Positions 1 to 64,000 of a stretch of DNA of 64,000 nt are shown one piece after another (within the stretch, counting starts at the first letter, position 1; every line of letters starts with the position of its first letter). The stretch comes from Candidatus Zhuqueibacterota bacterium (lineage in GTDB: Bacteria > Zhuqueibacterota > Zhuqueibacteria > Residuimicrobiales > Krinioviventaceae). The notes below the pieces were generated by a model. The model had not been told where the DNA came from. It made no database searches and was given only the letters and a program-made list of their open reading frames with translations. A program made the position numbers and the translations under genes. Location of the stretch: the NCBI GenBank assembly GCA_016928775.1, contig JAFGKD010000071.1, positions 84,164 through 148,163 of the forward strand, written 5' to 3'.

Positions 1-1601
1 GCGTGTGGAATCGTATCAGACAACAGATTGCCCGATAAATCGATTCTCTCAAGGTTTGTTATGGCCCCGATATCAGCTGGCAGCGGCCCCTCCAAATTAT
101 TATTCTGCAATTGAATCGCGACCACGCGCCCATGCCCCACGGTAATGCCGTGCCAGTGCGATAGTGGTTCGGTAGTGAGCCAATTCTCGGCGTTAAACCA
201 TTGTGAGCCATTTGTGCTGTAGTACAGTTCAACGAGGGCCAGGGAATCCTGATCGATGCCGAATCCTCTTATCGCCACTTCCATCGATCTGCTGCACAAA
301 ATTAACGCCGGCGCTTCGGGATTTGTTACTTGGCAATTATATCTTCCAGCATCATTCTCACCAGCAGAGGTGATCGTGTAACTGTCATTCGTGGCACCGG
401 GAATGTTTTGGCCGTTTTTCAGCCATTGATAGTCATTATTTTCGCCACCAACTGAAACGGAGAGGGTGAAATTTGCGCCCGGATCAATTTTATAGGCCCG
501 TTTTTCTCCCACACTATCTTGTGGTGCATATAAAAAATTGGCAATGGACATGTTGGGCACAATATCTTCAAAAGTCAGCTTGTTATTTTGCAGGTACAGT
601 TCATTTAATGTGCTGATGGAGGTGACATTGGGGAAATCATCAAGAGTGTTGTGGTCAATTTTAAATACCTTGAGTTTTGTCAAATTTGTTATTCGTGCTG
701 GAACCGCGCCAGTCAATTGATTTCTGAACAAATATAAATATTCCAGATTGGTCAGATGAGTGATCTCGTCGGGCAGATTCTGCTCAAAACGATTGCTATG
801 AAGCCACAATTGTGTCAAATTTGTGAGCTGTCCAATTTCGCGAGGAATGGCACCAGTCAAATTGTTTTGATATAACCGAAGGTTCGTCAGGTGAGTCAGG
901 TTACCAATCTCAGCCGGAATGCTGTCCGTCAAACGATTCGCGGCCAGGCTGAGCGATGTTAATTTTAGCAAATTACCTATTTCAGCAGGTATCGTTCCAT
1001 CAAGCTGGTTGATATCCAAATTTAGTCTTTCCAGTTTGGATAAATTGCCAATTTCAGAGGGAATGACGCCGGTCAGTTCATTATGTCCCAAATCAAGCTC
1101 GGCCAGATTTTGTAACTGACCAATTTCCGGCGGTATTTCTCCGGAAATATCATTCCCTGATAAGAATAATCTCTCCAAATTTACAAGGTGGCGTATTGTA
1201 ACAGGAATAGAACCATTGATGGCGTTGCTGAACAATTCCAGGGTTTTTAAATTTGTCAGATTCCCTATTTCAGCCGGAATGGAGCCGGTCAGCTTTTCAT
1301 TGTTCGTTATGTTGATTTGCGTTATTCTTGATAAATTGCCAATATCGGGAGGCAGGATTCCATTCAGGTTGTTTGTCTGGAGATAAATCCGATGTACATG
1401 TCCATCCAATACGTCAATGCCGTACCACGTTGAGACCTCGCCGGCAAGCCAATTCTCATGATGACTCCAATTGGCGCCGTTCGTGCTGTTGTACAAGGCG
1501 ACGAGCGCGAGAGAATCTTCTACCGCTACTGCTGCCTGCAGAACTTGAAGCAAGAATAAACAAAAGATCACTGTTTGCCATGTTTTTTTGACAATATTCA
1601 T
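1..1601 (-). CDS. Leucine-rich repeat (plant LRR-RLK-like, LRRNT + ~24-residue LRRs) secreted protein; 3' end runs off the window
   Basis: Reverse-complement translation from ATG at 1601 (GGAGGG RBS 7 nt upstream) gives a signal peptide followed by LALVALYNSTNGANWSHHENW (LRRNT-type cap), then repeated LxxLxxLxLxxNxLxGxIPxEIGNL units. An Ig-like stretch (YKIDPGANFTLSVSV...DAGRYNCQVTN) is followed by a second LRRNT and further LRRs. It is not in the ORF track because it is partial. Confidence 0.8.
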   Translation of the reverse strand, partial: MNIVKKTWQTVIFCLFLLQVLQAAVAVEDSLALVALYNSTNGANWSHHENWLAGEVSTWYGIDVLDGHVHRIYLQTNNLNGILPPDIGNLSRITQINITNNEKLTGSIPAEIGNLTNLKTLELFSNAINGSIPVTIRHLVNLERLFLSGNDISGEIPPEIGQLQNLAELDLGHNELTGVIPSEIGNLSKLERLNLDINQLDGTIPAEIGNLLKLTSLSLAANRLTDSIPAEIGNLTHLTNLRLYQNNLTGAIPREIGQLTNLTQLWLHSNRFEQNLPDEITHLTNLEYLYLFRNQLTGAVPARITNLTKLKVFKIDHNTLDDFPNVTSISTLNELYLQNNKLTFEDIVPNMSIANFLYAPQDSVGEKRAYKIDPGANFTLSVSVGGENNDYQWLKNGQNIPGATNDSYTITSAGENDAGRYNCQVTNPEAPALILCSRSMEVAIRGFGIDQDSLALVELYYSTNGSQWFNAENWLTTEPLSHWHGITVGHGRVVAIQLQNNNLEGPLPADIGAITNLERIDLSGNLLSDTIPH

Positions 1602-1686
1602 CTTACCCTCCAGCAACAGAGATTCACCCCCTTGTCTTTAAAATAAACAGTTGTGTGGTGGGAAATACTCCACCCTGCCAACGGTT

Positions 1687-4600
1687 CTATTTGAGCACGG
1701 TCATCCGCTTTGTTTTCATTTCGGAACCGACAGTTAATCGATAAAAATAAAGGCCGCTGGCGATCGCTGAAGCGTCATATTTCACACTATAATTACCTGG
1801 AAACATGGTTTTGTTGACCAAAGTCATTAGTTTTCGTCCTCTGATATCATAAATGCACAGGTTCACCTGCCCGGTTTGTGGTATCGTAAAGGAGAATGTT
1901 GTTATTGCATTAAATGGATTGGGATAATTCTGCGCGAGTGACAGAACCACAGGCATTGCTGATGGGCGAACAGCACTGTCAGAGGCTAACGTGTTGGAAA
2001 AACCTGGTGTACCATATCCCAAAGAGGCTGTCCAGTTTTGTGGCAGGCTGTTATCCAGATGCGGTGCGCGCAGCGAGAGGGTCGGACCATGGCCATCCGG
2101 TTGCGCCGGCCACGGTGCGCTATTGCCAAATGCAACTGAATCAATGTTATTTCCCACATCATCAAAAAGTCGAACAATATCTTGGGAGTTCAGGCCAAAA
2201 TCAAAATCACCCAGACAATTTTTTACAGCGGGGAACATGTCTTGAAATGCAGAGATATTTCTGCACAAAACAAGATAACCATCGGCAGGAATGATCGTGC
2301 TTTTGGGGATAATAAATTTATGTGTATCATCGCTGTCAAGAAAAAGCCAGTTTGAGACATCAATGGCACTGCTATGTGGATTATAGAGCTCGATCCAGTC
2401 GTCCACATCAAATTCGACCAGGGAATTGTAATTTATCTCATTAAAGAGAATCATATTTTGATTGTTGTTTGCTTTTTCAAAATGCGCCATCACATAAGAT
2501 ACATCAGGCACGACAACGTTTATCTGTTGAGAGGGAGAGTCACCGGAGGAGAGTCCCCTCCAGTGGGAAAATCGATAGCCCGCATTCGGGAGGGCAGTGA
2601 GTTGGACTGGAATGTCGAAAAAATAGTCGCCCGACCATGGGTAGACGTCAATAAGAATGGAGTTTAGTTTGATTTTTCCACTGCCCGGTGAAGAGATATC
2701 CAGTTCAAGATAATCCCATCCCTGGAGCGAAAAATAATCACAAATTTGTCGATATATAAAAGTCGATCGACGCGAAGAAAAAGTCCGTAAAACATCAATT
2801 TGTTGTTCCCACTCGTTTTTTGACCTTAGAGAAGAATATCGTCGCCATCTCTCGATATGGCGCTCGATTTCCGGTTCAAACAGTGAACTCATTTGATCAA
2901 TTTTCGCGTTCACTCGAGAGTGATCAAAATTTGTATTTAAATAATCGGCAAATCGATTGATAAAATCATTGCTGAATTGTGTGCTTTCCAACATTTTTCG
3001 CAGCAGAAAAGTTGTATGCGGCGGATTGGGCCAATCCATATTATCTGTTTGCGTGGCGTGCGCTAATGTATTGTGTTGAAAATCGTTATTGCCGTTGGAA
3101 TTAAAAGTATAATCCAGATCATACATAAACCATCGCCATAAACCATTCGCTGTTCTGGGGCGCCAACACTTGTTGTTGTTTCCCGGCCAGTCATAATTGG
3201 CACAATAAATTTGTGTGACGCAATAATCTATATAATTGTCGATATCAACAACCGATTTGATATAGTCATAATGAAAAGACTGATTGATATCATTATTTTC
3301 CAGATAGTTTTCCAAATCAAGATAAGCGTGATCATCACCTTCACTGACCACAGGATAGGATCGTCGCCAATATCGGCTGATGATATCAACATTTTCTTTG
3401 TCAAAGCCAAAATGCGAAGCAATGTAATCTTCATTAAGCTTTTCACGAATATTTTGGATGCCCCAGTATTCTCCATTCAAAAACAGAATCGCCGGCCGAA
3501 AAGCTTGTCGATCCACATTTTTATCTTGAACCAGGCTTGATGCCAGCGGATCACGAAAAAAAGTTTTTTGCCAGTCTGTGCCAGCCGCACGCAATACAAA
3601 CGATTTGAATGTTCTTATATCAAGATCGGGGAAAAGCTGATAGTGCAGTTCATCCAGTCCATATTTGTCACGAATCATAATCGACAACGATTTTTGCGCA
3701 TTGGCTCGACTTCCCCAGCCAAATATTTTTATACCGGCGTTGATGCTAAAAGCTGATGTTCCATTTGGCTCAAAAAATTCGACGTGCACCGGCCGTTCCC
3801 AATCCTGCCAGTAATTCGCAATGCGATTCCCTTCATCGGCGTTGATACCCGGACTATAGATACCAATCTCATCATCCCAAAGATTGTCCGGAGGAGTGGA
3901 AATGGAAAAAACCGGCATGGTAAAATGTTCATTGATGAGATATGTCTGCGTTTTAACTTTGCTGGATACAACACTGTTTTCAAATGTTGCCGCTTTGACA
4001 ACAGTTGTTTTGCTGATGTTAATCGGCTGTGTATAGAGAAATGAATCCGGCGACGGATTTTCGCCATCCAGAGTGTAATAAATTTTTGCCGTTGATGAAG
4101 CGGCCGAAAGAACGAGAGACAAAACATTCGAATAAAATCCGGCAGCATGGGAAAAGCTCACCGTATCGTTAAAGCCGGGAAAAGGTGTCGAGGTGTTACT
4201 TTGTGCCGGCGTTGGCTGCAAAAAAGTTACCCACTGTTCCGTACCATCTGGAAATCGGCCAAGCGAAAGATCGATCGGGATGTCGCCGGTTTCGATTTTG
4301 TCGCATAGCTGCCCGTTATTATCCGTCAATAGGATTGTCTCGCCGCTTCGATCGATTTTGAAATTGGTATGCATATGGATGGCCACTTCATGCGGCTCTT
4401 TTCGATCTTTGCCCGATGCAAAAACCAGCAAATATGCTTTCGGTGCAATTGTTACATTCGGGAAAGTCCATTTATAAAGATCTGCAAGATCATCTGACAA
4501 ACCATAACCGGCTAAATTTATCGAATTTGAACCCGCATTATAAAGTTCAATCCAATCAGGATAATCACCATCGTGTGTTGATTCTCCCATCTGTTCATAC

Positions 4601-4755
4601 CACCATTGGCAATCCGGCACCGGACAATTTTGTTGATCAACATCGTATTCGTCTTCAATGCTTGAGATATTGGATGACATAATCTCATTCAACAAAATCT
4701 GCGAGAATACCGGGTACGTGAATAATAAAAGCAGTAGGAGATAATAATTCTTCAT
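1687..4755 (-). CDS. Large secreted protein with lamin-tail-like (LTD) domains, a CotH-like central domain and a T9SS C-terminal sorting domain
   Basis: 1022 aa ORF. The N-terminal signal is followed by ILLNEIMSSN and later VLFNEINYNS LTD-type motifs. The central ~300 aa resembles the CotH family. The last ~80 aa (LAQNYPNPFNAITTFSFTIP...GLYFYRLTVGSEMKTKRMTVLK) match the Por/T9SS C-terminal domain pattern. Confidence 0.6.
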   Translation of the reverse strand: MKNYYLLLLLLFTYPVFSQILLNEIMSSNISSIEDEYDVDQQNCPVPDCQWWYEQMGESTHDGDYPDWIELYNAGSNSINLAGYGLSDDLADLYKWTFPNVTIAPKAYLLVFASGKDRKEPHEVAIHMHTNFKIDRSGETILLTDNNGQLCDKIETGDIPIDLSLGRFPDGTEQWVTFLQPTPAQSNTSTPFPGFNDTVSFSHAAGFYSNVLSLVLSAASSTAKIYYTLDGENPSPDSFLYTQPINISKTTVVKAATFENSVVSSKVKTQTYLINEHFTMPVFSISTPPDNLWDDEIGIYSPGINADEGNRIANYWQDWERPVHVEFFEPNGTSAFSINAGIKIFGWGSRANAQKSLSIMIRDKYGLDELHYQLFPDLDIRTFKSFVLRAAGTDWQKTFFRDPLASSLVQDKNVDRQAFRPAILFLNGEYWGIQNIREKLNEDYIASHFGFDKENVDIISRYWRRSYPVVSEGDDHAYLDLENYLENNDINQSFHYDYIKSVVDIDNYIDYCVTQIYCANYDWPGNNNKCWRPRTANGLWRWFMYDLDYTFNSNGNNDFQHNTLAHATQTDNMDWPNPPHTTFLLRKMLESTQFSNDFINRFADYLNTNFDHSRVNAKIDQMSSLFEPEIERHIERWRRYSSLRSKNEWEQQIDVLRTFSSRRSTFIYRQICDYFSLQGWDYLELDISSPGSGKIKLNSILIDVYPWSGDYFFDIPVQLTALPNAGYRFSHWRGLSSGDSPSQQINVVVPDVSYVMAHFEKANNNQNMILFNEINYNSLVEFDVDDWIELYNPHSSAIDVSNWLFLDSDDTHKFIIPKSTIIPADGYLVLCRNISAFQDMFPAVKNCLGDFDFGLNSQDIVRLFDDVGNNIDSVAFGNSAPWPAQPDGHGPTLSLRAPHLDNSLPQNWTASLGYGTPGFSNTLASDSAVRPSAMPVVLSLAQNYPNPFNAITTFSFTIPQTGQVNLCIYDIRGRKLMTLVNKTMFPGNYSVKYDASAIASGLYFYRLTVGSEMKTKRMTVLK

Positions 4756-4955
4756 TCTATTAGCTTTTTAGGTCATTGTATTAACAGGGTGATGCTCTAT
4801 TTTTATATACAATCTCATTTGGTTAAAATCAACGGTTTTTTGCGATTACGCCAGGCTGGAAAAGTTGCAGCACCCTTTTTCCCGATAAACTGATTCTGGC
4901 TTGCTGTGTGTGTAAAGTTTATGAATAATGCAGATGAAAGCAAATAACTTTGAAA

Positions 4956-6398
4956 TCAGTATCCAACGGCAAAAACACTCTTCTCGCCTCGCACAAGCAT
5001 CACTTCCTCAGAAATCACCGGTGTCGTCATGATGCGCTCACCCATGTCATTTGTCGCTACCAATTCGTATTGTGGTCCGGCCTTGATAACAAAGACATCA
5101 CCATCTTCACTCGGCAGGAAGAGTTTCCCATCCGAAGCCACCGGTGATCCGCTGAATCCTCCACCGCGGTGCGGGATTTTTTCGCTGTAAATCTTCTGCC
5201 CGGTTTCCAGATCATAGCAGCGAAAATCACCATTATTGTTGAGGGTATAGACATACCCGCGATAGATGATCGGTGTTGGCATATACGGCCCGACTTTGGT
5301 TGCGCTCCATAAAATATCCTTGCTATTTGTTTGGCCTTCTGGCAAGGTAATATCACCCCTAACGCCGGTTTTTATGGCAAAGACCGGCGCTTCCGGTCCT
5401 CGACCACTGCAAACAATGATGATGCTGTCGGAAAAGACCGGCGTTGGTGCGGTGATCTGCGAGCTGCCTCCCAGTCGCCACAGCTCTTGCCCCGTATCTG
5501 GATAGTAACCATAAATAAAGTTGGATGAATTGGTCACAAGTTCGACTCGATCCGGCCCGTGAATGATCGTCGGTGTTCCCCAGCCGGGCAATTCATCGCG
5601 CTCGGTCTTCCAGACAAGATCACCGGAATGAATATCAAGGGCGAGGACATAGTCATCATCCGAGGTATCGGTCTGGATGAACACTTTGTTCCGGTAAATG
5701 ATCGGGGAGCTGGCGGGACCCCATTCCAGATGCGGCGCATTATAGGCACCGACATTCATGCGACCTATATTTTTTTTCCAGACAAATTCGCCATCCACAG
5801 TATAAACAAACACACCCTCGGAGCCGAAGAGCATAACCACATAACGTCCGTCTGTTGCCGGGGTGGAATTGTTATAAGTGGATTTGATATGCCGTTTATC
5901 TTGTGGCACCCCCTGGTGCACAAGCCGTTCCCATATAACATCGCCGGACTTTTTATCGAGACAGTAGAGCATCCACTGATGCGACGAGGTATCCTCCGAG
6001 GCATCACCGGCGCCGTATAAACCATGCTTGAATGTTGCATCTCCCAGACTGCTGATGGCTGACGTGACAAAGACCTTGTCTTCCCAGACAATCGGGCACG
6101 CATGCGCCAGACCCGGGATATTTGTTTGCCATTTTATATGCTCGCCGGTCACACCACTAAAGTTCAACGGCAAATTTTGTTCATCAGCCACACCGGCAGC
6201 GTAAGCGCCGCGAAATTGCGGCCAGTTGCCATCATGTTTGATGATACGAAATGGTTTAGCCTCCGGACTTTTAGCGACAGCCTCTGTTTTTTCCTGCCGT
6301 GGTGATTCCTCTTGAGTGCACGCAGAGCTCATGAGTATAGCTAGGAGTGTAAATGTAAAATAAATTTTAATATTTGTGCGATTAGAAAACCAAACCAT
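4956..6398 (-). CDS. PQQ-like beta-propeller repeat lipoprotein (BamB/PQQ-repeat family)
   Basis: 480 aa. The lipoprotein-type signal ends in SSAC. Repeated xLDxxTGxxxWxx motifs (YCLDKKSGDVIWER, LALDIHSGDLVWKTE, RCYDLETGQKIYSEK) are typical of PQQ beta-propeller repeats. Confidence 0.65.
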   Translation of the reverse strand: MVWFSNRTNIKIYFTFTLLAILMSSACTQEESPRQEKTEAVAKSPEAKPFRIIKHDGNWPQFRGAYAAGVADEQNLPLNFSGVTGEHIKWQTNIPGLAHACPIVWEDKVFVTSAISSLGDATFKHGLYGAGDASEDTSSHQWMLYCLDKKSGDVIWERLVHQGVPQDKRHIKSTYNNSTPATDGRYVVMLFGSEGVFVYTVDGEFVWKKNIGRMNVGAYNAPHLEWGPASSPIIYRNKVFIQTDTSDDDYVLALDIHSGDLVWKTERDELPGWGTPTIIHGPDRVELVTNSSNFIYGYYPDTGQELWRLGGSSQITAPTPVFSDSIIIVCSGRGPEAPVFAIKTGVRGDITLPEGQTNSKDILWSATKVGPYMPTPIIYRGYVYTLNNNGDFRCYDLETGQKIYSEKIPHRGGGFSGSPVASDGKLFLPSEDGDVFVIKAGPQYELVATNDMGERIMTTPVISEEVMLVRGEKSVFAVGY

Positions 6399-6457
6399 GG
6401 GATGTCTCCATTTTTTCTTCCGGGAAAAAGTAATTTGTCATTTCGGATCGATACGCC

Positions 6458-7918
6458 TCATGGCTCCCTTGGACTCTCCTCGGCATTCACGACCGGCAGC
6501 CATTTTTTATGGTCGGCGATCACATTTGCATGCTGCGGATCGCCGGCGAGATTGGTCCATTCCATTGGATCGTTCCGGTGATCGTACAGCTCTTCCGAGC
6601 CATCCGCATAACGAATATAGCGCCAGTCTTTCGAGCGGATGGTGTGATTGTCCTTGCCGTGGGTGGTGAGGCTCGGCTTGTCCCATGCCGCATCGGGATT
6701 TTGCAAGAGAGGAAGCAGACTGCTGCCTTGATTCTCTTTTTTCACTGGAAGGCCGGCCAAATCGAGGAGCGTCGGGTAAATATCCAGCAAATTGACCGGC
6801 GCCGAACAGCGTCCGCCGGGTTGGGTGAAACCGGGCGCGACAAACATCAGCACGTTGTGCGTCGCTTCTTCCCAAAGAGCAAACTTGCGCCAGTGCAGTT
6901 TTTCGCCGAGGTGCCAGCCGTGATCAGACCATAGAACTATGATCGTATTGTCAGCATAGATGCTGCTTTCGAGGGCCGTGATCACTCTCCCCACACAGTC
7001 GTCAACAAAATGAATGCTCGCGAGATAAGCCTGTACAGCGCGGCGCCACTGATCGTATTTTAGAACATTGGCGTGATCTTGAATTCTCGCCATTTGGCGA
7101 CCTGCATCCGGCACATCGTCAAGGTCATCTTGTTTTATATTCGGCAGCGTCACGCTGTCGAGCGCAAACTTTTCAAAATATTTTTTCGGTACATACCAGG
7201 GCAAATGGGGACGGAAAAAGCCGCAGGCGAGAAAGAATGGCTTGTTTTGTTTTTCCCCCAACTGACCAATCACCCAATCCGCCACTTTCCAGTCGCTCAT
7301 TTCTTCGGGTTCAACATCGACAATGCCCCAGTCAAAATGCGCCGTATTGGGGATACCGTTGAGCGGTCGATTTTCCGGCATCGGATCCGTCGGGCGATCG
7401 CTTTTTTCTTCAGGAAAATAATAATCCCAGGATTGCGGATCGAGGTAACGGCCGTGAAAGATTTTGCCGCTGCCCATAGTTTTATAGCCGTGGGCGCGAA
7501 AATATTGAGGCAAGGTCATACTGTTTTTCAGCACATCACTTTGCCGCCATGGCTGATTGTTATGATAGACTCCGGACGTGGATGGGCGTATGCCGGTTAA
7601 CAGGGCCGCACGCGAAGGATTGCACGCCGGTGCCGCACAATAGGCATTGGTGAACAGTACTCCCTTTGACGCCAATCGATCCAGATTCGGCGTTTGGGTA
7701 GCGGGATGGCCACCGAGACAACCGACCCAGTCGTTGAGGTCATCGATAGCGATAAATAGGATATTGGGTAAAGGTTTTTTTGAACACGCACCCAATGTCA
7801 GGCTTGAAAAAGCGGCTAGACCAATGGTGTGCAAAAAACGACGACGGCTGAGAGGTGTTTGCATCTCTTTCTCCCTAAAGTAATCGTGCAACATTGAAAA
7901 TATCTGGGCTTTATTCAA
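6458..7918 (-). CDS. Formylglycine-dependent sulfatase (S1 family), Tat signal
   Basis: SRRRFLHTIGLAAF twin-arginine motif. Sulfatase signature CAAPACNPSRAALLTG (C-x-P-x-R) plus downstream GKxHxG-type sulfatase blocks. Confidence 0.9.
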   Translation of the reverse strand: MNKAQIFSMLHDYFREKEMQTPLSRRRFLHTIGLAAFSSLTLGACSKKPLPNILFIAIDDLNDWVGCLGGHPATQTPNLDRLASKGVLFTNAYCAAPACNPSRAALLTGIRPSTSGVYHNNQPWRQSDVLKNSMTLPQYFRAHGYKTMGSGKIFHGRYLDPQSWDYYFPEEKSDRPTDPMPENRPLNGIPNTAHFDWGIVDVEPEEMSDWKVADWVIGQLGEKQNKPFFLACGFFRPHLPWYVPKKYFEKFALDSVTLPNIKQDDLDDVPDAGRQMARIQDHANVLKYDQWRRAVQAYLASIHFVDDCVGRVITALESSIYADNTIIVLWSDHGWHLGEKLHWRKFALWEEATHNVLMFVAPGFTQPGGRCSAPVNLLDIYPTLLDLAGLPVKKENQGSSLLPLLQNPDAAWDKPSLTTHGKDNHTIRSKDWRYIRYADGSEELYDHRNDPMEWTNLAGDPQHANVIADHKKWLPVVNAEESPREP

Positions 7919-9429
7919 TACCCGGCTTCATCGATCAATGTCTTTTTCCCAAGAGCTGATAATGTCACCTGGTAAACGGCGAACGAATCTGCTATCGTAT
8001 TGGTCAGCACACGCTGGACGGGTGCTAACATTTTTTGTGAATCGAAATAGTGCAGTACAGATCGGGGCATTTCGCCATCGGCAATGGCGGAAACAAACAG
8101 CAAAGTATCATCGACAACGGACATTCTTTCTTGCAAAAAAGCATAATGATTTGTCCGAGAGTTAAAATTGAGCGCCCAGGTGCGCGGCTGGTCGGTACAA
8201 TGGAACGCGAGCAGCGACGTCAGTTGATAGCTGTTGGCGCAAAGGGGCATTTTGCCGAGTGGATCATGCTGCTCACGTATTTTGTCGACCTGTCTGGCGA
8301 ATTCAGTCCAGCCACGCGAATCATAGGTCCTGTCTATGCGAGCGGAAATGGGTAAAAAAGGCAAGACCGCATGTGCGACAACAAGCGTCGTTATGGTGAT
8401 TGAAAATCCCATAGCAAAAACGGTAAAGCGTCGCACACCACTCTTTTTGCCGAGACGTTCCCAATAGCAGATCACCAGCAGCAGCCCGGAAAAATAAGCT
8501 GCTGCCGGCCAGTTCGCCTCCACCCGCGCGCTGAGACTCGACCAGGCGAAAAAAAACAACGGTAGCGAGAGAAACATTAACAGAAATAAAAATTTTTCTT
8601 TTCTGTCAAATCGATAAAAATGTATAATGGCAAAAACGAGTACAAAAAAAAGCAAAGGTGAAAACAGGCCGATTTGGCCGGCAAGATATTCAAAAAACAG
8701 GTTTATCCGCGGCCAGGAGTGCTCGCTGCGAAAGCCATGGCCGAACTGAAAGAGATACGAAGTCCACTGGTGTTGAGCGTTCCAAAGGACATTCGGTGAA
8801 AAAAACAGGATGGCGATAAAGAAAGCAGACCACGGTTTCCAGGTGAGCAGCAGTTTTCTATGTTCCTTGACAAAAATCAGAAACAAGACAAATGATCCGA
8901 TAAAAAGAACAAAGACATATTTTGATAACAATCCAAGTCCCACAACAACACCCAGCAGTGGCCAGGCGGCTGTTTTACGTTCAAATACCGCTTGATAGCC
9001 AAGCAACATTCCCAGGGCCCAAAAGAAAATACAGGCGATGTCGGGTGTGAGCAACAATCCGCCAGCGGCATAGAGGAGATTGGTGTTGACGAGAAGAAGA
9101 AAGAGGATAACCGCTGCTGTGGAGGTCACAAAACGAGCGGCCAGCACAGCAGCAACGACAGAGAACGCACTACCGACAAGCAGTGGTACGGCTTTGATGC
9201 CCCAGTAGGTATCACCGAGAAGAGATGTTGTGAGATGGACGAGCCAGGCAATCATGGGCGGATGATCGAAATAGCCCGGGGACAAAAAGCGACTCCAGCC
9301 CCAATAGTAGGCTTCATCCGGAAAGACATCCAGGCGCAAAAGAAAAAGCAGGCGCAGGAAAAAAACAATCGTAAGCGTGATAACAATCGGAATCGATCGA
9401 ATTTGACTTTTTTCACCAGGTCTCTTCAT
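7915..9429 (-). CDS. GT39/ArnT-PMT-like integral membrane glycosyltransferase
   Basis: 504 aa polytopic membrane protein. N-terminal DEAYYWGWSRFLSPGYFDHPPMIAWL is the hallmark of ArnT / dolichyl-phosphate-mannose protein mannosyltransferase-like GT-C enzymes. Confidence 0.7.
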   Translation of the reverse strand: MKRPGEKSQIRSIPIVITLTIVFFLRLLFLLRLDVFPDEAYYWGWSRFLSPGYFDHPPMIAWLVHLTTSLLGDTYWGIKAVPLLVGSAFSVVAAVLAARFVTSTAAVILFLLLVNTNLLYAAGGLLLTPDIACIFFWALGMLLGYQAVFERKTAAWPLLGVVVGLGLLSKYVFVLFIGSFVLFLIFVKEHRKLLLTWKPWSAFFIAILFFSPNVLWNAQHQWTSYLFQFGHGFRSEHSWPRINLFFEYLAGQIGLFSPLLFFVLVFAIIHFYRFDRKEKFLFLLMFLSLPLFFFAWSSLSARVEANWPAAAYFSGLLLVICYWERLGKKSGVRRFTVFAMGFSITITTLVVAHAVLPFLPISARIDRTYDSRGWTEFARQVDKIREQHDPLGKMPLCANSYQLTSLLAFHCTDQPRTWALNFNSRTNHYAFLQERMSVVDDTLLFVSAIADGEMPRSVLHYFDSQKMLAPVQRVLTNTIADSFAVYQVTLSALGKKTLIDEAGY

Positions 9430-10016
9430 GACGAAATAAAATTCACCTTCCCGCTGTGTAAATCATAGATCGCACCAACAACCATGAGGTGCCCTGCCTG
9501 CAAGAGCTGTGTCAAAACAGGCTCAGCTTTGAGTTGGTTGACCATTCGTTTTACATTAACTTTTGCCGCCAACGCGACGCGCTCCGGCATTGGCACAAGC
9601 GGATCGATGTCTTGCAGCGCGGGATCTATTTGTTGCAGCAGCCGCTGGATAACCGCCGGCTCTTTTTTTCGCTCTTCGATGGGTGCCAGCGCCGCGGTGA
9701 TCGCCCCGCACATCGTGTGACCCAGCACCACAACGAGCGGCGTGCGGACGTGCAAAGCAGCGTAGAGTAAACTGGCCAATTCGTTTGGCCCGACAACATT
9801 GCCGGCCACCCGAACGATGAACAGCGCATCAAATCCCTGATCAAAGATGTGCTCAACCGGAACGCGTGCATCACTGCATCCCAGAATCGTGGCGAACGGT
9901 GATTGTCCCTGCAGAAGTGAAGCCCGTGCATCCGGATCGATACGATAGTGGTTCGTCCCTTTTACGAAACGTTCATTGCCTTCCGTTAATTTCAACAAGG
10001 CTTGTTCAGGAGTCAT
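9426..10016 (-). CDS. Beta-class carbonic anhydrase
   Basis: CSDARVP...HTMCGAI zinc-ligand motifs of beta-CA. The start was moved to the internal ATG (MTPEQALLKL...) because the track's longer ORF would overlap the upstream methyltransferase gene. Confidence 0.8.
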   Translation of the reverse strand: MTPEQALLKLTEGNERFVKGTNHYRIDPDARASLLQGQSPFATILGCSDARVPVEHIFDQGFDALFIVRVAGNVVGPNELASLLYAALHVRTPLVVVLGHTMCGAITAALAPIEERKKEPAVIQRLLQQIDPALQDIDPLVPMPERVALAAKVNVKRMVNQLKAEPVLTQLLQAGHLMVVGAIYDLHSGKVNFISS

Positions 10017-10059
10017 AGGTAAAACCTTTTTGCGTACGAGATTATCATTCCACGATTTT

Positions 10060-10833
10060 TCACACTTTTTCAAATTCAACGAATAGATGCGTATCAACCA
10101 ATAGTCGCGGATCAATTCCAAGAGCCAATACTTGACGGTATATTTCTTTTTTCTCTTTATCAAGATTTTTCGCTTTACGCAATGCTCTCCGATGGGCAAG
10201 AATATTGACTGTCAAAATAAACGGGTAAAAGAAGAAAAGCAACAAGAGAGCAGTATGTCCAATGCGCAGGTGGTGGATTTTTTTTATCGTCAATCCGGAG
10301 AGACGTGCAAGCAGGCGAAGTTTTTGTATACCGATCAAAAAAATATGGCCAAAGTAAACACTGTTATCATCAGCATGCCACACCGAATCAATTTTATTGG
10401 GCGGCATAATTTTGTAAAAATGTTCGCTCTCGGTCAAAATATAGCTCAGCTTTGATCTCAAGTTTGAATAGTTTGGCGTCGTCAACAGCAAGACGCCACC
10501 TTTTTTCAGTATTCGGCTAAACTCCATGAACATATGGAGCTGATCCGCCACATGTTCGATGCCTTCCTGGCAGTGAATAAAGTCGGCATGGTCATCTTTG
10601 ATCGGCAGGTTTTTATTTAAATCGGCTTTTTTGCATTCAATTCCTTTGAGAACGAAAAATTCAGGAAACAAATCATAGGGTTCAACGCGAGCGCCCATTT
10701 CCGCAAATATCGCTGACTGACTGCCGGCGCCGGCCGGGATATCGATAACGATTTTATGCTGAAATTCTGCCTTTTTTGATTTTAAAATCGACTCGACAAA
10801 TGTGGCGATGTTTTTTTCGCCGAAAAGTTTCAT
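10060..10833 (-). CDS. Class I SAM-dependent methyltransferase (Methyltransf_11-like)
   Basis: VIDIPAGAGSQSAIFAEMGARV (motif I, glycine-rich) and ILKKGGVLLLTTPN (post-II motif). Confidence 0.7.
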   Translation of the reverse strand: MKLFGEKNIATFVESILKSKKAEFQHKIVIDIPAGAGSQSAIFAEMGARVEPYDLFPEFFVLKGIECKKADLNKNLPIKDDHADFIHCQEGIEHVADQLHMFMEFSRILKKGGVLLLTTPNYSNLRSKLSYILTESEHFYKIMPPNKIDSVWHADDNSVYFGHIFLIGIQKLRLLARLSGLTIKKIHHLRIGHTALLLLFFFYPFILTVNILAHRRALRKAKNLDKEKKEIYRQVLALGIDPRLLVDTHLFVEFEKV

Positions 10834-11655
10834 TGGTTTTCCATTTGTTTATCAGGCAATTTTACAAAATCGACATATAAAAAGCAAAAGGTCTGTATTA
10901 CATTGGGGGGAATTTTTTTGAGCTATGGTTTTCCTGTACTCCATTATACACATCTGCAAAACTGCGCTTTTTTGAAAGTTTTTAAACTCAAAACCTCCGA
11001 GTTCGCCGGGTAGCACAGAAAACAAGATGACTCGCTTTTTTCTCGGTGACCTCGTATGGTTCATGCTTTTTGGTTATGGCCTTCGTCCACGCCGTGAAAA
11101 TTTGTGGCTCATAAAGGCACGATCGCTCAGGATATCCATTCTCGGCGGACGACTCTCTTGTTCACCCGCTCTGCACATAGGCGTCAACTTTAGGCTGAAG
11201 ATAAAAGTATGGGAAATCATAATTGTATCTAATAAGCTCAAAAACAAAATCTCACCCAAAGACGCGGAGGCGCAAAGGTTCGCTAAGATAAAAATTATAG
11301 AGAAATCTCTCAAATTTTCCAAAACCTTGGCGTATCTCCGCGTCTTTGCGTCTTTGCATGAGGCATTTTTCATGTTAGGTTGACGCCAATGCGCTCTGCA
11401 GGAGAATGCAGTATGGACGTTCGGTGTCCAATCAGCCTGCCGGGATTTCGGACGCTGAGCGTCCTCCTCTGCATCCCGCCGGAGACCGGCAGGACGAGAT
11501 AATATGTTGACATAAGGAGATGTGGTCTATATGCTGCAATATGAATCGCTGATTAAAAGAATCGAACGGAAAAAAGGGATATGAAACAAAGCTGTCTCGC
11601 ATCCGTTGTTATTCATCAAATCCGTTTCATCTGTGTTCTATAAAAAATAAACGTT

Positions 11656-12729
11656 ATGCAAAACAACAGCCTTGATGATCTCTTGTATAAAATAGCTGAT
11701 GCACGGCGAAAGCCGGATTTCTCGAACCTTTTAGCCATTCTTCAGCGCCGGGTGCCGTTGCGGCCGACGTGTTTCGAATTTACCATCAATAATACAATTT
11801 ACCGGCATGTCACCGGCAAATCCGTCCCGCAAGATGGTGACGGACTCGGCTGGTCGCGCTACCTTGTCGAGGCGTTCGCAAAGCTTGGCTATGATTTTGC
11901 TGTTGTCGGCGGCTGGCACTTGAACGCGTTAGTGTTTCCATTGGGAGAAAAGCATACGGTCAAGAGCAAATCGCTCAATGACGGTGTCATGATCACTGAT
12001 CGCGCCAGCTTTGAAAAATATGCCTGGCCGGATTTGGATGTTTCGCGGCTGCAACCGCTGGCTTTGATGGCGAATGAGCTTCCTGATGGCATGAAAATTA
12101 TCTGCTGCGGATATGAAGGCATTTTAGAGACAACCATCGATCTCGTTGGTTTTGAAAACCTCTGTTTGTTGCTGTATATGGATCCTGAATTGACCGCGGA
12201 AATTTTCCGGCAGGTTGGCTCACGAATCCTGTCCTATTACCGGCATGTGGTGCAGTTCGACAGTGTCGGTGCGATCATCGCCAATGATGATTGGGGTTTC
12301 AAAACCCAAACCATGTTGGCACCGGATGATCTCCGTCGACTCGTTTTTCCGTGGTATCAAAAAATCGTTGACTTTGTGCACGCCAGCGGCAAACCGGTTA
12401 TCCTGCACTCGTGCGGCAATCCTGAGGGGATCATTGAGGATATAATCGAAAAGATGAGATTTGACGGCAAGCATTCTTACGAAGATACCATTGTGCCAGT
12501 GGAGCAAGCGATAGAGCGTTGGAGCGATCGCATCGCGATTATTGGCGGCATCGACGTAGATTTCCTGAGCACCCGTTCGGTCGATCAAATCCGCGAGCGC
12601 ACTCAAAGTATTCGCGATATCGCCATGCGTAAAGGTGGTATCGCCATTGGCTCGGGCAATTCCATTCCGGATTATATCCCGATTGACTCTTATTGCGCCA
12701 TGCAGGAAACAGCATTGGGCCTGGATTAA
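11656..12729 (+). CDS. Uroporphyrinogen decarboxylase (URO-D)-like family protein, MtaA/MtbA-type putative methylcorrinoid methyltransferase
   Basis: 357 aa. PVILHSCGNPEGIIEDII contains the HxCG zinc-ligand motif of MtaA-type methyltransferases. C-terminal GGIAIGSGNSIP. It lacks the HemE N-terminal PxWxMRQAGR block. Confidence 0.6.
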   Translation: MQNNSLDDLLYKIADARRKPDFSNLLAILQRRVPLRPTCFEFTINNTIYRHVTGKSVPQDGDGLGWSRYLVEAFAKLGYDFAVVGGWHLNALVFPLGEKHTVKSKSLNDGVMITDRASFEKYAWPDLDVSRLQPLALMANELPDGMKIICCGYEGILETTIDLVGFENLCLLLYMDPELTAEIFRQVGSRILSYYRHVVQFDSVGAIIANDDWGFKTQTMLAPDDLRRLVFPWYQKIVDFVHASGKPVILHSCGNPEGIIEDIIEKMRFDGKHSYEDTIVPVEQAIERWSDRIAIIGGIDVDFLSTRSVDQIRERTQSIRDIAMRKGGIAIGSGNSIPDYIPIDSYCAMQETALGLD

Positions 12730-12771
12730 GGAAAGAGTGGACCATATGTATGACGAATCAAGGAGGTGGTT

Positions 12772-13542
12772 ATGAAAGTGCATCTCTTTCATTTTAACCA
12801 AAGCGAGGTAGTATATCGGGCGGAGCAGCTCAAGACGCTGGGTGGCACAGTGACAACACAGCTCCCGGATGGCCCGCAGTTTTTCAAAACATTCAAAGCT
12901 GTCCCCCCGGACGTGGTCGTCATCGATTTGTCGCGTCTGCCATCCCAGGGGCGTGATATTGGCATCTACTTGCGCACCAGCAAAGCGACACGCTTCATTC
13001 CGCTGATTTTTGTCGATGGCAGCCCGGATAAAATAGCAAAAACACAAGAACAACTGCCGGATGCGATTTACACCTCCTGGGAAAAAATCGGGGAGGCGCT
13101 GACAATGGCTCTGTCTCAGCCGGTAATAAATCCTGTTGTGCCGGCCTCAAGTTTGGCGGGTTATTCCGGCACGCCGTTGCCGAAAAAGCTGGGCATAAAA
13201 GAGAATATGATAGTCGGATTGATGCACGCTCCGGCTGATTTTGCAGCACAACTCGGCCAATTGCCGCCCAATGTTACTTTGAAAAATGAGCCAGAAGCTG
13301 TCGCTTTGTTGTTATGGTTCGTGCGCTCTGTTAAACAGCTCGAAACGGATATCTCACATATGAAAAAACATGCCGGGCATGCCCGCATCTGGATGATCTG
13401 GCCGAAAAAAACATCAGCCAAAGCCAGTGATTTGACACAGCAGGTTGTACGCGATATTGGGCTCGCCGCCGGTTTGGTCGATTATAAAGTGTGTGCTATC
13501 GATGAAACCTGGTCAGGATTACTATTTACGAAAAAGAAATAA
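12772..13542 (+). CDS. Hypothetical protein
   Basis: ATG at 12772 is preceded by AGGAGG and follows the URO-D-like gene in the same direction. No recognisable motifs, and no DxHxxG B12-binding motif. The long antisense ORF at 12220-13053 is treated as spurious. Confidence 0.45.
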   Translation: MKVHLFHFNQSEVVYRAEQLKTLGGTVTTQLPDGPQFFKTFKAVPPDVVVIDLSRLPSQGRDIGIYLRTSKATRFIPLIFVDGSPDKIAKTQEQLPDAIYTSWEKIGEALTMALSQPVINPVVPASSLAGYSGTPLPKKLGIKENMIVGLMHAPADFAAQLGQLPPNVTLKNEPEAVALLLWFVRSVKQLETDISHMKKHAGHARIWMIWPKKTSAKASDLTQQVVRDIGLAAGLVDYKVCAIDETWSGLLFTKKK

Positions 13543-13587
13543 TATGAGCCCTTGAGCATAACGCTTTTGTTTCAGCTATAGCTACGC

Positions 13588-15126
13588 TCAGGCAACTTTG
13601 GAAACATTGTTCCAGTTGATACCGATTTTCGGACAAGCATACGCCATTTCTTGGGTATAATCGCCCACGGCCATCATCCAGTGAAAGCCGCGATGATCCT
13701 GCAGTAATTTTTCCCAGTCACCGTCGATGCTGACATCATACTGCGAACGGCAGATGTCGTAAAACGGATTCGCCTCAATTCGGCCCGTGAAACCAACCCA
13801 GGCTTTTTGTCCGGCATCCGGACAGACCATGGTGAAGGGTGTCTCGATAGGCAGCTCAACTTTGGGCGTAGCGCCGTAATCCGATTCAAAGTGAGTGACC
13901 ACCCGCGCGGCAGCGTATTTTTGCCCATCCATACGGCGCGGCGCGGTGCAGTGCGCGACCGTGACCATGCCGTGATGTGGAAACGTCGGGTCGTTGAGGA
14001 ACACCGGTTTGCCTGAAATATAGTGCAGCAGAATACCCGACGGGATGACATTAAAATCCGATTCGCAAAATGCGAGATAACCTTCATCGTTCAACAGACT
14101 GAGTGGCAGGCAGGCGGTCGTTTCGGAGATCGGCATGACCGTGCCCATACAGGCTTGAATTGTAAATGCAGCGGCATTATTTTCAGCGAGATATTCTTTA
14201 AAGATATCATAGAGCAGAAAGGCGTTGCTGACAAACTGCTGATCTGTATGGAGCAAAGTGTCCGGCAAATTGAGATAGTGTTGCGCCCAGTGTTGCGCGC
14301 GTTTGAGTCGGTCGCTATCGGCACGCGCGAATTTGATACGCTGGGCCAGGTCTTCATAATCCACATTGATGATGTCGAGTCCAAATTTTGTCCTGGCGAT
14401 CTCCGGCGCACCCGGATGACACCATCCCGATGAGCCGCCTAATGCGACGATCTTGCTGCCGATAAAATTGTGGACGCCATACAGACCGCGCAGCTTGCTC
14501 AACATCTCGTCATAATCATCGACGACAACGTCATGGATCGTCATACCTGAAGGATAGCGATACTCGTCCAAATCTTCGGTCTCATTGCCCTGACGCAAAA
14601 AGCGATTGTGGACAATTTCGTACCAGAGATAAATAGGGCCGGAGCGGTGGCGCAAAAAGATGAGATTGTTCCGTTTTTCCGAGAAACAAGCCTCCAGGGC
14701 AGTTGTCCAGCCGGATGCCGCGTAGACGATCGGCACATCATAATCCGCTGTTTCGCGAACTTTTTGTGCTTCTTCGACGGATCGCACTTTGACCAGCGGA
14801 CGTATCTCTAACTCGAATTCGGCTTTTCTTTGCATGGCGGCTAACTCGGAAGAAATTCGATTCACCTCTTCGGCAATATCGGCTTCCGTGTGTAAACCAC
14901 CCCAGGGACGCCATGAGGTTTGTTCCTGACGTTTGGAAATGCTATAGAGCAAAACAGGCTGGATTCTCAGCGGTTTGCCGGTGCGAATCATCGGTTTTTC
15001 AGGATTCCAATCGGTGGTCGATGCTTTTGTCGTTCCCAACGCCAAAGCTGCACCGGCTACACCCATAGCCGAGACGCCAAGGAATTCGCGTCGATTAAGT
15101 CCGGATAATGAACATGAACAGCACAT
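13588..15126 (-). CDS. Tat-exported hypothetical protein (possible sugar-isomerase-like fold)
   Basis: NRREFLGVSAMGVAGAALALG twin-arginine signal. 512 aa, function not recognised. Immediately adjacent to GH29. Confidence 0.5.
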   Translation of the reverse strand: MCCSCSLSGLNRREFLGVSAMGVAGAALALGTTKASTTDWNPEKPMIRTGKPLRIQPVLLYSISKRQEQTSWRPWGGLHTEADIAEEVNRISSELAAMQRKAEFELEIRPLVKVRSVEEAQKVRETADYDVPIVYAASGWTTALEACFSEKRNNLIFLRHRSGPIYLWYEIVHNRFLRQGNETEDLDEYRYPSGMTIHDVVVDDYDEMLSKLRGLYGVHNFIGSKIVALGGSSGWCHPGAPEIARTKFGLDIINVDYEDLAQRIKFARADSDRLKRAQHWAQHYLNLPDTLLHTDQQFVSNAFLLYDIFKEYLAENNAAAFTIQACMGTVMPISETTACLPLSLLNDEGYLAFCESDFNVIPSGILLHYISGKPVFLNDPTFPHHGMVTVAHCTAPRRMDGQKYAAARVVTHFESDYGATPKVELPIETPFTMVCPDAGQKAWVGFTGRIEANPFYDICRSQYDVSIDGDWEKLLQDHRGFHWMMAVGDYTQEMAYACPKIGINWNNVSKVA

Positions 15127-15138
15127 AAAAACCTCCTT

Positions 15139-16620
15139 TTATTTATATTCCCACAGTAATCGCTCATCATAGACAATTTTAAAAGAGTAGGCATGCTCGC
15201 ACGGTTTTTTGGTTGGGCATGCGATTTTGAGACCATCTGTGGTCAAGACCCAGTTGAGCTCCTCCGCTACACCAAGCATGGAAACGGATGTGATTTTTGT
15301 CTTGTCCAAAATGGACAACGATTTGATGACGATCTGGTCGCCCGGCCAATCCAGGGCAATGGCATACAGCGTATTCGGCCTGGTGGTGAAACGAATATCC
15401 TCGGCCGTGTAAAGCAGTGGTTTGTTGTCGATGAAACTCCCACCTTTGAACTGTGTCGGCCCTTCGCCGTATTTGAACCAGTGACGCGTCCCGTAAATTG
15501 CTTCTCCATTGACCTTGAGCCACTCGCCAATGCCCACTAAACGTTCTTTTTGTTCATCAGGAATGGAGCCATCCGCTTTTGGCGCAATATTCATCAAGGT
15601 GTTGCCATTTTTGCTGACGCGATCGATGAGATTATCGACCATTTCGTTCACGGGTTTGTAATCGATGTCTTCTACATAACACCAGGACTTCCGACTGATG
15701 GAGGTGTCGGTGATCCAGGTGTCGTGATGCAGTGAATCAAGTTGTCCACGTTCAAGGTCCAGCAGACCGGCGCCGACGGGCAGGTGGTCGTGCTTGTAGG
15801 ACACCACAACATTTGCACCCCATTCTTCACTCTTGTTGTAATAACAGGCGAGAAACTGGCGCTTGTACGGTTCGAACGGCGGTTCTTTCCAGCCAAAGTC
15901 GAACCAGATGTAATCGGGCTGATAGTTATCAACAACCTCAAGTATTTTGCCAAGCCAATTCTCGAGATAGGCTTGCGGCTCGGGTTCATCGGCGGGATGC
16001 GGTGTGCCATAGAGCTGGGCATAGCGCGCGTCTTTGGCGTCGTATTGATAGGCGAACTCAAAATGCTTCCACTTGCGCGCGTGATGGAAGCTGACCATAA
16101 ACTTGAGATTCCGTTTGCGTGCCGCTTCCGCCAACTCGCCGGTGATGTCGCGCCGCGGCCCCATATCCCAGGCATCGTATTCCGTCAATTTGGAATTCCA
16201 CATGGAAAAGCCGTCGTGATGCTCGGCTACCGGGCCAATAAATTTGGCGCCTGCCTGAACAAAGAGATCGATCCATTCATCGGCATCAAATTTTTCCGCT
16301 TTGAACATGGGAATAAAATCTTTATAGCCAAACTGATCCTGCGGCCCCCACACTGTGCGATGATGTTCAAACGTGGGATCATTTGTATCGTACATGCGAC
16401 GCGGATACCACTCGTTGCCCCAGGCCGGCACTGAATAGACGCCCCAATGAAAATAGATACCAAATTTGGCGTCTTTGAACCACTCGGGAGTGGGATGCTG
16501 GATGAGAGATTCCCAGGTTGGTTCATAAAGTTGGCTTTGTGGTTTCACCTGTCCTTGAGCGACGTGACTGGACCACAAAAGGATGAAAAAAAGCAGGAAA
16601 AGAAATGGCGATTTGATCAT
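15139..16620 (-). CDS. Alpha-L-fucosidase, GH29
   Basis: Signal peptide, then FGIYFHWGVYSVPAWGNEWYPRRMY and HHDGFSMWNS blocks characteristic of GH29. C-terminal beta-sandwich domain. Confidence 0.9.
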   Translation of the reverse strand: MIKSPFLFLLFFILLWSSHVAQGQVKPQSQLYEPTWESLIQHPTPEWFKDAKFGIYFHWGVYSVPAWGNEWYPRRMYDTNDPTFEHHRTVWGPQDQFGYKDFIPMFKAEKFDADEWIDLFVQAGAKFIGPVAEHHDGFSMWNSKLTEYDAWDMGPRRDITGELAEAARKRNLKFMVSFHHARKWKHFEFAYQYDAKDARYAQLYGTPHPADEPEPQAYLENWLGKILEVVDNYQPDYIWFDFGWKEPPFEPYKRQFLACYYNKSEEWGANVVVSYKHDHLPVGAGLLDLERGQLDSLHHDTWITDTSISRKSWCYVEDIDYKPVNEMVDNLIDRVSKNGNTLMNIAPKADGSIPDEQKERLVGIGEWLKVNGEAIYGTRHWFKYGEGPTQFKGGSFIDNKPLLYTAEDIRFTTRPNTLYAIALDWPGDQIVIKSLSILDKTKITSVSMLGVAEELNWVLTTDGLKIACPTKKPCEHAYSFKIVYDERLLWEYK

Positions 16621-16635
16621 AAGAAACCTCCAAAT

Positions 16636-19347
16636 TTATTGTCCAAATGAAAGCTGACTTTTGTAAACAGTCACTCGATGAATCTCCTCATCATCAATAC
16701 TGAAAATGCGATAGGTCACTGTTGGATCATCTGCGGTCGTATCAAAATCGAGTTGGCCAAAAGAGCATTTTTTATTATAGCCAAATATGGCGCCCGGCAT
16801 AATCGCGTGCGTGTGCATATTGGATAGTTTCGAGCTTTCAAATTCGTAAAAATCATAGCTATGTGGCCGCCGGATTTTCCAGGCGTCCGAACGATGTCGA
16901 TCGGCCGAAAGGAGAATAACGCCGTTTATGTTAGTTTTTTCGATGAAAGTAAATATCTCCTCGCGCTCTTCCGGATGCCCATCCCAGGTATCCAGGCTGC
17001 CCGGTTTTGTGCCGTGCGCCCAGGGTACGGATGAGGCGACAACCTTGAATGTTGCGGTTGATGCTTTCAGCTTGTCGAGCAGCCACTGTTTTTGTACAGC
17101 GCCGAGCATCGACGCGCCCGGATGACCCTGTGGCTGTTCACGATAGTAGCGGCAATCTAACATGAAAAAATCGACATCCCCGTAAGAAAAATCAAACCAG
17201 CAGCCCGGCTGGCTCTCACCGCCGCCGTAGAATGGATTGTTCCACTGAAACGTGAACAGCCGCCAGACATCCCTTTTCCAGGCGGGCTGTTCAACACCTG
17301 GACTGCCCTTGCCGTCGTTGAAGGTGAAATCGTGATCATCCCAAATAGCATACATTGCTGTATGGCTGGTCAATCGACGGAACTCGGGGCGACTTTGCCG
17401 GCGATAGTAGCAAAACTGCTGCACAGCCGGTCGCTCGGGATGATCGATATAGACGTTGTCGCCTAAAAGCAAAAAGAAGGGCAGGTGATGCGAGCCGATG
17501 GTGTCCCACATATACTCATGCTTTGGCGTTGCCCCGGCGCCGCCGCCAAAACCGGTGCTGAAAACAACGGATTGCCCTTTTGCAGGAAAGGTGGTAAAGT
17601 GATAAATCTTGTCCTGAACAATATCGTCGATCACCAATCGATAGTCATAGGTTGTGAGCGGCTTCAGGTCGTCGAGCAGCACAATAGCGGTGTTTTCATT
17701 TTTAGCCGTGGTTCGCTTGATGCTCGAACGAATTTTAAAGTCAAGCTCGTTTGTTTTTTTCGCCTGGATTTGAACGCTGGCTTCCTGCCGAGTTCGGAGC
17801 CAGAATTTGGCGGAATGATTCATCACATCACCGAGCAATGGACCGTGCACCAGCGCGGCATTTTGTTTCTCGACATAACGTTTGAACTTTTCACACTGTA
17901 AAAGCGGTGTGAGCAGGTCGGTTAAACCGCAGGTAAAACGGCAAAGGGGCACACCGGTTTCAATGGCTTTGGTCATGTATTCAAAGGCTTGCTCCGGATT
18001 TTTTTTTGCAGCGTAAACCGCCGCATAGCCATAATAGCCCTCCGGATCATTCGGGAAGGTCTGCATGAACAGATCGAGGAAGTTGAGCGCATGGTCAAAA
18101 TATCCCAGCTCTGCAAAAAAGACCACTTCACGAATGTAGCGTTTGTACTGGTGCTCCGGTCCGAGCGGCTCAAAAGCCAGTTTCTCCTCGTGCTCCGGCA
18201 ACACATCCTGTACCGCACCGAATTGTGTTAACAAGGCATCAACATCGGCTTTGTCGTACGGGATCGTCCGATAGAGCGGCATGCGCTCACCCTGGAGCGT
18301 CCGGTCGCTGTTCCAATATTCCCAAACGATCTCACCCTTTGCCGTGACCTCGATCAGGTGTCCGCGATCCGATTCCGCAATCAGCGTGTTGCCGTTTTTT
18401 AGTCGATTATTAGAGCCGCGTGACGGCGAATAAAATGATGTTTTAGGATCACCGGCATAGGTCCACACAATGGCGCCGGTCAGCGGCTCGATCTCCAAAA
18501 TTCGCGTGTAACCGCGTGATGCATTCGATGTATGTCGACCATTATCGTACACGAGAATGTTACCGTTCGCCAGCATGGTGGGATGGTGCGGCCCCTGCAG
18601 TTCGTGAGGCCCCCACGCCCAGACGATGTCACCGGACTGCCTATCAACGACAAAGATGGTATTTGCATGCCGGCCGCACATCAGCACATTGCCGGGTCGG
18701 AATCGTGCATCTTTGTCCGCTATCGGATTGTTCGGCAGCACTTCGCACGTGTTGATGTGCGGCCAATCACGAAATTCAGCAGCCGGCGGCAGCGGCTGCT
18801 CGACGAATTTTTCGAGATCTTGCAGGTGATCTCTGAACTGCCAGGTCCAGATCTGCTCACCCGTCTCGCTGAATTCAACCACTTCATCCATGGCAAGCTG
18901 TTGTCCCGGATGCCACGGATTGTCGACATCCCGCCGCGAAACCACCAGAGTATGGCCGTTTTCCGTGCGAGCCACATCGTGATGGGCGCGTAATGTGGCT
19001 TTCCACACCAGGTTGCTGAACCAATCCAGCTCAAAAATCATCTCATCTTTGATGATGACCAGCAGATTGCCATTCGGCAACATTTCGGCATAATGCCAGG
19101 TCATACCAAAGCCGCTGAAATCGCTCGTCGCTTCCTCAGTCGGGGCATAATACCAGGAGTGTACGACTCGCCCATCCGGGCGCAAGAGGTGAGCAGCAGT
19201 CAAAAAACGACTGCTGATGAGGCGATAACAATCATCAACTTTAGCCTGATTGTGAATGATAATACCTTGCGGTTCTTCTGCTCGCAAGATAACGCTTGCA
19301 GCGAACAGGCAAAATAAAAGGACAAGAACTTTTTTCATGACACTCAT
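16636..19347 (-). CDS. Secreted tripartite fusion: arylsulfotransferase(ASST)-like beta-propeller, TPR linker, PhoD-like metallophosphatase
   Basis: 903 aa. The N-terminal ~400 aa has ASST/propeller-like repeats (NGNLLV, NGNILVYDNG, NGNTLIAESDRGHLIEVTAKGEIVWEY). The middle has TPR-like helices. The C-terminus has PhoD/calcineurin-like motifs LLLGDNVYIDH, IWDDHDFTFNDG and GVILLSADRH. Confidence 0.6.
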   Translation of the reverse strand: MSVMKKVLVLLFCLFAASVILRAEEPQGIIIHNQAKVDDCYRLISSRFLTAAHLLRPDGRVVHSWYYAPTEEATSDFSGFGMTWHYAEMLPNGNLLVIIKDEMIFELDWFSNLVWKATLRAHHDVARTENGHTLVVSRRDVDNPWHPGQQLAMDEVVEFSETGEQIWTWQFRDHLQDLEKFVEQPLPPAAEFRDWPHINTCEVLPNNPIADKDARFRPGNVLMCGRHANTIFVVDRQSGDIVWAWGPHELQGPHHPTMLANGNILVYDNGRHTSNASRGYTRILEIEPLTGAIVWTYAGDPKTSFYSPSRGSNNRLKNGNTLIAESDRGHLIEVTAKGEIVWEYWNSDRTLQGERMPLYRTIPYDKADVDALLTQFGAVQDVLPEHEEKLAFEPLGPEHQYKRYIREVVFFAELGYFDHALNFLDLFMQTFPNDPEGYYGYAAVYAAKKNPEQAFEYMTKAIETGVPLCRFTCGLTDLLTPLLQCEKFKRYVEKQNAALVHGPLLGDVMNHSAKFWLRTRQEASVQIQAKKTNELDFKIRSSIKRTTAKNENTAIVLLDDLKPLTTYDYRLVIDDIVQDKIYHFTTFPAKGQSVVFSTGFGGGAGATPKHEYMWDTIGSHHLPFFLLLGDNVYIDHPERPAVQQFCYYRRQSRPEFRRLTSHTAMYAIWDDHDFTFNDGKGSPGVEQPAWKRDVWRLFTFQWNNPFYGGGESQPGCWFDFSYGDVDFFMLDCRYYREQPQGHPGASMLGAVQKQWLLDKLKASTATFKVVASSVPWAHGTKPGSLDTWDGHPEEREEIFTFIEKTNINGVILLSADRHRSDAWKIRRPHSYDFYEFESSKLSNMHTHAIMPGAIFGYNKKCSFGQLDFDTTADDPTVTYRIFSIDDEEIHRVTVYKSQLSFGQ

Positions 19348-19371
19348 CTTTCTTCACTCTGATTGGATATA

Positions 19372-20883
19372 TTACCGGTCGCCCAATGCCGGCATGTGAA
19401 ACCGCTCGATTGAGGAGGGTTCATGTTCCTGTCGCAGAATCTCCTCCATCTTTTGCAGGATTTCGGGATGTTCAGCAGCCACGTTGGTTTGCTCCTGTAT
19501 GTCCTCAGCAAGATTGAAGAGTTCGATTTCCGTGTTTCCGCTCAAAATATCGCGCCGGATGGCTTTCCAATCCCCCATCCGCACGGCTTGCTGGCCGCCA
19601 TAGGCGGGGAATTCCCAATAGAGGTAGTCATGCTGTTTCTGGCTTTTTCTCAAAAGTCTTGGCAGGAAGCTGATGCCGTCAATATCATCGGGCGCGTCCA
19701 CGCCGGTGAGATGACACAGGGTTGGCAAAACATCGTAAAAAACGGATAGATGATCCGTCTGCGAACCGGCTTTGATTGTGCCCGGCCAGCTCGCGATCAT
19801 CGGCACGCGAATCCCGCCTTCGTAAACCGTTCCTTTGATGCGTCCCTGTTGTGAGATAAAAGGTTTGGCGCTGTCGAACCACTCGGCATCCGAGCCGCCG
19901 CCAATACCGGCGCCGTTGTCCGAGGTGAAGATGATCAACGTGTTCTCATACAGGTCAAGTTCTTTGAGCTTTTTTATCAGCAAGCCGACCTGTTCATCGA
20001 GATATGATACCATGGCAGCAAAAGTGGCGTGCGGATAACGACTGGGGCAGTAACCCTGTTGCCCCAGATAGGGCTCCTCGTCGCCAAACTTGGCCACATA
20101 ATAGTCCACCCATGCCTGCGGCGCCTGCAGGGGCACATGCGGTATGGGCGTGGCCCAATAGAGGAAAAAAGGTTCGTCTCGATTATTCTCGACAAAGTTG
20201 AGAATTTCATCAAACATCACATCCGGGGAATAGTCCGGCTGGCTAAAGTGCGCGTAGCTTTGGGGATCGTCTGGATTGGCGCCTTCGGGAAGCGGCGTGC
20301 CGGGAACATAAAGCTCGTTGTTGAGCCACACTTTTTCTTCGTTTTTCCATAAATGTTTGGGATAATAGGTATGCGCCTGTCTCTGACAATTATAGCCAAA
20401 GAAAAAATCAAAGCCTTGTTTGGTGGGTATTGCATGCGTCAACGGGCCTCCGAGTCCCCATTTGCCAACAAGAGCGGTTTTGTAACCGGCATCCTGCAAC
20501 AGTCTGGCGACGGTGACGGTGTTCTCCGGGATCGGATATTGGCCTTCGAGGTTCGGATCGTCAACCGCTTTTTGATAGTTCCACACCTCGCCTCGTTCAC
20601 CCCATTCGTGATTACCGCGGATGAAGGCATGCCCGGTATGTTTACCGGTCATCAGCACACAACGGGAGGGAGCGCACACCGGCGAGCCGGCATAGTGCTG
20701 GGTGAAGCGCATGCCCTGGCGCGCTAAATCGTCGATATTCGGCGTCTCGATCTTTTCCTGGCCGTAGCAGCCGAGGTCGCCGTAACCGAGATCATCCGCT
20801 AAAATAAAAATGATGTTTGGCGGCTGGACGAGCTGTGTGCAGCCCGCCAAAAAGAGCAGCAACAATAAACAAAACCGATTCAT
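19372..20883 (-). CDS. Formylglycine-dependent sulfatase (S1 family)
   Basis: Lipoprotein-type signal (LAGC). PVCAPSRCVLMTGKH sulfatase signature. DDLGYGDLGCYG N-terminal block. Confidence 0.9.
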   Translation of the reverse strand: MNRFCLLLLLFLAGCTQLVQPPNIIFILADDLGYGDLGCYGQEKIETPNIDDLARQGMRFTQHYAGSPVCAPSRCVLMTGKHTGHAFIRGNHEWGERGEVWNYQKAVDDPNLEGQYPIPENTVTVARLLQDAGYKTALVGKWGLGGPLTHAIPTKQGFDFFFGYNCQRQAHTYYPKHLWKNEEKVWLNNELYVPGTPLPEGANPDDPQSYAHFSQPDYSPDVMFDEILNFVENNRDEPFFLYWATPIPHVPLQAPQAWVDYYVAKFGDEEPYLGQQGYCPSRYPHATFAAMVSYLDEQVGLLIKKLKELDLYENTLIIFTSDNGAGIGGGSDAEWFDSAKPFISQQGRIKGTVYEGGIRVPMIASWPGTIKAGSQTDHLSVFYDVLPTLCHLTGVDAPDDIDGISFLPRLLRKSQKQHDYLYWEFPAYGGQQAVRMGDWKAIRRDILSGNTEIELFNLAEDIQEQTNVAAEHPEILQKMEEILRQEHEPSSIERFHMPALGDR

Positions 20884-20904
20884 AATTTTTCCTCCGTTCG
20901 ATGG

Positions 20905-21858
20905 TTAGGCTTTTTCCGGCAAAACCCGAACGCCCGTCTCGTGCTGTTTTTTAATTGCCGCAACCTGAGCGCACAGGTGCTCAGCGATATTGGCGACAAT
21001 CTCATCCGGCACGCCATCAACATGTTTGGACTGCAGCCGCATGTCGCAGGCTTCGTTGACATAATCAACCACCACAAAACTGTTCGAGCGGCTCAGGCAG
21101 ATTTCGGTTGAGAAAAAATTCAGGCCGCATATCGCACTGATTTTTTCAGTGATCGAATAGAGCGATTGCAGACTATACTGCTCCACTTCTGCAGGATCTA
21201 ATATTTTATAAATTTGCGTCACATCGTTCCACCAGGCGCATTGTACCAGGCCGAAAGTATAAAAGCCGCGAAACCAGAAACGTCTGTTTTCAATGTGCAA
21301 GGGGATCACTTTTTCCTGTAAAAGGTATTTATCCGATTTAAACTGGCGTCTGGCGACCAGCACGTCATGCAGCGACTCGGCGCCATCCACGACGCCCAAA
21401 CCGCCTCCAGTGGTATTGGCCGGTTTGATGATAAACGGTCGCCCGAGATGCGCCAATTCGTCGGTTGAGAGCCAGATATCATTATTGTTGTCAAAAGAGT
21501 CGATGATGATGGTGTATGGCGTCTGCAATCCATTGGCGATAAACTCCAGATGCATGGTCGCCTTGTCCGATGCCCAACGCATTTTATCGAGAGGCTCTAT
21601 GACATGCGCCCGTTTGGCCAAAAGCCGCTGCAGACGGAAAAAATCTTCCGTGGTATCGGAGGCACGGTCAAACAGCACGAGGACATCGAGCGAATTCTTT
21701 TCGACAAGCTTGATGGTGTCGTCCAATTTGTCATGATTCACCACAAGAACCGTTAGATGTGCTTTTTCAGCCTCTTTAGCCATGAGCTGAACAAAATCGT
21801 TGTCATATTGCCAATCCGACGCAACGAGGAGGTCAATTTTTTTTGATGTTTCATCCAT
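20905..21858 (-). CDS. ATP-grasp domain protein (RimK/GshB-like)
   Basis: FIIKPANTTGGGLGVVDGAESLHDV resembles the ATP-grasp nucleotide-binding loop region. Otherwise weak. Confidence 0.4.
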   Translation of the reverse strand: MDETSKKIDLLVASDWQYDNDFVQLMAKEAEKAHLTVLVVNHDKLDDTIKLVEKNSLDVLVLFDRASDTTEDFFRLQRLLAKRAHVIEPLDKMRWASDKATMHLEFIANGLQTPYTIIIDSFDNNNDIWLSTDELAHLGRPFIIKPANTTGGGLGVVDGAESLHDVLVARRQFKSDKYLLQEKVIPLHIENRRFWFRGFYTFGLVQCAWWNDVTQIYKILDPAEVEQYSLQSLYSITEKISAICGLNFFSTEICLSRSNSFVVVDYVNEACDMRLQSKHVDGVPDEIVANIAEHLCAQVAAIKKQHETGVRVLPEKA

Positions 21859-21958
21859 TAAAGATTGAGAATTCGATCATTGGCTTTTTGCATGTTGTTT
21901 GGATTTTGTTATTTATACAAGGTAATAAAACTGTGTTTTTTTAGCAAAGTTTAAAAGC

Positions 21959-21986
21959 CACGGATGTTCACGGATGAAACACGGAT
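21959..21986 (+). promoter_or_regulatory. Array of three direct CACGGAT heptamers at 10/11-bp spacing (part of a ~50-nt repeated element, copy 1)
   Basis: gCCACGGATgttCACGGATgaaaCACGGATcatatcattcatttt read directly. Helical-turn periodicity is typical of response-regulator-type binding sites. Confidence 0.4.
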
Positions 21987-22051
21987 CATATCATTCATTT
22001 TAATCTTTTTTAACCTCCAGTCCCAAAACTTTCTCGAAGCAAAGCCGAAAA

Positions 22052-22078
22052 ATCCGTGTTCATCCGTGTTCATCCGTG
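22052..22078 (-). promoter_or_regulatory. Inverted copy of the 3x CACGGAT array (ATCCGTGttcATCCGTGttcATCCGTG)
   Basis: Exact 10-bp spacing. It forms a long inverted repeat with 21959-21986 about 65 nt away. Confidence 0.4.
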
Positions 22079-22211
22079 GCTTGTAATTTGGCTGCGGCCA
22101 AAGGCCGCGCCAAGCTGATCCGCGTGCATCAATAACTCAAAATTTGGTTGCAGCCTTTGGTCGCGCCAGGTGTTTCTGCGACATAAATGTCGCATCAACT
22201 CGTCAACTGGT

Positions 22212-23543
22212 TCATGCTTTTTTGATCTCGTCGCTGTTTTTTTGAATTTTGGCAATAGCATCAACAATATCATCCATATCTTCCTTTTTACCAAGCAGCA
22301 CTGTTTGAGGAAAAGCGACGGTTGTTTCGCAGACGAGCTTGTTGCCTTTCAAATCGTTCAAGCTGTCGCGGTATGCTTTGAGGCGCTGGTCGGAAAAAAG
22401 GCGTTTGTAGCCGCGAGAATTGATCGCTTCATCAATTAATCCGTCAAAGTATTGCTCGTGGTAGCCTCTGCCACACGGGATGCCTTCGGAATTCAACGCT
22501 TGAATAAATTTATCTATTGGCAATCCGCTGAAGGATTCGGAATGATACCGAACGGGAAAGAGATGCCAGACTGCTGTGGCGTTTTCCGGCACTTTTGCCG
22601 GCTGGATGCCGGCGACGTTCCTGAGTTGTGCGGACAGATAGTCGGCATTTTGTTGCCGTGTGGCGGTCTCTTTTTTCAGCTTGTCAATTTGCTGAATCAA
22701 CATCGTTGCTTGTATTTGCTGCATGCGCCGGTTGCTGCCGCGGGTGAAATATTGTCTTTCACCGCTTGAACTGCCATAGGCCCGGCCGCAATTGTGAAAG
22801 GAATGGCAACGATCCATGATGCTATCGTCATTGCCGGTGATTGCACCGCCTTCGCCGGTCGGCAGGTGTTTTGAATTTTGAAAGCTAAAGCAGCCAAGAT
22901 CGCCGAGATTACCACATTTCGCGCCCTGATATTCGGCTAACCATGCCTGGCACGCATCTTCAATGACGGCCAGATTGTGCGTTTTGGCGATTGTATTGAT
23001 CGGCTGCATGTCGCACGGCAAACCATAGATATGCACCGGCATGATCGCTTTGGTTCGATCAGTAATACGAGATTCTATGTCCTGCGGATTGATTGTCCAC
23101 GTTTCGGGATCTGTATCAGCAAAAACCGGCAAGGCTTTGCTCAACAAGATTGAATTGTAGCTGGCGATAAAGGTGAACGGCGAGACAATCACCTCGTCAC
23201 CGGCATCGACCCCGAGGACGTGCATGCAGACTAACAGGGCCGTCGTACCGCTGGCAGTTGCGAGACAGCGTTTGGTACCGATGAGCTCGGCGTAGGCTTT
23301 TTCAAATTCCTCCACATGGTCGCCGCGGCCACGCCACCAGCGGCCGCTGCGCAGAATCTCCAGAATTTTGGGCTCCCACTCGCGTCGCCATTCCGGCCAT
23401 TTTGGCCATGACTGCGTACGTACTGGCGTCCCGCCCAATAAGACTGGCTTTTCCCGGGCAGAGACGACCGTCGGGCCAGCAGCCAGCGCCGCTGATCCCA
23501 CCGCGGCAGTTTGCATAAAATGTCGTCGTGATACTCTGTGCAT
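22212..23543 (-). CDS. DegT/DnrJ/EryC1/StrS-family PLP-dependent aminotransferase with twin-arginine signal peptide
   Basis: SRRHFMQTAAVGSAALAAGPTVVSA Tat motif. The body matches DegT family blocks (ATASGTTALLV..., AIMPVHIYGLPCDM, AVIEDACQAW). Confidence 0.75.
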   Translation of the reverse strand: MHRVSRRHFMQTAAVGSAALAAGPTVVSAREKPVLLGGTPVRTQSWPKWPEWRREWEPKILEILRSGRWWRGRGDHVEEFEKAYAELIGTKRCLATASGTTALLVCMHVLGVDAGDEVIVSPFTFIASYNSILLSKALPVFADTDPETWTINPQDIESRITDRTKAIMPVHIYGLPCDMQPINTIAKTHNLAVIEDACQAWLAEYQGAKCGNLGDLGCFSFQNSKHLPTGEGGAITGNDDSIMDRCHSFHNCGRAYGSSSGERQYFTRGSNRRMQQIQATMLIQQIDKLKKETATRQQNADYLSAQLRNVAGIQPAKVPENATAVWHLFPVRYHSESFSGLPIDKFIQALNSEGIPCGRGYHEQYFDGLIDEAINSRGYKRLFSDQRLKAYRDSLNDLKGNKLVCETTVAFPQTVLLGKKEDMDDIVDAIAKIQKNSDEIKKA

Positions 23544-23666
23544 GTCTCCTCCTGATAAAATAATGCACCGTGATTGTCCGTGGTGTCAATTCCTGGTTTG
23601 AAATGACCATTGGTCTGCATCTGTGCGGCAAGGAAACGAGATCTTTTTTTTGCAATGTTTATGAGC

Positions 23667-23694
23667 CACGGATTTTCACGGATGAAACACGGAT
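23667..23694 (+). promoter_or_regulatory. Second copy of the 3x CACGGAT array / ~50-nt repeated element
   Basis: gCCACGGATtttCACGGATgaaaCACGGATcatatctttcattttt is 46/49 identical to the copy at 21957-22009. Same strand, preceded by a T8 run. Confidence 0.4.
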
Positions 23695-23708
23695 CATATC
23701 TTTCATTT

Positions 23709-24797
23709 TTAACGTATTACCTGCACAATGCACCAGCTTTCCTCGCCCAACTGGACGCCAGTTATCAGATGCGTCGGCTCGCCGTCAAATTTACGTTCCG
23801 GCGGATTATCCAAATTGAGCAGTTCCGGTCGTTCGCGGCGATCGAACGTTGTACTTGTGCCATCCGTCCATGTGATGGTGTGTCTATAAACTTTGATATC
23901 CTTATGCCGGCGCCAGCACAAGCCGTCGCTGGAAACGAGATGCGCGCCGTGACGCACATCGCCGGTCAATCCGCCAACATTGTCTTCAACAACCAGATTG
24001 TATCTGTTATGGTGATAGAACAACGTTCCATCTTCCAGTTTCACATCAGGAACGAGATTCGCTGCAACAATCTGGTAGCGACCGTCAAAGTGAGCCGCTT
24101 CAGCCATAAACATGGTCAGGTCACGATCGCGAAAGTTCAAGAGCACGCGACCATCATGAAACACATAGGGTGCGGGATTATTGGCATCGTCGGTTAATAA
24201 AATATGCTGATCGATACGATGCCACGGACCCGCTATCGACTCGGCCCAGGCAAAGCCAATTTTACGCTCAGACTGCTGCGGCGACCGGCCAATATAATAG
24301 AGCACATATTTGTCGCCTATCTTGACAATTTTCGGATTATGGCACATCTGGCCGTCCCAAAAATTTTCGCCGCGTCCAGCCAAGACGACCTGAACAAATT
24401 GGTACGGACCCAATGGATCATCCGAAACAGCGCGTACAATTTCTGAATGATTTCGATAATTTCCAAGCATGCTCACGTTGCCCCGATCTTCTGCATCAAC
24501 GCCAAGGGACTCCCAGGTAGGCCACCGGGAGGCGAAAAGATGATATTGATTGTCGACTTTGATGAGCGATCCACCCCAGACAAAATAACCACGCATACGA
24601 AATCCGGCGTCACGCGGGACGGGCTGGAGACGATCTAAAATTGGCGCTGGTGTACGGGAACTGCATGCGAAAAAAGTGAGGCACAGAAGAGTCAATATGA
24701 TATGCTGAAAGAAAGCCCGAACCAAAAACGATGTCGCCCTGGCATGGCGTACTTTGTATGTGATCTCGATGTGCGGTCTCATTTTTTCTCCAGCCAA
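23709..24797 (-). CDS. Five-bladed beta-propeller glycoside hydrolase-like protein (GH43/GH117-like), secreted
   Basis: Hydrophobic signal. DNQYHLFASRWP and GDKYVLYYIG are beta-propeller GH43-superfamily style motifs. The family assignment is tentative. Confidence 0.45.
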   Translation of the reverse strand: MAGEKMRPHIEITYKVRHARATSFLVRAFFQHIILTLLCLTFFACSSRTPAPILDRLQPVPRDAGFRMRGYFVWGGSLIKVDNQYHLFASRWPTWESLGVDAEDRGNVSMLGNYRNHSEIVRAVSDDPLGPYQFVQVVLAGRGENFWDGQMCHNPKIVKIGDKYVLYYIGRSPQQSERKIGFAWAESIAGPWHRIDQHILLTDDANNPAPYVFHDGRVLLNFRDRDLTMFMAEAAHFDGRYQIVAANLVPDVKLEDGTLFYHHNRYNLVVEDNVGGLTGDVRHGAHLVSSDGLCWRRHKDIKVYRHTITWTDGTSTTFDRRERPELLNLDNPPERKFDGEPTHLITGVQLGEESWCIVQVIR

Positions 24798-25522
24798 AAG
24801 TCAAAATTGGCCAGGCCCAGGTCTTCATGAATCGACTCGGGATTAGACAGGGTGAGGGTAAATGTCGCCAGTTCCCCGGCTGTGAGAGAAATTGGCGATA
24901 GCTTTTTCGTATATTTTATTTGCGGGGTGAACTCCCGGTTATCTCCATAAAAAATTGATGCGCTTGACCAGCGTGTCACATTGTGCCAGCGTTCTATGGT
25001 CTTTAGGTACCAGGTGACGATCGGATTTATGCCCGAGGTGCGTCCATGGGTGGCGCCGAGACTGCAACGACCAAAGCCGCCCAGCCTGTATAATCTGTCT
25101 AACTGAAGATTAGCCTGGTCGCTGGGCAGCACCCCCGGCTGTGTCGCGTCGAGGGTAAAAACTGTATCTTGATCGTTTATCTTGAGAAAAAGCGTCCTGT
25201 TGATTTCCTGGTCAATGTAGCGCATCACAGGTTGATAGACAACGTTTTCATCGGACTGCTGGTGCTCTTCTTTGGGAATATTGCCGTACGCCCGGATTTG
25301 TTCGCTGTAGCCTTTGGTGACGCGTTCGCCATTCCATTCACCACCCAGCATGGAATACAATCCCCAGTGGATAAACGTGGAAAATTTTTGATCGTGCCAA
25401 TGCTCGAATGCCTTTTCTTTAGAGTGCGGTTGCGAGTCACATGTACAGATCATGAGCGAAAAGGAGAGTGCAAAAATCGCAAGAAGATATTTCATAATTT
25501 TCCTGTCGTTTGATCCGCTCAA
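24779..25522 (-). CDS. Hypothetical secreted lipoprotein
   Basis: Signal plus Cys (LMICTCDS). FIHWGLYSMLGGEWNG is reminiscent of the GH29 N-terminal block, but the protein is only 247 aa. Confidence 0.4.
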   Translation of the reverse strand: MSGSNDRKIMKYLLAIFALSFSLMICTCDSQPHSKEKAFEHWHDQKFSTFIHWGLYSMLGGEWNGERVTKGYSEQIRAYGNIPKEEHQQSDENVVYQPVMRYIDQEINRTLFLKINDQDTVFTLDATQPGVLPSDQANLQLDRLYRLGGFGRCSLGATHGRTSGINPIVTWYLKTIERWHNVTRWSSASIFYGDNREFTPQIKYTKKLSPISLTAGELATFTLTLSNPESIHEDLGLANFDFWLEKK

Positions 25523-25677
25523 AGATAAATGACTTTGATGTCCAAGTCAAGGATTGTCTTGTGCCTGGATTGATATGTATGGTTCATTCGAATCATGCGC
25601 ATTTTACCACCGAATCTTTAATAGACATGTTGGGAGCAAAAACATCAAAAAGTTATTGAAAAGTTACCTCTGAATAA

Positions 25678-27126
25678 TTATTTCACCAGCGGATCTGCCA
25701 ATTCTTTTTGCAGATGTAACAATTTGGCACGCAGTTCATTTATCTTTCGCTCATATTGCGGATCGCCGGCCAAATCAACCATCTCCAAAGGATCTTTTTC
25801 AAGATTATACAGGATCGTTTTATCGATTTTGGGATAATAAATCAATTTGAATGTCCCGTCACACACCATGCGTTGCACATCAATATAACCGCCATAGATG
25901 AGATCATAGTTTTTCTGCTTTTTGCCGTGGATGAGCGGCATCAGGCTGTGGAAATCGACGTCATCCGGTTTTGTAATGCCGGCCAGCTCAAGAGCAGACG
26001 GCATAATGTCCTGCAGATAAACCGGTGTTTCGATCTTTGTATTTTTCTTCACACCAGGTCCAGACACAAACAATGGGACGCGCACGCTGTGATCGTACAT
26101 GTTTTGTTTGCCCATCAAACCATGTCGGCCGCATGCCAAACCATGATCAGCGGTGAAAAAGATATAGGTGTTATCCGCTTTGCCGCTCGCTGCCAGGGCA
26201 TCGAGAATACGACCGACCTGGGCGTCCATGTGGGTGATAATGGCATAATACTCCTGGCGATGTACTTTGACGGCGTACTCGGTGCGAGGAAAAGGCGCGA
26301 GCCGTTCATCGCGCAAATCTTTGCCGCACCCGATGGCTTCTTTTTCCGGATAAAGCGGCTGATAATTTTTGGGCAACGGAATGGTATCGAGCGGATATCG
26401 ATCAACGTATTCTTTCGGAGACTGTCGGGGATCGTGCGGCGCATTAAAGGCGAGATACATAAAAAACGGCGTGTCCTTGTCTTTGGTCTGGTTGAAAAAA
26501 TCGATGGCATGATTGCCTAATACCTGACTCCAGTGTGTGCCGCCCTCCCAGTAGCCGCCCAGCGACGTGTCATAGGGAGACCAGGCATCCGGTTCGTTCT
26601 CTATTGGACGGTCATACCCCGGGTGGTGTTTGGCCGGATTTTCCCAGTCAAAATAATCTTTTGGCATACCGGGGCGAACATCGCGAACATGATCGTAAAT
26701 GTCGTGTGGATTTATATCTTTGACGTGCCACTTGCCGCTCATATAGGTTTCATAACCGGCGTTTTTCATAAATTGCGACCAGAACCGCCCATTTTCCTGT
26801 TCGGATTTGAGCTCCGGTTCAAGCTCCTTCGCTTCCCACAAAAATCTGCCGGTATTGAGCATCGTCCGGCTTGCCACGCAGACCGCTCCGTGCCAGGCAC
26901 CCATATTGTAAGCATGCGTAAAGGTGACACCATTTCGCACGAGACGGTCCAGGTTGGGTGTCTGGACATCAGTGTAACCCAGGGCATTGATGGTATCAAA
27001 AGCCTGATCATCGGCAAAGATGAATAGAATGTTTGGCTGTTTTTTCTGAACCAGTTTCGCGCAGCCGGACAGGAACAGAAACCCGGCACAACCGGCAGAT
27101 GTTTTGAGGAAACGGCGACGGTTCAT
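25678..27126 (-). CDS. Formylglycine-dependent sulfatase (S1 family), Tat signal, C-x-A-x-R variant
   Basis: NRRRFLKTSAGCAGFLFLSGCA Tat/lipoprotein signal. The signature reads AVCVASRTMLNTGR, with Ala in place of the usual Pro. Other sulfatase blocks are intact. Confidence 0.85.
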   Translation of the reverse strand: MNRRRFLKTSAGCAGFLFLSGCAKLVQKKQPNILFIFADDQAFDTINALGYTDVQTPNLDRLVRNGVTFTHAYNMGAWHGAVCVASRTMLNTGRFLWEAKELEPELKSEQENGRFWSQFMKNAGYETYMSGKWHVKDINPHDIYDHVRDVRPGMPKDYFDWENPAKHHPGYDRPIENEPDAWSPYDTSLGGYWEGGTHWSQVLGNHAIDFFNQTKDKDTPFFMYLAFNAPHDPRQSPKEYVDRYPLDTIPLPKNYQPLYPEKEAIGCGKDLRDERLAPFPRTEYAVKVHRQEYYAIITHMDAQVGRILDALAASGKADNTYIFFTADHGLACGRHGLMGKQNMYDHSVRVPLFVSGPGVKKNTKIETPVYLQDIMPSALELAGITKPDDVDFHSLMPLIHGKKQKNYDLIYGGYIDVQRMVCDGTFKLIYYPKIDKTILYNLEKDPLEMVDLAGDPQYERKINELRAKLLHLQKELADPLVK

Positions 27127-27247
27127 ATAATTCTCCTCAAATCCACTCTAATCAATTTTTGTAGTTTTGTGTCTTCGTGTGAGTGAATTTTTCAAGCTAA
27201 ATATTTTGCCTCAGCGTCTTTTGTGTGCGAACGGCAACTGGTCAGTT

Positions 27248-28579
27248 TTAATATGTATGTCCATGTACTTTTGACGTTCGAAAGCCAAAGACAACAATGA
27301 CCACAAAACAGAGCATCGGCAGGACAAACGAGATCCGGGTACTCGATATGCTAAAGAGACCAAGATGAAAATCGCTCATATCCATGATCGCAGCTTGCAG
27401 CGGTGGCATAATGGAGCCGCCGCCAATGGCCATGATCAAACCGGCAGCACCGAGTTTCGCATCATCCCCAAGTCCTTTGAGGGCAATCCCGTAGATCGTC
27501 GGGAACATAAGGGACATACAGGCGGATACGGCGATCAGACAATAAAGACCAACCATGCCATGAAAGAAAATTGTTCCCAGGATCAAGGCAAAACCACCAA
27601 TTGCCAGGCTCATTAAAAGTCCACCCGGGCTGAAATATTTCAACAAATAGGTGCAAATGAACCGGCTGGTGCAAAAGATCGACATAGCGATGATATTGTA
27701 TCCCTGCGCCGTTTCCTTGGCCATACCGAGCTCATTCATAGCGTATTGAATGATGAATGTCCAGCACATAATCTGAGCACCCACGTAAAAAGTTTGGGCG
27801 ATCACGCCTTCAGTGTATTTTTTATTCGCCCACAATCGTCTGAGTGTTTTGCCGACGTTGAGTTGTCTATCTTCCTCTCCTTTACTACGCGGCAGTTTCG
27901 ATATCAAAAATACGAGAAAAAAGATCAAAACAATCAGACCAATCGCAACATACGGACCGCGCAGCACACTGAGATCATGCACTTGCAATGCCTGGAACTG
28001 TTGTGGTGCTGTTTGCTGCAAGATTTCTCGCTCCGCCTCCGAGGTTTTGTCCAGACGTGCGAGAATGAGCTGCTGCGCGACAAACATGCCGGTGAGTGAT
28101 CCGATAGGATTGAACGCCTGGGAAAAATTCAATCGACGGGTTGCGTTCTCTTCCGGCCCCATCGCGAGCACATAGGGATTGGCGCTGGTTTCTAAAAAGG
28201 AGAGTCCGCAGGTCAATATAAAATAGGAAATTAAAAAAGCCCAAAAGGCCATGAGATGACTGGATGGAATGAACAACAACGCTCCAATGGAATAGAGTGC
28301 CAGGCCCACCAGAATACCGCTCTTGTAGGTGAAACGTTTGATGAATAATGCCGCTGGTATGGCCATAACGCAGTAACCACCGTAAAAAGCAAACTGTACC
28401 AATGAGCTCTCAAAATGACTGATCAGCATAATTTGTTTGAACGCTGCCACCATTGGATTTGTCACGTCGTTGGCAAATCCCCAGAGGGCAAACAAACTGG
28501 TAACAAGAATAAACGGGTAGAGTATCTCTTGCGGGATAACGCTCTTTTTCTCAACATTGACTGCGGTGATTTCGGCCAT
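27248..28579 (-). CDS. MFS sugar permease, FucP (L-fucose:H+ symporter / glucose-galactose transporter) family
   Basis: 443 aa, 12-TM. The N-terminal PFILVTSLFALWGFANDVTNPMVAAFKQI block is characteristic of the FucP/GGP family. Confidence 0.8.
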   Translation of the reverse strand: MAEITAVNVEKKSVIPQEILYPFILVTSLFALWGFANDVTNPMVAAFKQIMLISHFESSLVQFAFYGGYCVMAIPAALFIKRFTYKSGILVGLALYSIGALLFIPSSHLMAFWAFLISYFILTCGLSFLETSANPYVLAMGPEENATRRLNFSQAFNPIGSLTGMFVAQQLILARLDKTSEAEREILQQTAPQQFQALQVHDLSVLRGPYVAIGLIVLIFFLVFLISKLPRSKGEEDRQLNVGKTLRRLWANKKYTEGVIAQTFYVGAQIMCWTFIIQYAMNELGMAKETAQGYNIIAMSIFCTSRFICTYLLKYFSPGGLLMSLAIGGFALILGTIFFHGMVGLYCLIAVSACMSLMFPTIYGIALKGLGDDAKLGAAGLIMAIGGGSIMPPLQAAIMDMSDFHLGLFSISSTRISFVLPMLCFVVIVVFGFRTSKVHGHTY

Positions 28580-28605
28580 ATAGGTGTTCCTCTCGATTGA
28601 TTTCT

Positions 28606-29001
28606 CTAAATTTCTTTCCTGTATCCTTGTTCGGGCGTTGACTCTTCTTGTTGATCCATCTCAAAAATGCGCTGCAAAAGCTGCCATTTTTCACCCGCAG
28701 AAGTCTCGGTGCCAGTCTTTTGAAATTTGGCAACATGCGCCTCCCATTTCGCTTGCCCTGGCAAAGTGGCCAGTTTGGCCATTGCCGTATCGTGTTGAAA
28801 ATCCGGAGTTGTGTCCATGATCATAAAAAGCCGGGTACCCGCAATATAAATTTCCATATCAATGATACCGACGTCTTTCATTCCCCGGGTAATCTCCGGC
28901 CAAACTGCACCCCTGGCATGGACCTTTTTGTATTCCTCAATGAGCGCTGGATCGTCGCGCAGTTTTAATGTTTTGCAGTAACGCTTGAATCGTGTTGACA
29001 T
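28606..29001 (-). CDS. L-rhamnose mutarotase (RhaM/DUF718) family sugar mutarotase
   Basis: 131 aa. KRYCKTLKLRDDPALIEEYKKVHA...GIIDMEIY matches RhaM-family mutarotases. Confidence 0.7.
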   Translation of the reverse strand: MSTRFKRYCKTLKLRDDPALIEEYKKVHARGAVWPEITRGMKDVGIIDMEIYIAGTRLFMIMDTTPDFQHDTAMAKLATLPGQAKWEAHVAKFQKTGTETSAGEKWQLLQRIFEMDQQEESTPEQGYRKEI

Positions 29002-29083
29002 ATTGACTCCTGTAGATTGCGTCTTAGCTGGAAATATCTTGAATTTGATATGAGCTTTGAATTGATTTATTCGTTGAAAGGAT

Positions 29084-30106
29084 TCATGATCGCTTCACCT
29101 TGATTAACAGTTTTGTCACCGCGCCAGAATTTGCATCCCAGTCGGCTAACGCGCGCCCGGTTTGACCGAATGGATAGACCTTTGTAATGAGGGATTCAAA
29201 AGGGTGCTCTTTTTTTTCGAGCATTTTAATAACTGCGGGGAAAACATGCAAGGCATTTCGTGAACCGCATATCGTCAATTCTTTGCGGACTACCAGGGTG
29301 CTGTCGAATGACACTTTGGTTTTTGTATAGCCAATATAGACGACGCGTCCGGCAAAGCACACCAGCTCCACCGCCTGGCTGAATGTCTCGGGGATACCCG
29401 CTGCTTCAATAGCCACATTGACACCCTCGTTCCTGGTCCGCTCGTGCACAACCTCGACAAGGTCTTCTTTACTGGAGTTTACGGTGAGATGGGCTCCCAT
29501 CTTTTTGGCATGATGCAGTTTTCGATCGTCAATGTCCGCTACAATAACCGTCGCACCTTTGCGAAGGCACGCGACCAGGACACCCATGCCAATTGCGCCG
29601 GCTCCATAAACAAGGACCGTATCGGTTTCCGATACCAAGCCGCGATTGGTGGCATGGTATCCAACGCTCAGCGGTTCAACAAGTGCCAGTTCCGGCAAAG
29701 ATAATTTTTGCGATGCATGGGCCTTGCTATAATGAATGGCTAATTTCTCGGTCAGCGCGCCGTCGCGCTGAACGCCAAGAGTTTGATTAAATTCACAGGT
29801 GTTGGTGCGGCCAATCCGGCAGGCCGGGCACATGCCACAATTTGTATAGGGTGAGATCATCACCTTGTCACCGAGGCTGAGTCTGTCCGGCACGTTTGCA
29901 CCTTTGTCAATGATGATGCCGCTTATTTCATGACCCGGTATACGCGGATAGTCCATTCCGGGCATTTTGCCGCGATAGGTTGACAGGTCACTGCCGCAGA
30001 GTCCCACAAAATGAACATCGATTAAAATATCTTCCACACCCATGACCGGTTCAGGGATGTCAAAAAAATCTGTTTTTCCAGGTTCTGTTAAACGAAAGGC
30101 TTTCAT
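29084..30106 (-). CDS. Zn-dependent medium-chain alcohol/polyol dehydrogenase
   Basis: GLCGSDL (catalytic Zn Cys), the structural-zinc motif CGMCPAC and the GAGAIG Rossmann motif. The start is set at MKAFRL so that it overlaps the upstream gene by only 4 bp. Confidence 0.8.
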   Translation of the reverse strand: MKAFRLTEPGKTDFFDIPEPVMGVEDILIDVHFVGLCGSDLSTYRGKMPGMDYPRIPGHEISGIIIDKGANVPDRLSLGDKVMISPYTNCGMCPACRIGRTNTCEFNQTLGVQRDGALTEKLAIHYSKAHASQKLSLPELALVEPLSVGYHATNRGLVSETDTVLVYGAGAIGMGVLVACLRKGATVIVADIDDRKLHHAKKMGAHLTVNSSKEDLVEVVHERTRNEGVNVAIEAAGIPETFSQAVELVCFAGRVVYIGYTKTKVSFDSTLVVRKELTICGSRNALHVFPAVIKMLEKKEHPFESLITKVYPFGQTGRALADWDANSGAVTKLLIKVKRS

Positions 30107-30936
30107 AATTGATAAAATTTGACCGCATTTCCTCCCCAAAATGCGGCTTTCTCCATATCGGAAAAGTTATGTTTATCAAGATATGATTCAACAATATCGA
30201 TCACTTTATCGTAAGATGCGGCCAGTGTACACACGGGCCAGTCCGAACCGAACAATAGACGATCCATTCCGAATGCATTGATAATGACGTCGAGATAGGG
30301 CTCAAAGTCTGCAAGCTGCCAGTGCTGCCAGTCCGCTTCCGTGACCAATCCCGAGATTTTACAAAATACATGCGGAAAAGCGGCGAGCTGTTGTATGTGC
30401 TTTTTCCAGGGTGAGAGAAAACCATCTTTGATGGCCGGTTTGCCAATATGATCGAGCATAAAACGATGTTCCGGGAAGTTTTTGACGAGTTCACTGCACG
30501 CGGCCAATTGTTTTGGAAAGATCAAAATATCGTATGTCAGGTTATGCTCCAACAGCTTTTCAACACCGCGCATAAAAGTTTCGCCAAGCAAAAAACGAAC
30601 GTCCGGCTCATCCTGCACCACATGACGGACGCCGACAAATTTGGGGTGTGATGCAAAACGCGCCAACTGCTCGTCCAGGTGCTCGCTGCGCAGATCGACC
30701 CAACCAACAACACCTTCGATCACCGGGTGTTGATCCGCCAGATCAAGCAACCATTGTGTTTCCGCACTGGTTTGGCGGGCCTGCACGGCAACCGAACCGG
30801 CAAAACCGTTTGTCGTCAGGATTTTCTCCAACTCATTCGGGAGAAAATCTCGCCTGAGTGTCGCCATGCTATCTGTTATCCAGCCATATTCCGCTGCTGA
30901 ATAATGCCAAAAATGCTGATGAGCATCGATCTTCAT
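30103..30936 (-). CDS. Amidohydrolase-2 family lactonase (L-fuconolactonase-like)
   Basis: MKIDAHQHFW...GSDWPV is typical of amidohydrolase_2 sugar lactonases. The start is set at the internal ATG overlapping the upstream stop (ATGA). The longer track ORF looks like an artefactual extension. Confidence 0.7.
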   Translation of the reverse strand: MKIDAHQHFWHYSAAEYGWITDSMATLRRDFLPNELEKILTTNGFAGSVAVQARQTSAETQWLLDLADQHPVIEGVVGWVDLRSEHLDEQLARFASHPKFVGVRHVVQDEPDVRFLLGETFMRGVEKLLEHNLTYDILIFPKQLAACSELVKNFPEHRFMLDHIGKPAIKDGFLSPWKKHIQQLAAFPHVFCKISGLVTEADWQHWQLADFEPYLDVIINAFGMDRLLFGSDWPVCTLAASYDKVIDIVESYLDKHNFSDMEKAAFWGGNAVKFYQL

Positions 30937-31991
30937 TTCTGCACCACCTGACCGAGATAGGGATAATTGTTCGCGATTAATCCCGCGTTTTTCATCGCCA
31001 TCCAAAAATCGCTGGAAAGCTCCGTTGAAACGGAGGCGATATTTTGTCGCACACGTTGTGGATTGCTCGTATTGAGCGCGATACTGAGGATGCCGGGATG
31101 CGACAGTCCGAACTGCACACAAGCCGTGGCCGGCGCGGCAGCAAAATCCTGACATACGGAAAAAAACTTTTTTCGCCAGTCAAAATATGTTTTATCCGTT
31201 TCGCTCCGCGGATTGAGGATGCGGTAGTCAAAATAGCGTCCGCCAGTCAAAAAGCCGGCGTGAAAAACTGCCGAGTTGAAAATGCCAATGCCTCTTTCGG
31301 TGAGTTCATCGAGGAAATCGAGCACCTCGGGTGGATGCTTCAGGATGGTAAAACTGACAGCCAGCATCACCCAATCCAGATCTATCTCACTTGTAATGTC
31401 GCGGATAACGTGCCAGTCCTTGGCGCCGACGCCAATGGCTTTGGCCAATCCCTGTTCCTTGAGTTCGAACAGGGCACGATAGGCGTCGATGATGTCCTGA
31501 AAGGCCCGGGATCGTTCACGGGGTGTCGTTGCAGCAGCAAGGTATTCATCCGGATCATGTACGGATAGAAGCCGTGGGGAGTAATTCTCTCCGAGCAATT
31601 GACAGCCTTGCTCCCAGCACTCGTATATACCGTCGTAGCTGATTTTTTGTATGGCGTCATGTTTGATATTTGCCCACACACCGCGCTCAAAAGTTGGCTC
31701 CGGCGTTGTGAGGGGAACACGATACCAGCCCATCTTGTTGCTTATAACAATCCGTTTTGCTGGTATGTCCAGCTCCTGCAATCCCTGCCCGATCACCTCG
31801 AGTGCGAGACCGGCGCCATACTTGCCCGCCGAGTCCAATAGAACGAGACCGGACATGTTATTGAACATCTCTCGCAAAATGTCCAGTTTGATCTCCCGGG
31901 ATAATGGCTGATATAAATTCCCGAGACAGCTTGTGCCAAAGATGATGGGCGGAATATCGAGTCCTGTTTTTCCCAGCTTTTTGTATGTCAT
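30933..31991 (-). CDS. Aldo/keto reductase (candidate L-fucose/aldose 1-dehydrogenase)
   Basis: 352 aa. The N-terminal KLGKTGLDIPPIIFGT and TIM-barrel oxidoreductase blocks fit AKR. The role comes from context only. Confidence 0.7.
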   Translation of the reverse strand: MTYKKLGKTGLDIPPIIFGTSCLGNLYQPLSREIKLDILREMFNNMSGLVLLDSAGKYGAGLALEVIGQGLQELDIPAKRIVISNKMGWYRVPLTTPEPTFERGVWANIKHDAIQKISYDGIYECWEQGCQLLGENYSPRLLSVHDPDEYLAAATTPRERSRAFQDIIDAYRALFELKEQGLAKAIGVGAKDWHVIRDITSEIDLDWVMLAVSFTILKHPPEVLDFLDELTERGIGIFNSAVFHAGFLTGGRYFDYRILNPRSETDKTYFDWRKKFFSVCQDFAAAPATACVQFGLSHPGILSIALNTSNPQRVRQNIASVSTELSSDFWMAMKNAGLIANNYPYLGQVVQK

Positions 31992-33238
31992 GTCGTTACA
32001 AAGAGTGGTTTCAGATGGCGCTCATAGATGTTATTGCAAACATTCTCTGCGACCACCTGTTCATATCGCTCGAGTGCGTTCAGATAACGATCTCCCATTT
32101 CGGCAGCGACTTTGTAGCCGATGTGCAGCAATTGCCGAAAATGCGGATTATATTTTTTGTTGGTTTGATCGTGGCGCAATATCTCGGCATATTGTCTGCC
32201 ATCCCAACCATCCACATCAACCGGCGAGGGAAGCGCCCGCATATCCATATCAATAACCGAGGCATAAGGTTTAGCTAGTTCATCATAGCGATTGACCGCC
32301 TGGCGGTATACATCCCGGGCGATATCTAGTCCTTCGCCGCCGGCAAGCGCCAGTCCGATCAATTCTTCGAGCCAGGTTGTTCCGGCTGTTTTGATGTGCA
32401 GGCCGGTTTCAAATTTTTGTATGGCTGTGCGCATCGGAGTATAAAGCGAAAATTTGTCACTTCCCGAATGGACGCTGAGTTTCAAATTGGTCGGGAGTGA
32501 AAATTCCCGAATGGCGAACTGAATGACCGCCACATCCTGTTCAAACTCCCGGGTGAATTTTTCAAGATCCCCGATATAGTCAACGCCTTTGTTGAAACGG
32601 CCGGTGAATTTGGGAGCAATTGTTTGCACCGGCATACCGCGCGCTGACAGCGCTGCCAATATGAAGAACAGCTCGACCGGCGTTTGCGGTTCGTCGGTTT
32701 CGTCCATGGATACCTCGGTGACAAAATTATCCGCGCCTTTCTGCTCGACGAGGTGTTGATAAATTCGATTCGCTTCTTCAATAGCGTAGAGATATTTTTC
32801 ACCAATGCTACGGATCAAATCTTTGGTGATGTGAAAGGTCTGTTCAATAGAAGGAATGGACAATCTTCCGATATATTTTGAATTTTGTGTGACAAAGGTC
32901 TGGATAGCGGTTTCATCGGCTTTTTTGCCAATGTAATCAGCCACATCCAGGGTGAAAAAATCACACACCGGAATGAACGGTTCGATGATTTTTAGACTGA
33001 CGTGATCCGCATCGACAAAATAAGGTTCATCCCAATCCAGGGCTTTTACGGCGGCATCTGCTTCGGCGCGTGTATCGGCGGGACGGGTGTGAATAATCGT
33101 ATGCTCGCGATAGGATTTATTCCACACCGGCACCACATCAAGACCGACTGTTTGGGCTCGTTTAACCGCGCAAAGCTGCGCTACACCTTGATGACCGAAT
33201 CGATCACCAAGTCCGATTGAATATTTACCTAAAACCAT
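31988..33238 (-). CDS. Hypothetical sugar-metabolism enzyme (possibly UxaE-like epimerase fold); function unassigned
   Basis: ~417 aa from ATG at 33238 (the track ORF extends to 33289). No signal peptide. Sits inside the fucose operon. The family could not be assigned from sequence alone. Confidence 0.35.
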   Translation of the reverse strand: MVLGKYSIGLGDRFGHQGVAQLCAVKRAQTVGLDVVPVWNKSYREHTIIHTRPADTRAEADAAVKALDWDEPYFVDADHVSLKIIEPFIPVCDFFTLDVADYIGKKADETAIQTFVTQNSKYIGRLSIPSIEQTFHITKDLIRSIGEKYLYAIEEANRIYQHLVEQKGADNFVTEVSMDETDEPQTPVELFFILAALSARGMPVQTIAPKFTGRFNKGVDYIGDLEKFTREFEQDVAVIQFAIREFSLPTNLKLSVHSGSDKFSLYTPMRTAIQKFETGLHIKTAGTTWLEELIGLALAGGEGLDIARDVYRQAVNRYDELAKPYASVIDMDMRALPSPVDVDGWDGRQYAEILRHDQTNKKYNPHFRQLLHIGYKVAAEMGDRYLNALERYEQVVAENVCNNIYERHLKPLFVTT

Positions 33239-33264
33239 ACTGTGCCTTTTATGTGCATGTGATA

Positions 33265-34335
33265 TTAATTGGAAAATGAATTCAACCACGCCACAGCCGC
33301 ATCGCGTTTTTGCGACATCGTTGCAGCGTCAGCAGGGAGTTTGACCAGGCGCCACGATATATCAAAACGGATTGATCCGCCGATATTGAGCTGCGCAAAT
33401 GGACTCAACAGCTCAAGCTCGGTGTATTGCGGTGATGTATAAACTTCAGCGCTGAGCCCGCCATCCGGATAAGTCCCGGTCTGCCGGCGGAAGAATTCGC
33501 CGATAACAACATTTTCGACGATGGCCCCGAGCCAGTGATCCGAATCCGCACCCGCTTTGAGTTGTCGTGATGGATGAGGAACAAAAGTGGCGATGTTTTC
33601 ATCCATGCTTATTTGAGCACCGGCTTCATTTGACCACAGATGGATTTTATTTGGCAGGGAGCTGGCAGGGTTCAGGTTAAAGATGGCCATGTGCGGTGAC
33701 CGAATTTGCGTGATATTCCAAATTGTGTAATCAATTGGTTCGACCGAGCTATTTTGCGCCCGTTTCACCTTTTTAATGGTTTGTTGAATGAGCAGTTGCG
33801 TGCTCTGCGGGTCGAGGGAAATCTCCCGAATACTATAGGCACCACAATAGTCACTGACGTTGCTGGTTATTCTGAGACCATTGGCAATTTCGTCCGCTTG
33901 ATGCGCACCGCCATCGAACCAATGATCCGGCGGCCAACTATGACCATTGATCGCCGGAAATTGACTCTGTTCGGTCGGCCATACTTTGTCACCACCAAAG
34001 TTTGCCCAGGTGATTTGGCCGTTTACTCGATAGGGCTGACCGCTCGGCAATGTCTTGCCATATAAAGACGGATCATCCCACAAAACATTGGCGCCACCCA
34101 CATAACCGTAATACATAATTCGTCCTATAGCCGGTACAACGACGACTTTGACCAGTCCATTGGTCATTTCGTAGGAATTTTCCCAGCCGTTGTAAGTGAT
34201 TTTGGTGACTGTAACCTCTCCCGTTGGTCCAGGAGCTGTCGGCGTATTGTTTTTTGAATTTTTTGAACACATTGTCGACACCGTTATGAGACAAATGAAA
34301 AGACTAAAGGCAAGCACTTTTTTCATAGAATTCAC
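33265..34335 (-). CDS. Hypothetical secreted lipoprotein
   Basis: Signal peptide ending in Cys (STMCSKN). 356 aa. No recognised motifs. Confidence 0.5.
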   Translation of the reverse strand: MNSMKKVLAFSLFICLITVSTMCSKNSKNNTPTAPGPTGEVTVTKITYNGWENSYEMTNGLVKVVVVPAIGRIMYYGYVGGANVLWDDPSLYGKTLPSGQPYRVNGQITWANFGGDKVWPTEQSQFPAINGHSWPPDHWFDGGAHQADEIANGLRITSNVSDYCGAYSIREISLDPQSTQLLIQQTIKKVKRAQNSSVEPIDYTIWNITQIRSPHMAIFNLNPASSLPNKIHLWSNEAGAQISMDENIATFVPHPSRQLKAGADSDHWLGAIVENVVIGEFFRRQTGTYPDGGLSAEVYTSPQYTELELLSPFAQLNIGGSIRFDISWRLVKLPADAATMSQKRDAAVAWLNSFSN

Positions 34336-34420
34336 CTCGTGGTGTGTGGGCAGAATATGGAAAGAAAGATAATAAGGTGGTCGGACATTTCAAAGGAGAA
34401 AAACGGCGGCAGCACTTTGC

Positions 34421-35575
34421 CTAAGCTGCCAGGAGAATAATTTCAGCAATTTCATCCGGACCAATCGTTCCGTGCTCGCCTAATGTGCTGCCGCGCTGTT
34501 GATGTGATGCGGATATTTGTCGCACATCCGCCGGCGTCAAATTCACATCGGCGAGGCAAACCGGCACATGCAAACTTTTGAAAAACTCGATGGTTTTTGC
34601 GATGGCCTGGTCAACGACCTGATTTTCGTCGTCTTGCGCCAGTCCCCATACTCGACGACCATATTGCGCCAGTTTTTTGAATTTGGCTTTTTTCTGATGT
34701 TTGAGCACGGCTGGCAGAAAGATTGCTAACGTGCGGGCATGGTCAATGCCGTGCAGGGCGGTCAGTTCGTGGCCGATCTGATGTGTCGTCCAATCGGTTG
34801 GCACACCGCGACTCAGGAGAGTATTCAGCGCCAGCGTTGCTGCCCACATGAGGGTAGCGCGAGTGTCGTAATCCAGCGGATTTTGCAGCGCCTTGGGTCC
34901 TTCTTCAACGAGGGTGAGCAAAATGGATTCAGCGAGTCTGTCCTGCAAGGGCGCATTCACCGGGAAAGTCAGATATTGCTCAATGACATGCACAAAGGTA
35001 TCAACGACACCATTGGCCACTTGTCGTTCCGGCAGGGTATAGGTCGTTTCAGGATCGAGGATGGCGAACTGTGGAAAGACATGTTTATCGATAAATGCCA
35101 GTTTTTCACCTGTTTCTTCGCGGGAGATCACCGCATTGGGATTGGACTCGGACCCGGTAGCCGGCAATGTTAAAACGCAACCAAGAGGCAGGGCCGCTTC
35201 CAATGGGAGGCTCTTGCGGACAAAATCCCAGGGTTCATCACCACGCCACAAAGCGGCAGCGGCAATAAACTTGGAGGCATCCAGGACTGATCCACCACCA
35301 ACAGACAAGATGAAATCAATATTTTCGTTTTTGACGATCCGGACGGCCTGCATACAGGTACGATATTGCGGATTCGGCTCGATTCCGCCATATTCAATAA
35401 CCTTGTGCTCCTTCAGCGCAGTCATGACCTGATCATACACACCGTTCTTTTTAATCGATCCGCCGCCATAGGTTAATAAAATCTTTAAATCATTTGACAG
35501 CAGGTTTTTAAGCTCGGCAATCGTTCCCTTGCCAAAGACAATTTTTGTAGGATTGTGATAGGTAAAATTGTACAT
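34421..35575 (-). CDS. Iron-containing (group III) alcohol dehydrogenase, FucO/YqhD-like (candidate lactaldehyde reductase)
   Basis: GGGS(V/P)xD motif (VGGGSVLDASK) and conserved His cluster. 384 aa. Confidence 0.8.
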   Translation of the reverse strand: MYNFTYHNPTKIVFGKGTIAELKNLLSNDLKILLTYGGGSIKKNGVYDQVMTALKEHKVIEYGGIEPNPQYRTCMQAVRIVKNENIDFILSVGGGSVLDASKFIAAAALWRGDEPWDFVRKSLPLEAALPLGCVLTLPATGSESNPNAVISREETGEKLAFIDKHVFPQFAILDPETTYTLPERQVANGVVDTFVHVIEQYLTFPVNAPLQDRLAESILLTLVEEGPKALQNPLDYDTRATLMWAATLALNTLLSRGVPTDWTTHQIGHELTALHGIDHARTLAIFLPAVLKHQKKAKFKKLAQYGRRVWGLAQDDENQVVDQAIAKTIEFFKSLHVPVCLADVNLTPADVRQISASHQQRGSTLGEHGTIGPDEIAEIILLAA

Positions 35576-35608
35576 GCTGACCTCAATCGCTTTGTGCTCT
35601 TTTGATCA

Positions 35609-36283
35609 TTATGTCGATACCGCTTCCAGTTTTTTGAGGCGTTCTTCGTGGTCGTCCAGTCTATTTTCCTGGCGAGTCAGAGCGTGATTTACCGCTGATT
35701 TTTCGGTTTGATAGCTGTCAATTTTTTTCGCCAGGCCGTCGATAGCAGCCATGAGCAAGTGGAATTTTTTATCTGCATCTGCTTTGGTTTCCAGCAGTTT
35801 CATATCCTCGCGAATATTTACTACTTCTACAACAAGTCGATCGATTCTTTCGCTATTATAATCAACTTTCGTTTTTAACTCCTCAATACCCACGGTATTT
35901 TTTGCCACCTGTTGAGCAACGAGTTCAAGATCCTTTTTATCGGCTTTTTTATCCAGCTCTCGGCGGATTTCATTGACCGTTGTTTGATCGGCCTTTTTGG
36001 CTAATTCTCTGCGGATTTCATCGACAGTCGTTTGATCAGCTTTTTTCGCTAATTCCTTGCGGATCTCATCGACCGTTGTTTGATCGGCCTTTTTAGCCAG
36101 CTCTTTGCGGATTTCATCGACAGTCGTTTGAGCAGCTTTTTGAGTCAGCTCTTTTCGCGTGTCATCAAGCGCTTTTTGGTTGGCTTTTGTAGCAAGCTCT
36201 CGCTCAAAGTCCGAAAACTTGTTCTCCAGATTTTCGAGACGTCTTTCAATGCCGGCAAATTTGTCCTGGCTATCTGAATTCAT
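35609..36283 (-). CDS. Coiled-coil protein with tandem 17-aa repeats
   Basis: TTVDEIRKELAKKADQ repeated about 5 times, encoded by 51-bp tandem DNA repeats at roughly 35940-36150. Confidence 0.6.
   Translation of the reverse strand: MNSDSQDKFAGIERRLENLENKFSDFERELATKANQKALDDTRKELTQKAAQTTVDEIRKELAKKADQTTVDEIRKELAKKADQTTVDEIRRELAKKADQTTVNEIRRELDKKADKKDLELVAQQVAKNTVGIEELKTKVDYNSERIDRLVVEVVNIREDMKLLETKADADKKFHLLMAAIDGLAKKIDSYQTEKSAVNHALTRQENRLDDHEERLKKLEAVST
35940..36150. repeat. Approx. five tandem 51-bp repeats inside the coiled-coil CDS
   Basis: Near-identical units ttcatcgac(a/c)gt(c/t)gtttgatc(a/g)gc(c/t)tttt(t/a)gc(t/c)a(a/g)(t/c)tc(t/c)(c/t)tgcggat seen directly. Coordinates are approximate. 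Confidence 0.6.
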
Positions 36284-36593
36284 ACTATCCCCCTATCGTT
36301 TTTTCTCGATGTTGCATGTGAAAAATATAGCTGTACTGGAATAAAAAGTCAAGCGGAATTCCAGGCCAATTTCGGCTCCTAAATTATTTCGGCCATAATT
36401 TTCCTGGCACACAACGGCTCTTTATCATAATGTTATTTCCTACCTGCGCGGGAAAGATAATTTCAAAAAAAATTGCTTGGAAAAGAGCATAAACTCTTCG
36501 TATAATTCGCCCACATTTTGAATATCATGACCTTTTACGAATGAACGTCGAGCAAAAGCAAAATAAAAAGATTTTGTTGAATGAAAGGATGAT

Positions 36594-37541
36594 ATGAAAA
36601 CAAAGTTGCTTATTGTTATTTATATTTTTATGTATTCTTTATTGTCGCCGACTTTTCACGCGGATCAGACTGCATCGGTACCTTTTCAAAATTCTTTGCC
36701 ATTTCAAATTCCTGAAGATCAGATTCGACCGCTGTTAAACATGACCTCTCTTGCTTTGCAGGAGCATCTCGTCAGCAAACTGGTACAAAATGTGACATGG
36801 GAAAGCCTGATCCGGCGGAAAAAAATGGCGGTTGGTGTTGTCGACCTGCGAGATCTAAATGACATCAAATACGCCAGCGTCAATGGTAACAAGATGATGT
36901 ATGCCGCCAGTTTGCCGAAGCTGGCCATTTTGCTCGGCGCCGCACAGGCGCTGGAAAACGGCAGCTTGCAGGAAACAGAGCAAGTGCTGCACGACATGCG
37001 GATCATGATCAGCAAATCCGACAACGAAGCTGCGACGCGAATGATCGACCGCATAGGTTTTGATCAGATCGAGCAAACACTTTGTGATCCCCGCTACGAA
37101 TTGTATGATATAAAACGCGGCGGTGGCCTGTGGGTTGGTAAAAGATACGCCAAAACCGGGAAACGACATGGGGATCCAATGTACAATATCAGTCACGGCG
37201 CAACGGTCACACAGGTTTGTCGATTTTATTATCTCCTGGCTATGGGTAAACTGGTGAGTTGGGATCGTTCCAAACAGATGCTCGATATAATGGTAGCGCC
37301 AGAAATTCATCATAAATTCGTAAATTCATTTGATCGACTTGCTCCAGAAGCAACGGTGTATCGCAAATCCGGCACATGGAAAAATTATCACGCCGATTCA
37401 GCACTCATTTGGGGACCGGTCTGGCGTCGCTACATTGTCGTTGGTCTAGTGGAGGATAGCCGCGGCGAAGAGATTCTGCGCGAGTTGATACCAACCATAG
37501 AACAAGTGCTCCTCGAAAACTCGGGTGAAACAAAATTGTAA
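36594..37541 (+). CDS. Class A beta-lactamase-fold serine hydrolase
   Basis: All three class-A motifs are present: S-x-x-K (ASLPK), SDN (KSDNEA) and KSG (RKSGTW). Signal peptide present. Confidence 0.65.
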   Translation: MKTKLLIVIYIFMYSLLSPTFHADQTASVPFQNSLPFQIPEDQIRPLLNMTSLALQEHLVSKLVQNVTWESLIRRKKMAVGVVDLRDLNDIKYASVNGNKMMYAASLPKLAILLGAAQALENGSLQETEQVLHDMRIMISKSDNEAATRMIDRIGFDQIEQTLCDPRYELYDIKRGGGLWVGKRYAKTGKRHGDPMYNISHGATVTQVCRFYYLLAMGKLVSWDRSKQMLDIMVAPEIHHKFVNSFDRLAPEATVYRKSGTWKNYHADSALIWGPVWRRYIVVGLVEDSRGEEILRELIPTIEQVLLENSGETKL

Positions 37542-37556
37542 AGCTTTGTTCCTGAT

Positions 37557-40403
37557 ATGTTGCATCAATTAAAAAGTTATCGGTCACTCGCACGTGAGAT
37601 AGTATACAAAATTTTCGATATGCGCGAGGGTGAGGGAGTGAGATCACTCTGGATGTGGCTCTATATTTTTTGCATTATTTCAGCCCTCATGATTGTCAAG
37701 CCGATGGTCAATGCTCTCTTTCTTTCCGAATTTGGTGCAGAACGATTACCGCAAGCATTTATTCTTGTTGCCGTGATGGCCGCATGGGTTGCTGTCCTGT
37801 ATTCAAATTTGCTTAAAACCAGCAATCTTCACACCTTAATCATCTGGACGTTATATATATCAATGGCACTTTTTCTTTTATTCTGGTTTTTGTTAACGTT
37901 AAACTGGATGGAGCGTTGGGCGTTATATATATTATATGTTGCTGTGGCAATTTTTGCCGTTATTACAAGCTCACAATTCTGGATTATGGCGAATGTTATC
38001 TTTAATGCTCGTGAGGCCAAACGATTGTTCGGATTTATTGGCTCCGGTGCTATTGCCGGTGGAATTTTCGGTGGCTATCTGACAAATTTTTTAGCCCCCA
38101 TAGTCGGCAGCCAAAATCTCATTTTCATCTTTCTGTTCTTGCTCGGCGCTTGTTTGTTCATCATTAACAGATTGTGGAAAACAAGTTCGGAGGGGGAAGA
38201 TCGAGTTCAGATACGTGAGCGCAATGGATTTTTTAAAAAACTGGAAAATCCTCTCAATATTATTTTGGCCTCGCGACACCTGACGCTCATAGCTGCGCTC
38301 ATCTGGATCAGCGTATTGGTAGGGAAATTAGTCGAATATCAATATAGTGCTATAGCTTCGGAACAGATCGTTGATCCCGATCAACTGACCGCTTTCTTTG
38401 GTTTTTGGCTCTCCAACTTGAGCATCGCCACTCTGCTTATTCAATTATTTTTCACACCCCGGATTGTGGGTATGTTTGGCGTTGGGACTTCACTTTTTTT
38501 TCTACCTGCAGGTATTTTAATCGGCACCTTTGCCATCTTTGTCTTTCCAGAGTTATGGGCAGCTGTGCTCATTAAACTTTTTGACGGTAGTTTGAAAAAT
38601 TCGTTGAACAAGTCAGGCATGGAATTGTTAGCCTTACCTATTGCAGCAGATATAAGAGCACAGGCAAAATCCTTTATTGATGTGTTCGTCGATAGTTTCG
38701 CTACCGGTATTAGCGGTATTTTATTGCTTCTTTTGACTGGCGTACTCAATGCTTCGACACGCTATGTAAGTTTTTTGAGCCTGATTTTTATTGGTTTGTG
38801 GCTCTATCTGATCACTCTTTCGCGCAAAGAATATATACGATCATTTCGACTCAAAATTGAATCCCACGAACAACCAGCTCAGCCCGCTATTGATCTGTCA
38901 AACGAATCTATTCTGGGTGGTATTCTCAAAGTGTTGATTGACGGAGAGGAGAGACAAGTCCTGGAAACGCTTCGAATGATTCGCCATCTGTATGATACAC
39001 GGTTCTTGCCCGGGCTCTATTCTTTGCTCCACTCATCATCCGTTCTGGTTTTGCTTGAGGTGCTCAAGCAGCTGAATAGTTATACAAACAAAAATTTCAG
39101 CAACGATGTTGAAACACTCATCCTCCACGAAAATCTGGATGTCCGCACTGAAGCCTTAACCTATCTCGCGGCGCGTACACCAAATTTCTCCCATGACATT
39201 CTTCCGGTCTATTTGGAGCAGACAAATTACCGAATACGAAGTGCAGCATTATTATATGCTGCGCGTCAAAGTCGGGATAGCGGCGTTGCGAGTGATATCA
39301 TCAAACTCAAGCATCACGTTCAGGTGGAACTTGTCAATGCACAAAAAACGAAAGATCAACAGGAAGTTATAACCATGAAGCGTTGCTGCGCCAGAGCTAT
39401 TGGCGAAGCACACCTCAAAGAGCTATATCCGTTTTTGCATTATCTTTTGCAGGATACTGAAAAGCAGGTCGTCGCTTCGGCCATCATTGGGTCCGGTCTG
39501 ACGAGAGAAAAGGAATTCGGTCCGGCTCTGATCCAGCTACTTCGAGATCGCGAGCTCTGGAGTTTTAGCCAGACGGCTCTCGCTAGCTTTGGCGCTGACA
39601 TTGTGGATATGCTGGGATCACATTTGAAAAATCCCTACGTTGACCGACAGGCGCGTCACAATATCCCCAAGGTATTAGCCGGTATTGAATTGCAGTACTC
39701 TGTTGATACGCTATTGGATAATCTGGACATCGAAGATCGCGATATCCGGAACCAAATTATCAGCGCTTTGTATCAATTGCGCCTTCGTGCACCACAATTG
39801 CGCTATAATGATCCGGTGATCATAAAGCTCGTTTTTAAGGAAGCGAATGAATATTTTAACACGCTGGCCCTTTTGTATACTCAAATGAAAGCATGTGACT
39901 TGACAAGCCCGGGTGCTGATAAAAGACACCTTTTATATGAAAGCCGGGAAAAATTGGTCAAGGCACTCGAGAAGCGTTTGGATCGTAAAATAGAACGTAT
40001 ATTTCATCTCCTTGGTCTCAGGTACCCCCCCTCGGATATTGAGAACGCCTATGCCGGCATCCGTAGCACTGATACCGAGCTTCGAGCGAATACGATAGAG
40101 TTCCTAGATAACCTGCTGGATGGTGATCTGAAAAAAGTCGTTATCCCCTTGGCTGAAACAACTGTAGTCGAGGACGTTATCAGCAAAACCCTGCAGCGGT
40201 TCGGTTATAATCTAACGGACGAAGTCGAATCGATGAAACATTTGCTCGAATCAGATGATGTTACCCTCAAGCGGCACGCCTTGTCATTGATTGAACATCT
40301 TGAAGAGAGCCGCTACCTGCCTCTCGTTGCCAAAGCGCTGAACGATCCGAATAGTGAAATCCATAACAAAGCACAAGAGTTGATCAAAAAATTTGGTTTG
40401 TAA
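37557..40403 (+). CDS. Fusion protein: TLC/Npt-like nucleotide-transporter-type 12-TM domain + C-terminal HEAT/PBS-lyase-like repeat domain
   Basis: 948 aa. The first ~430 aa are polytopic. The remaining ~500 aa are alpha-helical with LxxLL/HEAT-like repeats (EALTYLAARTP, KHALSLIEHLE, NDPNSEIHNKAQEL). The region is markedly AT-richer than its neighbours. Confidence 0.5.
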   Translation: MLHQLKSYRSLAREIVYKIFDMREGEGVRSLWMWLYIFCIISALMIVKPMVNALFLSEFGAERLPQAFILVAVMAAWVAVLYSNLLKTSNLHTLIIWTLYISMALFLLFWFLLTLNWMERWALYILYVAVAIFAVITSSQFWIMANVIFNAREAKRLFGFIGSGAIAGGIFGGYLTNFLAPIVGSQNLIFIFLFLLGACLFIINRLWKTSSEGEDRVQIRERNGFFKKLENPLNIILASRHLTLIAALIWISVLVGKLVEYQYSAIASEQIVDPDQLTAFFGFWLSNLSIATLLIQLFFTPRIVGMFGVGTSLFFLPAGILIGTFAIFVFPELWAAVLIKLFDGSLKNSLNKSGMELLALPIAADIRAQAKSFIDVFVDSFATGISGILLLLLTGVLNASTRYVSFLSLIFIGLWLYLITLSRKEYIRSFRLKIESHEQPAQPAIDLSNESILGGILKVLIDGEERQVLETLRMIRHLYDTRFLPGLYSLLHSSSVLVLLEVLKQLNSYTNKNFSNDVETLILHENLDVRTEALTYLAARTPNFSHDILPVYLEQTNYRIRSAALLYAARQSRDSGVASDIIKLKHHVQVELVNAQKTKDQQEVITMKRCCARAIGEAHLKELYPFLHYLLQDTEKQVVASAIIGSGLTREKEFGPALIQLLRDRELWSFSQTALASFGADIVDMLGSHLKNPYVDRQARHNIPKVLAGIELQYSVDTLLDNLDIEDRDIRNQIISALYQLRLRAPQLRYNDPVIIKLVFKEANEYFNTLALLYTQMKACDLTSPGADKRHLLYESREKLVKALEKRLDRKIERIFHLLGLRYPPSDIENAYAGIRSTDTELRANTIEFLDNLLDGDLKKVVIPLAETTVVEDVISKTLQRFGYNLTDEVESMKHLLESDDVTLKRHALSLIEHLEESRYLPLVAKALNDPNSEIHNKAQELIKKFGL

Positions 40404-40406
40404 ATT

Positions 40407-41663
40407 TTAAGGTTTGGCGACTATCCGGTCGATAAAAGTTGCCAACGTCTGATGCTCAACAGCAGAATTTTTGCGCAGCACATTAGACATTAGCGCTACC
40501 AGATAAATCCGGCCATCCGCTTGCTCGACGATCGCTACCGAGTTCATGTAATTTTCCACATTCCCCATATATTTGCCGCAGGTGAAGCCAGGCTCTTCCT
40601 TGCAACGATATTGACTGCCGGACTTGAAGTAGACGGCTGCTTTTTCCAGTGCCGGAGAAGAGGCGTAACGAATGCGTCTCGCGGTCATGTACATCAGCCG
40701 TTTTATCTCCAGACTGGACCATTCGTCGACAAGGCGGCCTCGTTCGAGGGCGATCAAAAATTGTACCAGCGCTTTGGGATTACCGTAGCTGCCGCCGCCT
40801 GGCACAATGCTCTGACCCGTTTTGGTGAAAAAACTGCCCAAGCGCCAGTCATTTTCTGAAATGCCGATGGTGCGCAAGGGATCATTCACAGTAGAAATAG
40901 CGATTTGAGAGAGCTGAGATTTTGGCGTGTTCTTAAAATATGCAACTTCCTCTTCATAACTGACTGGATAGCGCTCGCCGAATTCGCGCATCAGGATCAA
41001 TTCCTTCCACACGATGCTGGCCGCGGCATTTGCACTGGCCGAGAGCATATGATCCGCCCATTCATAGAGCGAAAAAACGTCTCCCTCTCTGATGGCTCGG
41101 GAGGCAAACGTGTTGGATTCGACGTTAAAAACAGGGACCTCGTGCGAGTCATATATGATCCAGCGATCGGCTTTGATTTGTCTCGTCTTCAACAACCTAT
41201 GGCGGTTTTCAACTGATTCAGGATAAAGACGCTGCAGTTCGGTGAATAGACCGGCAGCAATCGCCAGCTTGCCAACGCTGCCGGGCATAAACTGCCGGTT
41301 CATCTGCTGCGAGGCAAAGCGAAGAGGCTTGCCAGGTGTTATATCGAGAAGTGCCAGGGAATAGCTCTCATCCCGATTTGGAAAGAGAGCTTGTATCTCT
41401 TTTTGCAGTTTGGCATTTTCCGCTGGTAATACTGCAAGACTGTCGCCGCGAGCACCCAGCAGGTTCAACTTGATGTCGGTCAGAATTCTCAAGCCACCCG
41501 ACGGCGGTTTAGTACCTTTAAATTTTCCCTCAATCACCTGCGCCAATCGCGCCAAACGCCGAATGCCTGTGTATTCATAACCATCAAAAGGGTACGCCAT
41601 CGCAGTCGTCAATTGCAGCAACAGTGAAATTGCTAAAAGCCCTGTACATAATTTCATTTTCAT
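40407..41663 (-). CDS. Secreted beta-lactamase-fold serine hydrolase
   Basis: Signal peptide. The SVGK (S-x-x-K) motif is near the N-terminus of the mature protein. 418 aa. Confidence 0.5.
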   Translation of the reverse strand: MKMKLCTGLLAISLLLQLTTAMAYPFDGYEYTGIRRLARLAQVIEGKFKGTKPPSGGLRILTDIKLNLLGARGDSLAVLPAENAKLQKEIQALFPNRDESYSLALLDITPGKPLRFASQQMNRQFMPGSVGKLAIAAGLFTELQRLYPESVENRHRLLKTRQIKADRWIIYDSHEVPVFNVESNTFASRAIREGDVFSLYEWADHMLSASANAAASIVWKELILMREFGERYPVSYEEEVAYFKNTPKSQLSQIAISTVNDPLRTIGISENDWRLGSFFTKTGQSIVPGGGSYGNPKALVQFLIALERGRLVDEWSSLEIKRLMYMTARRIRYASSPALEKAAVYFKSGSQYRCKEEPGFTCGKYMGNVENYMNSVAIVEQADGRIYLVALMSNVLRKNSAVEHQTLATFIDRIVAKP

Positions 41664-41688
41664 GATTGTCTCGCGGATAATGTGATCG

Positions 41689-44601
41689 TTAATTTTGCAA
41701 GGATTCTTCCAGTGAGATCATCCGCTTCTTGTCTATTTTGGGATCGAGCTCTTTTAAATACGCTGAAGAACGCGCCCTTTTGCTTTCGACGAAAGGCCGT
41801 ACCTGAAAGAGCCAGATTTTGTCGTCTTTAAATCCCAATTCGACATCAAAGGGTCCTTGCGATTCAATACCGGGTGTATTGGGGAGGCGTTTACGAATAT
41901 CAATTGCAAAGAGCCGCAACTGACCGATATTCTGCAAACTGAGGATAGCTTTTTCAAATGTGGCAATTTTTTTATCCGTACCGCCAGTCGTTGGTAATGT
42001 TGTATAGCGCCGCTCACGGCAGGGTGATAACAGCAGTTGTCGGGCAGCGGATTTCAGGGTGTAGGATTCCGCCATTTGTCCCTCAACGGCACCGGCGGCA
42101 CCACGGTTAAATGCGATTGTGATGTCCTGCGCTTCGCCGGAATAGACGCCAGTTGTGATCATAACGCCGGACTTTTCGACGTTCACGGATGGAATGATGA
42201 GGATGGATGGAAATACATTTTCCGGATTGAGTAGCAGGCGTTGTCGCCATTGGTAACTACGTTCGCTGAACGGCGATGCCCATACGTCGCGAATGCCTTG
42301 CAGAATTTTTTGCGGCTCGCGTACGTTAAATACGGTTAAATTGAGACCCGCACCGGTAAAGTCCTTCAAATCTTCCATATTGGTGTCGCTACGGATGAAC
42401 ACCGGCACCTCTCCCATAGTATGACGCAAAATGCCTTGAAATTTTTCATAGAGCTCTTTTTCAAAAGCCGGCAAAAGAGGAATTGCTTTGATGGCGGTGC
42501 GCAACGTCTCCAATCGAGCGAGAATATCCATCTCAATCTGTGTCTCCGGAACATTGTTTTTACGTTGCTGTCGCGCTGTCTCAAAGGTCTGCTGCAAAAA
42601 CTGCCAACAAGTTTCTGCTGAGCCGGGCATGGTCTGGTCCATGTGTTGTCGGAATATCCCGAATGGCAGCACAAGACCTTCCACCACCTGTTCGGGGAAC
42701 AGGTTTTTGAGCTGCCCAAGATTAGCTGCCTTGGGGCCAGTGAATACGCCGGAATCTTTGGCGCGCACATTACGCAGGTCAAGAATGCTCGTCTCGTTTA
42801 GCCGCAATTTATCGATCGGCACCGTAATTTTGTTCTCGCGAGTTGCCGTTGTTGTGAACAATGCTTCCTCTTCGCGAGTCATTGCTTCGGGCGTTTTCAT
42901 CAATACTGTACCCTGCGGGGAGACAGCATAAAAAATCTTTTTCCCATTAAAAGCTAACAGTTCCTCAAAGTTTTGCTGCGTAATGACCGCGTTGGGTATG
43001 CCAAGATTGCGCGCCAATAGCTGTACGTGCGACACCAGATTGCCTTCGGAGACCACCATCAGACCGGCTACAGGCTTTAAATCGGATGGTGGCGAGGCGA
43101 GCACATAAATATTTTCTGGTGAAAATTTTATGTCCGCTTCCATCGAAGGTAACACGACCAGTTCGCCGATAGCGTAGCCGGGATTGAGTCCATGCACTTG
43201 ATTTTGCGTTGTAATATTGAGCACCTGCTGCTTCAAACCGATATGATCGGCATAGTGATCCGTGACCTGCCCAGCTGTAATGCCAAAAGGCAGAAGGAGT
43301 GACACACGAATACGATCATCTATAAAACCAAAAATCAAAGGTTCAAAGCCGGCGAATTTTTCGAGCGATTCCTGAAAAACGGTCCGTACCATCGCGCTGC
43401 TCCATTCGACAGCGCGCCTGGCATACTCTGATATTTGTTGCAGCTCTGCGAGTGAGATCACCTTGGTCTGCGACTGCAAGCGTAGATAAAAGTCGATCTC
43501 GACAAATTCCCAAGCTTCCAAAAATCCGCAGCTGGCCACGGCTTTGGTCAGAAGGTGATTTTTTGCTATCAAGTCACCGAGTGTAGCGGGCTGCCACTGG
43601 TTGATGTCGCGGAAAATAATCGATTCCAGTGCAATCGACAAATCGACTGCCGCCAGTCGTTGCCTCGGTGCAGGAAACTCTAAAAGCTCCTGACGGCATT
43701 CCCATAAAATATCTACGATTTGTCGCATTGTTTCTTGTGAGGCTGTGATCTGCTGACTTTTTAACCACTCGTTCATTTTAGTAACAACCCTGGATTTCTG
43801 GGGTAGCAGACGACTGTATTGTCGCAGACTATTTGAATTGAGCGGACGAAAAGCTTCAGCGAGGTCCGCTTCCAATTGATTGAAAAGTTTTTGCTGGTTC
43901 GATGAAATTTTTCCGGCATTCTTTAGACGAAACGCGCGTACATTTTGCAGATCAGAAGCATCCGGCTGTCCATGTAATTTGATGCGAATGTTGATAAAAG
44001 TCGGGATCGAATCAGACAGCACCTTGGACGTCGAGCGAATTCGCTCCCACAGCTTGTCACCAGCGTTGTGGGGCAACACACGACAGGCCTGGCGGATTGT
44101 AAAATAGTTCTCAAGTATGCGGCTGTCATCATCGAGAAGCCATAACAAGAACTTTTCACCCCAGCTATTTTCATCTTCATCTTGGATAGCACCGCGATAA
44201 TAGCGGGCGCGACGCAAAAGCCAACTGTCATCTATAGACATTAAATAGCGTTCAAAAATATATTGTTTGAGGCGCGACTGGTCATTGGTTTCATCCCAAA
44301 AGTCTTCGAATGGTGTTCCCGCCAAAATTTGGCCAAGGTAAATACCTTGATCGCGCGCCAAACGAGTGACGACTTCTTTGTGCACTGCATGTTGAATGCC
44401 GCCCGGCTGCGAACAACGTTCGTTCGGCGGCAAAATAGTGCCATCTGGACAGAACCAGCGAATGGCCTGATAGGGCCCACGTTCATCAGATTTAAATTTT
44501 TGAATCAATGCAGCAATGTCGTCATTTGTGAGATTTTGCTGCGCGAAGATGAGCGCTACGAGAGACAACAAAATGATTACAAAAAAGCGAAAACGAACCA
44601 C
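41689..44601 (-). CDS. PEP-utilizing enzyme family protein (phosphohistidine swivel domain followed by PPDK_N/ATP-grasp-like domain), N-terminal signal/anchor
   Basis: 970 aa. GLMVVSEGNLVSHVQLLARNLGIPNAV is a mobile-domain His motif. VFIRSDTNMEDLKDFTGAGLNLTVFNVRE is the PPDK_N/PpsA nucleotide-binding block. The N-terminus MVRFRFFVIILLSLVALIFAQQ looks like a signal peptide. Confidence 0.6.
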   Translation of the reverse strand: MVRFRFFVIILLSLVALIFAQQNLTNDDIAALIQKFKSDERGPYQAIRWFCPDGTILPPNERCSQPGGIQHAVHKEVVTRLARDQGIYLGQILAGTPFEDFWDETNDQSRLKQYIFERYLMSIDDSWLLRRARYYRGAIQDEDENSWGEKFLLWLLDDDSRILENYFTIRQACRVLPHNAGDKLWERIRSTSKVLSDSIPTFINIRIKLHGQPDASDLQNVRAFRLKNAGKISSNQQKLFNQLEADLAEAFRPLNSNSLRQYSRLLPQKSRVVTKMNEWLKSQQITASQETMRQIVDILWECRQELLEFPAPRQRLAAVDLSIALESIIFRDINQWQPATLGDLIAKNHLLTKAVASCGFLEAWEFVEIDFYLRLQSQTKVISLAELQQISEYARRAVEWSSAMVRTVFQESLEKFAGFEPLIFGFIDDRIRVSLLLPFGITAGQVTDHYADHIGLKQQVLNITTQNQVHGLNPGYAIGELVVLPSMEADIKFSPENIYVLASPPSDLKPVAGLMVVSEGNLVSHVQLLARNLGIPNAVITQQNFEELLAFNGKKIFYAVSPQGTVLMKTPEAMTREEEALFTTTATRENKITVPIDKLRLNETSILDLRNVRAKDSGVFTGPKAANLGQLKNLFPEQVVEGLVLPFGIFRQHMDQTMPGSAETCWQFLQQTFETARQQRKNNVPETQIEMDILARLETLRTAIKAIPLLPAFEKELYEKFQGILRHTMGEVPVFIRSDTNMEDLKDFTGAGLNLTVFNVREPQKILQGIRDVWASPFSERSYQWRQRLLLNPENVFPSILIIPSVNVEKSGVMITTGVYSGEAQDITIAFNRGAAGAVEGQMAESYTLKSAARQLLLSPCRERRYTTLPTTGGTDKKIATFEKAILSLQNIGQLRLFAIDIRKRLPNTPGIESQGPFDVELGFKDDKIWLFQVRPFVESKRARSSAYLKELDPKIDKKRMISLEESLQN

Positions 44602-44804
44602 TTTACGAATCCTCCAGTAAAAGCGCCTTGAGCTATTTATATAACTCGTACGAATTTAATGAAATTTCATGGCAAAGCAATTAAAATGTTCAGAGGTGAC
44701 AGCATCTTTGTCTTTATGCATGAAGATAATGCTTCAATATATTCCCTTTTCACCGGATATATTGAGCCATGTCATCGAAATTCGCAGATTATAAATATTT
44801 CAAA

Positions 44805-45548
44805 TTAGGTCCTGTCAAAAATTGGATGATGATAGATACGCCATTTTTTTAATCGGTATGCCAGCGCTGTACGCAAGACACCCAGACCGTATCGCACGCT
44901 GCGGGAAAAGTTGATGGAGGAGGCTTCGGGAAAATATTTTGTCGGGCAGGAGATTTCGCCGATTGGAAAGCCAAAATAGGCAGTCTGGGCGATAAACTCA
45001 TTGTCAAAAACAAAATCATTTGAACATTTATCCAGCGGCAAACTTTCAAGCAATCGCCGGGAGTAGGCTCTGTAACCCGTATGATATTCGGATATTTTTT
45101 TTGCCAGTAAAATATTCTCAAATAACGTCAATAGACGGTTGGAGATATATTTGTAAAGCGGCATCCCGCCTGCGAGGGCGCCACCGGTGATGATACGCGA
45201 TCCGAGCACCAGGTCATATTGACCGATCGCGATGAGCGACGCCATGGCGCCAATTAATTTGGGCTCGTATTGATAATCGGGATGCAACATAATTATGACG
45301 TCCGCATTGGTTCTGAGCGCCTCTCGATAGCAGGTTTTCTGGTTGCCACCGTAGCCCAGATTTTTCTGGTGCCGAAATGTTTTGAGGCCGAGCTCCTGAG
45401 CAATCTGTGAGGTTCCGTCCGTGCTGGCGTCATCCACCATCAGGACGTCATCAACAATGTCAAAAGGAATCTCCTCGTAGGTTTTTTTCAACGTCAGCTC
45501 TGCGTTGTAAGCGGGCAGTACAACCGTCACCCTTTTTCCGTGAATCAT
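44805..45548 (-). CDS. GT2 glycosyltransferase, Dpm1/polyprenol-phosphate sugar synthase-like
   Basis: [14 protein letters not shown]...[12 protein letters not shown] is a GT2 DxD-region signature. 247 aa soluble GT2, as in dolichol-P-mannose synthases. Confidence 0.75.
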
Positions 45549-45603
45549 TATGTCCTCATGTTTCTGTTTTCAGATACGTTGACAGTACAAAAACCGTATC
45601 GAG

Positions 45604-46392
45604 TCAACGAAATAAATTGAATCGAAGAATACTCCAAATCGCGTTTACGCCGTCTCTCCAGCCGATTTTTTTACCCTCCGAATAATCACGACCATGATAT
45701 TGAATGGGCATTTCATAGATTCGGCATCTCTTTTTCGCCACTTTGGCGGTAATCTCCGGCTCAAAGCCAAATCGATTGGACTTGATATCGATATCCTCCA
45801 GCACCTGACGACGAAATATTTTGTAACAGGTCTCCATGTCGGTGAGGTTCAAATTGGTGAACATGTTGGAAAGCATGGTCAGAAACCGGTTGCCGACATA
45901 GTGCCAAAAAAACAAAACCCGATGAGTTTCGCCAATGAATCGCGAGCCGTAAACCACATCAGCGAGGTCGGCCACGATGGGGTAGATCAATTTATAGTAT
46001 TCATTTGGATTATATTCCAAATCCGCATCCTGGATAATCACAATGTCGCCGGCCACATGCTGAAAACCGGTGCGCAAGGCAGCTCCTTTTCCCTGGTTAT
46101 GGTCGTGCAAGATCAGTTTGATATTGTCATATTCCCGACTAATCTCCGGCAGCATATCGCGCGTACCGTCGGTTGAATAATCATCAACAATGATGATCTC
46201 CTTGTTCAGCTCGACATTTTGAATTCGCTGGATGATTTTTCGAATGGTGTTTTTTTCGTTATAAACGGGCACCACGACCGACAGTTTAACCGCAGTATAG
46301 TCAACCTGACGGTCGTCATGCAGCACCGTTCTAAAAGCTGGTTGTGCCGGATCGCTATAGCCGCAACGCGGACACGGTTGTGTTTTCGTCAT
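45604..46392 (-). CDS. GT2 glycosyltransferase with N-terminal CxxC zinc-ribbon-like motif
   Basis: Start chosen at [11 protein letters not shown] (GGGAG RBS upstream). [10 protein letters not shown]...[13 protein letters not shown]2 signature. Confidence 0.7.
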
Positions 46393-47893
46393 GTTTGTTT
46401 TCTCCCTGGTGAACATCAGGATATGAAGCAGGTGAATACTCGTACAACCACAAGTATTCTTTGTCTTTACGAAAAGTATAGCGCAAAATAAAATCATTTT
46501 TTACGCGGACATAACCTGGATCATCCGGCCATCGTCGCAATTGATTGTGATAATAGATAATATATCGAAAATATCCATGTTCTATTTTTTCTAACAATTG
46601 TGGATCGGCAGGTCCCGAGTTGTAATTGTAAACCTCGCCGAAACCATCAAGATAGTATGTCAATATTGGCGCATACCAGGTCAAAATACGGTCGTTAGCC
46701 TGAGCATTAGTTTTTAAAAAAGACGCGGCCTGCTGGTAGCCGGGATCACCCTGGCTAAAGTCGGTGAGCATTTTCAAGTTTGTGCCGGCTTGCGCCACCA
46801 TCGTCACTGCAATAAAAACGACTCCAACGCGTCGCCAACGATTCGTCAACATGTGCAGGAATATGGCGCCACACAGGGTCAGGAACGGAATAACATAGAT
46901 GGCGTATCGGGCGGACATGATGTGCTGTCGAAAAAGCGCCGCTAACAGGACAAATAAATATATTAATAATATTCCATAAATTGTGCTGAATTTTGATCTA
47001 AAAAGTTGAACAGTCAGTGTGGCAACACCAAAAAGCGATAATAAAAGCCAGACTGGAGCAATATCCATAAACCAGACAACATAGGCCCACCATGGCACAT
47101 GTCGGGTCAACTCACCGTTGAACCAGATAGGATGTCCTTGTTCGCTATATCTCAGGTAATATAAAAGATTACGGAAAAAATTGAGCTTGACGACGCCGGC
47201 GATCCATACCAGACAAATAGTAAAAATCACAACCAGCGCCGCATAGATGATGTGTTTCGAAACGGTGACTTTGCGAAAGGTGATATGAAAATAGGCATTC
47301 TTTTTTAACAAGAGCACCAGACCAATAATGCCGAAGATGATGATACCATACTCTATGGTTGAAAACAGCAGTCCAAGCACAATGGCTTGTTGGTAAAGAT
47401 ATCGTTTATTGTCGCTCTGTATCATTTTTATTGTGAGGAAAAAAGACAAGACGATGTAAAATGTAGCCATGGCATGCATATTCGCCACACCACAAACTTG
47501 CACAAATGTGGGCATAATGGCAAGTGAAAAAGCCGCAACAGCGCCCGCCAGTAATCCCGCCGGGAATATCGTTGCGCACCCCCATAGAATCGTCAGCGGT
47601 ACGAGCAGGCCGAACATTCTGGACGGCAATTGCACGGTAAAATCACTTTCGCCAAACAACAAGACACCCAGATGGATCGCGTGTGTGAGTAGCGGTCCAT
47701 GAAAATGACGTTGTTCCCTGGTTCCATCGGCATCGAGCCAGTTGGCGACAAATCCTTTGCGGGCGGCCAGGGCGTATTCTGCTTCATCCAAAGTCAATCC
47801 GTTCGCTTCGTATCGCACGTGGGGCAGCGCGGCTACAATGATTAACACCAGGGAAAGCAGCCACAATTTTTTGTCCGAAAAACCTCTATTCAT
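46355..47893 (-). CDS. GT39/ArnT-like (GT-C) polytopic membrane glycosyltransferase
   Basis: 512 aa, multiple TM helices. The N-terminal [13 protein letters not shown]...HGPL loop resembles ArnT/PMT_2 family proteins. Confidence 0.55.
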
Positions 47894-49691
47894 CTGATTG
47901 TCGTTTGTAGATTTCTATTCGTGGAAATGTATACATCATGTCATGCATTGGATAGCGGCCCAGCAAAGGTATACCAAACAGTGTCGGTGAGTTATCAAAT
48001 ACATGGACCAATTTAAATTCAGCTTGCTCGGAGCGTAATTTTGTCAAGGCGTAAAACGAGTCTCGGGTATACTCTGATCTCTCGCCTATTCGCAAAAAAT
48101 CGATATAGTCGTATCTCGACAGCATGATGTACTCGGGTTGCTGTTCCAATACCTCGGCAATGGAAGTACTTTTAAAAAGAGAATAGCGGCTTTCATCAAT
48201 CGGGGGATCATCGCGGTTTTGCATGCCGGTTGAGCTTGTCATCAAACCAACGGGGGTGCTGTGCTGCACCTCACTTTCAAACCATTTTTTTGCGGTGATT
48301 CGAGGATCTTGCGCGACCAGACTCCCGGTGATGAGCGTGGAGTAGACACCCATATAAATAATAGTGCCCACTGTCAACAGGATAGCCACGGATTTGTAGG
48401 CTATTTTTGCGCTTGCCAAACCCCTGGCTAAAAAGTCAGCCGCCAAAATTATCATAAATGGAACCAGAAGCAGCGTATAACGAATAAAAAAATCGTTGGA
48501 TGTCACCAGGGCAAAAAAGTAAAATCCAATCCAAAACAAATATAGAATTTTTACTTTGTCAATCTTGAAAAAAGAGCGCACAAGCCCAACAAGCATGCTC
48601 ACCCACAAGAGTGTGCCACCCCAATTCCGCAGAACCACAAATATCTCATAAAGCACTTTATTGCCGATGCCCAGAAATATCAAACCATGTCCGCGGCGTT
48701 GCACAGTAACCTGAAACATAAAGTCTTTGATAAAAGCCTGCAGATCAAGCACCGTGTAAGGGGAGGTGAATATAAACACCAGAATCGACAACAGACATGG
48801 CGCCAAAAGCTTGATCTTGAACATTTTTTTAGCGAGATGCACAATTCGGTAAATGACCGTACCAGTGGTGGACTCCCACTCGCGCAAGGCGTGCGCGAGA
48901 ATCAGGCACAAAATTACAGCGCCGCCGTTGTATTTTATTCCGGCAGCCAGGCCACCCCAGAGTGCTGCCAAAAGATAATTTTTTAGCGCCCCATGTTCAA
49001 GTACCCTGATCGAATGATAAAATGAGAGAACGACAAACAGCAGGCACGGGACATCGGTCGTGACAAAATGCGAGTGCAACACGTGCACCGGCAAAATTGC
49101 CATAAAAATAAAGCTGAGAAGCGCTGTCCTCGTGCCGAATGTGTGCAGCGCAAGTCTATATACGGCATAAAGTGAGAGGAGGCCAAAGATCGCAATAGTA
49201 ATGCGGTTTGGAATGTAAAATACCGCCGGATCCGTGTGATATAATCCGGTAAAGTGCGATAGTGATACAAAACTGCCCAACAATGTACCACCGATAAAGA
49301 CAATGGCATCAACAAAAAACAGAATATACATGAGAAAAGAAGGATAGATGAACAAATGGGGATTCAAATCGCCGGAGAAAAAGTATACGCCGCGAGCGAT
49401 CATCAATCGTTCATCCGGATGAAAGATATACGGCATCCCCCAGCCAGCGCCGAGAACACGCAGGAGAGTCGCAATCAAAAAAATAGCAAAAAGGATTAGA
49501 ATATTATTTTGCTTGGCAGTTGATGCGTATGGTGACAATAGTGTTTTATCCGACAAATTATGATTTACTGGAATTGTATGGATATTATACAAATTACCTG
49601 TAAATATTGCAGAACAATTAATCGAAATTGTCGTTTTGCGCAGCTGCCAAAATTGCAGCGATGCGGCAAAATGTCCCGCAAAAAGGGACAT
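47886..49691 (-). CDS. GT39/ArnT-like (GT-C) polytopic membrane glycosyltransferase
   Basis: 601 aa polytopic. WGMPYIFHPDERLMIARG loop motif. The true start is uncertain, because there is no ATG between the ORF start and the first TM. Confidence 0.5.
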   Translation of the reverse strand: MSLFAGHFAASLQFWQLRKTTISINCSAIFTGNLYNIHTIPVNHNLSDKTLLSPYASTAKQNNILILFAIFLIATLLRVLGAGWGMPYIFHPDERLMIARGVYFFSGDLNPHLFIYPSFLMYILFFVDAIVFIGGTLLGSFVSLSHFTGLYHTDPAVFYIPNRITIAIFGLLSLYAVYRLALHTFGTRTALLSFIFMAILPVHVLHSHFVTTDVPCLLFVVLSFYHSIRVLEHGALKNYLLAALWGGLAAGIKYNGGAVILCLILAHALREWESTTGTVIYRIVHLAKKMFKIKLLAPCLLSILVFIFTSPYTVLDLQAFIKDFMFQVTVQRRGHGLIFLGIGNKVLYEIFVVLRNWGGTLLWVSMLVGLVRSFFKIDKVKILYLFWIGFYFFALVTSNDFFIRYTLLLVPFMIILAADFLARGLASAKIAYKSVAILLTVGTIIYMGVYSTLITGSLVAQDPRITAKKWFESEVQHSTPVGLMTSSTGMQNRDDPPIDESRYSLFKSTSIAEVLEQQPEYIMLSRYDYIDFLRIGERSEYTRDSFYALTKLRSEQAEFKLVHVFDNSPTLFGIPLLGRYPMHDMMYTFPRIEIYKRQSDE

Positions 49692-50018
49692 CGTAATGAT
49701 GATATGATGATTCAGGTCAACATCTTTTTCTTCAGGGGCGTTTTTTTGCTTCGTAACGAAAGCAAGGAATTGTGAAGTGTCTCATTCCGTATCGCAAAAC
49801 GCCAGTTGAAAAGCCATTGGGCGGAGAGAAGTGGTGAAAAGATCTCTTCAAAACAGGTACATGGCCGAGTTTCGAGATCACTTTGCTTGCTTTGGACGAA
49901 TCGCAGTAACCGCTGCGCTTTTTTTAGAGGCTTTCACATTTGAAATGCGATAAATTTCCGCGCCTGGCAAGGTCTTTGTTCCATAACGGTGTAAAAAATC
50001 AAAATCAAGGAGAGCAGA

Positions 50019-52601
50019 ATGTCAAATCTGTTAATTCGTCGATATGCACTCTTGTCAGCAATCTTTGTCCTTTGGCTATTATTCGGTGCTGCACCATTGT
50101 TTTCCGACTGGATTCTTGAAATTAATGATCCATTAACCAATGGTGTGACCGTTGGTCAGCAGGGCGGTGGTCGATTTACTGACCAGGGATGGAAAACCGA
50201 GACGCGATGGGATCATATTCAATATGATATTGAAACATGTTCTTATGGTAAAATCGAGTTTGACGTGCAGGGCCTGTATGCCAGTAACGAGGTGTTTCCG
50301 AATATCGAATATCATCGCGGTGTTCCGACCGGCGAGGAAGATATGCATTATACGCTGTTCAATATGTGGGATCGTGACGAGAACGATGAGTGGTATGGCC
50401 AAACAATCAACGGCATCCGGCAATGGCATAATCCGTGGAAGTGTCTTTTGCACATCTTTGGTTATGTGGTCGGCGACCGCTACAAATGGGAGCATGGTCG
50501 TTTTCGTTTGAATGTCGGTGCATATAGCGGTGGCTATGATGACGATCCGCATGCTTTTGAGCTCGAGTACGGCCCCGTACATTGGCAGGAAGAACATATC
50601 TTTCATGTGCGTTTGGAGTGGGGCAATGGCCACATGCACTATTATATTGATGATGAACTCCTGCAGCACGCCGATTATAGCTCATTCGGCACAGAATACG
50701 CACCGCCCTATCATAGCATGCGCATTGGTTCCGCAGAGACCGGTTGCAAAGGATTTGATATGCAAGTGCCGCAACAGATCACCTACAAAAATTTCAAATT
50801 TTATCGCAATTTTGACAACACGCCACCAACGGTCACAAACTTTACACCCGGCGACCGATCAGTTGATAATAAAATTGACTCGTACATATCCTTGACGATC
50901 AGTGAGAGCTTTGATTTTGCCTCGGCACAAGCAGCTTTTACACTGAGCCCGCATGTCGAGGGTGAGCTTGTATCCACCGGAACAACTCTATATTACGAAT
51001 TGGCCGAACTGCTCTCTCCCAATACAACCTACAATGTCACCTTATCCGACGCACTGATGGATCAGGCCGGTAATCATATGGAACATATATTTAAAGCGAC
51101 TTTTTCAACCGGCAGCGCGGAGATCAAAAAAGTTGAAAAAAACGGCATATTCGAATTACCCATCGTCGCAACCGGCATCAGCGGCAACAAGTACAAAGAT
51201 GCCAGACTGCACGGCGTTTTTCGCGGGCCAACACAAACGATCGACATTGATGGCTTTTGGAACGGCGGGGATCTCTGGAAAATTCGCATGATGCCGACGG
51301 AAGTGGGGCAATGGACGTATACGTTGTCAGGATCGCACAGCGCTTTTACGAAAAGCGGATCTTTTACGGTCGTTCAGTCCACGAAAAAAGGGCACATTCG
51401 CGCCAATCCTGATCATCCGTACACATTCATGTGGGATGATGGCACGCCCTGGATGTGGCACGGAGAGACGTCATGGCGCCTGTTCACCCAGCTTTATCCC
51501 TATAACAGTCGTTTCAAAGAGTACATTGATTATCGATATGCCCAGGGATATAATGTCGTGCAGGCTATCGTGGTGAGCTATATCAACGGTGACGCCTTTT
51601 GGGCGAACGAAGGCGGTCCTGTTTTTGCCTTGACACAGGACGGCAAGGATTATGATCATCTGAATCCCGGCTATTTTCAATGGATGGATCGACGTATCGA
51701 ATATATGAATGGCCTTGATATGGCGCCGGTGATCTTTTTTACCTGGGCGCAGGAATTTGTCAAGTTTTCGGATGACCAGTTCAAACGTTATGTCGAGTAC
51801 ATGGTGGCACGATTCGCCGCCTACAATGTGTTCTGGTGTCTGTCGGGTGAACACAGCGAGGTTTACGTGGATTATGGTCTCTCGCCATCCGTGTGGCGGC
51901 AGCACGGACAAACTGTAGCCGCTGTGGATCCCTACGATCATCCGGTCACCCTGCATCCTGGTCCAAATTCGCGGTCGAGCGCCGAATTTGCCTATGATGA
52001 CTGGTTTGGCTTTATCATGCACCAGTCACCGGATTTTCACTCGCTCGTTCTCAAAGATCGGGTGCATGCCAAACCGGTTGTCAATGGCGAGTACGCCTAT
52101 GCCGGCTGGACAGCCGATGATAACTGGCTGCGCTACGGTGCCTGGGAGATTTTTACTGCGGGTGGATTCTCGACTGCCGGATTTTTCACCACCTTTGCGC
52201 CGGATAAAGGCGGCTATGATTTGAATGCGAATATGCAGCAACAACAGGAAATGGAATACTTTCACAGCTTTACCAAACAGGTCGCCTGGTGGAGGATGCA
52301 GCCGCATGATGAGCTCGCGAGCAAAGGCTACTGTCTCGCCAATCCCGGCAGCGAGTATGTCGTTTATTCTCGCGATGGCGGTAACACCAGTGTGAATCTT
52401 GCTGCAGCAACCGGTGATTTAAAAGTCCGATGGCTCAATCCCAAAACGGGCGACTACTCGACCGGCGCAACCGTCACTGGAGGCGGAACTGTCTCGCTGA
52501 CACCGCCTTTCACTGGCGAGTGGGTACTGCATCTGGGAGGTGAGTTTGATATGGCGGCGCCGGCTGCACCAACCGGACTGGTGTTGGAAGAGAGTCAGTA
52601 A
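50019..52601 (+). CDS. Secreted multidomain glycoside hydrolase-like protein (jelly-roll N-domain, Ig-like domain, DUF5060 + DUF4038/GH140-like catalytic region)
   Basis: DDGTPWMWHGETSWRLF matches the DUF4038 start motif (DGTPFFWLGDTAW) of GH140-type enzymes. It is preceded by a WKIRMMPTEVGQWTYTL DUF5060-like Ig domain. Confidence 0.45.
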   Translation: MSNLLIRRYALLSAIFVLWLLFGAAPLFSDWILEINDPLTNGVTVGQQGGGRFTDQGWKTETRWDHIQYDIETCSYGKIEFDVQGLYASNEVFPNIEYHRGVPTGEEDMHYTLFNMWDRDENDEWYGQTINGIRQWHNPWKCLLHIFGYVVGDRYKWEHGRFRLNVGAYSGGYDDDPHAFELEYGPVHWQEEHIFHVRLEWGNGHMHYYIDDELLQHADYSSFGTEYAPPYHSMRIGSAETGCKGFDMQVPQQITYKNFKFYRNFDNTPPTVTNFTPGDRSVDNKIDSYISLTISESFDFASAQAAFTLSPHVEGELVSTGTTLYYELAELLSPNTTYNVTLSDALMDQAGNHMEHIFKATFSTGSAEIKKVEKNGIFELPIVATGISGNKYKDARLHGVFRGPTQTIDIDGFWNGGDLWKIRMMPTEVGQWTYTLSGSHSAFTKSGSFTVVQSTKKGHIRANPDHPYTFMWDDGTPWMWHGETSWRLFTQLYPYNSRFKEYIDYRYAQGYNVVQAIVVSYINGDAFWANEGGPVFALTQDGKDYDHLNPGYFQWMDRRIEYMNGLDMAPVIFFTWAQEFVKFSDDQFKRYVEYMVARFAAYNVFWCLSGEHSEVYVDYGLSPSVWRQHGQTVAAVDPYDHPVTLHPGPNSRSSAEFAYDDWFGFIMHQSPDFHSLVLKDRVHAKPVVNGEYAYAGWTADDNWLRYGAWEIFTAGGFSTAGFFTTFAPDKGGYDLNANMQQQQEMEYFHSFTKQVAWWRMQPHDELASKGYCLANPGSEYVVYSRDGGNTSVNLAAATGDLKVRWLNPKTGDYSTGATVTGGGTVSLTPPFTGEWVLHLGGEFDMAAPAAPTGLVLEESQ

Positions 52602-52626
52602 TTTTCTTTAGCCTGAAAAATACATT

Positions 52627-52667
52627 CACACGAAGACACAAAGACAGTTTCTTGGTGGCTTCGTGTG
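52627..52667 (-). terminator. Rho-independent terminator candidate between convergent genes
   Basis: Stem cacacgaag / cttcgtgtg with a 23-nt loop. It is followed on the minus strand by a T-run (ATGTATTTTTCAG). Confidence 0.4.
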
Positions 52668-52699
52668 AAAAGTCTGTTCCATTATTACTGTAATGGCAT

Positions 52700-54640
52700 T
52701 CATTCACAACGAATCACAAATCCGCCATACGGCAGCATTTTGATGTCCTGAGCACCAACCGAGAGCGTCCGAATATCAAACGAGTCTTTTGTCGCATCAC
52801 CTATCAATAACGCCTCGTTTGCTGCAAATTGACTCAAGTCTATAGTGACATTTTTTTCTTCCTTCAAACCACTGATGCCGGCGATTGTCCAGCTATCACC
52901 TTTCCGACGAGCCAATACAACGAATTCGCCAGGTTGGCCCGCTATAAACTTGATCTCATCCCAGGTCGTCGGTACATCTTTGAGGAACTGTTTTGCCGCG
53001 TCGGGCAACGTGAGGTAGCCGGCGGGCTGGTCCGCAAAATGCTGGATGCCGGATTGAAAAACCACTGACAACGCCAGCTCATGTCCGACGGTGGTAAGAT
53101 GCGGATATTCCATATTGGTAAAGGTGACCGGCGTGTAATCCATTGGGCCAATGACATTACGAGTGAACACCAGATTCACATTGTGCCACACCGCTTTTTC
53201 CGGATATTCGGGGGCAAATTTGTAACTCTCGGCGCCGCGCATCGACTCTAACGTCAACATATTTGGATAGGTGCGCTCCCAGCCGCGCGGGATCGTGCAC
53301 CCGTGAAAATTGACCAGGATGTTGTAATCATTGGCATCTTTCATCAAATCAATATAATATTGAATCGCCGCCTGTTTGTCGCTGTGCCAAAAATCGACTT
53401 TGACGCCCTTGACGCCAATTTCCTGCAGCCACGCGAATTCTTGACGACGCCGTTCTTTTTCATACAAACGGTCGCGTGGCGCTTCGGTGACAATGTTGTG
53501 CGGGCCGCCGGAATTGTACCACACCAAAACGCCGATGCCTTTTTCGTTCGCATAATTGACAAAGTCGAGCAAATCTTCCATCGGTTCATAATTCCAGTTG
53601 GCGTCGAGCAGATAGTATTCCCACCCCATTTCAACCGCGAGATCGATAAAGGTCTTTTGTTTGGCGAAATTGCGCGGACTATCGCTGTCCGACCACCAGC
53701 TCCACGCCGCGCGTCCGGGTTTAATATAATCGCCAACCGGGAAAGCCGGCGGATCGGCCAAATGTGTGACCAGGTTTGATTCGACGATATCCCCGGGCTC
53801 GTCACCAACAATGATGACTTTCCAGGAAGATTCCCACGGCAGGGAAACAACCGGGGTCACGGCACCGACACCTTCACCATCGGCTTCTTCGGGAAAGCGC
53901 ACTTTATAGAGTCCATCGGGGGCGTCCTGATGCAGGCGAGTACCGCAATAGGAACCATTCAAGCCGGACTCGCTGAGCAGGACGTAGTTTTGCCCCTCAT
54001 TGATCCTGAACAGGGCCGGAAAAGCCCAGCCGGCTTCGGTAGGTGAGGAGGAGCCGACCTCATACTGGCCATAGTAATTCTCATACGCCGGCCACCATTG
54101 GCCGGGATTGTCGTACGGCATGATAAAGGCCGTGCCGGCCGGTATTTTAAAGCCGGTGACTTCGCCGGTGATCACTTTTTCGCCCTCGCCGGGAAGCGCA
54201 TATTTTAAACCCACGCCGTCGTTATAGGCGCGAACAATAACCTCACATCGAGCGTTCTTTTCATTCATGAACGTAAGAGTGAGCTGACTGGCATTGTTGG
54301 TCAGATCACTTTTTTTGCCGTTGTGCAGGGTGTACTTTTCGTTGATCTTTTGTCTCGATTTGGCAAGAAAAATGAGGTTTTCCGAAAAAGAGTCGTCCTC
54401 ACAGTCAAGGCCAAGCGGCGAAGCTTTGATAACCGTTTGTGAACCACAGCTAACCTGGTACTGGAGTCGACCTTGACTGCTGAGCGTTGACTCGCCCTGC
54501 TCGTCCTGAGCGAGCTCCAGTGTGACAACAATTTGACCATCAGGCGATTTGACAACCCATCGATTGGGATTGTTGATAAAGGAACACATCATCAGCAAAG
54601 CTGTCAAGACAAACAGGCAGGCTAAAATAAAGTATCGCAT
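52700..54640 (-). CDS. Glycoside hydrolase family 97 (alpha-glucosidase/alpha-galactosidase type)
   Basis: 646 aa, signal peptide. The catalytic-region blocks GIGVLVWYNSGG and GVKGVKVDFWHSDKQ...VNFHGCTIPRGWERTYPN are typical of GH97. Confidence 0.8.
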   Translation of the reverse strand: MRYFILACLFVLTALLMMCSFINNPNRWVVKSPDGQIVVTLELAQDEQGESTLSSQGRLQYQVSCGSQTVIKASPLGLDCEDDSFSENLIFLAKSRQKINEKYTLHNGKKSDLTNNASQLTLTFMNEKNARCEVIVRAYNDGVGLKYALPGEGEKVITGEVTGFKIPAGTAFIMPYDNPGQWWPAYENYYGQYEVGSSSPTEAGWAFPALFRINEGQNYVLLSESGLNGSYCGTRLHQDAPDGLYKVRFPEEADGEGVGAVTPVVSLPWESSWKVIIVGDEPGDIVESNLVTHLADPPAFPVGDYIKPGRAAWSWWSDSDSPRNFAKQKTFIDLAVEMGWEYYLLDANWNYEPMEDLLDFVNYANEKGIGVLVWYNSGGPHNIVTEAPRDRLYEKERRRQEFAWLQEIGVKGVKVDFWHSDKQAAIQYYIDLMKDANDYNILVNFHGCTIPRGWERTYPNMLTLESMRGAESYKFAPEYPEKAVWHNVNLVFTRNVIGPMDYTPVTFTNMEYPHLTTVGHELALSVVFQSGIQHFADQPAGYLTLPDAAKQFLKDVPTTWDEIKFIAGQPGEFVVLARRKGDSWTIAGISGLKEEKNVTIDLSQFAANEALLIGDATKDSFDIRTLSVGAQDIKMLPYGGFVIRCE

Positions 54641-54680
54641 ACGTTACTCCTCAAAAAGTGTTATTGTGTAGTTTTGTTCT

Positions 54681-56486
54681 CTATTTCTTTTCGATCAGCC
54701 GACATACCTTCAGGCCATTTTCCGCCAACATCGCAGGTATTTCTTTGATCGCATTTATATCATATTGCTGAATATCAGGAGAGAGCTCCTGCCACGGCAG
54801 TAAATTATCGTGCAGTTTTCGCTCGTCGTCGCGCTCACCGTAGGTCCACCCGGACATAATTTTATCGGCCATCCATCGGTTGTGCTCCATTCGAGCCAAT
54901 TGATAAACAACCTCTACGTCGCTGGTGAAATCATATTCCGGCCGGGTGTCATGCAATGGCGCCAATTCACAGCCGATAGCGCGTAATTTAACCGGAATAT
55001 GCTCGGCCAAACTACGATTGCTCACTTTGATTTCCTCCGGCAGCTCGTTCCAGGGTACCATTGCCGGTTTGGGCCTGGGCTCGGCATCAATAGTACATTC
55101 GCCTCGCTGATAGCGCTGCCGGAAATCCTGTTTCTTTTGATCAAAGATGTCTTGTTCCCGTCGCAGATAGCAGAGGTGGAAATGTCTGGCTAACGCTTCC
55201 AGTTCTTCTTCGATGATGACCTTTTTATCATAAGCTTGAAAAAACGGATTGATGGCTATAACGTTTTGGGCTTGTGTTATCCCGGACAATGGCGGCAGAT
55301 CATCGTTGTGGCAAATGATATAAAAAATCCGTTTAGCGAGCGTTTGTCTGAGCGCATGAAAGGTTAAAATTTGCTCGGATATATTGTTTTGGCAGAGATA
55401 AACCACCGAAATGGAACCAATAAATTCCTGGTACTGCGACTGACGGGAGCTCGAGCTTTCGGATAAATGCTGTTTAAAATCAACATCTGCAATGAGGGGC
55501 AGATCGGGATAGCGAGTGTAAAAATCCATTTTATTGGATTCGGCTTTTCGATCAATGATGGTCAGGCGAATTTTTTGACAATCAATGAATTGGCCGATAC
55601 GAATCAATTGCATGGTCAATGCTTCGCCAAAATCGCCGAATCCAACGACCAGGCAGTGCCTGGGCTTTGTGACATATTCGGCTGACTTTTGGTAATGAAC
55701 AGGTGCAAAAATGTCCGGGGCGAATTTTTTACCAATGATGCGCGCGGCATTGTAATAGCCGTTATAGAGGCGCCCGTCAAAATAGGGAGTTGTTTTGGTG
55801 ACGACATCCAGATCGTTCAGCTCGGCTAACAGCTTTGTATTGCTGATATGCGCCCAGGCGAGGAGCAGGCTGGATGTGCTTTCTTTTTTAATGTCCAGCG
55901 CCAGACGGAGAATGTGGATATTGGTAATGTCGTCACTGGTTGTGGCGATGAGGTATTTCGCCCGTCCTACTCCGGCTAATCGCAAACGTGAAAATGGTGA
56001 ATCGGACGGCGATATATGAATGACATACCGCGTGGAGAGCCACTCCCGGGTAGACTCGTTGGTATCGATATAGACGATTCTGGTTTTTGGCTCAGCCTGG
56101 ATAAAGCTCTCCAGCGTATGTCGGGCATGCTCACTTGCTCCATACAAAATGACATGGTTTTTCCAGAGGGAGATGCGTCGGTATAAAATGGTCCTCCGAA
56201 AAACCGCGACATAAATTTTAGTCGCTCCCCAAATGAGCAGAACGGTGCCGGTCCAGCTCGCTAATTTGATTAAAATATTATGATTTTTGTCAAAGTCGTA
56301 CTCGAGAATGAACAATTGCAAGGTGTCATACAGTGCCCGTTGCATCACATCAAGAGTGACACCGTTGACGCCATAATATTGAATATACCCCGTTATGCCC
56401 AAAGCGAGTGTGATCACACAGCTCACGACAGGCAGCAACGCTCCCTTGAAACTGTCGCGCAGCCATCTTTTTTTTTCGGGTTGCAT
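54681..56486 (-). CDS. Membrane protein with two Rossmann/RCK(TrkA-N)-like domains and a C-terminal RyR (ryanodine-receptor) domain
   Basis: N-terminal TM helices. HVILYGASEHARHT and HCLVVGFGDFGEA are Rossmann starts. C-terminal MEHNRWMADKIMSGWTYGERDDERKLHDNLLPWQEL matches the bacterial RyR domain pattern. Confidence 0.55.
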   Translation of the reverse strand: MQPEKKRWLRDSFKGALLPVVSCVITLALGITGYIQYYGVNGVTLDVMQRALYDTLQLFILEYDFDKNHNILIKLASWTGTVLLIWGATKIYVAVFRRTILYRRISLWKNHVILYGASEHARHTLESFIQAEPKTRIVYIDTNESTREWLSTRYVIHISPSDSPFSRLRLAGVGRAKYLIATTSDDITNIHILRLALDIKKESTSSLLLAWAHISNTKLLAELNDLDVVTKTTPYFDGRLYNGYYNAARIIGKKFAPDIFAPVHYQKSAEYVTKPRHCLVVGFGDFGEALTMQLIRIGQFIDCQKIRLTIIDRKAESNKMDFYTRYPDLPLIADVDFKQHLSESSSSRQSQYQEFIGSISVVYLCQNNISEQILTFHALRQTLAKRIFYIICHNDDLPPLSGITQAQNVIAINPFFQAYDKKVIIEEELEALARHFHLCYLRREQDIFDQKKQDFRQRYQRGECTIDAEPRPKPAMVPWNELPEEIKVSNRSLAEHIPVKLRAIGCELAPLHDTRPEYDFTSDVEVVYQLARMEHNRWMADKIMSGWTYGERDDERKLHDNLLPWQELSPDIQQYDINAIKEIPAMLAENGLKVCRLIEKK

Positions 56487-56598
56487 GATTCCCTCGGAGT
56501 TTGAAAGTGAGCAATCTTTGCTGACTATTTAATGCAGTGCCCGGGATCGCACATAGCAGTATGATTCGAGCAGCACACGACACACGCAACCATTTGTG

Positions 56599-57459
56599 TC
56601 ATTGTTGAAAAAATTTGACTTTTGCCAGATACTCGAAGCAGCGTGCTGCGAGGCGCTGCAATTCAGCATTCTGCCGGCTTGATGGCTTGCCGAGACCGGA
56701 ACCCTCCACTGTCAAATTAAAATTGACACCAGTGACTGTATTGCCATTTAAAATCCTGACAGGCACAGGATGAATATCATTGGGCAAACGGCTCATGGTA
56801 GCTTGATCCATCCAGGTCAGGGCATATTGCTTGGGAATATAGAGCGCAATAATAGCATAATCGCCATTCTCGAGACCTTGAATAATATAGGCACCGGATT
56901 GTGACATAAAGGCGGCTCCCATTTTCCCTGTTGTCAAATCTGCTGCCGTCACAATCGCTGCACCCTGGCCAAAATCGCCGGTCACGCTCAAGCTGCCGGT
57001 TATTTTACCGCCAGTCACTTTGGGCATGTTTTTGCTAAAGGCGTAAGTGTCCTCGCCTTCGACAAAATGTAATTTGCTGTCCTGAAGATAAATTTCATCA
57101 GCATAGACAAGACCGCCCATCAGGTCAGCGAACATCATCTGCAGGCAATTTTGCGTCGACGGATCAACATCCGGTGCAATAAACATATATTCGCCATCTT
57201 TCACATCATAATCGATTTCCAGCAATGACACCTCGGCTGCTCCGTTCATCACGCCTATTGAAGCGGTGCTATCGTTTCGGTTATTCAGAAAAAGCATTAT
57301 AGCCATGCCTGAGTCTTCGTCACGATGCAGGTGATACCATGTGCCGGCAATGGTTTGCATGGTGATTTTGTCAATTTTGGGTGAAACGGGATCATCTTCT
57401 TTGCAGCAAAAAGTAACGAGCACTAAAACAAAAATCACACAAATCAGTTTTTGTGCCAT
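56599..57459 (-). CDS. Hypothetical secreted protein
   Basis: Signal peptide (MAQKLICVIFVLVLVTFCC). 286 aa. No recognisable motifs. Confidence 0.5.
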   Translation of the reverse strand: MAQKLICVIFVLVLVTFCCKEDDPVSPKIDKITMQTIAGTWYHLHRDEDSGMAIMLFLNNRNDSTASIGVMNGAAEVSLLEIDYDVKDGEYMFIAPDVDPSTQNCLQMMFADLMGGLVYADEIYLQDSKLHFVEGEDTYAFSKNMPKVTGGKITGSLSVTGDFGQGAAIVTAADLTTGKMGAAFMSQSGAYIIQGLENGDYAIIALYIPKQYALTWMDQATMSRLPNDIHPVPVRILNGNTVTGVNFNLTVEGSGLGKPSSRQNAELQRLAARCFEYLAKVKFFQQ

Positions 57460-58237
57460 TTTTCAAATCTCCTCTTTTATGAAATGTGCCGGTAAAAGAT
57501 CAGCATTTTTAAGGTGACATCAAAGCTTAAAATAGCTTTTAATGGCGTATTCGAACCAGGGTGCGGGAAGACAGGACTTGAAGAATCGCCGACATAAAAA
57601 ATTGGACTCGGAATCCTCAATCCTAACGCAAGTTCACCATTCCATTGAATAGACATAGGTTTTTTATTAGACTTGCCTCCATTTTCGTTCTTTGATATAA
57701 CTTATGGGTCACTACAGATTTTGATGATGTTGAGTGACAAATGAGTGAAATCGGTATGAATGAGTTCATCGAGTCCGGATATCTCTTGCGTCCAGAGGTG
57801 CAAATGCCTTTCACTCCCGGGATGCACCAGACGCCCAATAATCAAGAGCATGGCAATCTCGATTTGACGTGTGCTGAATCCGCATGTTTTAAGGCATTGA
57901 CGCAGATGCAGTTTGTTGAAAAAAGTGAAATCCAGGTATTCACCGCCAATGCATGGCTTCATTACGGTTGGTCAGGATCTCCCACTTTTCTTTGGCAATG
58001 GGTAGACGGCCCAAAGACAATTTTAATGGTTTTTGGGCTGTTTTTATATATTCTGTGGTGAACTTTTAAGAAATTGTTTAAAAACCGGGTGACATAGCCG
58101 CAGATCTTTCACTCGAGGGCTGACCAGTAGTTAATAAATTTCGAGAATATCCTCCATTGCACAAATCCGATAATATTCATAATTTCCTGTTGTTTTGTGA
58201 GCAGAATAGATTGGGTGAACCTTAGCACGAACATTGT

Positions 58238-59383
58238 ATGACGCATCGAGAACGACTCTTAACCTCTCTAAACCACAAAGAACCGGATCGCGTGCCAATC
58301 GATCTGGCGAGTACGCAAGTGACCGGCATTTCATTGACTGCCTATACAAATCTGAGATCCTGTCTGGGATTGCCGGAACAGCAACCGGTGATCTGCGATC
58401 GAATCCAGCAGATTGTACTTCCGCACGATGAGGTTTATGCAAAGTTCGGTATCGATACACGCGGCCTGTGTCCGGTGATGAATCATACGGATTTTGATGA
58501 CCGGCAAGATGGCGAACTCCTCCGTCATGTTGATGAATGGTCGTTTACCTATCAACGACATAAAAAGACCGGGCTCTGGTATGACCTGGTCAAACATCCA
58601 TTGGACGCGGAGATGATCACGGCAGACGAGGTTGTTGCGTATCAATTCCCCCGGGGAGACGAGCCTCGACGAATTGCCGGTTTGAGAAAACAAGCTGAAC
58701 AGTTCCGCAACTCCGGCTATGCGGTCGTGCTCAAAAGCGCGTGCGCCGGCTTGTTTGAAATGCTTATACGAATTCGTGGCATGCAGAACGCCATGCTCGA
58801 TTTGATACTCAATCAAAAAATTGCCGCTCTTATCCTGGACGGCGTTTTACGCTACAAGCTCGAGTATTGGGACATGGCGTTAGCTGAATTGGGTGATCTG
58901 GTGGATGTTCTCGCTGAGGGTGATGATTTTGGCACGCAAACTTCACAACTGATTTCTCTCGAAACCTGGCGACAGATGATCAAACCGCGACAGCAGGAGC
59001 TCATCCAATCCATACGAGGTAAAGCGCCAGCCGCCAAACTGTTTTTCCATTCATGTGGCATGATACGTCCCTTTTTGCCGGAATTCATTGACATGGGCAT
59101 CGATATCATCAATCCGGTGCACATCACGGCAGCGGGCATGCAACCAAAAGAGCTGAAAAAAGATTTTGGCAGTGAGGTCGTTTTTTGGGGCGGTGGCATA
59201 AATACGCAGGAAACCTTGCCGCATGGTACCCCGGACCAGGTCAAGCAAGAGGTCAAACGCCTTTTGGATATCTGGGCGCCACACGGCGGCTATGTGTTCA
59301 ATACGATTCATAACATCCAGGCCGATGTGCCACCGGAAAATATCGTTGCCATGTTTGAAGCTGTACATGAATTTTTTTTATGA
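58238..59383 (+). CDS. URO-D-like family methyltransferase (MtaA/MtbA-type, putative methylcorrinoid:acceptor or substrate:corrinoid methyltransferase)
   Basis: 381 aa. LFFHSCGMIRPFLPEFIDMGIDIINPV carries the HxCG zinc motif. It lacks the HemE N-terminal signature. The stop lies 9 bp before the start of the sulfatase gene. Confidence 0.65.
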   Translation: MTHRERLLTSLNHKEPDRVPIDLASTQVTGISLTAYTNLRSCLGLPEQQPVICDRIQQIVLPHDEVYAKFGIDTRGLCPVMNHTDFDDRQDGELLRHVDEWSFTYQRHKKTGLWYDLVKHPLDAEMITADEVVAYQFPRGDEPRRIAGLRKQAEQFRNSGYAVVLKSACAGLFEMLIRIRGMQNAMLDLILNQKIAALILDGVLRYKLEYWDMALAELGDLVDVLAEGDDFGTQTSQLISLETWRQMIKPRQQELIQSIRGKAPAAKLFFHSCGMIRPFLPEFIDMGIDIINPVHITAAGMQPKELKKDFGSEVVFWGGGINTQETLPHGTPDQVKQEVKRLLDIWAPHGGYVFNTIHNIQADVPPENIVAMFEAVHEFFL

Positions 59384-59392
59384 GCTGTTTCC

Positions 59393-61195
59393 ATGTTAAA
59401 TAGAAGACACTTTTTAAAAGCAATCGGCGCCGGTAGTGTGATGATGACGCTTGTCGGCGAGTTTTCTTGCCGAAAAACTAGCCCAAAACCCAATGTCATT
59501 TTGATCGTGACCGACGATCAGGGGTATGGCGACCTCGGCTGTCACGGAAATCCGATTGTTCGGACGCCGAATATGGACATGCTGCACGCCGAGAGCGTCC
59601 GTTTGACCAACTTTCACGTCGGGCCAACCTGCGCGCCAACACGCGCGTCGCTGATGACCGGACGCTACTGCAATCGAACCGGCGTCTGGCACACCGTGAT
59701 GGGACGATCGCTACTACGCGAAGACGAAGTGACCATGGCGGACGTGTTTTGGTCCGCCGGTTATCAAACGGCACTATTCGGTAAATGGCACCTTGGTGAT
59801 AACTACCCCTTCCGACCGCAAGACCGGGGCTTTGATGAGAGTCTGATCCATGGTGGTGGTGGTGTCACACAAACGCCGGATTACTGGGATAATGACTATT
59901 TTGATGATACCTATTTCCGCAACGGTCAACCCGTAAAGGTCAAAGGCTATTGCACGGATGTGTGGTTTGATTATGCCCTGAAATTTATCGAAAAAAACGC
60001 GGATAAACCGTTCTTTTGCATGATCACCACGAACGCACCGCATGGGCCATATCATGTGGCTGAAAAATACAGTGAACCTTATGCGCAACAGGGACTCACT
60101 GCGCAACGTTCCAGGTTTTACGGCATGATCACCAACATCGATGAGAATCTCGCCAGGCTGGATACTCATCTCAAAACCCTTGGGCTGTTTGATCATACCA
60201 TCACTATTTTTATGACTGACAACGGTACTGCTGCCGGCGCTGATGTCGATGCGCACGGATTTGTCACGGATGGCTACAACGCCGGCATGCGCGGCAAAAA
60301 AGGCAGCGAATACGACGGCGGTCATCGTGTGCCCTGCTTTATTCGCTGGCCGTCGGGTGGTATTGGCGGCGGAAACGATGTGACTCGACTCACGGCGCAT
60401 ATCGATATATTGCCAACGTTGATGGACCTGTGTGCCATCCCGCGCACGCCGGAGCATCAGATGGATGGAAAAAGTCTTGTCCCTTTGCTCACGCAGCCGC
60501 AGGCGGAATGGCCTGAGCGTTTTCTGGTGACGGATTCACAACGCATCGAGCATCCCGAGAAATGGCGAAAAAGCGCGGTGATGACCGATCGCTGGCGTTT
60601 GATCAATGGATCGGAACTCTATGATATCCAAACTGATCCCGGGCAAGTATTGGACATCGCGTCGGAAAATGAAGCCATTGTCCGGCAGCTGCGCGCGGCT
60701 TATGAATCGTGGTGGAGCGACGTCTCAAAACGATTTCATGAATATTGCCATATACGCATTGGCGCCGAGCAGGAAAATCCGGTTCGGCTCACCGCACACG
60801 ATTGGCACCACTTTCCCATGCCATGGAATCAGGCGCTCATCCGACAGGGTCACCTCTCGAACGGCTTCTGGGCAGTTGACATCGTGCGGGATGGACCGTA
60901 CGAATTTACCCTGCGGCGGTGGCCGCGCGAACTGAATAACGGTATCAATCAGGGTCTCCAGGCAAAGAGCGGAATCCCCGGCATTGACGACATGCCGCCC
61001 GGAAAAGTTTTCAATATTTTCAAAGGAAAAATAAAAATCGCCGATATTGAAAAAGAGCAAGCCCTAAAGGCGGATGCCAGGGAGCTTGTGTTCACGCTCA
61101 CACTAAAAAAAGGAAAAACAACCTTAAAAACCTGGTTCTTTGATGCTGGCGGCGATACGCTTGGCGCATATTATGTCTATGTCAAAAAATTATGA
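59393..61195 (+). CDS. Formylglycine-dependent sulfatase (S1 family) with Tat signal and C-terminal extra beta domain
   Basis: NRRHFLKAIGAGSVMMTL Tat motif. VGPTCAPTRASLMTGRY signature. ~150 aa C-terminal extension. Confidence 0.9.
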   Translation: MLNRRHFLKAIGAGSVMMTLVGEFSCRKTSPKPNVILIVTDDQGYGDLGCHGNPIVRTPNMDMLHAESVRLTNFHVGPTCAPTRASLMTGRYCNRTGVWHTVMGRSLLREDEVTMADVFWSAGYQTALFGKWHLGDNYPFRPQDRGFDESLIHGGGGVTQTPDYWDNDYFDDTYFRNGQPVKVKGYCTDVWFDYALKFIEKNADKPFFCMITTNAPHGPYHVAEKYSEPYAQQGLTAQRSRFYGMITNIDENLARLDTHLKTLGLFDHTITIFMTDNGTAAGADVDAHGFVTDGYNAGMRGKKGSEYDGGHRVPCFIRWPSGGIGGGNDVTRLTAHIDILPTLMDLCAIPRTPEHQMDGKSLVPLLTQPQAEWPERFLVTDSQRIEHPEKWRKSAVMTDRWRLINGSELYDIQTDPGQVLDIASENEAIVRQLRAAYESWWSDVSKRFHEYCHIRIGAEQENPVRLTAHDWHHFPMPWNQALIRQGHLSNGFWAVDIVRDGPYEFTLRRWPRELNNGINQGLQAKSGIPGIDDMPPGKVFNIFKGKIKIADIEKEQALKADARELVFTLTLKKGKTTLKTWFFDAGGDTLGAYYVYVKKL

Positions 61196-62694
61196 CCTCT
61201 TCTCCTGAACACTATATCACTGTTTCGCTCAACGACGGTTTTTCTGTTGTGCATGTGCGAGCACAGCCCGGTGAACGGCTTTTTGATGTGTTGCGCAGAG
61301 GCGGCAAGCCAGTGCATGCGCCGTGCGGCGGCAAAGGAACGTGCAAAAAGTGTCTGGTCACAATCGATGGTATTGGCGAGGCTTTGGCATGCCAGTTTGT
61401 GGTGCAGCACGATGTCCTCGTACACGTGCCGATATCTCATCGTTTTGCTATTATGGAAGCCCAAAACCTGCACGCCCGCCAGTTTGTTAAAAATCCACCA
61501 AGCGAGGGATTCGGACTGGCGATTGATATCGGTACAACGACAGTGGTTTTGTTTTTGGAAGAGTTGTCCACGTTTCAAGTCATTGATGTCCTCTCTTTCA
61601 TCAATCCGCAAACAACCTATGGCGGGGATGTCATTTCCCGTATCGCCTTTTGTATCGAACAACCGAATGGTCTGGTGACACTGCAGCACATTCTATCGGA
61701 GGCGATAAATCAAACGACAGAGTCTTTGTGTCGGAAAAACCATATCTCTCCACAACGCATTGACAGCATGACTGTGGTCGGAAATACAGTGATGCTGCAT
61801 CTCTTTTGTCGCGTTGATCCACGCTCCATCGCTTATGCGCCGTATACGCCGGTTTTTGTTGATGAGCAGCGGAAACGGGCGCGACAGCTCAACCTTGATG
61901 TCTCTCCCGATGCCCTGGTTACGATTTTGCCATCCATTGCCGGTTATGTGGGGGCAGATATTCTGGCTGGTGTCGCGACAACGGATTTATTAGATCGCGA
62001 TGGATTCACTCTTTATATTGACATTGGCACCAATGGAGAAATTGTCCTGGGTAACAAGGACCGAATTTATTGCTGCGCCACCGCGGCTGGTCCGGCATTT
62101 GAGGGCGCCACAATCGAATGCGGTATTGGCGCGGTGGAGGGCGCTATTTCCGAGTATATCGAGGGTGAGATCACGACGATTGGCGCCGCAGCCCCCGTTG
62201 GTATATGCGGCTCAGGCTTGATCGATATCGTCGCGGAGCTGCTCAATAAAAAATTGATCGATGCCGGTGGTCGCATGGAAAACGAGTTTACTATCGTCAA
62301 GCAAAAAGAGTGCGCGGTGAATCATGACATTGTTCTCACGCCAAAAGATATTCGCGAGGTGCAGTTGGCCAAAGCTGCCATTTATGCCGGCATCCGCACA
62401 TTGTTAAAACACGCTGATGTGTCCATCGACCAGATCGAACGACTCTATCTTGCGGGCGGCTTTGGGTCGACCATTCGCACAAGCAGTGCGATTCGAATCG
62501 GACTGTTACCACAAGAATTGTCCAATCGAATTTTTCCGATTGGCAACAGCGCTGCAACCGGCGCGCGACTTGCTCTGGAATCGCATGCTTTCAGAGCGGA
62601 GATCGACAAGGTGCGTGCGACAGCCGACTATATTGAGCTCTCCATGCGCCCCGATTTTAATGCGTTTTATATCTCCGCGATGGGTTTTGAATAA
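61192..62694 (+). CDS. RACo-type corrinoid reductive activase: N-terminal plant-type [2Fe-2S] ferredoxin + ASKHA (DUF4445) ATPase domain
   Basis: The Cys pattern C-x5-C-x2-C...C (APCGGKGTCKKCLV ... ALACQF) is a 2Fe-2S ferredoxin signature. Next come DIGTTTVVLFL (ASKHA phosphate-1 motif) and a glycine-rich region DIGTNGEIVLG. The start overlaps the sulfatase stop (ATGA). Confidence 0.7.
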   Translation: MTSSPEHYITVSLNDGFSVVHVRAQPGERLFDVLRRGGKPVHAPCGGKGTCKKCLVTIDGIGEALACQFVVQHDVLVHVPISHRFAIMEAQNLHARQFVKNPPSEGFGLAIDIGTTTVVLFLEELSTFQVIDVLSFINPQTTYGGDVISRIAFCIEQPNGLVTLQHILSEAINQTTESLCRKNHISPQRIDSMTVVGNTVMLHLFCRVDPRSIAYAPYTPVFVDEQRKRARQLNLDVSPDALVTILPSIAGYVGADILAGVATTDLLDRDGFTLYIDIGTNGEIVLGNKDRIYCCATAAGPAFEGATIECGIGAVEGAISEYIEGEITTIGAAAPVGICGSGLIDIVAELLNKKLIDAGGRMENEFTIVKQKECAVNHDIVLTPKDIREVQLAKAAIYAGIRTLLKHADVSIDQIERLYLAGGFGSTIRTSSAIRIGLLPQELSNRIFPIGNSAATGARLALESHAFRAEIDKVRATADYIELSMRPDFNAFYISAMGFE

Positions 62695-62700
62695 ACCACA

Positions 62701-63732
62701 TTACCAACGCGACTGGATTGTGTCGATAAATGCGCACAGGTTTTGCGTACTCACTCCGGGTGGCATGCCGCCGCCACAGGAAAAGATAACATGCGATTTA
62801 TCCTCCAGTGTGCTCATCAGTTTTAACGCGGCCTCCCGGACATCTTCAGGTCTGCCGTTTGCCAAAACATCGCGCGGCGGAATATTGCCCAACAGGGTCA
62901 CGCGCTGATGGGTTAATTTTTTCAGCTCATTCATGTCCGTGTCAAAGCCCATGTTGAACAGATTGACGCCCATCTCCGGCAAATAGGGCGCAGATATCCG
63001 ACAGGGCGCATCATTGTGCAGAAATTTGACGCTGACATCACTGTCGAACAAATCTTTAAAATAGGGAAGTGCAAACTCGACAAATTGCGCCTCTCCCAAA
63101 AAGCCGATGATGTCATCGAGCAGCAAAATACCGTCAATCGATGCAAATGACTGGCGCTGCAGATCAAGCCATTGTTTGAGAAAGGTGCTCACCTTGGAGA
63201 GCAGCGTATGGATTTTCTCAGGCTCCATCATCATTGTTGTGAGCAGCTCGGTTGTGCCCATCAGGTAGCTGGCGATATTGAGCGGTCCGCGCGCCACTGC
63301 AAAACGAATTTGATGGCCAATATTTTCGATGTGAGGTTGGGCGAGTTTTAATCGGTTCAACATAAACGGTAACAGGCCGTCGGTTGCGGGATTCGGTTGC
63401 GGCAACGCCTCTATATCCGAGACAGAATGGATTACCTTGTGGGCGTGCGGAAATTCGTTTGCCGGAAAAGTGCTGCGGGCACCGAAAACAGATGGCTCGG
63501 TGCACATGCCGTACTCGGACCAAAATCCTGGTAAAAACAGAACCTCGGGAAAAGTTTCGACAACCTGTTTATTGGCTTTGAACCACATCTCGTCATTGGA
63601 AAAATAGTCCAAAATGGTGATGCCAGTCCAGTTCGGCAGCCAGGGACTGTCGATGATAAAGCCAATGGGTGGCGATGCTGTTGTATCGCCATGAATAATT
63701 TTTAAGAGATTGTTCCATTGATCAAGAGTCAT
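62701..63732 (-). CDS. URO-D-like family methyltransferase (third paralog)
   Basis: 343 aa. HVIFSCGGGMPPG near the C-terminus and FLHNDAPCRISAPYLPEMGVNLFN. Convergent with the RACo gene with a 6 bp gap. Confidence 0.6.
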   Translation of the reverse strand: MTLDQWNNLLKIIHGDTTASPPIGFIIDSPWLPNWTGITILDYFSNDEMWFKANKQVVETFPEVLFLPGFWSEYGMCTEPSVFGARSTFPANEFPHAHKVIHSVSDIEALPQPNPATDGLLPFMLNRLKLAQPHIENIGHQIRFAVARGPLNIASYLMGTTELLTTMMMEPEKIHTLLSKVSTFLKQWLDLQRQSFASIDGILLLDDIIGFLGEAQFVEFALPYFKDLFDSDVSVKFLHNDAPCRISAPYLPEMGVNLFNMGFDTDMNELKKLTHQRVTLLGNIPPRDVLANGRPEDVREAALKLMSTLEDKSHVIFSCGGGMPPGVSTQNLCAFIDTIQSRW

Positions 63733-63889
63733 ATGCGCTCCAATTTTAATATTTTACAATATAATACCTTTTCTGCAAACGTTACAGCTTGAATTTTTAA
63801 TAATTTTTTTTTAAACTTGGCGAAACGGGTAAAATGATTGTTTGCTATCAAATCATACAAATTGATCTGAGGATATCTATGAAATATAT

Positions 63890-64000
63890 CGTGTTGCTCT
63901 TGCTGGTTTTTGTCGTTTTGGCTACTGCCCAGGAAAACGTGATTAAAAATGGTGAATTCGATCAAGGCAGGCGCTCCTGGAGTATCAAAGCATACAACGA
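63890..64000 (+). CDS. Secreted protein, 5' fragment (continues beyond window)
   Basis: ATG at 63890 gives MKYIVLLLLVFVVLATAQENV, a Sec signal peptide. The ORF is still open at the window end. Confidence 0.5.

Follow-up and report, generated by a model that had tools for sequence, protein, structure and literature searches.

A single gene on the minus strand of the window (by which we mean the whole 64,000-nucleotide stretch of DNA that was analyzed) joins an arylsulfotransferase (ASST)-type β-propeller to a PhoD-like metallohydrolase. As the earlier note, which gave no strand, had placed it, the gene lies between a GH29 fucosidase and a sulfatase, and both neighbors are on the same strand. 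The gene, its domains and its operon partners are arranged as follows:

16636..19347, minus strand: whole fusion gene, an intact ORF (GenBank RQW06883.1)
19279..19347, minus strand: residues 1–23, predicted Sec-type signal peptide (KK, hydrophobic core, LRA/EE), read from the sequence
18250..19266, minus strand: residues 28–366, ASST-type β-propeller (Pfam, profile alignment to 3ELQ and Cpz4, Foldseek)
18160..18249, minus strand: residues 367–396, linker of two short helices (DSSP on the model)
17860..18159, minus strand: residues 397–496, TPR-like helical connector, with roughly two TPR motifs and some short helices (model, profiles)
17578..17859, minus strand: residues 497–590, DUF7800/PhoD_N-type β-sandwich (Pfam PF25077, model)
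16639..17577, minus strand: residues 591–903, PhoD-like/purple-acid-phosphatase-like metallohydrolase (Pfam PF09423, 2YEQ alignments)
19372..20883, minus strand: S1 (formylglycine-type) sulfatase, upstream operon partner across a 24-nt gap (Pfam Sulfatase, 1.9e-60)
15139..16620, minus strand: GH29 α-L-fucosidase, downstream operon partner across a 15-nt gap (Pfam Alpha_L_fucos, 1.5e-106)
13588..15126, minus strand: 512-aa protein that closes the same-strand run across a 12-nt gap and carries a weak TAT-like signal

The spacing of the last gene suggests that the 512-aa protein is part of the functional unit; it has no match in Pfam, NCBIfam or the PDB. A 317-aa protein of the operon gave no usable match in the same three databases and shows only weak similarity to RimK/ATP-grasp proteins. 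Further sulfatases, a GH97, a GH140-like gene, an MFS transporter and sugar-acid/alcohol dehydrogenases are encoded elsewhere in the window.

The fusion is read from a single uninterrupted ORF with an ATG start, encoding 903 residues followed by a stop codon. Met4 is an alternative start, and the protein is present at NCBI in two versions, of 903 and 900 aa. The GenBank entry, from a candidate division KSB1 bacterium, is the fusion protein itself, and a contig from an independent Logan assembly carries an identical protein. The earlier note had proposed one 903-residue fusion and had raised an undetected frameshift between two genes as the way in which it might fail. The continuous ORF, the identical protein on the independent assembly and 21 full-length orthologue clusters eliminate this artifact. 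The order that the note proposed, an ASST-like propeller followed by TPR and PhoD-like regions, is likewise upheld, with a connector that is TPR-like, by Pfam, by the orthologues and by an AlphaFold2 model (pLDDT 83.7, pTM 0.84). The N-terminus, MSVMKKVLVLLFCLFAASVILRA/EE, looks by eye like a Sec signal, the N-termini of the orthologues are similarly hydrophobic, and a twin-arginine motif is absent. Judged from these sequence features, the protein is probably secreted by the Sec route.

On sequence grounds, the propeller is a genuine member of the ASST family. Matches to Arylsulfotrans (PF05935; 2.8e-20, 73.1 bits against a cut-off of 24.2) and Arylsulfotran_2 (PF14269; 1.1e-17, 64.8 bits against 27) span residues 88–346. 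In Foldseek searches, the N-terminal half of the model matches Cpz4 (9KF6, 3.3e-15; also 9KF4) and, at approximately 1e-10, E. coli ASST (3ELQ, 2e-10) and 4P04. These proteins share the Pfam families and the β-propeller fold, with only 13–18% identity over the Foldseek structural alignments. In a profile alignment, E. coli ASST residues H252, H356, N358, R374 and H436 correspond to H123 (in RAHHD), H197 and N199 (WPHINT), R226 (CGRHANT) and H254 (QGPHH). Of the six active-site residues listed for E. coli ASST, five are thus conserved, among them H254, the equivalent of the His436 nucleophile. At the sixth position, Thr501 of E. coli is replaced by an arginine, R310 (SPSRGS). All six candidate catalytic residues are invariant in 22 of 22 intact fusion proteins, and 35 more distant ASST-like proteins likewise keep H123, H197 and H254 without exception. 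A generic PQQ/WD40 propeller, which the earlier note had allowed for if the catalytic histidines were missing, was rejected: the PQQ_2 match is marginal (28.2 bits against 27.6), whereas the ASST models match clearly and the catalytic residues are plainly present.

The fusion protein departs from the known enzymes in other respects. E. coli ASST has an N-terminal β-sandwich domain that is missing here, because the propeller begins directly after the signal peptide. The enterobacterial enzymes are exported, as the fusion protein is predicted to be. However, E. coli ASST and Cpz4 are encoded in a dsb operon or an antibiotic cluster, whereas this propeller shares its gene with a metallohydrolase, and that gene belongs to a catabolic operon for glycans.

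Between the two halves, the linker is conserved in intact and vestigial forms alike. All TPR matches in the connector that follows (residues 411–463) fall under the Pfam thresholds, the best being TPR_2 at 16.8 bits against 27. The model shows four antiparallel paired helices at residues 401–462, a profile of the family matches consensus TPR proteins, and homologues carry precomputed TPR_16/TPR_19 matches. DUF7800 (PF25077) matches residues 497–575 at 1.3e-11, with PhoD_N and Pur_ac_phosph_N under threshold in Pfam, and the model is all-β from 497 to 590.

The C-terminal half matches PhoD (PF09423) over residues 620–842 (2.6e-30, 106 bits against a cut-off of 27). Its best structural match in Foldseek is B. 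subtilis PhoD (2YEQ, E = 1e-23), an Fe3+/2Ca2+ phosphodiesterase/alkaline phosphatase, and purple acid phosphatases (PAPs) are also retrieved. It contains the motifs FGGGAG (600–605), GDNVYIDH (629–636), WDDHDFTFNDG (669–679), SADRHRSD (with D816 and H818) and NMHTH (843–847), which are near-invariant across 139 close family members. Two of them, GDNVYIDH and WDDHDFTFNDG, had been described as unambiguous PhoD/calcineurin-like motifs. Both are present and the Pfam match agrees with them, but "unambiguous" was too strong: this half scores 50 bits against the 1000-bit cut-off of the NCBIfam PhoD equivalog NF058638, and a canonical Cys/Asp iron ligand is gone.

When compared with the metal ligand list of PhoD (PMC4223295), the equivalents of D207, Y210, D265, D266, N272, D436 and H438 are kept as D630, Y633, D670, D671, N677, D816 and H818. 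The tyrosine of the GDxxY motif ligates Fe3+ in both PAPs and PhoD. The iron ligand Cys180, whose place is taken by an Asp in the second PhoD subfamily, by contrast falls in the column of G603, an invariant glycine in the FGGGAG loop, and this loop is present in 130 of the 139 close family members. In PhoD, the C180A mutation abolishes activity. Two distant family members (L045 and L067) still have a cysteine in the G603 column, which supports its alignment with Cys180. The column of the Ca2+ ligand N271 is variable (F/T/Y), with an invariant aspartate, Asp678, beside it. Because one iron ligand is missing and N271 is not conserved, the metal content and activity of the site are uncertain.

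PhoD resembles this half in having a β-sandwich followed by a metallophosphatase core, at approximately 19% identity. However, PhoD lacks the TPR-like module, it has a twin-arginine signal instead of a putative Sec signal, and it is accompanied by Pho-regulon genes rather than by sulfatases and glycoside hydrolases. Plant and mammalian PAPs (kidney bean 4DHL and sweet potato 1XZW) share the fold, including the N-terminal fibronectin-like sandwich. They bind their second metal through a His2-Asp-Asn set, whereas the fusion protein has the Asp-rich, PhoD-type WDDHD and is missing the first Asp ligand.

Four orthologous loci (L076–L080), including one KSB1 and one Calditrichaceae genome, were examined. 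A sulfatase adjoins the fusion gene in all four, and three of them (L076, L077 and L078/L079) keep the order S1 sulfatase, fusion, GH29; the fourth (L080) has sulfatases on both sides of the fusion and a GH29 gene two genes upstream. The suggestion of a sulfated-glycan locus in the earlier note was therefore correct, and the co-oriented sulfatases and fucosidase, conserved across genomes, mark it as a sulfated, fucose-type glycan locus. No GH107 or GH168 endo-fucanase was identified at the locus, and neither the window nor the orthologous loci showed any pst or pho genes. The S1 sulfatases are found in the same loci, with the same export and presumably the same substrate class, but their fold and chemistry are unrelated to those of the fusion protein; the comparison is a functional one only. 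PAPS-like metabolites, another substrate that had been proposed, find no support: the protein is probably exported and no nucleotide-sulfate genes occur in the orthologous loci. Sulfate-activation genes, as a sign of a PAPS/APS link, were seen only beside one distant propeller fusion (P0027), a single case.

The same architecture is common to 21 orthologue clusters (55–90% identity) and occurs in Calditrichaceae, KSB1 and Bacteroidota MAGs. These clusters answer the suggestion to look for it in other genomes and temper the claim that the fusion is novel, as does the fact that the protein was already deposited as a "hypothetical" or "alkaline phosphatase D family" protein. What stands of that claim is that we found no paper describing it. 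Our literature searches (arylsulfotransferase/PhoD/fucoidan, DUF7800/PF09423, a Planctomycetota fucoidan paper and a GH29-PUL preprint) returned nothing on the fusion architecture and no biochemical report for either module of the subfamily.

From the "QYK" at the start of the connector to the C-terminus, the fusion protein is colinear with a stand-alone PhoD-like family (TPR + DUF7800 + PhoD) and shares its motifs. In the stand-alone homologues QYK directly follows the signal peptide, and the propeller is absent. These homologues, for example those of Reichenbachiella sp. (P0152) and Puteibacter caeruleilacunae (L067), are 40–57% identical to the C-terminal 500 residues. The family comprises more than 3,500 clusters and goes by the name "alkaline phosphatase D family protein" in databases. 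The fusion derives from it and is rare, its clade forming a small branch nested within the family. In a Rosetta-stone test, no ASST propeller gene was found within 10 kb of the stand-alone genes at 65 loci. Elsewhere the PhoD-like module has other fusion partners: an S1 sulfatase (P0254), a SASA carbohydrate esterase (P0242), a GH88 (P0355) and a LamG lectin/glucanase fold (P0236). The commonest immediate neighbor at 49 stand-alone loci is an S1 sulfatase (11 of 92 flanking genes, a raw count), heparinase II/III-like lyases also appear, and five sulfatases and a GH92 are clustered around the Reichenbachiella gene. Many other members have housekeeping surroundings (ClpX, pyruvate:ferredoxin oxidoreductase) with no glycan genes near.

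Because the gene lies between a sulfatase and a fucosidase, its product is probably a helper enzyme for sulfated seaweed-type sugars. The explanation we favor, and to which we assign an about even chance, is that the protein is a Sec-exported accessory enzyme with two catalytic domains, which would remove decorations from the glycan in a sulfated-fucan (fucoidan-type) utilization operon of a KSB1 bacterium. Action on glycan decorations, as the earlier note suggested, would agree with the other fusions and the neighbors of the PhoD-like module. The propeller would carry a sulfuryl group as a sulfo-histidine intermediate, bound covalently at H254, with H123, H197, N199, R226 and R310 holding the anion. 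The PhoD-like metal center, which no longer has the Cys/Asp ligand found in the canonical Fe3+ site, would hydrolyze an anionic ester carried by the same glycan or oligosaccharide; a phosphate monoester, a phosphate diester and a sulfate ester are all candidates. The TPR-like connector would fix the arrangement of the two domains, and, with the flanking S1 sulfatase and GH29, the enzyme would strip substituents that block exo-acting enzymes.

Several points count against de-decoration. Moving sulfate from a sugar onto a histidine would be energetically uphill. The aryl sulfate donors of ASSTs, the incomplete metal site, the housekeeping contexts of many stand-alone genes and the decay of the propeller in some lineages weigh in the same direction.

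The database name of the family and the Pfam match would fit another function, phosphorus scavenging. The C-terminal half would be a PhoD-type phosphatase or phosphodiesterase freeing phosphate from dissolved organic phosphorus, the propeller a passenger, and the sulfatase neighbors incidental in a sulfatase-rich genome. PhoD is the best structural match, most metal ligands are conserved and many stand-alone members occur in non-glycan contexts, but the score falls far short of the PhoD equivalog, and the ligand whose loss kills PhoD activity has become an invariant glycine. The surroundings also argue against this function: a sulfatase adjoins the fusion in all four orthologous loci examined and GH29 in three of them, pst/pho genes were seen neither there nor in the window, and the module is fused elsewhere to a sulfatase, a GH88, a SASA esterase and LamG. 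Furthermore, B. subtilis PhoD is Tat-exported, whereas the fusion protein has no twin-arginine motif. We consider scavenging unlikely.

It is also possible that only the C-terminal half is catalytic, and that the propeller binds glycan or acts as a scaffold, directing the metallohydrolase to its polysaccharide. β-Propellers commonly serve as lectins. Within the fusion clade, the propeller is down to approximately one blade in L007, L008, L010, L016, L044 and others, and in L028 it has lost R226, H227 and H254; in each case the C-terminal module is intact. Apparently the propeller was fused once and later decayed in several Bacteroidota lineages, and this truncation or loss of catalytic residues indicates that it is not essential to the job of the C-terminal module. 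However, a pure binding domain would have no need for the His/His/Asn/Arg/His constellation, which is invariant in the intact fusions and whose histidines persist in distant ASST-like proteins. The propeller also evolves no faster than the C-terminal half. The two halves have diverged similarly (half against half, 68.5% and 67.7% in L001, 59.7% and 54.5% in L003, and 53.1% and 52.6% in L004), which argues for selection on both. We therefore regard a non-catalytic propeller as decidedly improbable.

Characterized ASSTs are PAPS-independent periplasmic enzymes whose donors are always aryl sulfates and whose acceptors are mostly phenolic. Streptomyces Cpz4, the closest solved relative of the propeller, sulfates with a preference for a sugar hydroxyl, so the family can act on sugar hydroxyls. 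Among the nearest stand-alone propellers, P0026 lies directly behind a SusC/SusD pair and P0027 is fused to a GH140-like hydrolase; the more distant P0039 and P0040 are uninformative because no glycan genes surround them. Fucoidan in brown algae is associated with polyphenols. The donors and acceptors of known ASSTs and this association would suit a propeller that detoxifies or desulfates small sulfated phenolics (for example, sulfated phlorotannins), beside a metallohydrolase doing unrelated or coupled hydrolysis, but the glycan ties of its nearest relatives, the sugar preference of Cpz4 and a locus in which nothing hints at aromatic metabolism make this very unlikely.

Returning to de-decoration, a more radical form of it, which we rate as a long shot, is that the FGGGAG-type family or the fusion removes sulfate from polysaccharides independently of formylglycine. 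This could be done by metal-dependent sulfatases of a new class on a purple-acid-phosphatase fold or, in the fusion, by a two-step relay, in which the sulfuryl group would pass onto H254 and the adjacent metal center would drive its irreversible hydrolysis. If so, the fusions to an S1 sulfatase, GH88 and esterase, together with the sulfatase company, would mark an overlooked family of marine sulfated-glycan enzymes.

Few marine carbon pools are as recalcitrant as fucoidan-type sulfated glycans. Their known degradation requires sulfatases and glycosidases by the dozen, and genes with no assigned role are still present in many loci. In KSB1, Calditrichaceae and Bacteroidota, the fusion gene, conserved but unstudied, belongs to a core sulfatase/fucosidase unit. 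Its ASST-type propeller in a catabolic glycan context would provide a concrete, testable setting for ASSTs, whose physiological role is poorly understood. It also leads to the far larger "alkaline phosphatase D family", with its modified metal site, sulfatase company and fused CAZymes. If the stand-alone family acts on glycans, metagenomic surveys are wrongly counting its genes as phoD genes of the phosphorus cycle, and present models of degradation leave out a class of enzymes for glycan decorations.

The gene analysed here lies on the same strand as both of its immediate neighbours:

16636-19347, reverse strand, fusion gene, one unbroken 903-codon open reading frame
15139-16620, reverse strand, GH29 fucosidase, 15-nt gap to the fusion gene
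19372-20883, reverse strand, S1 sulfatase, 24-nt gap to the fusion gene

Its product starts with a predicted Sec signal peptide, MSVMKKVLVLLFCLFAASVILRA/EE. Met4 is an alternative start, and 903- and 900-aa versions are both in GenBank (RQW06883.1, 'hypothetical protein'; second annotation 'alkaline phosphatase D family protein'). Neither domain family is new, and the database entries for the protein lack an informative annotation. Pfam matches it as follows:

residues 88-346, Arylsulfotrans, 2.8e-20
residues 88-346, Arylsulfotran_2, 1.1e-17
residues 497-575, DUF7800, 1.3e-11
residues 620-842, PhoD, 2.6e-30

With 22 orthologues as input, AlphaFold2 gave a confident model (pLDDT 83.7, pTM 0.84) in which the N-half is all beta, helices at 401-462 form a connector, and a beta-sandwich precedes an alpha/beta C-domain. 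Searched against the PDB with Foldseek, the N-half matches the sulfotransferase Cpz4 (9KF6, 3e-15) and the arylsulfate sulfotransferase (ASST) of E. coli (3ELQ, 2e-10), and the C-half matches B. subtilis PhoD (2YEQ, 1e-23) and purple acid phosphatases. Together, reading frame, domains, model and structural matches bear out the three-part fusion proposed in the earlier note. Its ASST-type and PhoD-like labels stand; TPR is a soft label, every match (residues 411-463) being below the Pfam threshold. The motifs it quoted are at residues 629-636 (GDNVYIDH) and 669-679 (WDDHDFTFNDG). Two separate genes hidden by an undetected frameshift are ruled out by an identical protein on an independent Logan contig, and further excluded by 21 orthologue clusters (55-90% identity) of equal length and architecture.

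The position between fucosidase and sulfatase, also claimed earlier, is confirmed, and the order S1 sulfatase, fusion, GH29 is found in three of the four orthologue loci examined (the window's Logan twin, L077 and L078/L079). The remaining one, L080 from Calditrichaceae, has sulfatases on both sides of the fusion and GH29 two genes upstream of it. Additional sulfatases are present in several of the four. Elsewhere, the window holds three further S1 sulfatases, GH97, a GH140-like protein, an MFS transporter, zinc and iron alcohol dehydrogenases, an amidohydrolase and a tagaturonate-epimerase-like gene.

Several other genes of the window deserve mention in their own right. The gene at 13588-15126 (reverse strand) ends the same-strand run 12 nt after GH29. 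Its 512-aa product has a weak TAT-like signal, matches nothing in Pfam, NCBIfam or the PDB and is a candidate glycan-active enzyme of no known family. A DegT/DnrJ-type PLP sugar aminotransferase (22212-23543, reverse strand) carries a sub-threshold TAT-like signal (E 0.00097, 19.4 bits vs 22.7) and adjoins a GH43-like gene and sulfatases, a placement kept in L078 (69% identity); a putatively exported sugar aminotransferase would be unusual in a catabolic glycan locus. At 24779-25522 (reverse strand), a 247-aa ORF matches the GH29 profile over its N-terminal ~70 residues only and overlaps a second ORF, of 362 aa and weakly similar to GH43 (23709-24797, reverse strand), at the latter's start; this may be a fragment of a gene, or a start may have been called wrongly. 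There are two URO-D/MtaA-like methyltransferase genes. One, within 58238-62694 (forward strand), is directly followed by an S1 sulfatase (59393-61195) and then a RACo-type corrinoid reductive activator (61192-62694); the other (11656-12729, forward strand) adjoins the fucan operon. Corrinoid methyl transfer interleaved with a sulfatase might reflect anaerobic demethylation of methylated sugars. Finally, a 1022-aa lamin-tail, CotH kinase and T9SS-sorting-domain protein stands beside a PQQ/BamB-like propeller protein and a sulfatase (1687-4755 and 4956-6398, reverse strand); its T9SS tail is in keeping with an FCB-group organism such as KSB1.

The PhoD-like half is not typical of PhoD: on the NCBI PhoD equivalog, whose cut-off is 1000 bits, it scores 50. 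When the family profile is aligned to 2YEQ, the iron ligand Cys180 of B. subtilis PhoD, whose mutation to alanine abolishes activity (PMC4223295), falls opposite G603, the third glycine of an FGGGAG loop found in 130 of 139 close family members. This alignment is supported because two distant members, L045 (FGACAG) and L067 (FGGCAA), hold cysteine in exactly that column. The equivalents of D207/Y210 (GDNVY), D265/D266 (WDDHD), N272 and D436/H438 (ADRHRSD) are kept; the column of N271 varies and has an invariant Asp as its neighbour. Apart from the cysteine, the PhoD iron site is that of purple acid phosphatases (PMC4223295), from which we infer that Tyr210 and His438 are metal ligands. Given the conserved ligand equivalents and the changed Cys180 and N271 columns, the metal centre is therefore probably functional but altered.

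We also considered where the modules occur elsewhere. Across 49 loci of the stand-alone PhoD-like family, which lacks the propeller, S1 sulfatase is the commonest immediate neighbour (11 of 92 flanking genes, raw count), followed by ClpX (7/92), a case of conserved housekeeping synteny; heparinase II/III-like lyases (three), BNR, GH127 and SusD-like genes also occur. In Reichenbachiella the gene sits within a cluster of five sulfatases and GH92, and on Sedimentisphaerales-like contigs it adjoins oxidoreductase genes. The most telling context evidence comes from fusions. In other metagenomic proteins, the same DUF7800+PhoD module is fused to an S1 sulfatase (P0254), a SASA carbohydrate esterase (P0242), GH88 (P0355) and a LamG domain (P0236); in P0243 and P0354 it follows 600-700 residues with no Pfam match. 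The closest stand-alone propellers are 47-53% identical. One, P0026, immediately follows SusC/SusD and is accompanied by an ECF/anti-sigma pair; another, P0027 (53% identity), is fused to DUF5060 and a GH140-like hydrolase (L085, 8001-11465) and adjoins CysN/CysD/APS-kinase/sulfotransferase genes. More distant propellers have no such glycan context. The DUF5060 and GH140-like module of P0027, from another metagenome, is shared with a window protein (50019-52601, forward strand; Big_5, DUF5060, GH140-like 'apiosidase', collagen-binding type). A plain phosphorus-scavenging PhoD is unlikely in light of the missing iron ligand, the failed equivalog test, the synteny with sulfatase and GH29, what the module is fused to, and the lack of pho/pst genes in the window and the orthologous loci.

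In the propeller, a profile of 35 ASST-like proteins aligns His252, His356, Arg374 and the sulfo-histidine nucleophile His436 of E. coli ASST (active-site list from PMC13426309) with H123, H197, R226 and H254. N199 stands in the place of Asn358, and R310, an invariant arginine, in that of Thr501. All six residues are invariant in 22/22 fusion proteins; that alignment is numbered one lower, its first row lacking the initial Met, and positions were verified separately. The ASST assignment of the earlier note is thereby upheld, and a generic PQQ/WD40-like propeller without the ASST histidines is ruled out.

Intact fusions occur only in Calditrichaceae, KSB1, Bacteroidota and Cytophagia MAGs in a one-genome-per-species scan. 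Some 65 species carry solely the region from residue ~397 onward (40-57% identity), among them Pirellulales, Sedimentisphaerales, Phycisphaerae, Bacteroidia and the cultured Puteibacter; in these stand-alone forms the TPR module, which begins with 'QYK', comes straight after a signal peptide, and there is no ASST-type gene within 10 kb. The C-half retrieves >3,500 clusters at E<=1e-20, and when 1.84 billion 50%-identity representatives were searched exhaustively, P0229 was the only other representative that is an intact full-length fusion. A neighbour-joining tree of the C-module, computed without bootstrap, groups all N-terminally extended forms in a single clade that arises within the stand-alone family. 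The clade holds intact fusions; the full-length but degenerate L028, its catalytic residues all replaced, with Thr/Glu/Lys at R226/H227/H254; and forms cut to the first strands and last blade (L007, L008, L010, L016, L064, L044 and relatives). L046, L047 and L049 belong to the same Bacteroidota series, in which the vestiges measure 120-225 aa. Behind every vestigial or degenerate propeller the PhoD-like module is intact, and intact propellers diverge no faster than the C-half. The simplest reading is one fusion event, then repeated propeller decay in Bacteroidota, the relatives there forming a series in which a fused catalytic domain decays. Such decay favours a non-catalytic, lectin-like propeller; against this stand the invariant catalytic residues, and we regard it as improbable.

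We propose, with about even confidence, that the fusion is exported and serves as an accessory enzyme, taking anionic ester decorations off fucose-rich sulfated glycans or transferring them, because both modules keep glycan-degrading company and the fusion has a central place in a sulfated-fucan operon. Since the ASST catalytic set is conserved, the propeller would perform sulfuryl chemistry through sulfo-His254. The metallohydrolase target could be, conservatively, a phosphate mono- or diester or, as a novel reading, a sulfate ester. The thiosulfohydrolase SoxB is a precedent for sulfate-releasing chemistry in the metallophosphoesterase fold. Formylglycine-independent desulfation is a long shot. 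The ASST family, in Cpz4, can address sugar hydroxyls (PMC13426309). Weighing against our proposal, ASSTs normally need aryl sulfate donors (PMC13426309), many stand-alone members lie away from glycan genes, and the propeller is dispensable in relatives. The PAPS-type substrate suggested earlier is not supported, as the protein is predicted to be exported and no nucleotide-sulfate genes accompany the fusion in the orthologous loci. Action on sulfated phenolics accompanying fucoidan is very unlikely.

We found no paper on the fusion architecture or on this PhoD-like subfamily. Formylglycine-independent desulfation would be of high interest if true. The main value of the fusion is as an entry to a very large branch of the 'alkaline phosphatase D family' with an altered metal site and a glycan-linked context, a branch that may have been mis-assigned to phosphorus cycling.

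Follow-up and report, generated by a model that had tools for sequence, protein, structure and literature searches.

What is a gene for an exported sulfatase doing next to genes whose products resemble the machinery of corrinoid-dependent methyl transfer? The question is raised by a group of genes in a 64,000-nucleotide stretch of DNA, referred to here as the window, from a metagenome-assembled genome of a candidate division KSB1 sediment bacterium. The gene set consists of URO-D1, a Tat-type S1 sulfatase, RACo and the convergent URO-D2, each present as an open reading frame at the coordinates in Table 1. When the junctions were read in the sequence, the TGA stop codon of URO-D1 was found to end at 59383, 9 nt before the ATG of the sulfatase at 59393. 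The sulfatase and RACo genes overlap by 4 bp in an ATGA stop/start at 61192-61195, and 6 nt lie between the stop codons of RACo (62694) and URO-D2 (62701). A sequence-only reading of this DNA had proposed the same genes, gaps, domain assignments and operon structure, and the ORF check, Pfam searches and junctions agreed with it; the Pfam searches it had called for returned URO-D, Sulfatase, Fer2, Raco_middle and RACo_C_ter matches. It knew of no description of the operon, and we likewise found no published description of a sulfatase operon with URO-D and RACo genes.

Table 1. Positions of the genes discussed, numbered from the first nucleotide of the window
Feature	Position	Strand	Description
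URO-D1	58238..59383	+	381 aa, MtaA/URO-D superfamily, first gene of the operon
S1 sulfatase	59393..61195	+	600 aa, formylglycine-type, twin-arginine signal
RACo	61192..62694	+	500 aa, RACo/RamA-type, [2Fe-2S] ferredoxin, middle domain and ASKHA ATPase
URO-D2	62701..63732	-	343 aa, URO-D family, separate transcription unit convergent to the operon
URO-D3	11656..12729	+	357 aa, URO-D family, HSCG present
Sulfatase, MFS permease and RhaM-type mutarotase trio of the fucose cluster	25678..28992	-	compared with L005 by tblastn

RACo matched Pfam Raco_middle (1.9e-54), RACo_C_ter (6e-75) and Fer2 (1.4e-4), and matched C. hydrogenoformans RACo with an E-value of 5.5e-91 (3zyy; also 4c1n). Its score against NCBIfam AcsV was 372 bits, with a cutoff of 800. 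Cysteines C45, C51, C54 and C67 and the ASKHA motifs D112-x-G-x-T116 and D277-x-G-T-N-G-E283 were invariant in 27 homologues. The earlier reading of this protein as an ATP-dependent reductive activase of corrinoid proteins, of the RACo/RamA type, is solid.

URO-D1 gave a Pfam URO-D match (1.2e-21) confined to residues 144-379, and scored 45-51 bits with MtaA-type NCBIfam models and 20 bits with hemE, all far under the cutoffs. Among solved structures the best match was M. mazei MtaA (4ay7, E 2.5e-14), with HemE next; URO-D1 is also related in structure to MetE, a zinc methyltransferase that needs no cobalamin. The AlphaFold model (pLDDT 94.2, pTM 0.92) has an MtaA-like fold. The HxCG motif pointed out earlier was located at H271-S-C273-G274 and is invariant across 60 orthologues, as are D229-D230-x-G-T-Q and H358-N-x-Q361; orthologues at 52-86% identity are uniformly about 380 aa long. 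The H-x-C motif aligns to the 'lHiCG' of 4ay7, but the third cysteine of the MtaA zinc site is missing from URO-D1, and the protein falls below every curated MtaA model. H271, C273 and H358 probably form a zinc-binding site, and URO-D1 is a candidate substrate:corrinoid methyltransferase (MT I). Identity with HemE was considered for both URO-D1 and URO-D2 and rejected (20 and 55 bits with TIGR01464, cutoff 303), so that neither is a genuine HemE, as the initial proposal had supposed.

The sulfatase matched Pfam Sulfatase (1.4e-56) and SGSH_C (1.7e-11), and its translation contains the formylglycine motif C80-A-P-T-R84. Its nearest solved structure was the exo-4S-kappa-carrageenan sulfatase 6prm (1.9e-53), followed by other carrageenan, GalNAc-6 and S1_19 sulfatases, that is, by carbohydrate sulfatases; the top NCBIfam match was an 'arylsulfatase' model, far under its cutoff. 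The Tat signal claimed for this protein is seen as RRHFLK at residues 4-9, although the Pfam TAT_signal match was weak (17.9 bits, cutoff 22.7). The enzyme is predicted to be periplasmic.

URO-D2 (Pfam URO-D, 5e-37) was nearest by sequence to HemE 4wsh among solved structures (2.3e-14), and scored 57.5 bits with mtaA_cmuA and 55 bits with hemE, both far under cutoff. It might be a diverged uroporphyrinogen decarboxylase that serves the heme pathway in FCB bacteria and has no relation to the operon, which would fit its NCBI name (uroporphyrinogen decarboxylase), its nearest structures, its own convergent transcription unit, and an identity of at least 67% over its best 120 clusters (from KSB1, Calditrichaeota and Ignavibacteria) that resembles that of a core-metabolism gene. 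We consider this very improbable, since its score with the HemE equivalog model is so low, the catalytic Asp and the His of the C-terminal 'GHG' are both replaced by Gly in the alignment to 4wsh, and the N-terminal RQAGR arginines of HemE are absent from its sequence. It also has an invariant Glu in common with corrinoid-linked MtaA-like proteins, and is paired with URO-D1 in L001 and in the sugar operons L098 and L129 of other genomes. No conserved HxC motif was found among URO-D2 orthologues. URO-D2 is possibly a partner methyltransferase. URO-D3 (Pfam URO-D, 7.4e-19), with 'ILHSCGNP' in its translation, may belong to this methyl-transfer set as well; in the Clostridiales locus L058, which includes a corrinoid protein, the gene immediately downstream of RACo is an orthologue of URO-D3 (3e-96).

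Neither phmmer with B12-binding seeds nor a relaxed Pfam scan of the unannotated ORFs detected a corrinoid-binding protein in the window, in agreement with the sequence-only reading, and no cobalamin riboswitch was found there. In other genomes, from unrelated lineages, URO-D1-family genes adjoin corrinoid proteins or RACo cassettes (L010, L015, L058, L076, L127, L132, L139 and L164), and a cassette of corrinoid protein, URO-D+thioredoxin, CobW and RACo recurs beside the family in several lineages. The Bacteroidales locus L015 reads GH78, MFS, URO-D1 (52% identity), corrinoid protein (B12-binding_2 + B12-binding), URO-D+thioredoxin, CobW, Met_synt_B12-like, RACo and two sulfatases. Corrinoid-linked members are scattered over the URO-D1 tree, and L015 is nested in the MFS-linked clade. 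For most URO-D1 orthologues neither a corrinoid protein nor RACo is present within 5-10 kb. Just 3-4 of about 20 loci with long flanks contain a corrinoid protein, an unusually low share for a genuine MT I family. As a rule URO-D1 is accompanied by an MFS transporter and a GFO/IDH/MocA oxidoreductase. This is so for the closest orthologues beyond immediate relatives (L001, L002, L087 and a JGI 265-kb contig), where neither a corrinoid protein nor RACo was seen within 8-10 kb of URO-D1.

The scarcity of corrinoid proteins and RACo at URO-D1 loci would be explained if RACo were a general housekeeping corrinoid activase, its main client a MetH without the SAM-dependent activation domain, its adjacency to the sulfatase a product of genome shuffling, and URO-D1 and URO-D2 corrinoid-free sugar-pathway enzymes, working by zinc alkyl transfer as does the structurally related MetE, or by decarboxylation as does HemE. 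In Phaeobacter and Desulfovibrio, there is genetic evidence that the B12 of MetH is reactivated by ferredoxin+DUF4445 (RamA-like) proteins (PMC5764234). A Raymondbacteria RACo homologue (50% identity) adjoins S-methyl_trans and Pterin_bind genes, which are split MetH modules, and MetH-type modules also lie near RACo in L023, L036, L057 and L080. Because RACo-like proteins also serve methionine synthase, the combination of URO-D and RACo, put forward earlier as a signature of corrinoid methyl transfer, is insufficient as one. The tree of the FCB RACo clade tracks organism phylogeny while neighbourhoods differ and neighbours are mostly unrelated, as expected of a single vertically inherited gene; no neighbour recurs among Bacteroidota and Fibrobacterota homologues (117 Pfam families, each in at most 2 of 81 genes). 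Against this, URO-D genes lie on both sides of RACo in the window, and eight or more independent loci have a URO-D1-family gene directly beside RACo or a corrinoid protein, far above expectation for rare corrinoid genes. A further locus, L005, holds URO-D1 and RACo no more than 5 kb apart in a different arrangement, and the 4-bp overlap with the sulfatase points to co-expression of RACo with glycan genes, not methionine genes. A housekeeping role is possible, and only somewhat less probable than the explanation preferred below.

The URO-D1 family was found in sugar-uptake and glycan loci of many anaerobes, with sugar transporters, glycoside hydrolases and sulfatases as neighbours in L001, L005, L116 and L129. 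The order in L129 is LacI, sugar ABC transporter, URO-D2, URO-D1, with no corrinoid protein in the operon; L116 contains MFS, URO-D1, two sulfatases and a GH141-like protein; GH28, GH63-like and GH76-like proteins lie near URO-D1 in L001, and a KDPG aldolase, a PfkB kinase and a sugar-binding protein near the family member in L132. In the KSB1-like locus L005, URO-D1 (71%) and RACo (55%) stand among two GH29 fucosidases and a GH43, and RACo is followed directly by a rhaM-MFS-sulfatase trio orthologous to 25684-28992 of the window (tblastn: rhaM 75% to 28992-28612, MFS 82% to 28579-27251, sulfatase 77% to 27126-25684). In L005, then, URO-D1 and RACo again stand with fucoside and sulfatase genes, but in a second arrangement, independent of the first. 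The tight URO-D1-sulfatase-RACo unit was kept in the near relatives L003 (84-90% protein identity) and L004, and this exact coupling to the sulfatase was seen only there. Nor is the operon inside the fucose degradation cluster, where it had been placed: the fucose genes lie at about 15-35 kb, some 23-30 kb away, and the genes next to the operon encode GH97, a GH140-like protein, a TrkA/RyR protein and a lipoprotein-like product. As sulfatases make up about 8% of window genes (4 of about 50), some of the adjacency could be chance.

To our knowledge, the characterised URO-D-type MT I enzymes of bacterial O-demethylases all act on aryl methyl ethers (Acetobacterium, Desulfitobacterium, Moorella). 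MFS transporters also carry aromatic acids. The substrate of a corrinoid-dependent system could be a sulfated methoxylated aromatic such as a seagrass, algal or lignin phenolic, an arylsulfatase freeing the hydroxyl needed by classical aryl O-demethylases and URO-D1 demethylating the ring methoxy group. PMC8630106 and PMC6739815 also relate to such O-demethylases, and the 'arylsulfatase' model and a sulfotransferase adjoining RACo and a URO-D1-like gene in L010 are in keeping with an aromatic compound. This is nonetheless improbable, given that the closest structures to the sulfatase are carbohydrate sulfatases, that LacI regulators, sugar ABC transporters, glycoside hydrolases, KDG-pathway genes and GFO/IDH/MocA oxidoreductases abound near URO-D1, and that none of the loci examined showed aromatic-ring catabolic genes. 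Demethylation of O-methyl inositols such as pinitol and ononitol, in place of glycan sugars, is an equally improbable reading, in which the KSB1 sulfatase linkage would be incidental. The commonest URO-D1 partners are a sugar/inositol-type MFS transporter and one or two GFO/IDH/MocA proteins (L001, L002, L087, L106, L115, L118 and the JGI contig), and inositol 2-dehydrogenase belongs to the latter family. That family is very broad, however, no other iol-pathway genes were identified, and the neighbours in the KSB1 lineage are fucosidases, GH43, mutarotase and sulfatases.

Our preferred explanation, to which we assign a probability of about 0.4, is that the three co-transcribed genes, together with URO-D2, belong to a corrinoid-dependent demethylase acting on methyl ethers that come from glycans. 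The Tat-exported sulfatase would take sulfate off an oligosaccharide or sugar in the periplasm, and the desulfated product would then be imported. In the cytoplasm the URO-D1 TIM barrel, as substrate-specific MT I, would pass the O-methyl group to the Co(I) of a corrinoid protein, from which a second methyltransferase would move it to tetrahydrofolate or a thiol. Any corrinoid that had slipped into the Co(II) state would be reduced again by RACo, with ATP and through its [2Fe-2S] cluster. Genes for the corrinoid protein and for the methyl-acceptor methyltransferase would have to lie elsewhere in the genome. What the analysis shows is the order of the genes, their domains, the conserved motifs, the fold and the neighbourhoods seen in other genomes; we infer that zinc is bound, that URO-D1 depends on a corrinoid, in which direction the methyl group moves and what the substrate is. 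The corrinoid O-demethylation of methylated sugars suggested by the sequence-only reading is partly supported by the corrinoid/RACo and glycan contexts elsewhere, while its methylated-sugar substrate is deduced from context. The substrate may be methylated fucose or another O-methyl sugar, less probably an O-methyl cyclitol or a methoxylated aromatic. Short of proof, the related genomes suggest that anaerobes remove methyl groups from sugars by a B12-dependent route.

All four open reading frames (ORFs) assigned to this region by the sequence-only reading were confirmed exactly, and they are collected in the table with the other window features discussed here. URO-D1, an S1 sulfatase with a putative Tat signal and RACo, a member of the superfamily of the RACo/RamA-type ATP-dependent reductive activases of corrinoid proteins, form an operon, with URO-D2 convergent to it. 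The spacer between URO-D1 and the sulfatase is 9 nt, the sulfatase stop and the RACo start overlap in ATGA, and 6 nt separate the RACo stop from the URO-D2 stop that faces it. NCBI annotates URO-D1 (EH223_01695, candidate division KSB1) as a 233-aa 'hypothetical protein' covering 61% of the ORF; since more than 100 orthologues (52–86% identity) are all approximately 380 aa long, the 381-aa ORF is the real gene. The gap before URO-D1 is empty but for two overlapping ORFs (86 and 106 aa), neither of them matching Pfam. Promoter and terminator scans gave counts no higher than the shuffle level, and the window contains no Rfam family and hence no cobalamin riboswitch. Just upstream of the operon region lies a membrane protein combining TrkA_N (NAD-binding) with a C-terminal ryanodine-receptor repeat (RyR), which is also found in L004, a near relative (L numbers denote comparison loci in other genomes). 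Our leading interpretation, a tentative one with a probability of about 0.4, is that the operon takes part in corrinoid-dependent methyl-ether demethylation tied to glycan degradation.

Features of the window discussed in the text
Feature	Position	Strand	Length	Domains and matches
CotH kinase protein	1687–4755	−	1022 aa	
URO-D3	11656–12729	+	357 aa	URO-D family, HSCG motif
ORF after URO-D3	12766–13542	+	258 aa	
ASST–PhoD fusion	16636–19347	−	903 aa	
RhaM mutarotase–MFS–sulfatase trio	25.7–29.0 kb			
Fucose-type catabolic block	~29–35 kb			
TLC/MFS–HEAT protein	within 37557–44601		948 aa	
PPDK_N protein	within 37557–44601		970 aa	
TrkA_N–RyR protein	54681–56486	−	601 aa	
Gap before URO-D1	57460–58237		778 bp	
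URO-D1	58238–59383	+	381 aa	Pfam URO-D 1.2e-21 (residues 144–379 only)
Sulfatase	59393–61195	+	600 aa	Pfam Sulfatase PF00884 1.4e-56, SGSH_C
RACo	61192–62694	+	500 aa	Pfam Fer2, Raco_middle 1.9e-54, RACo_C_ter 6e-75
URO-D2	62701–63732	−	343 aa	Pfam URO-D 5e-37

The assignment of the third gene of the operon to the RACo/RamA superfamily proved secure, residues 96–496 matching C. hydrogenoformans RACo (3zyy/4c1n) at 5.5e-91. Like that protein and methanogen RamA it has [2Fe-2S] ferredoxin, middle and ASKHA domains. The Fer2 domain scored 22.1 bits against a Pfam cutoff of 21, and across 27 homologues neither the cluster cysteines C45, C51, C54 and C67 nor the ASKHA motifs DxGxT and DxGTNGE vary. 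Unlike C. hydrogenoformans RACo it is 500 rather than 631 residues long, its residue 96 meeting chain residue 194, and it is not encoded beside CoFeSP or acetyl-CoA synthase genes. Scores against the AcsV (NF040756, 372 bits, cutoff 800) and RamA (TIGR04270, 156 bits, cutoff 500) models place it within the superfamily and outside both named subfamilies. Propanediol dehydratase, the B12-dependent enzyme of fucose catabolism, was considered as a partner of RACo and rejected on general enzymological background: it uses adenosylcobalamin and has its own reactivase, while the Co(I) produced by RACo-type activases serves methyl transfer.

The view that URO-D1 and URO-D2 are not HemE held up, as they scored 20.2 and 55 bits respectively against the hemE equivalog TIGR01464, which has a cutoff of 303. 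The HemE alignment of URO-D1 is confined to its C-terminal third. A structure model of URO-D1 (pLDDT 94.2) has a URO-D-type TIM-barrel fold, and its top match among solved structures was M. mazei MtaA (4ay7; E 2.5e-14, TM-score 0.66/0.74), followed by HemE structures and then the cobalamin-independent methionine synthase MetE. Like MtaA and MtbA (TIGR01463), URO-D1 combines a TIM barrel with an H-x-C-G motif, H271-x-C273 aligning to the HiCG of 4ay7 at the equivalent strand end. Unlike MtaA, it is only 19% identical to 4ay7 and falls far under the curated cutoffs (47, 51 and 45 bits against TIGR01463, NF004889 and NF040654 for MtaA/MtbA/CmuA, with cutoffs of 235–400), and the distal cysteine that is the third zinc ligand of MtaA ('PGCG') is replaced. 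Four motifs are invariant in 60 URO-D1 orthologues: H271-S-C273-G274, D229-D230-x-G-T-Q, N292-P293 and H358-N-x-Q361. The invariant residues are located at or just past the ends of predicted beta strands 224–230, 267–273, 290–293 and 352–354, strand ends being the usual place of TIM-barrel active sites. H358 is close to the position of the replaced cysteine and possibly substitutes for it; a His/Cys/His zinc site is plausible. The N-terminal region of approximately 140 residues is unmatched by Pfam URO-D, with predicted beta strands within residues 74–119.

The sulfatase begins MLNRRHFLK, with a hydrophobic stretch after RRHFLK; the Pfam TAT_signal match is weak, at 17.9 bits and below the cutoff of 22.7. 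It contains the formylglycine motif C80-A-P-T-R84 (C/S-x-P-x-R) and is homologous to carrageenan S1 sulfatases (1.9e-53). Choline-O-sulfate was rejected as its substrate, the choline-sulfatase model scoring 98 bits against a cutoff of 433.

The residues by which HemE acts on and binds its substrate are the N-terminal RQAGR arginines, Asp86 and His339 (human numbering). Alignment of URO-D2 to P. aeruginosa HemE (4wsh) confirmed that the catalytic residues are not retained: the Asp of 'SDIL' and the His of 'NLGHG' are both replaced by Gly, and the N-terminus (PPIGFIIDSPWLP) lacks the Arg pair. URO-D2 scored 57, 56 and 41 bits against TIGR01463, NF004889 and NF040654 (cutoffs 235–400), and neither zinc-motif cysteine is conserved among its orthologues. 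Its best 120 clusters, all at least 67% identical, came from KSB1, Calditrichaeota and Ignavibacteria/Melioribacter, and all are annotated 'uroporphyrinogen decarboxylase' although the HemE catalytic residues are absent. From this distribution URO-D2 looks like a core function of these lineages; it is a possible candidate for a methylcorrinoid:THF (or thiol) methyltransferase. The third family member, URO-D3, has an orthologue (3e-96) directly after RACo in the Clostridiales locus L058. An ORF 36 nt past URO-D3 belongs to no Pfam family (DUF3052 matched weakly, E 0.068) and has an N-terminus that is CheY/flavodoxin-like in look. It was rejected as a cryptic corrinoid protein, having no DxHxxG motif and no B12-binding match even at E ≤ 1.

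In agreement with the sequence-only reading, the 64-kb window contains no corrinoid-binding protein, no ORF being B12-binding in any test run (PF02310/PF02607). Nor does the window contain a Pterin_bind or MtrH-type gene or any other recognisable methyl-acceptor methyltransferase, an MttB homologue, or the URO-D+Thioredoxin_3 protein found in a cassette of relatives.

The operon had been placed inside a fucan and fucose degradation neighbourhood. The window is indeed rich in glycan genes, including four S1 sulfatases, a GH29 fucosidase and GH43-like, GH97 and GH140-like (apiosidase-like) proteins; the placement itself was overstated, as the operon lies 23–30 kb from the fucose block, with transporters, glycosyltransferases and other genes between. 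Because sulfatases account for approximately 8% of the window genes, finding one next door would be no rarity even by chance. The window also encodes several proteins of unusual architecture. An arylsulfotransferase (ASST) beta-propeller is fused to a PhoD-like phosphatase domain in a protein positioned between a GH29 fucosidase and a sulfatase. Two large proteins share one region: the first joins a TLC ATP/ADP-transporter-like/MFS membrane part to HEAT repeats, and the sole recognisable part of the second is a C-terminal PPDK_N (PEP-utilising, ATP-binding) domain. A secreted protein with CotH kinase, lamin-tail and chitobiase-C domains carries a type IX secretion sorting tail, which would fit an FCB-group organism.

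Conservation of the link to the sulfatase stood in part. URO-D1, sulfatase and RACo are kept together in the near relatives L003 (84–90% protein identity) and L004. The upstream neighbours in L003, an 86%-identical relative, are wholly different, which indicates that the three-gene unit moved as a block. In the more distant, KSB1-like L005 (URO-D1 71% and RACo 55% identical) the arrangement differs, the order being GH29/3-keto-hydrolase, URO-D1, pentapeptide protein, GH29, GH43, RACo, RhaM, MFS and sulfatase. The last three are 75–82% identical to the products of window positions 28992–25684. URO-D1 and RACo therefore stay by fucoside and sulfatase genes through a rearrangement, and these gene orders make L005 the best evidence in the KSB1 lineage for what would be a functional association. 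The source contig and L005 are the only contigs common to the URO-D1, RACo and URO-D2 match lists (best 120 clusters each). A sulfatase linkage is repeated in another phylum, in L015 and in L116 (MFS–URO-D1–sulfatase–sulfatase with a GH141-like protein).

Components missing from the window are found with URO-D1 relatives elsewhere. A cassette present in Bacteroidales, Spirochaetes and Clostridia (L015, 6139–11503; L022, L026, L035, L043, L070, L072, L076, L084 and L132) comprises a corrinoid protein, a URO-D+Thioredoxin_3 protein of approximately 450 aa with 'FFVCG' at the MtaA HxC position, CobW, sometimes a Met_synt_B12-like protein, and RACo. In the Bacteroidales locus L015 the order is GH78 rhamnosidase, MFS, URO-D1 (52%), corrinoid protein, URO-D+thioredoxin, CobW, Met_synt_B12-like, RACo and two sulfatases. 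L132 has KDPG aldolase, PfkB kinase, corrinoid protein, URO-D1-like, flavin reductase, sugar-binding protein, URO-D+thioredoxin, CobW and RACo. URO-D1-like genes lie beside RACo in L010, L076, L081 and L058, and a corrinoid protein accompanies URO-D1-family genes in L015, L132, L127, L139, L164, L076 and L058. We estimate, rather than compute, that such repeated adjacency to genes as rare as those for corrinoid proteins is well above chance. In the URO-D1 tree the corrinoid-linked members are dispersed, and L015 is nested in an MFS-linked clade, the sister of the KSB1 clade. The Marinilabiliaceae locus L010 (1–5643) encodes CobW, a Met_synt_B12-like protein, RACo, a URO-D1-like protein and a PAPS-type sulfotransferase (PF13469), and on its gene content would be a different link of a methyl-transfer gene set to sulfate-ester metabolism.

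Several observations speak against corrinoid methyl transfer. Most URO-D1 orthologues have neither a corrinoid protein nor RACo within reach in the flanks scanned, and a corrinoid protein adjoins URO-D1 in perhaps 15–20% of long-flank loci; classical families of substrate:corrinoid methyltransferase (MT I) usually have the corrinoid protein encoded alongside. The dominant URO-D1 module is instead with MFS and a GFO/IDH/MocA oxidoreductase (L001, L002, L087–L089, a JGI 265-kb contig, L106, L115 and L118), joined in L087 by a Tat-signal GFO/IDH/MocA paralogue and a Fer4_16 protein. The module is strongly conserved and suggests a defined small-molecule pathway, at a guess for a methylated sugar or cyclitol. 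In L129, LacI, a sugar ABC transporter, URO-D2 and URO-D1 occur together, and the 14.5 kb of this locus include no corrinoid protein.

The contexts of RACo itself are varied. A RACo profile was scanned over species-representative genomes, and in Bacteroidota and Fibrobacterota the RACo neighbours comprised 117 Pfam families in 81 genes, none in more than two. One homologue (L006, 50% identity) is found among GH2, GH20 and GH29 genes, and the neighbours of another (L093, 60% identity) are unrelated. In a neighbour-joining tree the FCB RACo clade tracks organism phylogeny while gene contexts vary, which is how one general-purpose activase per genome would look. A Raymondbacteria homologue (50% identity; L094, 10001–15407, MFYX01000090) has S-methyl_trans and Pterin_bind as neighbours, each in a gene of its own, together with a 328-aa ORF that matches no Pfam family, and looks from this gene content like the activase of a split methionine synthase. 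There is genetic evidence that ferredoxin+DUF4445 proteins, which have the same domain architecture as the window RACo, reactivate B12 for MetH lacking an activation domain (Price et al. 2018, PMC5764234). RACo beside a URO-D gene is therefore not on its own an O-demethylase signature. On this evidence, which is comparative and partly contradictory, a housekeeping role for RACo (for example with MetH), with the URO-D proteins doing corrinoid-independent sugar chemistry, is the main rival explanation and a serious one, in our judgement somewhat less probable than the demethylation reading. It has to accommodate the association of URO-D1 with RACo that survives rearrangement in L005, and, unlike the MetH-reactivating proteins (PMC5764234), the window RACo has URO-D genes and a sulfatase as neighbours and no methionine-synthase modules.

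The closest known kind of system to the demethylation pathway we favour is the four-component O-demethylase, consisting of MT I, a corrinoid protein, a methyl-acceptor methyltransferase (MT II) and an activating enzyme. To our knowledge, the substrates described for such systems are without exception aryl methyl ethers. Examples are known from Acetobacterium dehalogenans, Desulfitobacterium hafniense, Moorella (Mtv) and Methermicoccus (MtoABCD) (PMC8630106). As in these systems, the window has a URO-D/MtaA-superfamily gene beside a RACo-type activase, and L015, L132 and L076 cluster the full set of methyltransferase, corrinoid protein, second methyltransferase and activase. Unlike them, the window has no corrinoid protein or recognisable MT II, its genes are co-transcribed with a predicted periplasmic sulfatase, the contexts are of glycan and sugar uptake rather than aromatic, and URO-D1 has its extra N-terminal region. 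With no adjacent corrinoid protein and with scores below all curated family thresholds, the window operon would not count as a member of this class. A likeness by analogy, through the L015 and L132 clusters, is reasonable.

Should MtqA, the methylcorrinoid:THF methyltransferase of Eubacterium limosum, belong to the URO-D family, a THF methyltransferase role would be possible for URO-D2 or the cassette's URO-D+thioredoxin protein. The E. limosum systems pair MtqA with the corrinoid protein MtqC and differ in having an MttB-family MT I and quaternary amines as substrates (PMC8604678, PMC12155760). As the host is not a methanogen, coenzyme M would be an unlikely acceptor.

The order of the genes, their domains and motifs, the fold and the context in other genomes are established; in the following scheme the metal, cofactor dependence, direction and substrate are inferred. 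The putatively Tat-exported sulfatase would desulfate a glycan fragment in the periplasm, and the desulfated fragment would be imported. URO-D1 would then pass the O-methyl group to Co(I) on a corrinoid protein whose gene lies elsewhere, the putative zinc site of URO-D1 acting as Lewis acid, as zinc does in MtaB/MtaA chemistry. THF or a thiol would next receive the methyl group from a second methyltransferase, possibly URO-D2 or a URO-D+thioredoxin homologue encoded elsewhere, and RACo would carry out the ATP-driven repair of oxidised Co(II). As to the substrate, the L005 context suggests methyl-fucose, the KDG-pathway genes of L132 methyl-uronate and the MFS–GFO/IDH/MocA module methyl-cyclitols; sulfated methoxy-aromatics are possible.

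A broader proposal, which we regard as doubtful, makes URO-D1 the founder of a widespread methyltransferase family in which URO-D2 and URO-D3 are its partners or paralogues. These enzymes would depend on a corrinoid, be activated by RACo and cleave aliphatic methyl ethers in sugars that sulfated or methylated glycans release (O-methyl-fucose, -xylose, -galactose or -glucuronate). The family would occur in KSB1, Bacteroidales, spirochaetes, Thermotogae and Clostridia, wired in KSB1 to periplasmic desulfation, and would give the P450 sugar demethylase its first anaerobic counterpart. We know of no sugar demethylase other than this O2-dependent P450, which belongs to an unrelated protein family and, instead of transferring the methyl group, oxidises it. 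The cytochrome P450 6-O-methyl-D-galactose demethylase is found in polysaccharide-degradation loci of marine Bacteroidetes (PMC6292453). It would be a functional analogue in removing sugar methyl ethers, the proposed system being O2-free. A full-text literature search of limited coverage found no URO-D/MtaA-like or DUF4445/RACo genes linked to sulfatases, glycoside hydrolases or sugar demethylation. Within the same limited coverage no corrinoid-dependent sugar demethylation was described, the sugar-demethylation matches concerning the P450 system only. Since the L015 and L132 clusters are complete gene sets, the idea is directly testable.

For sugars derived from algal, plant and microbial polysaccharides, methyl ethers stand in the way of glycolysis; such sugars include 6-O-methyl-galactose (porphyran), 2-O-methyl-fucose and 2-O-methyl-xylose (rhamnogalacturonan II) and 4-O-methyl-glucuronate (xylan). 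If the demethylation reading favoured above is right, both the substrate class and the genomic wiring would be new for corrinoid O-demethylases, whose chemistry would widen from aryl to alkyl ethers, and thousands of genes annotated 'uroporphyrinogen decarboxylase' would gain a function. Anaerobes of sediments and guts would have a route to remove sugar methyl groups, which would link glycan degradation to B12 demand and C1 pools (methyl-THF) and explain in part why methylated glycans resist breakdown, or how they are turned over, in the anoxic carbon cycle.
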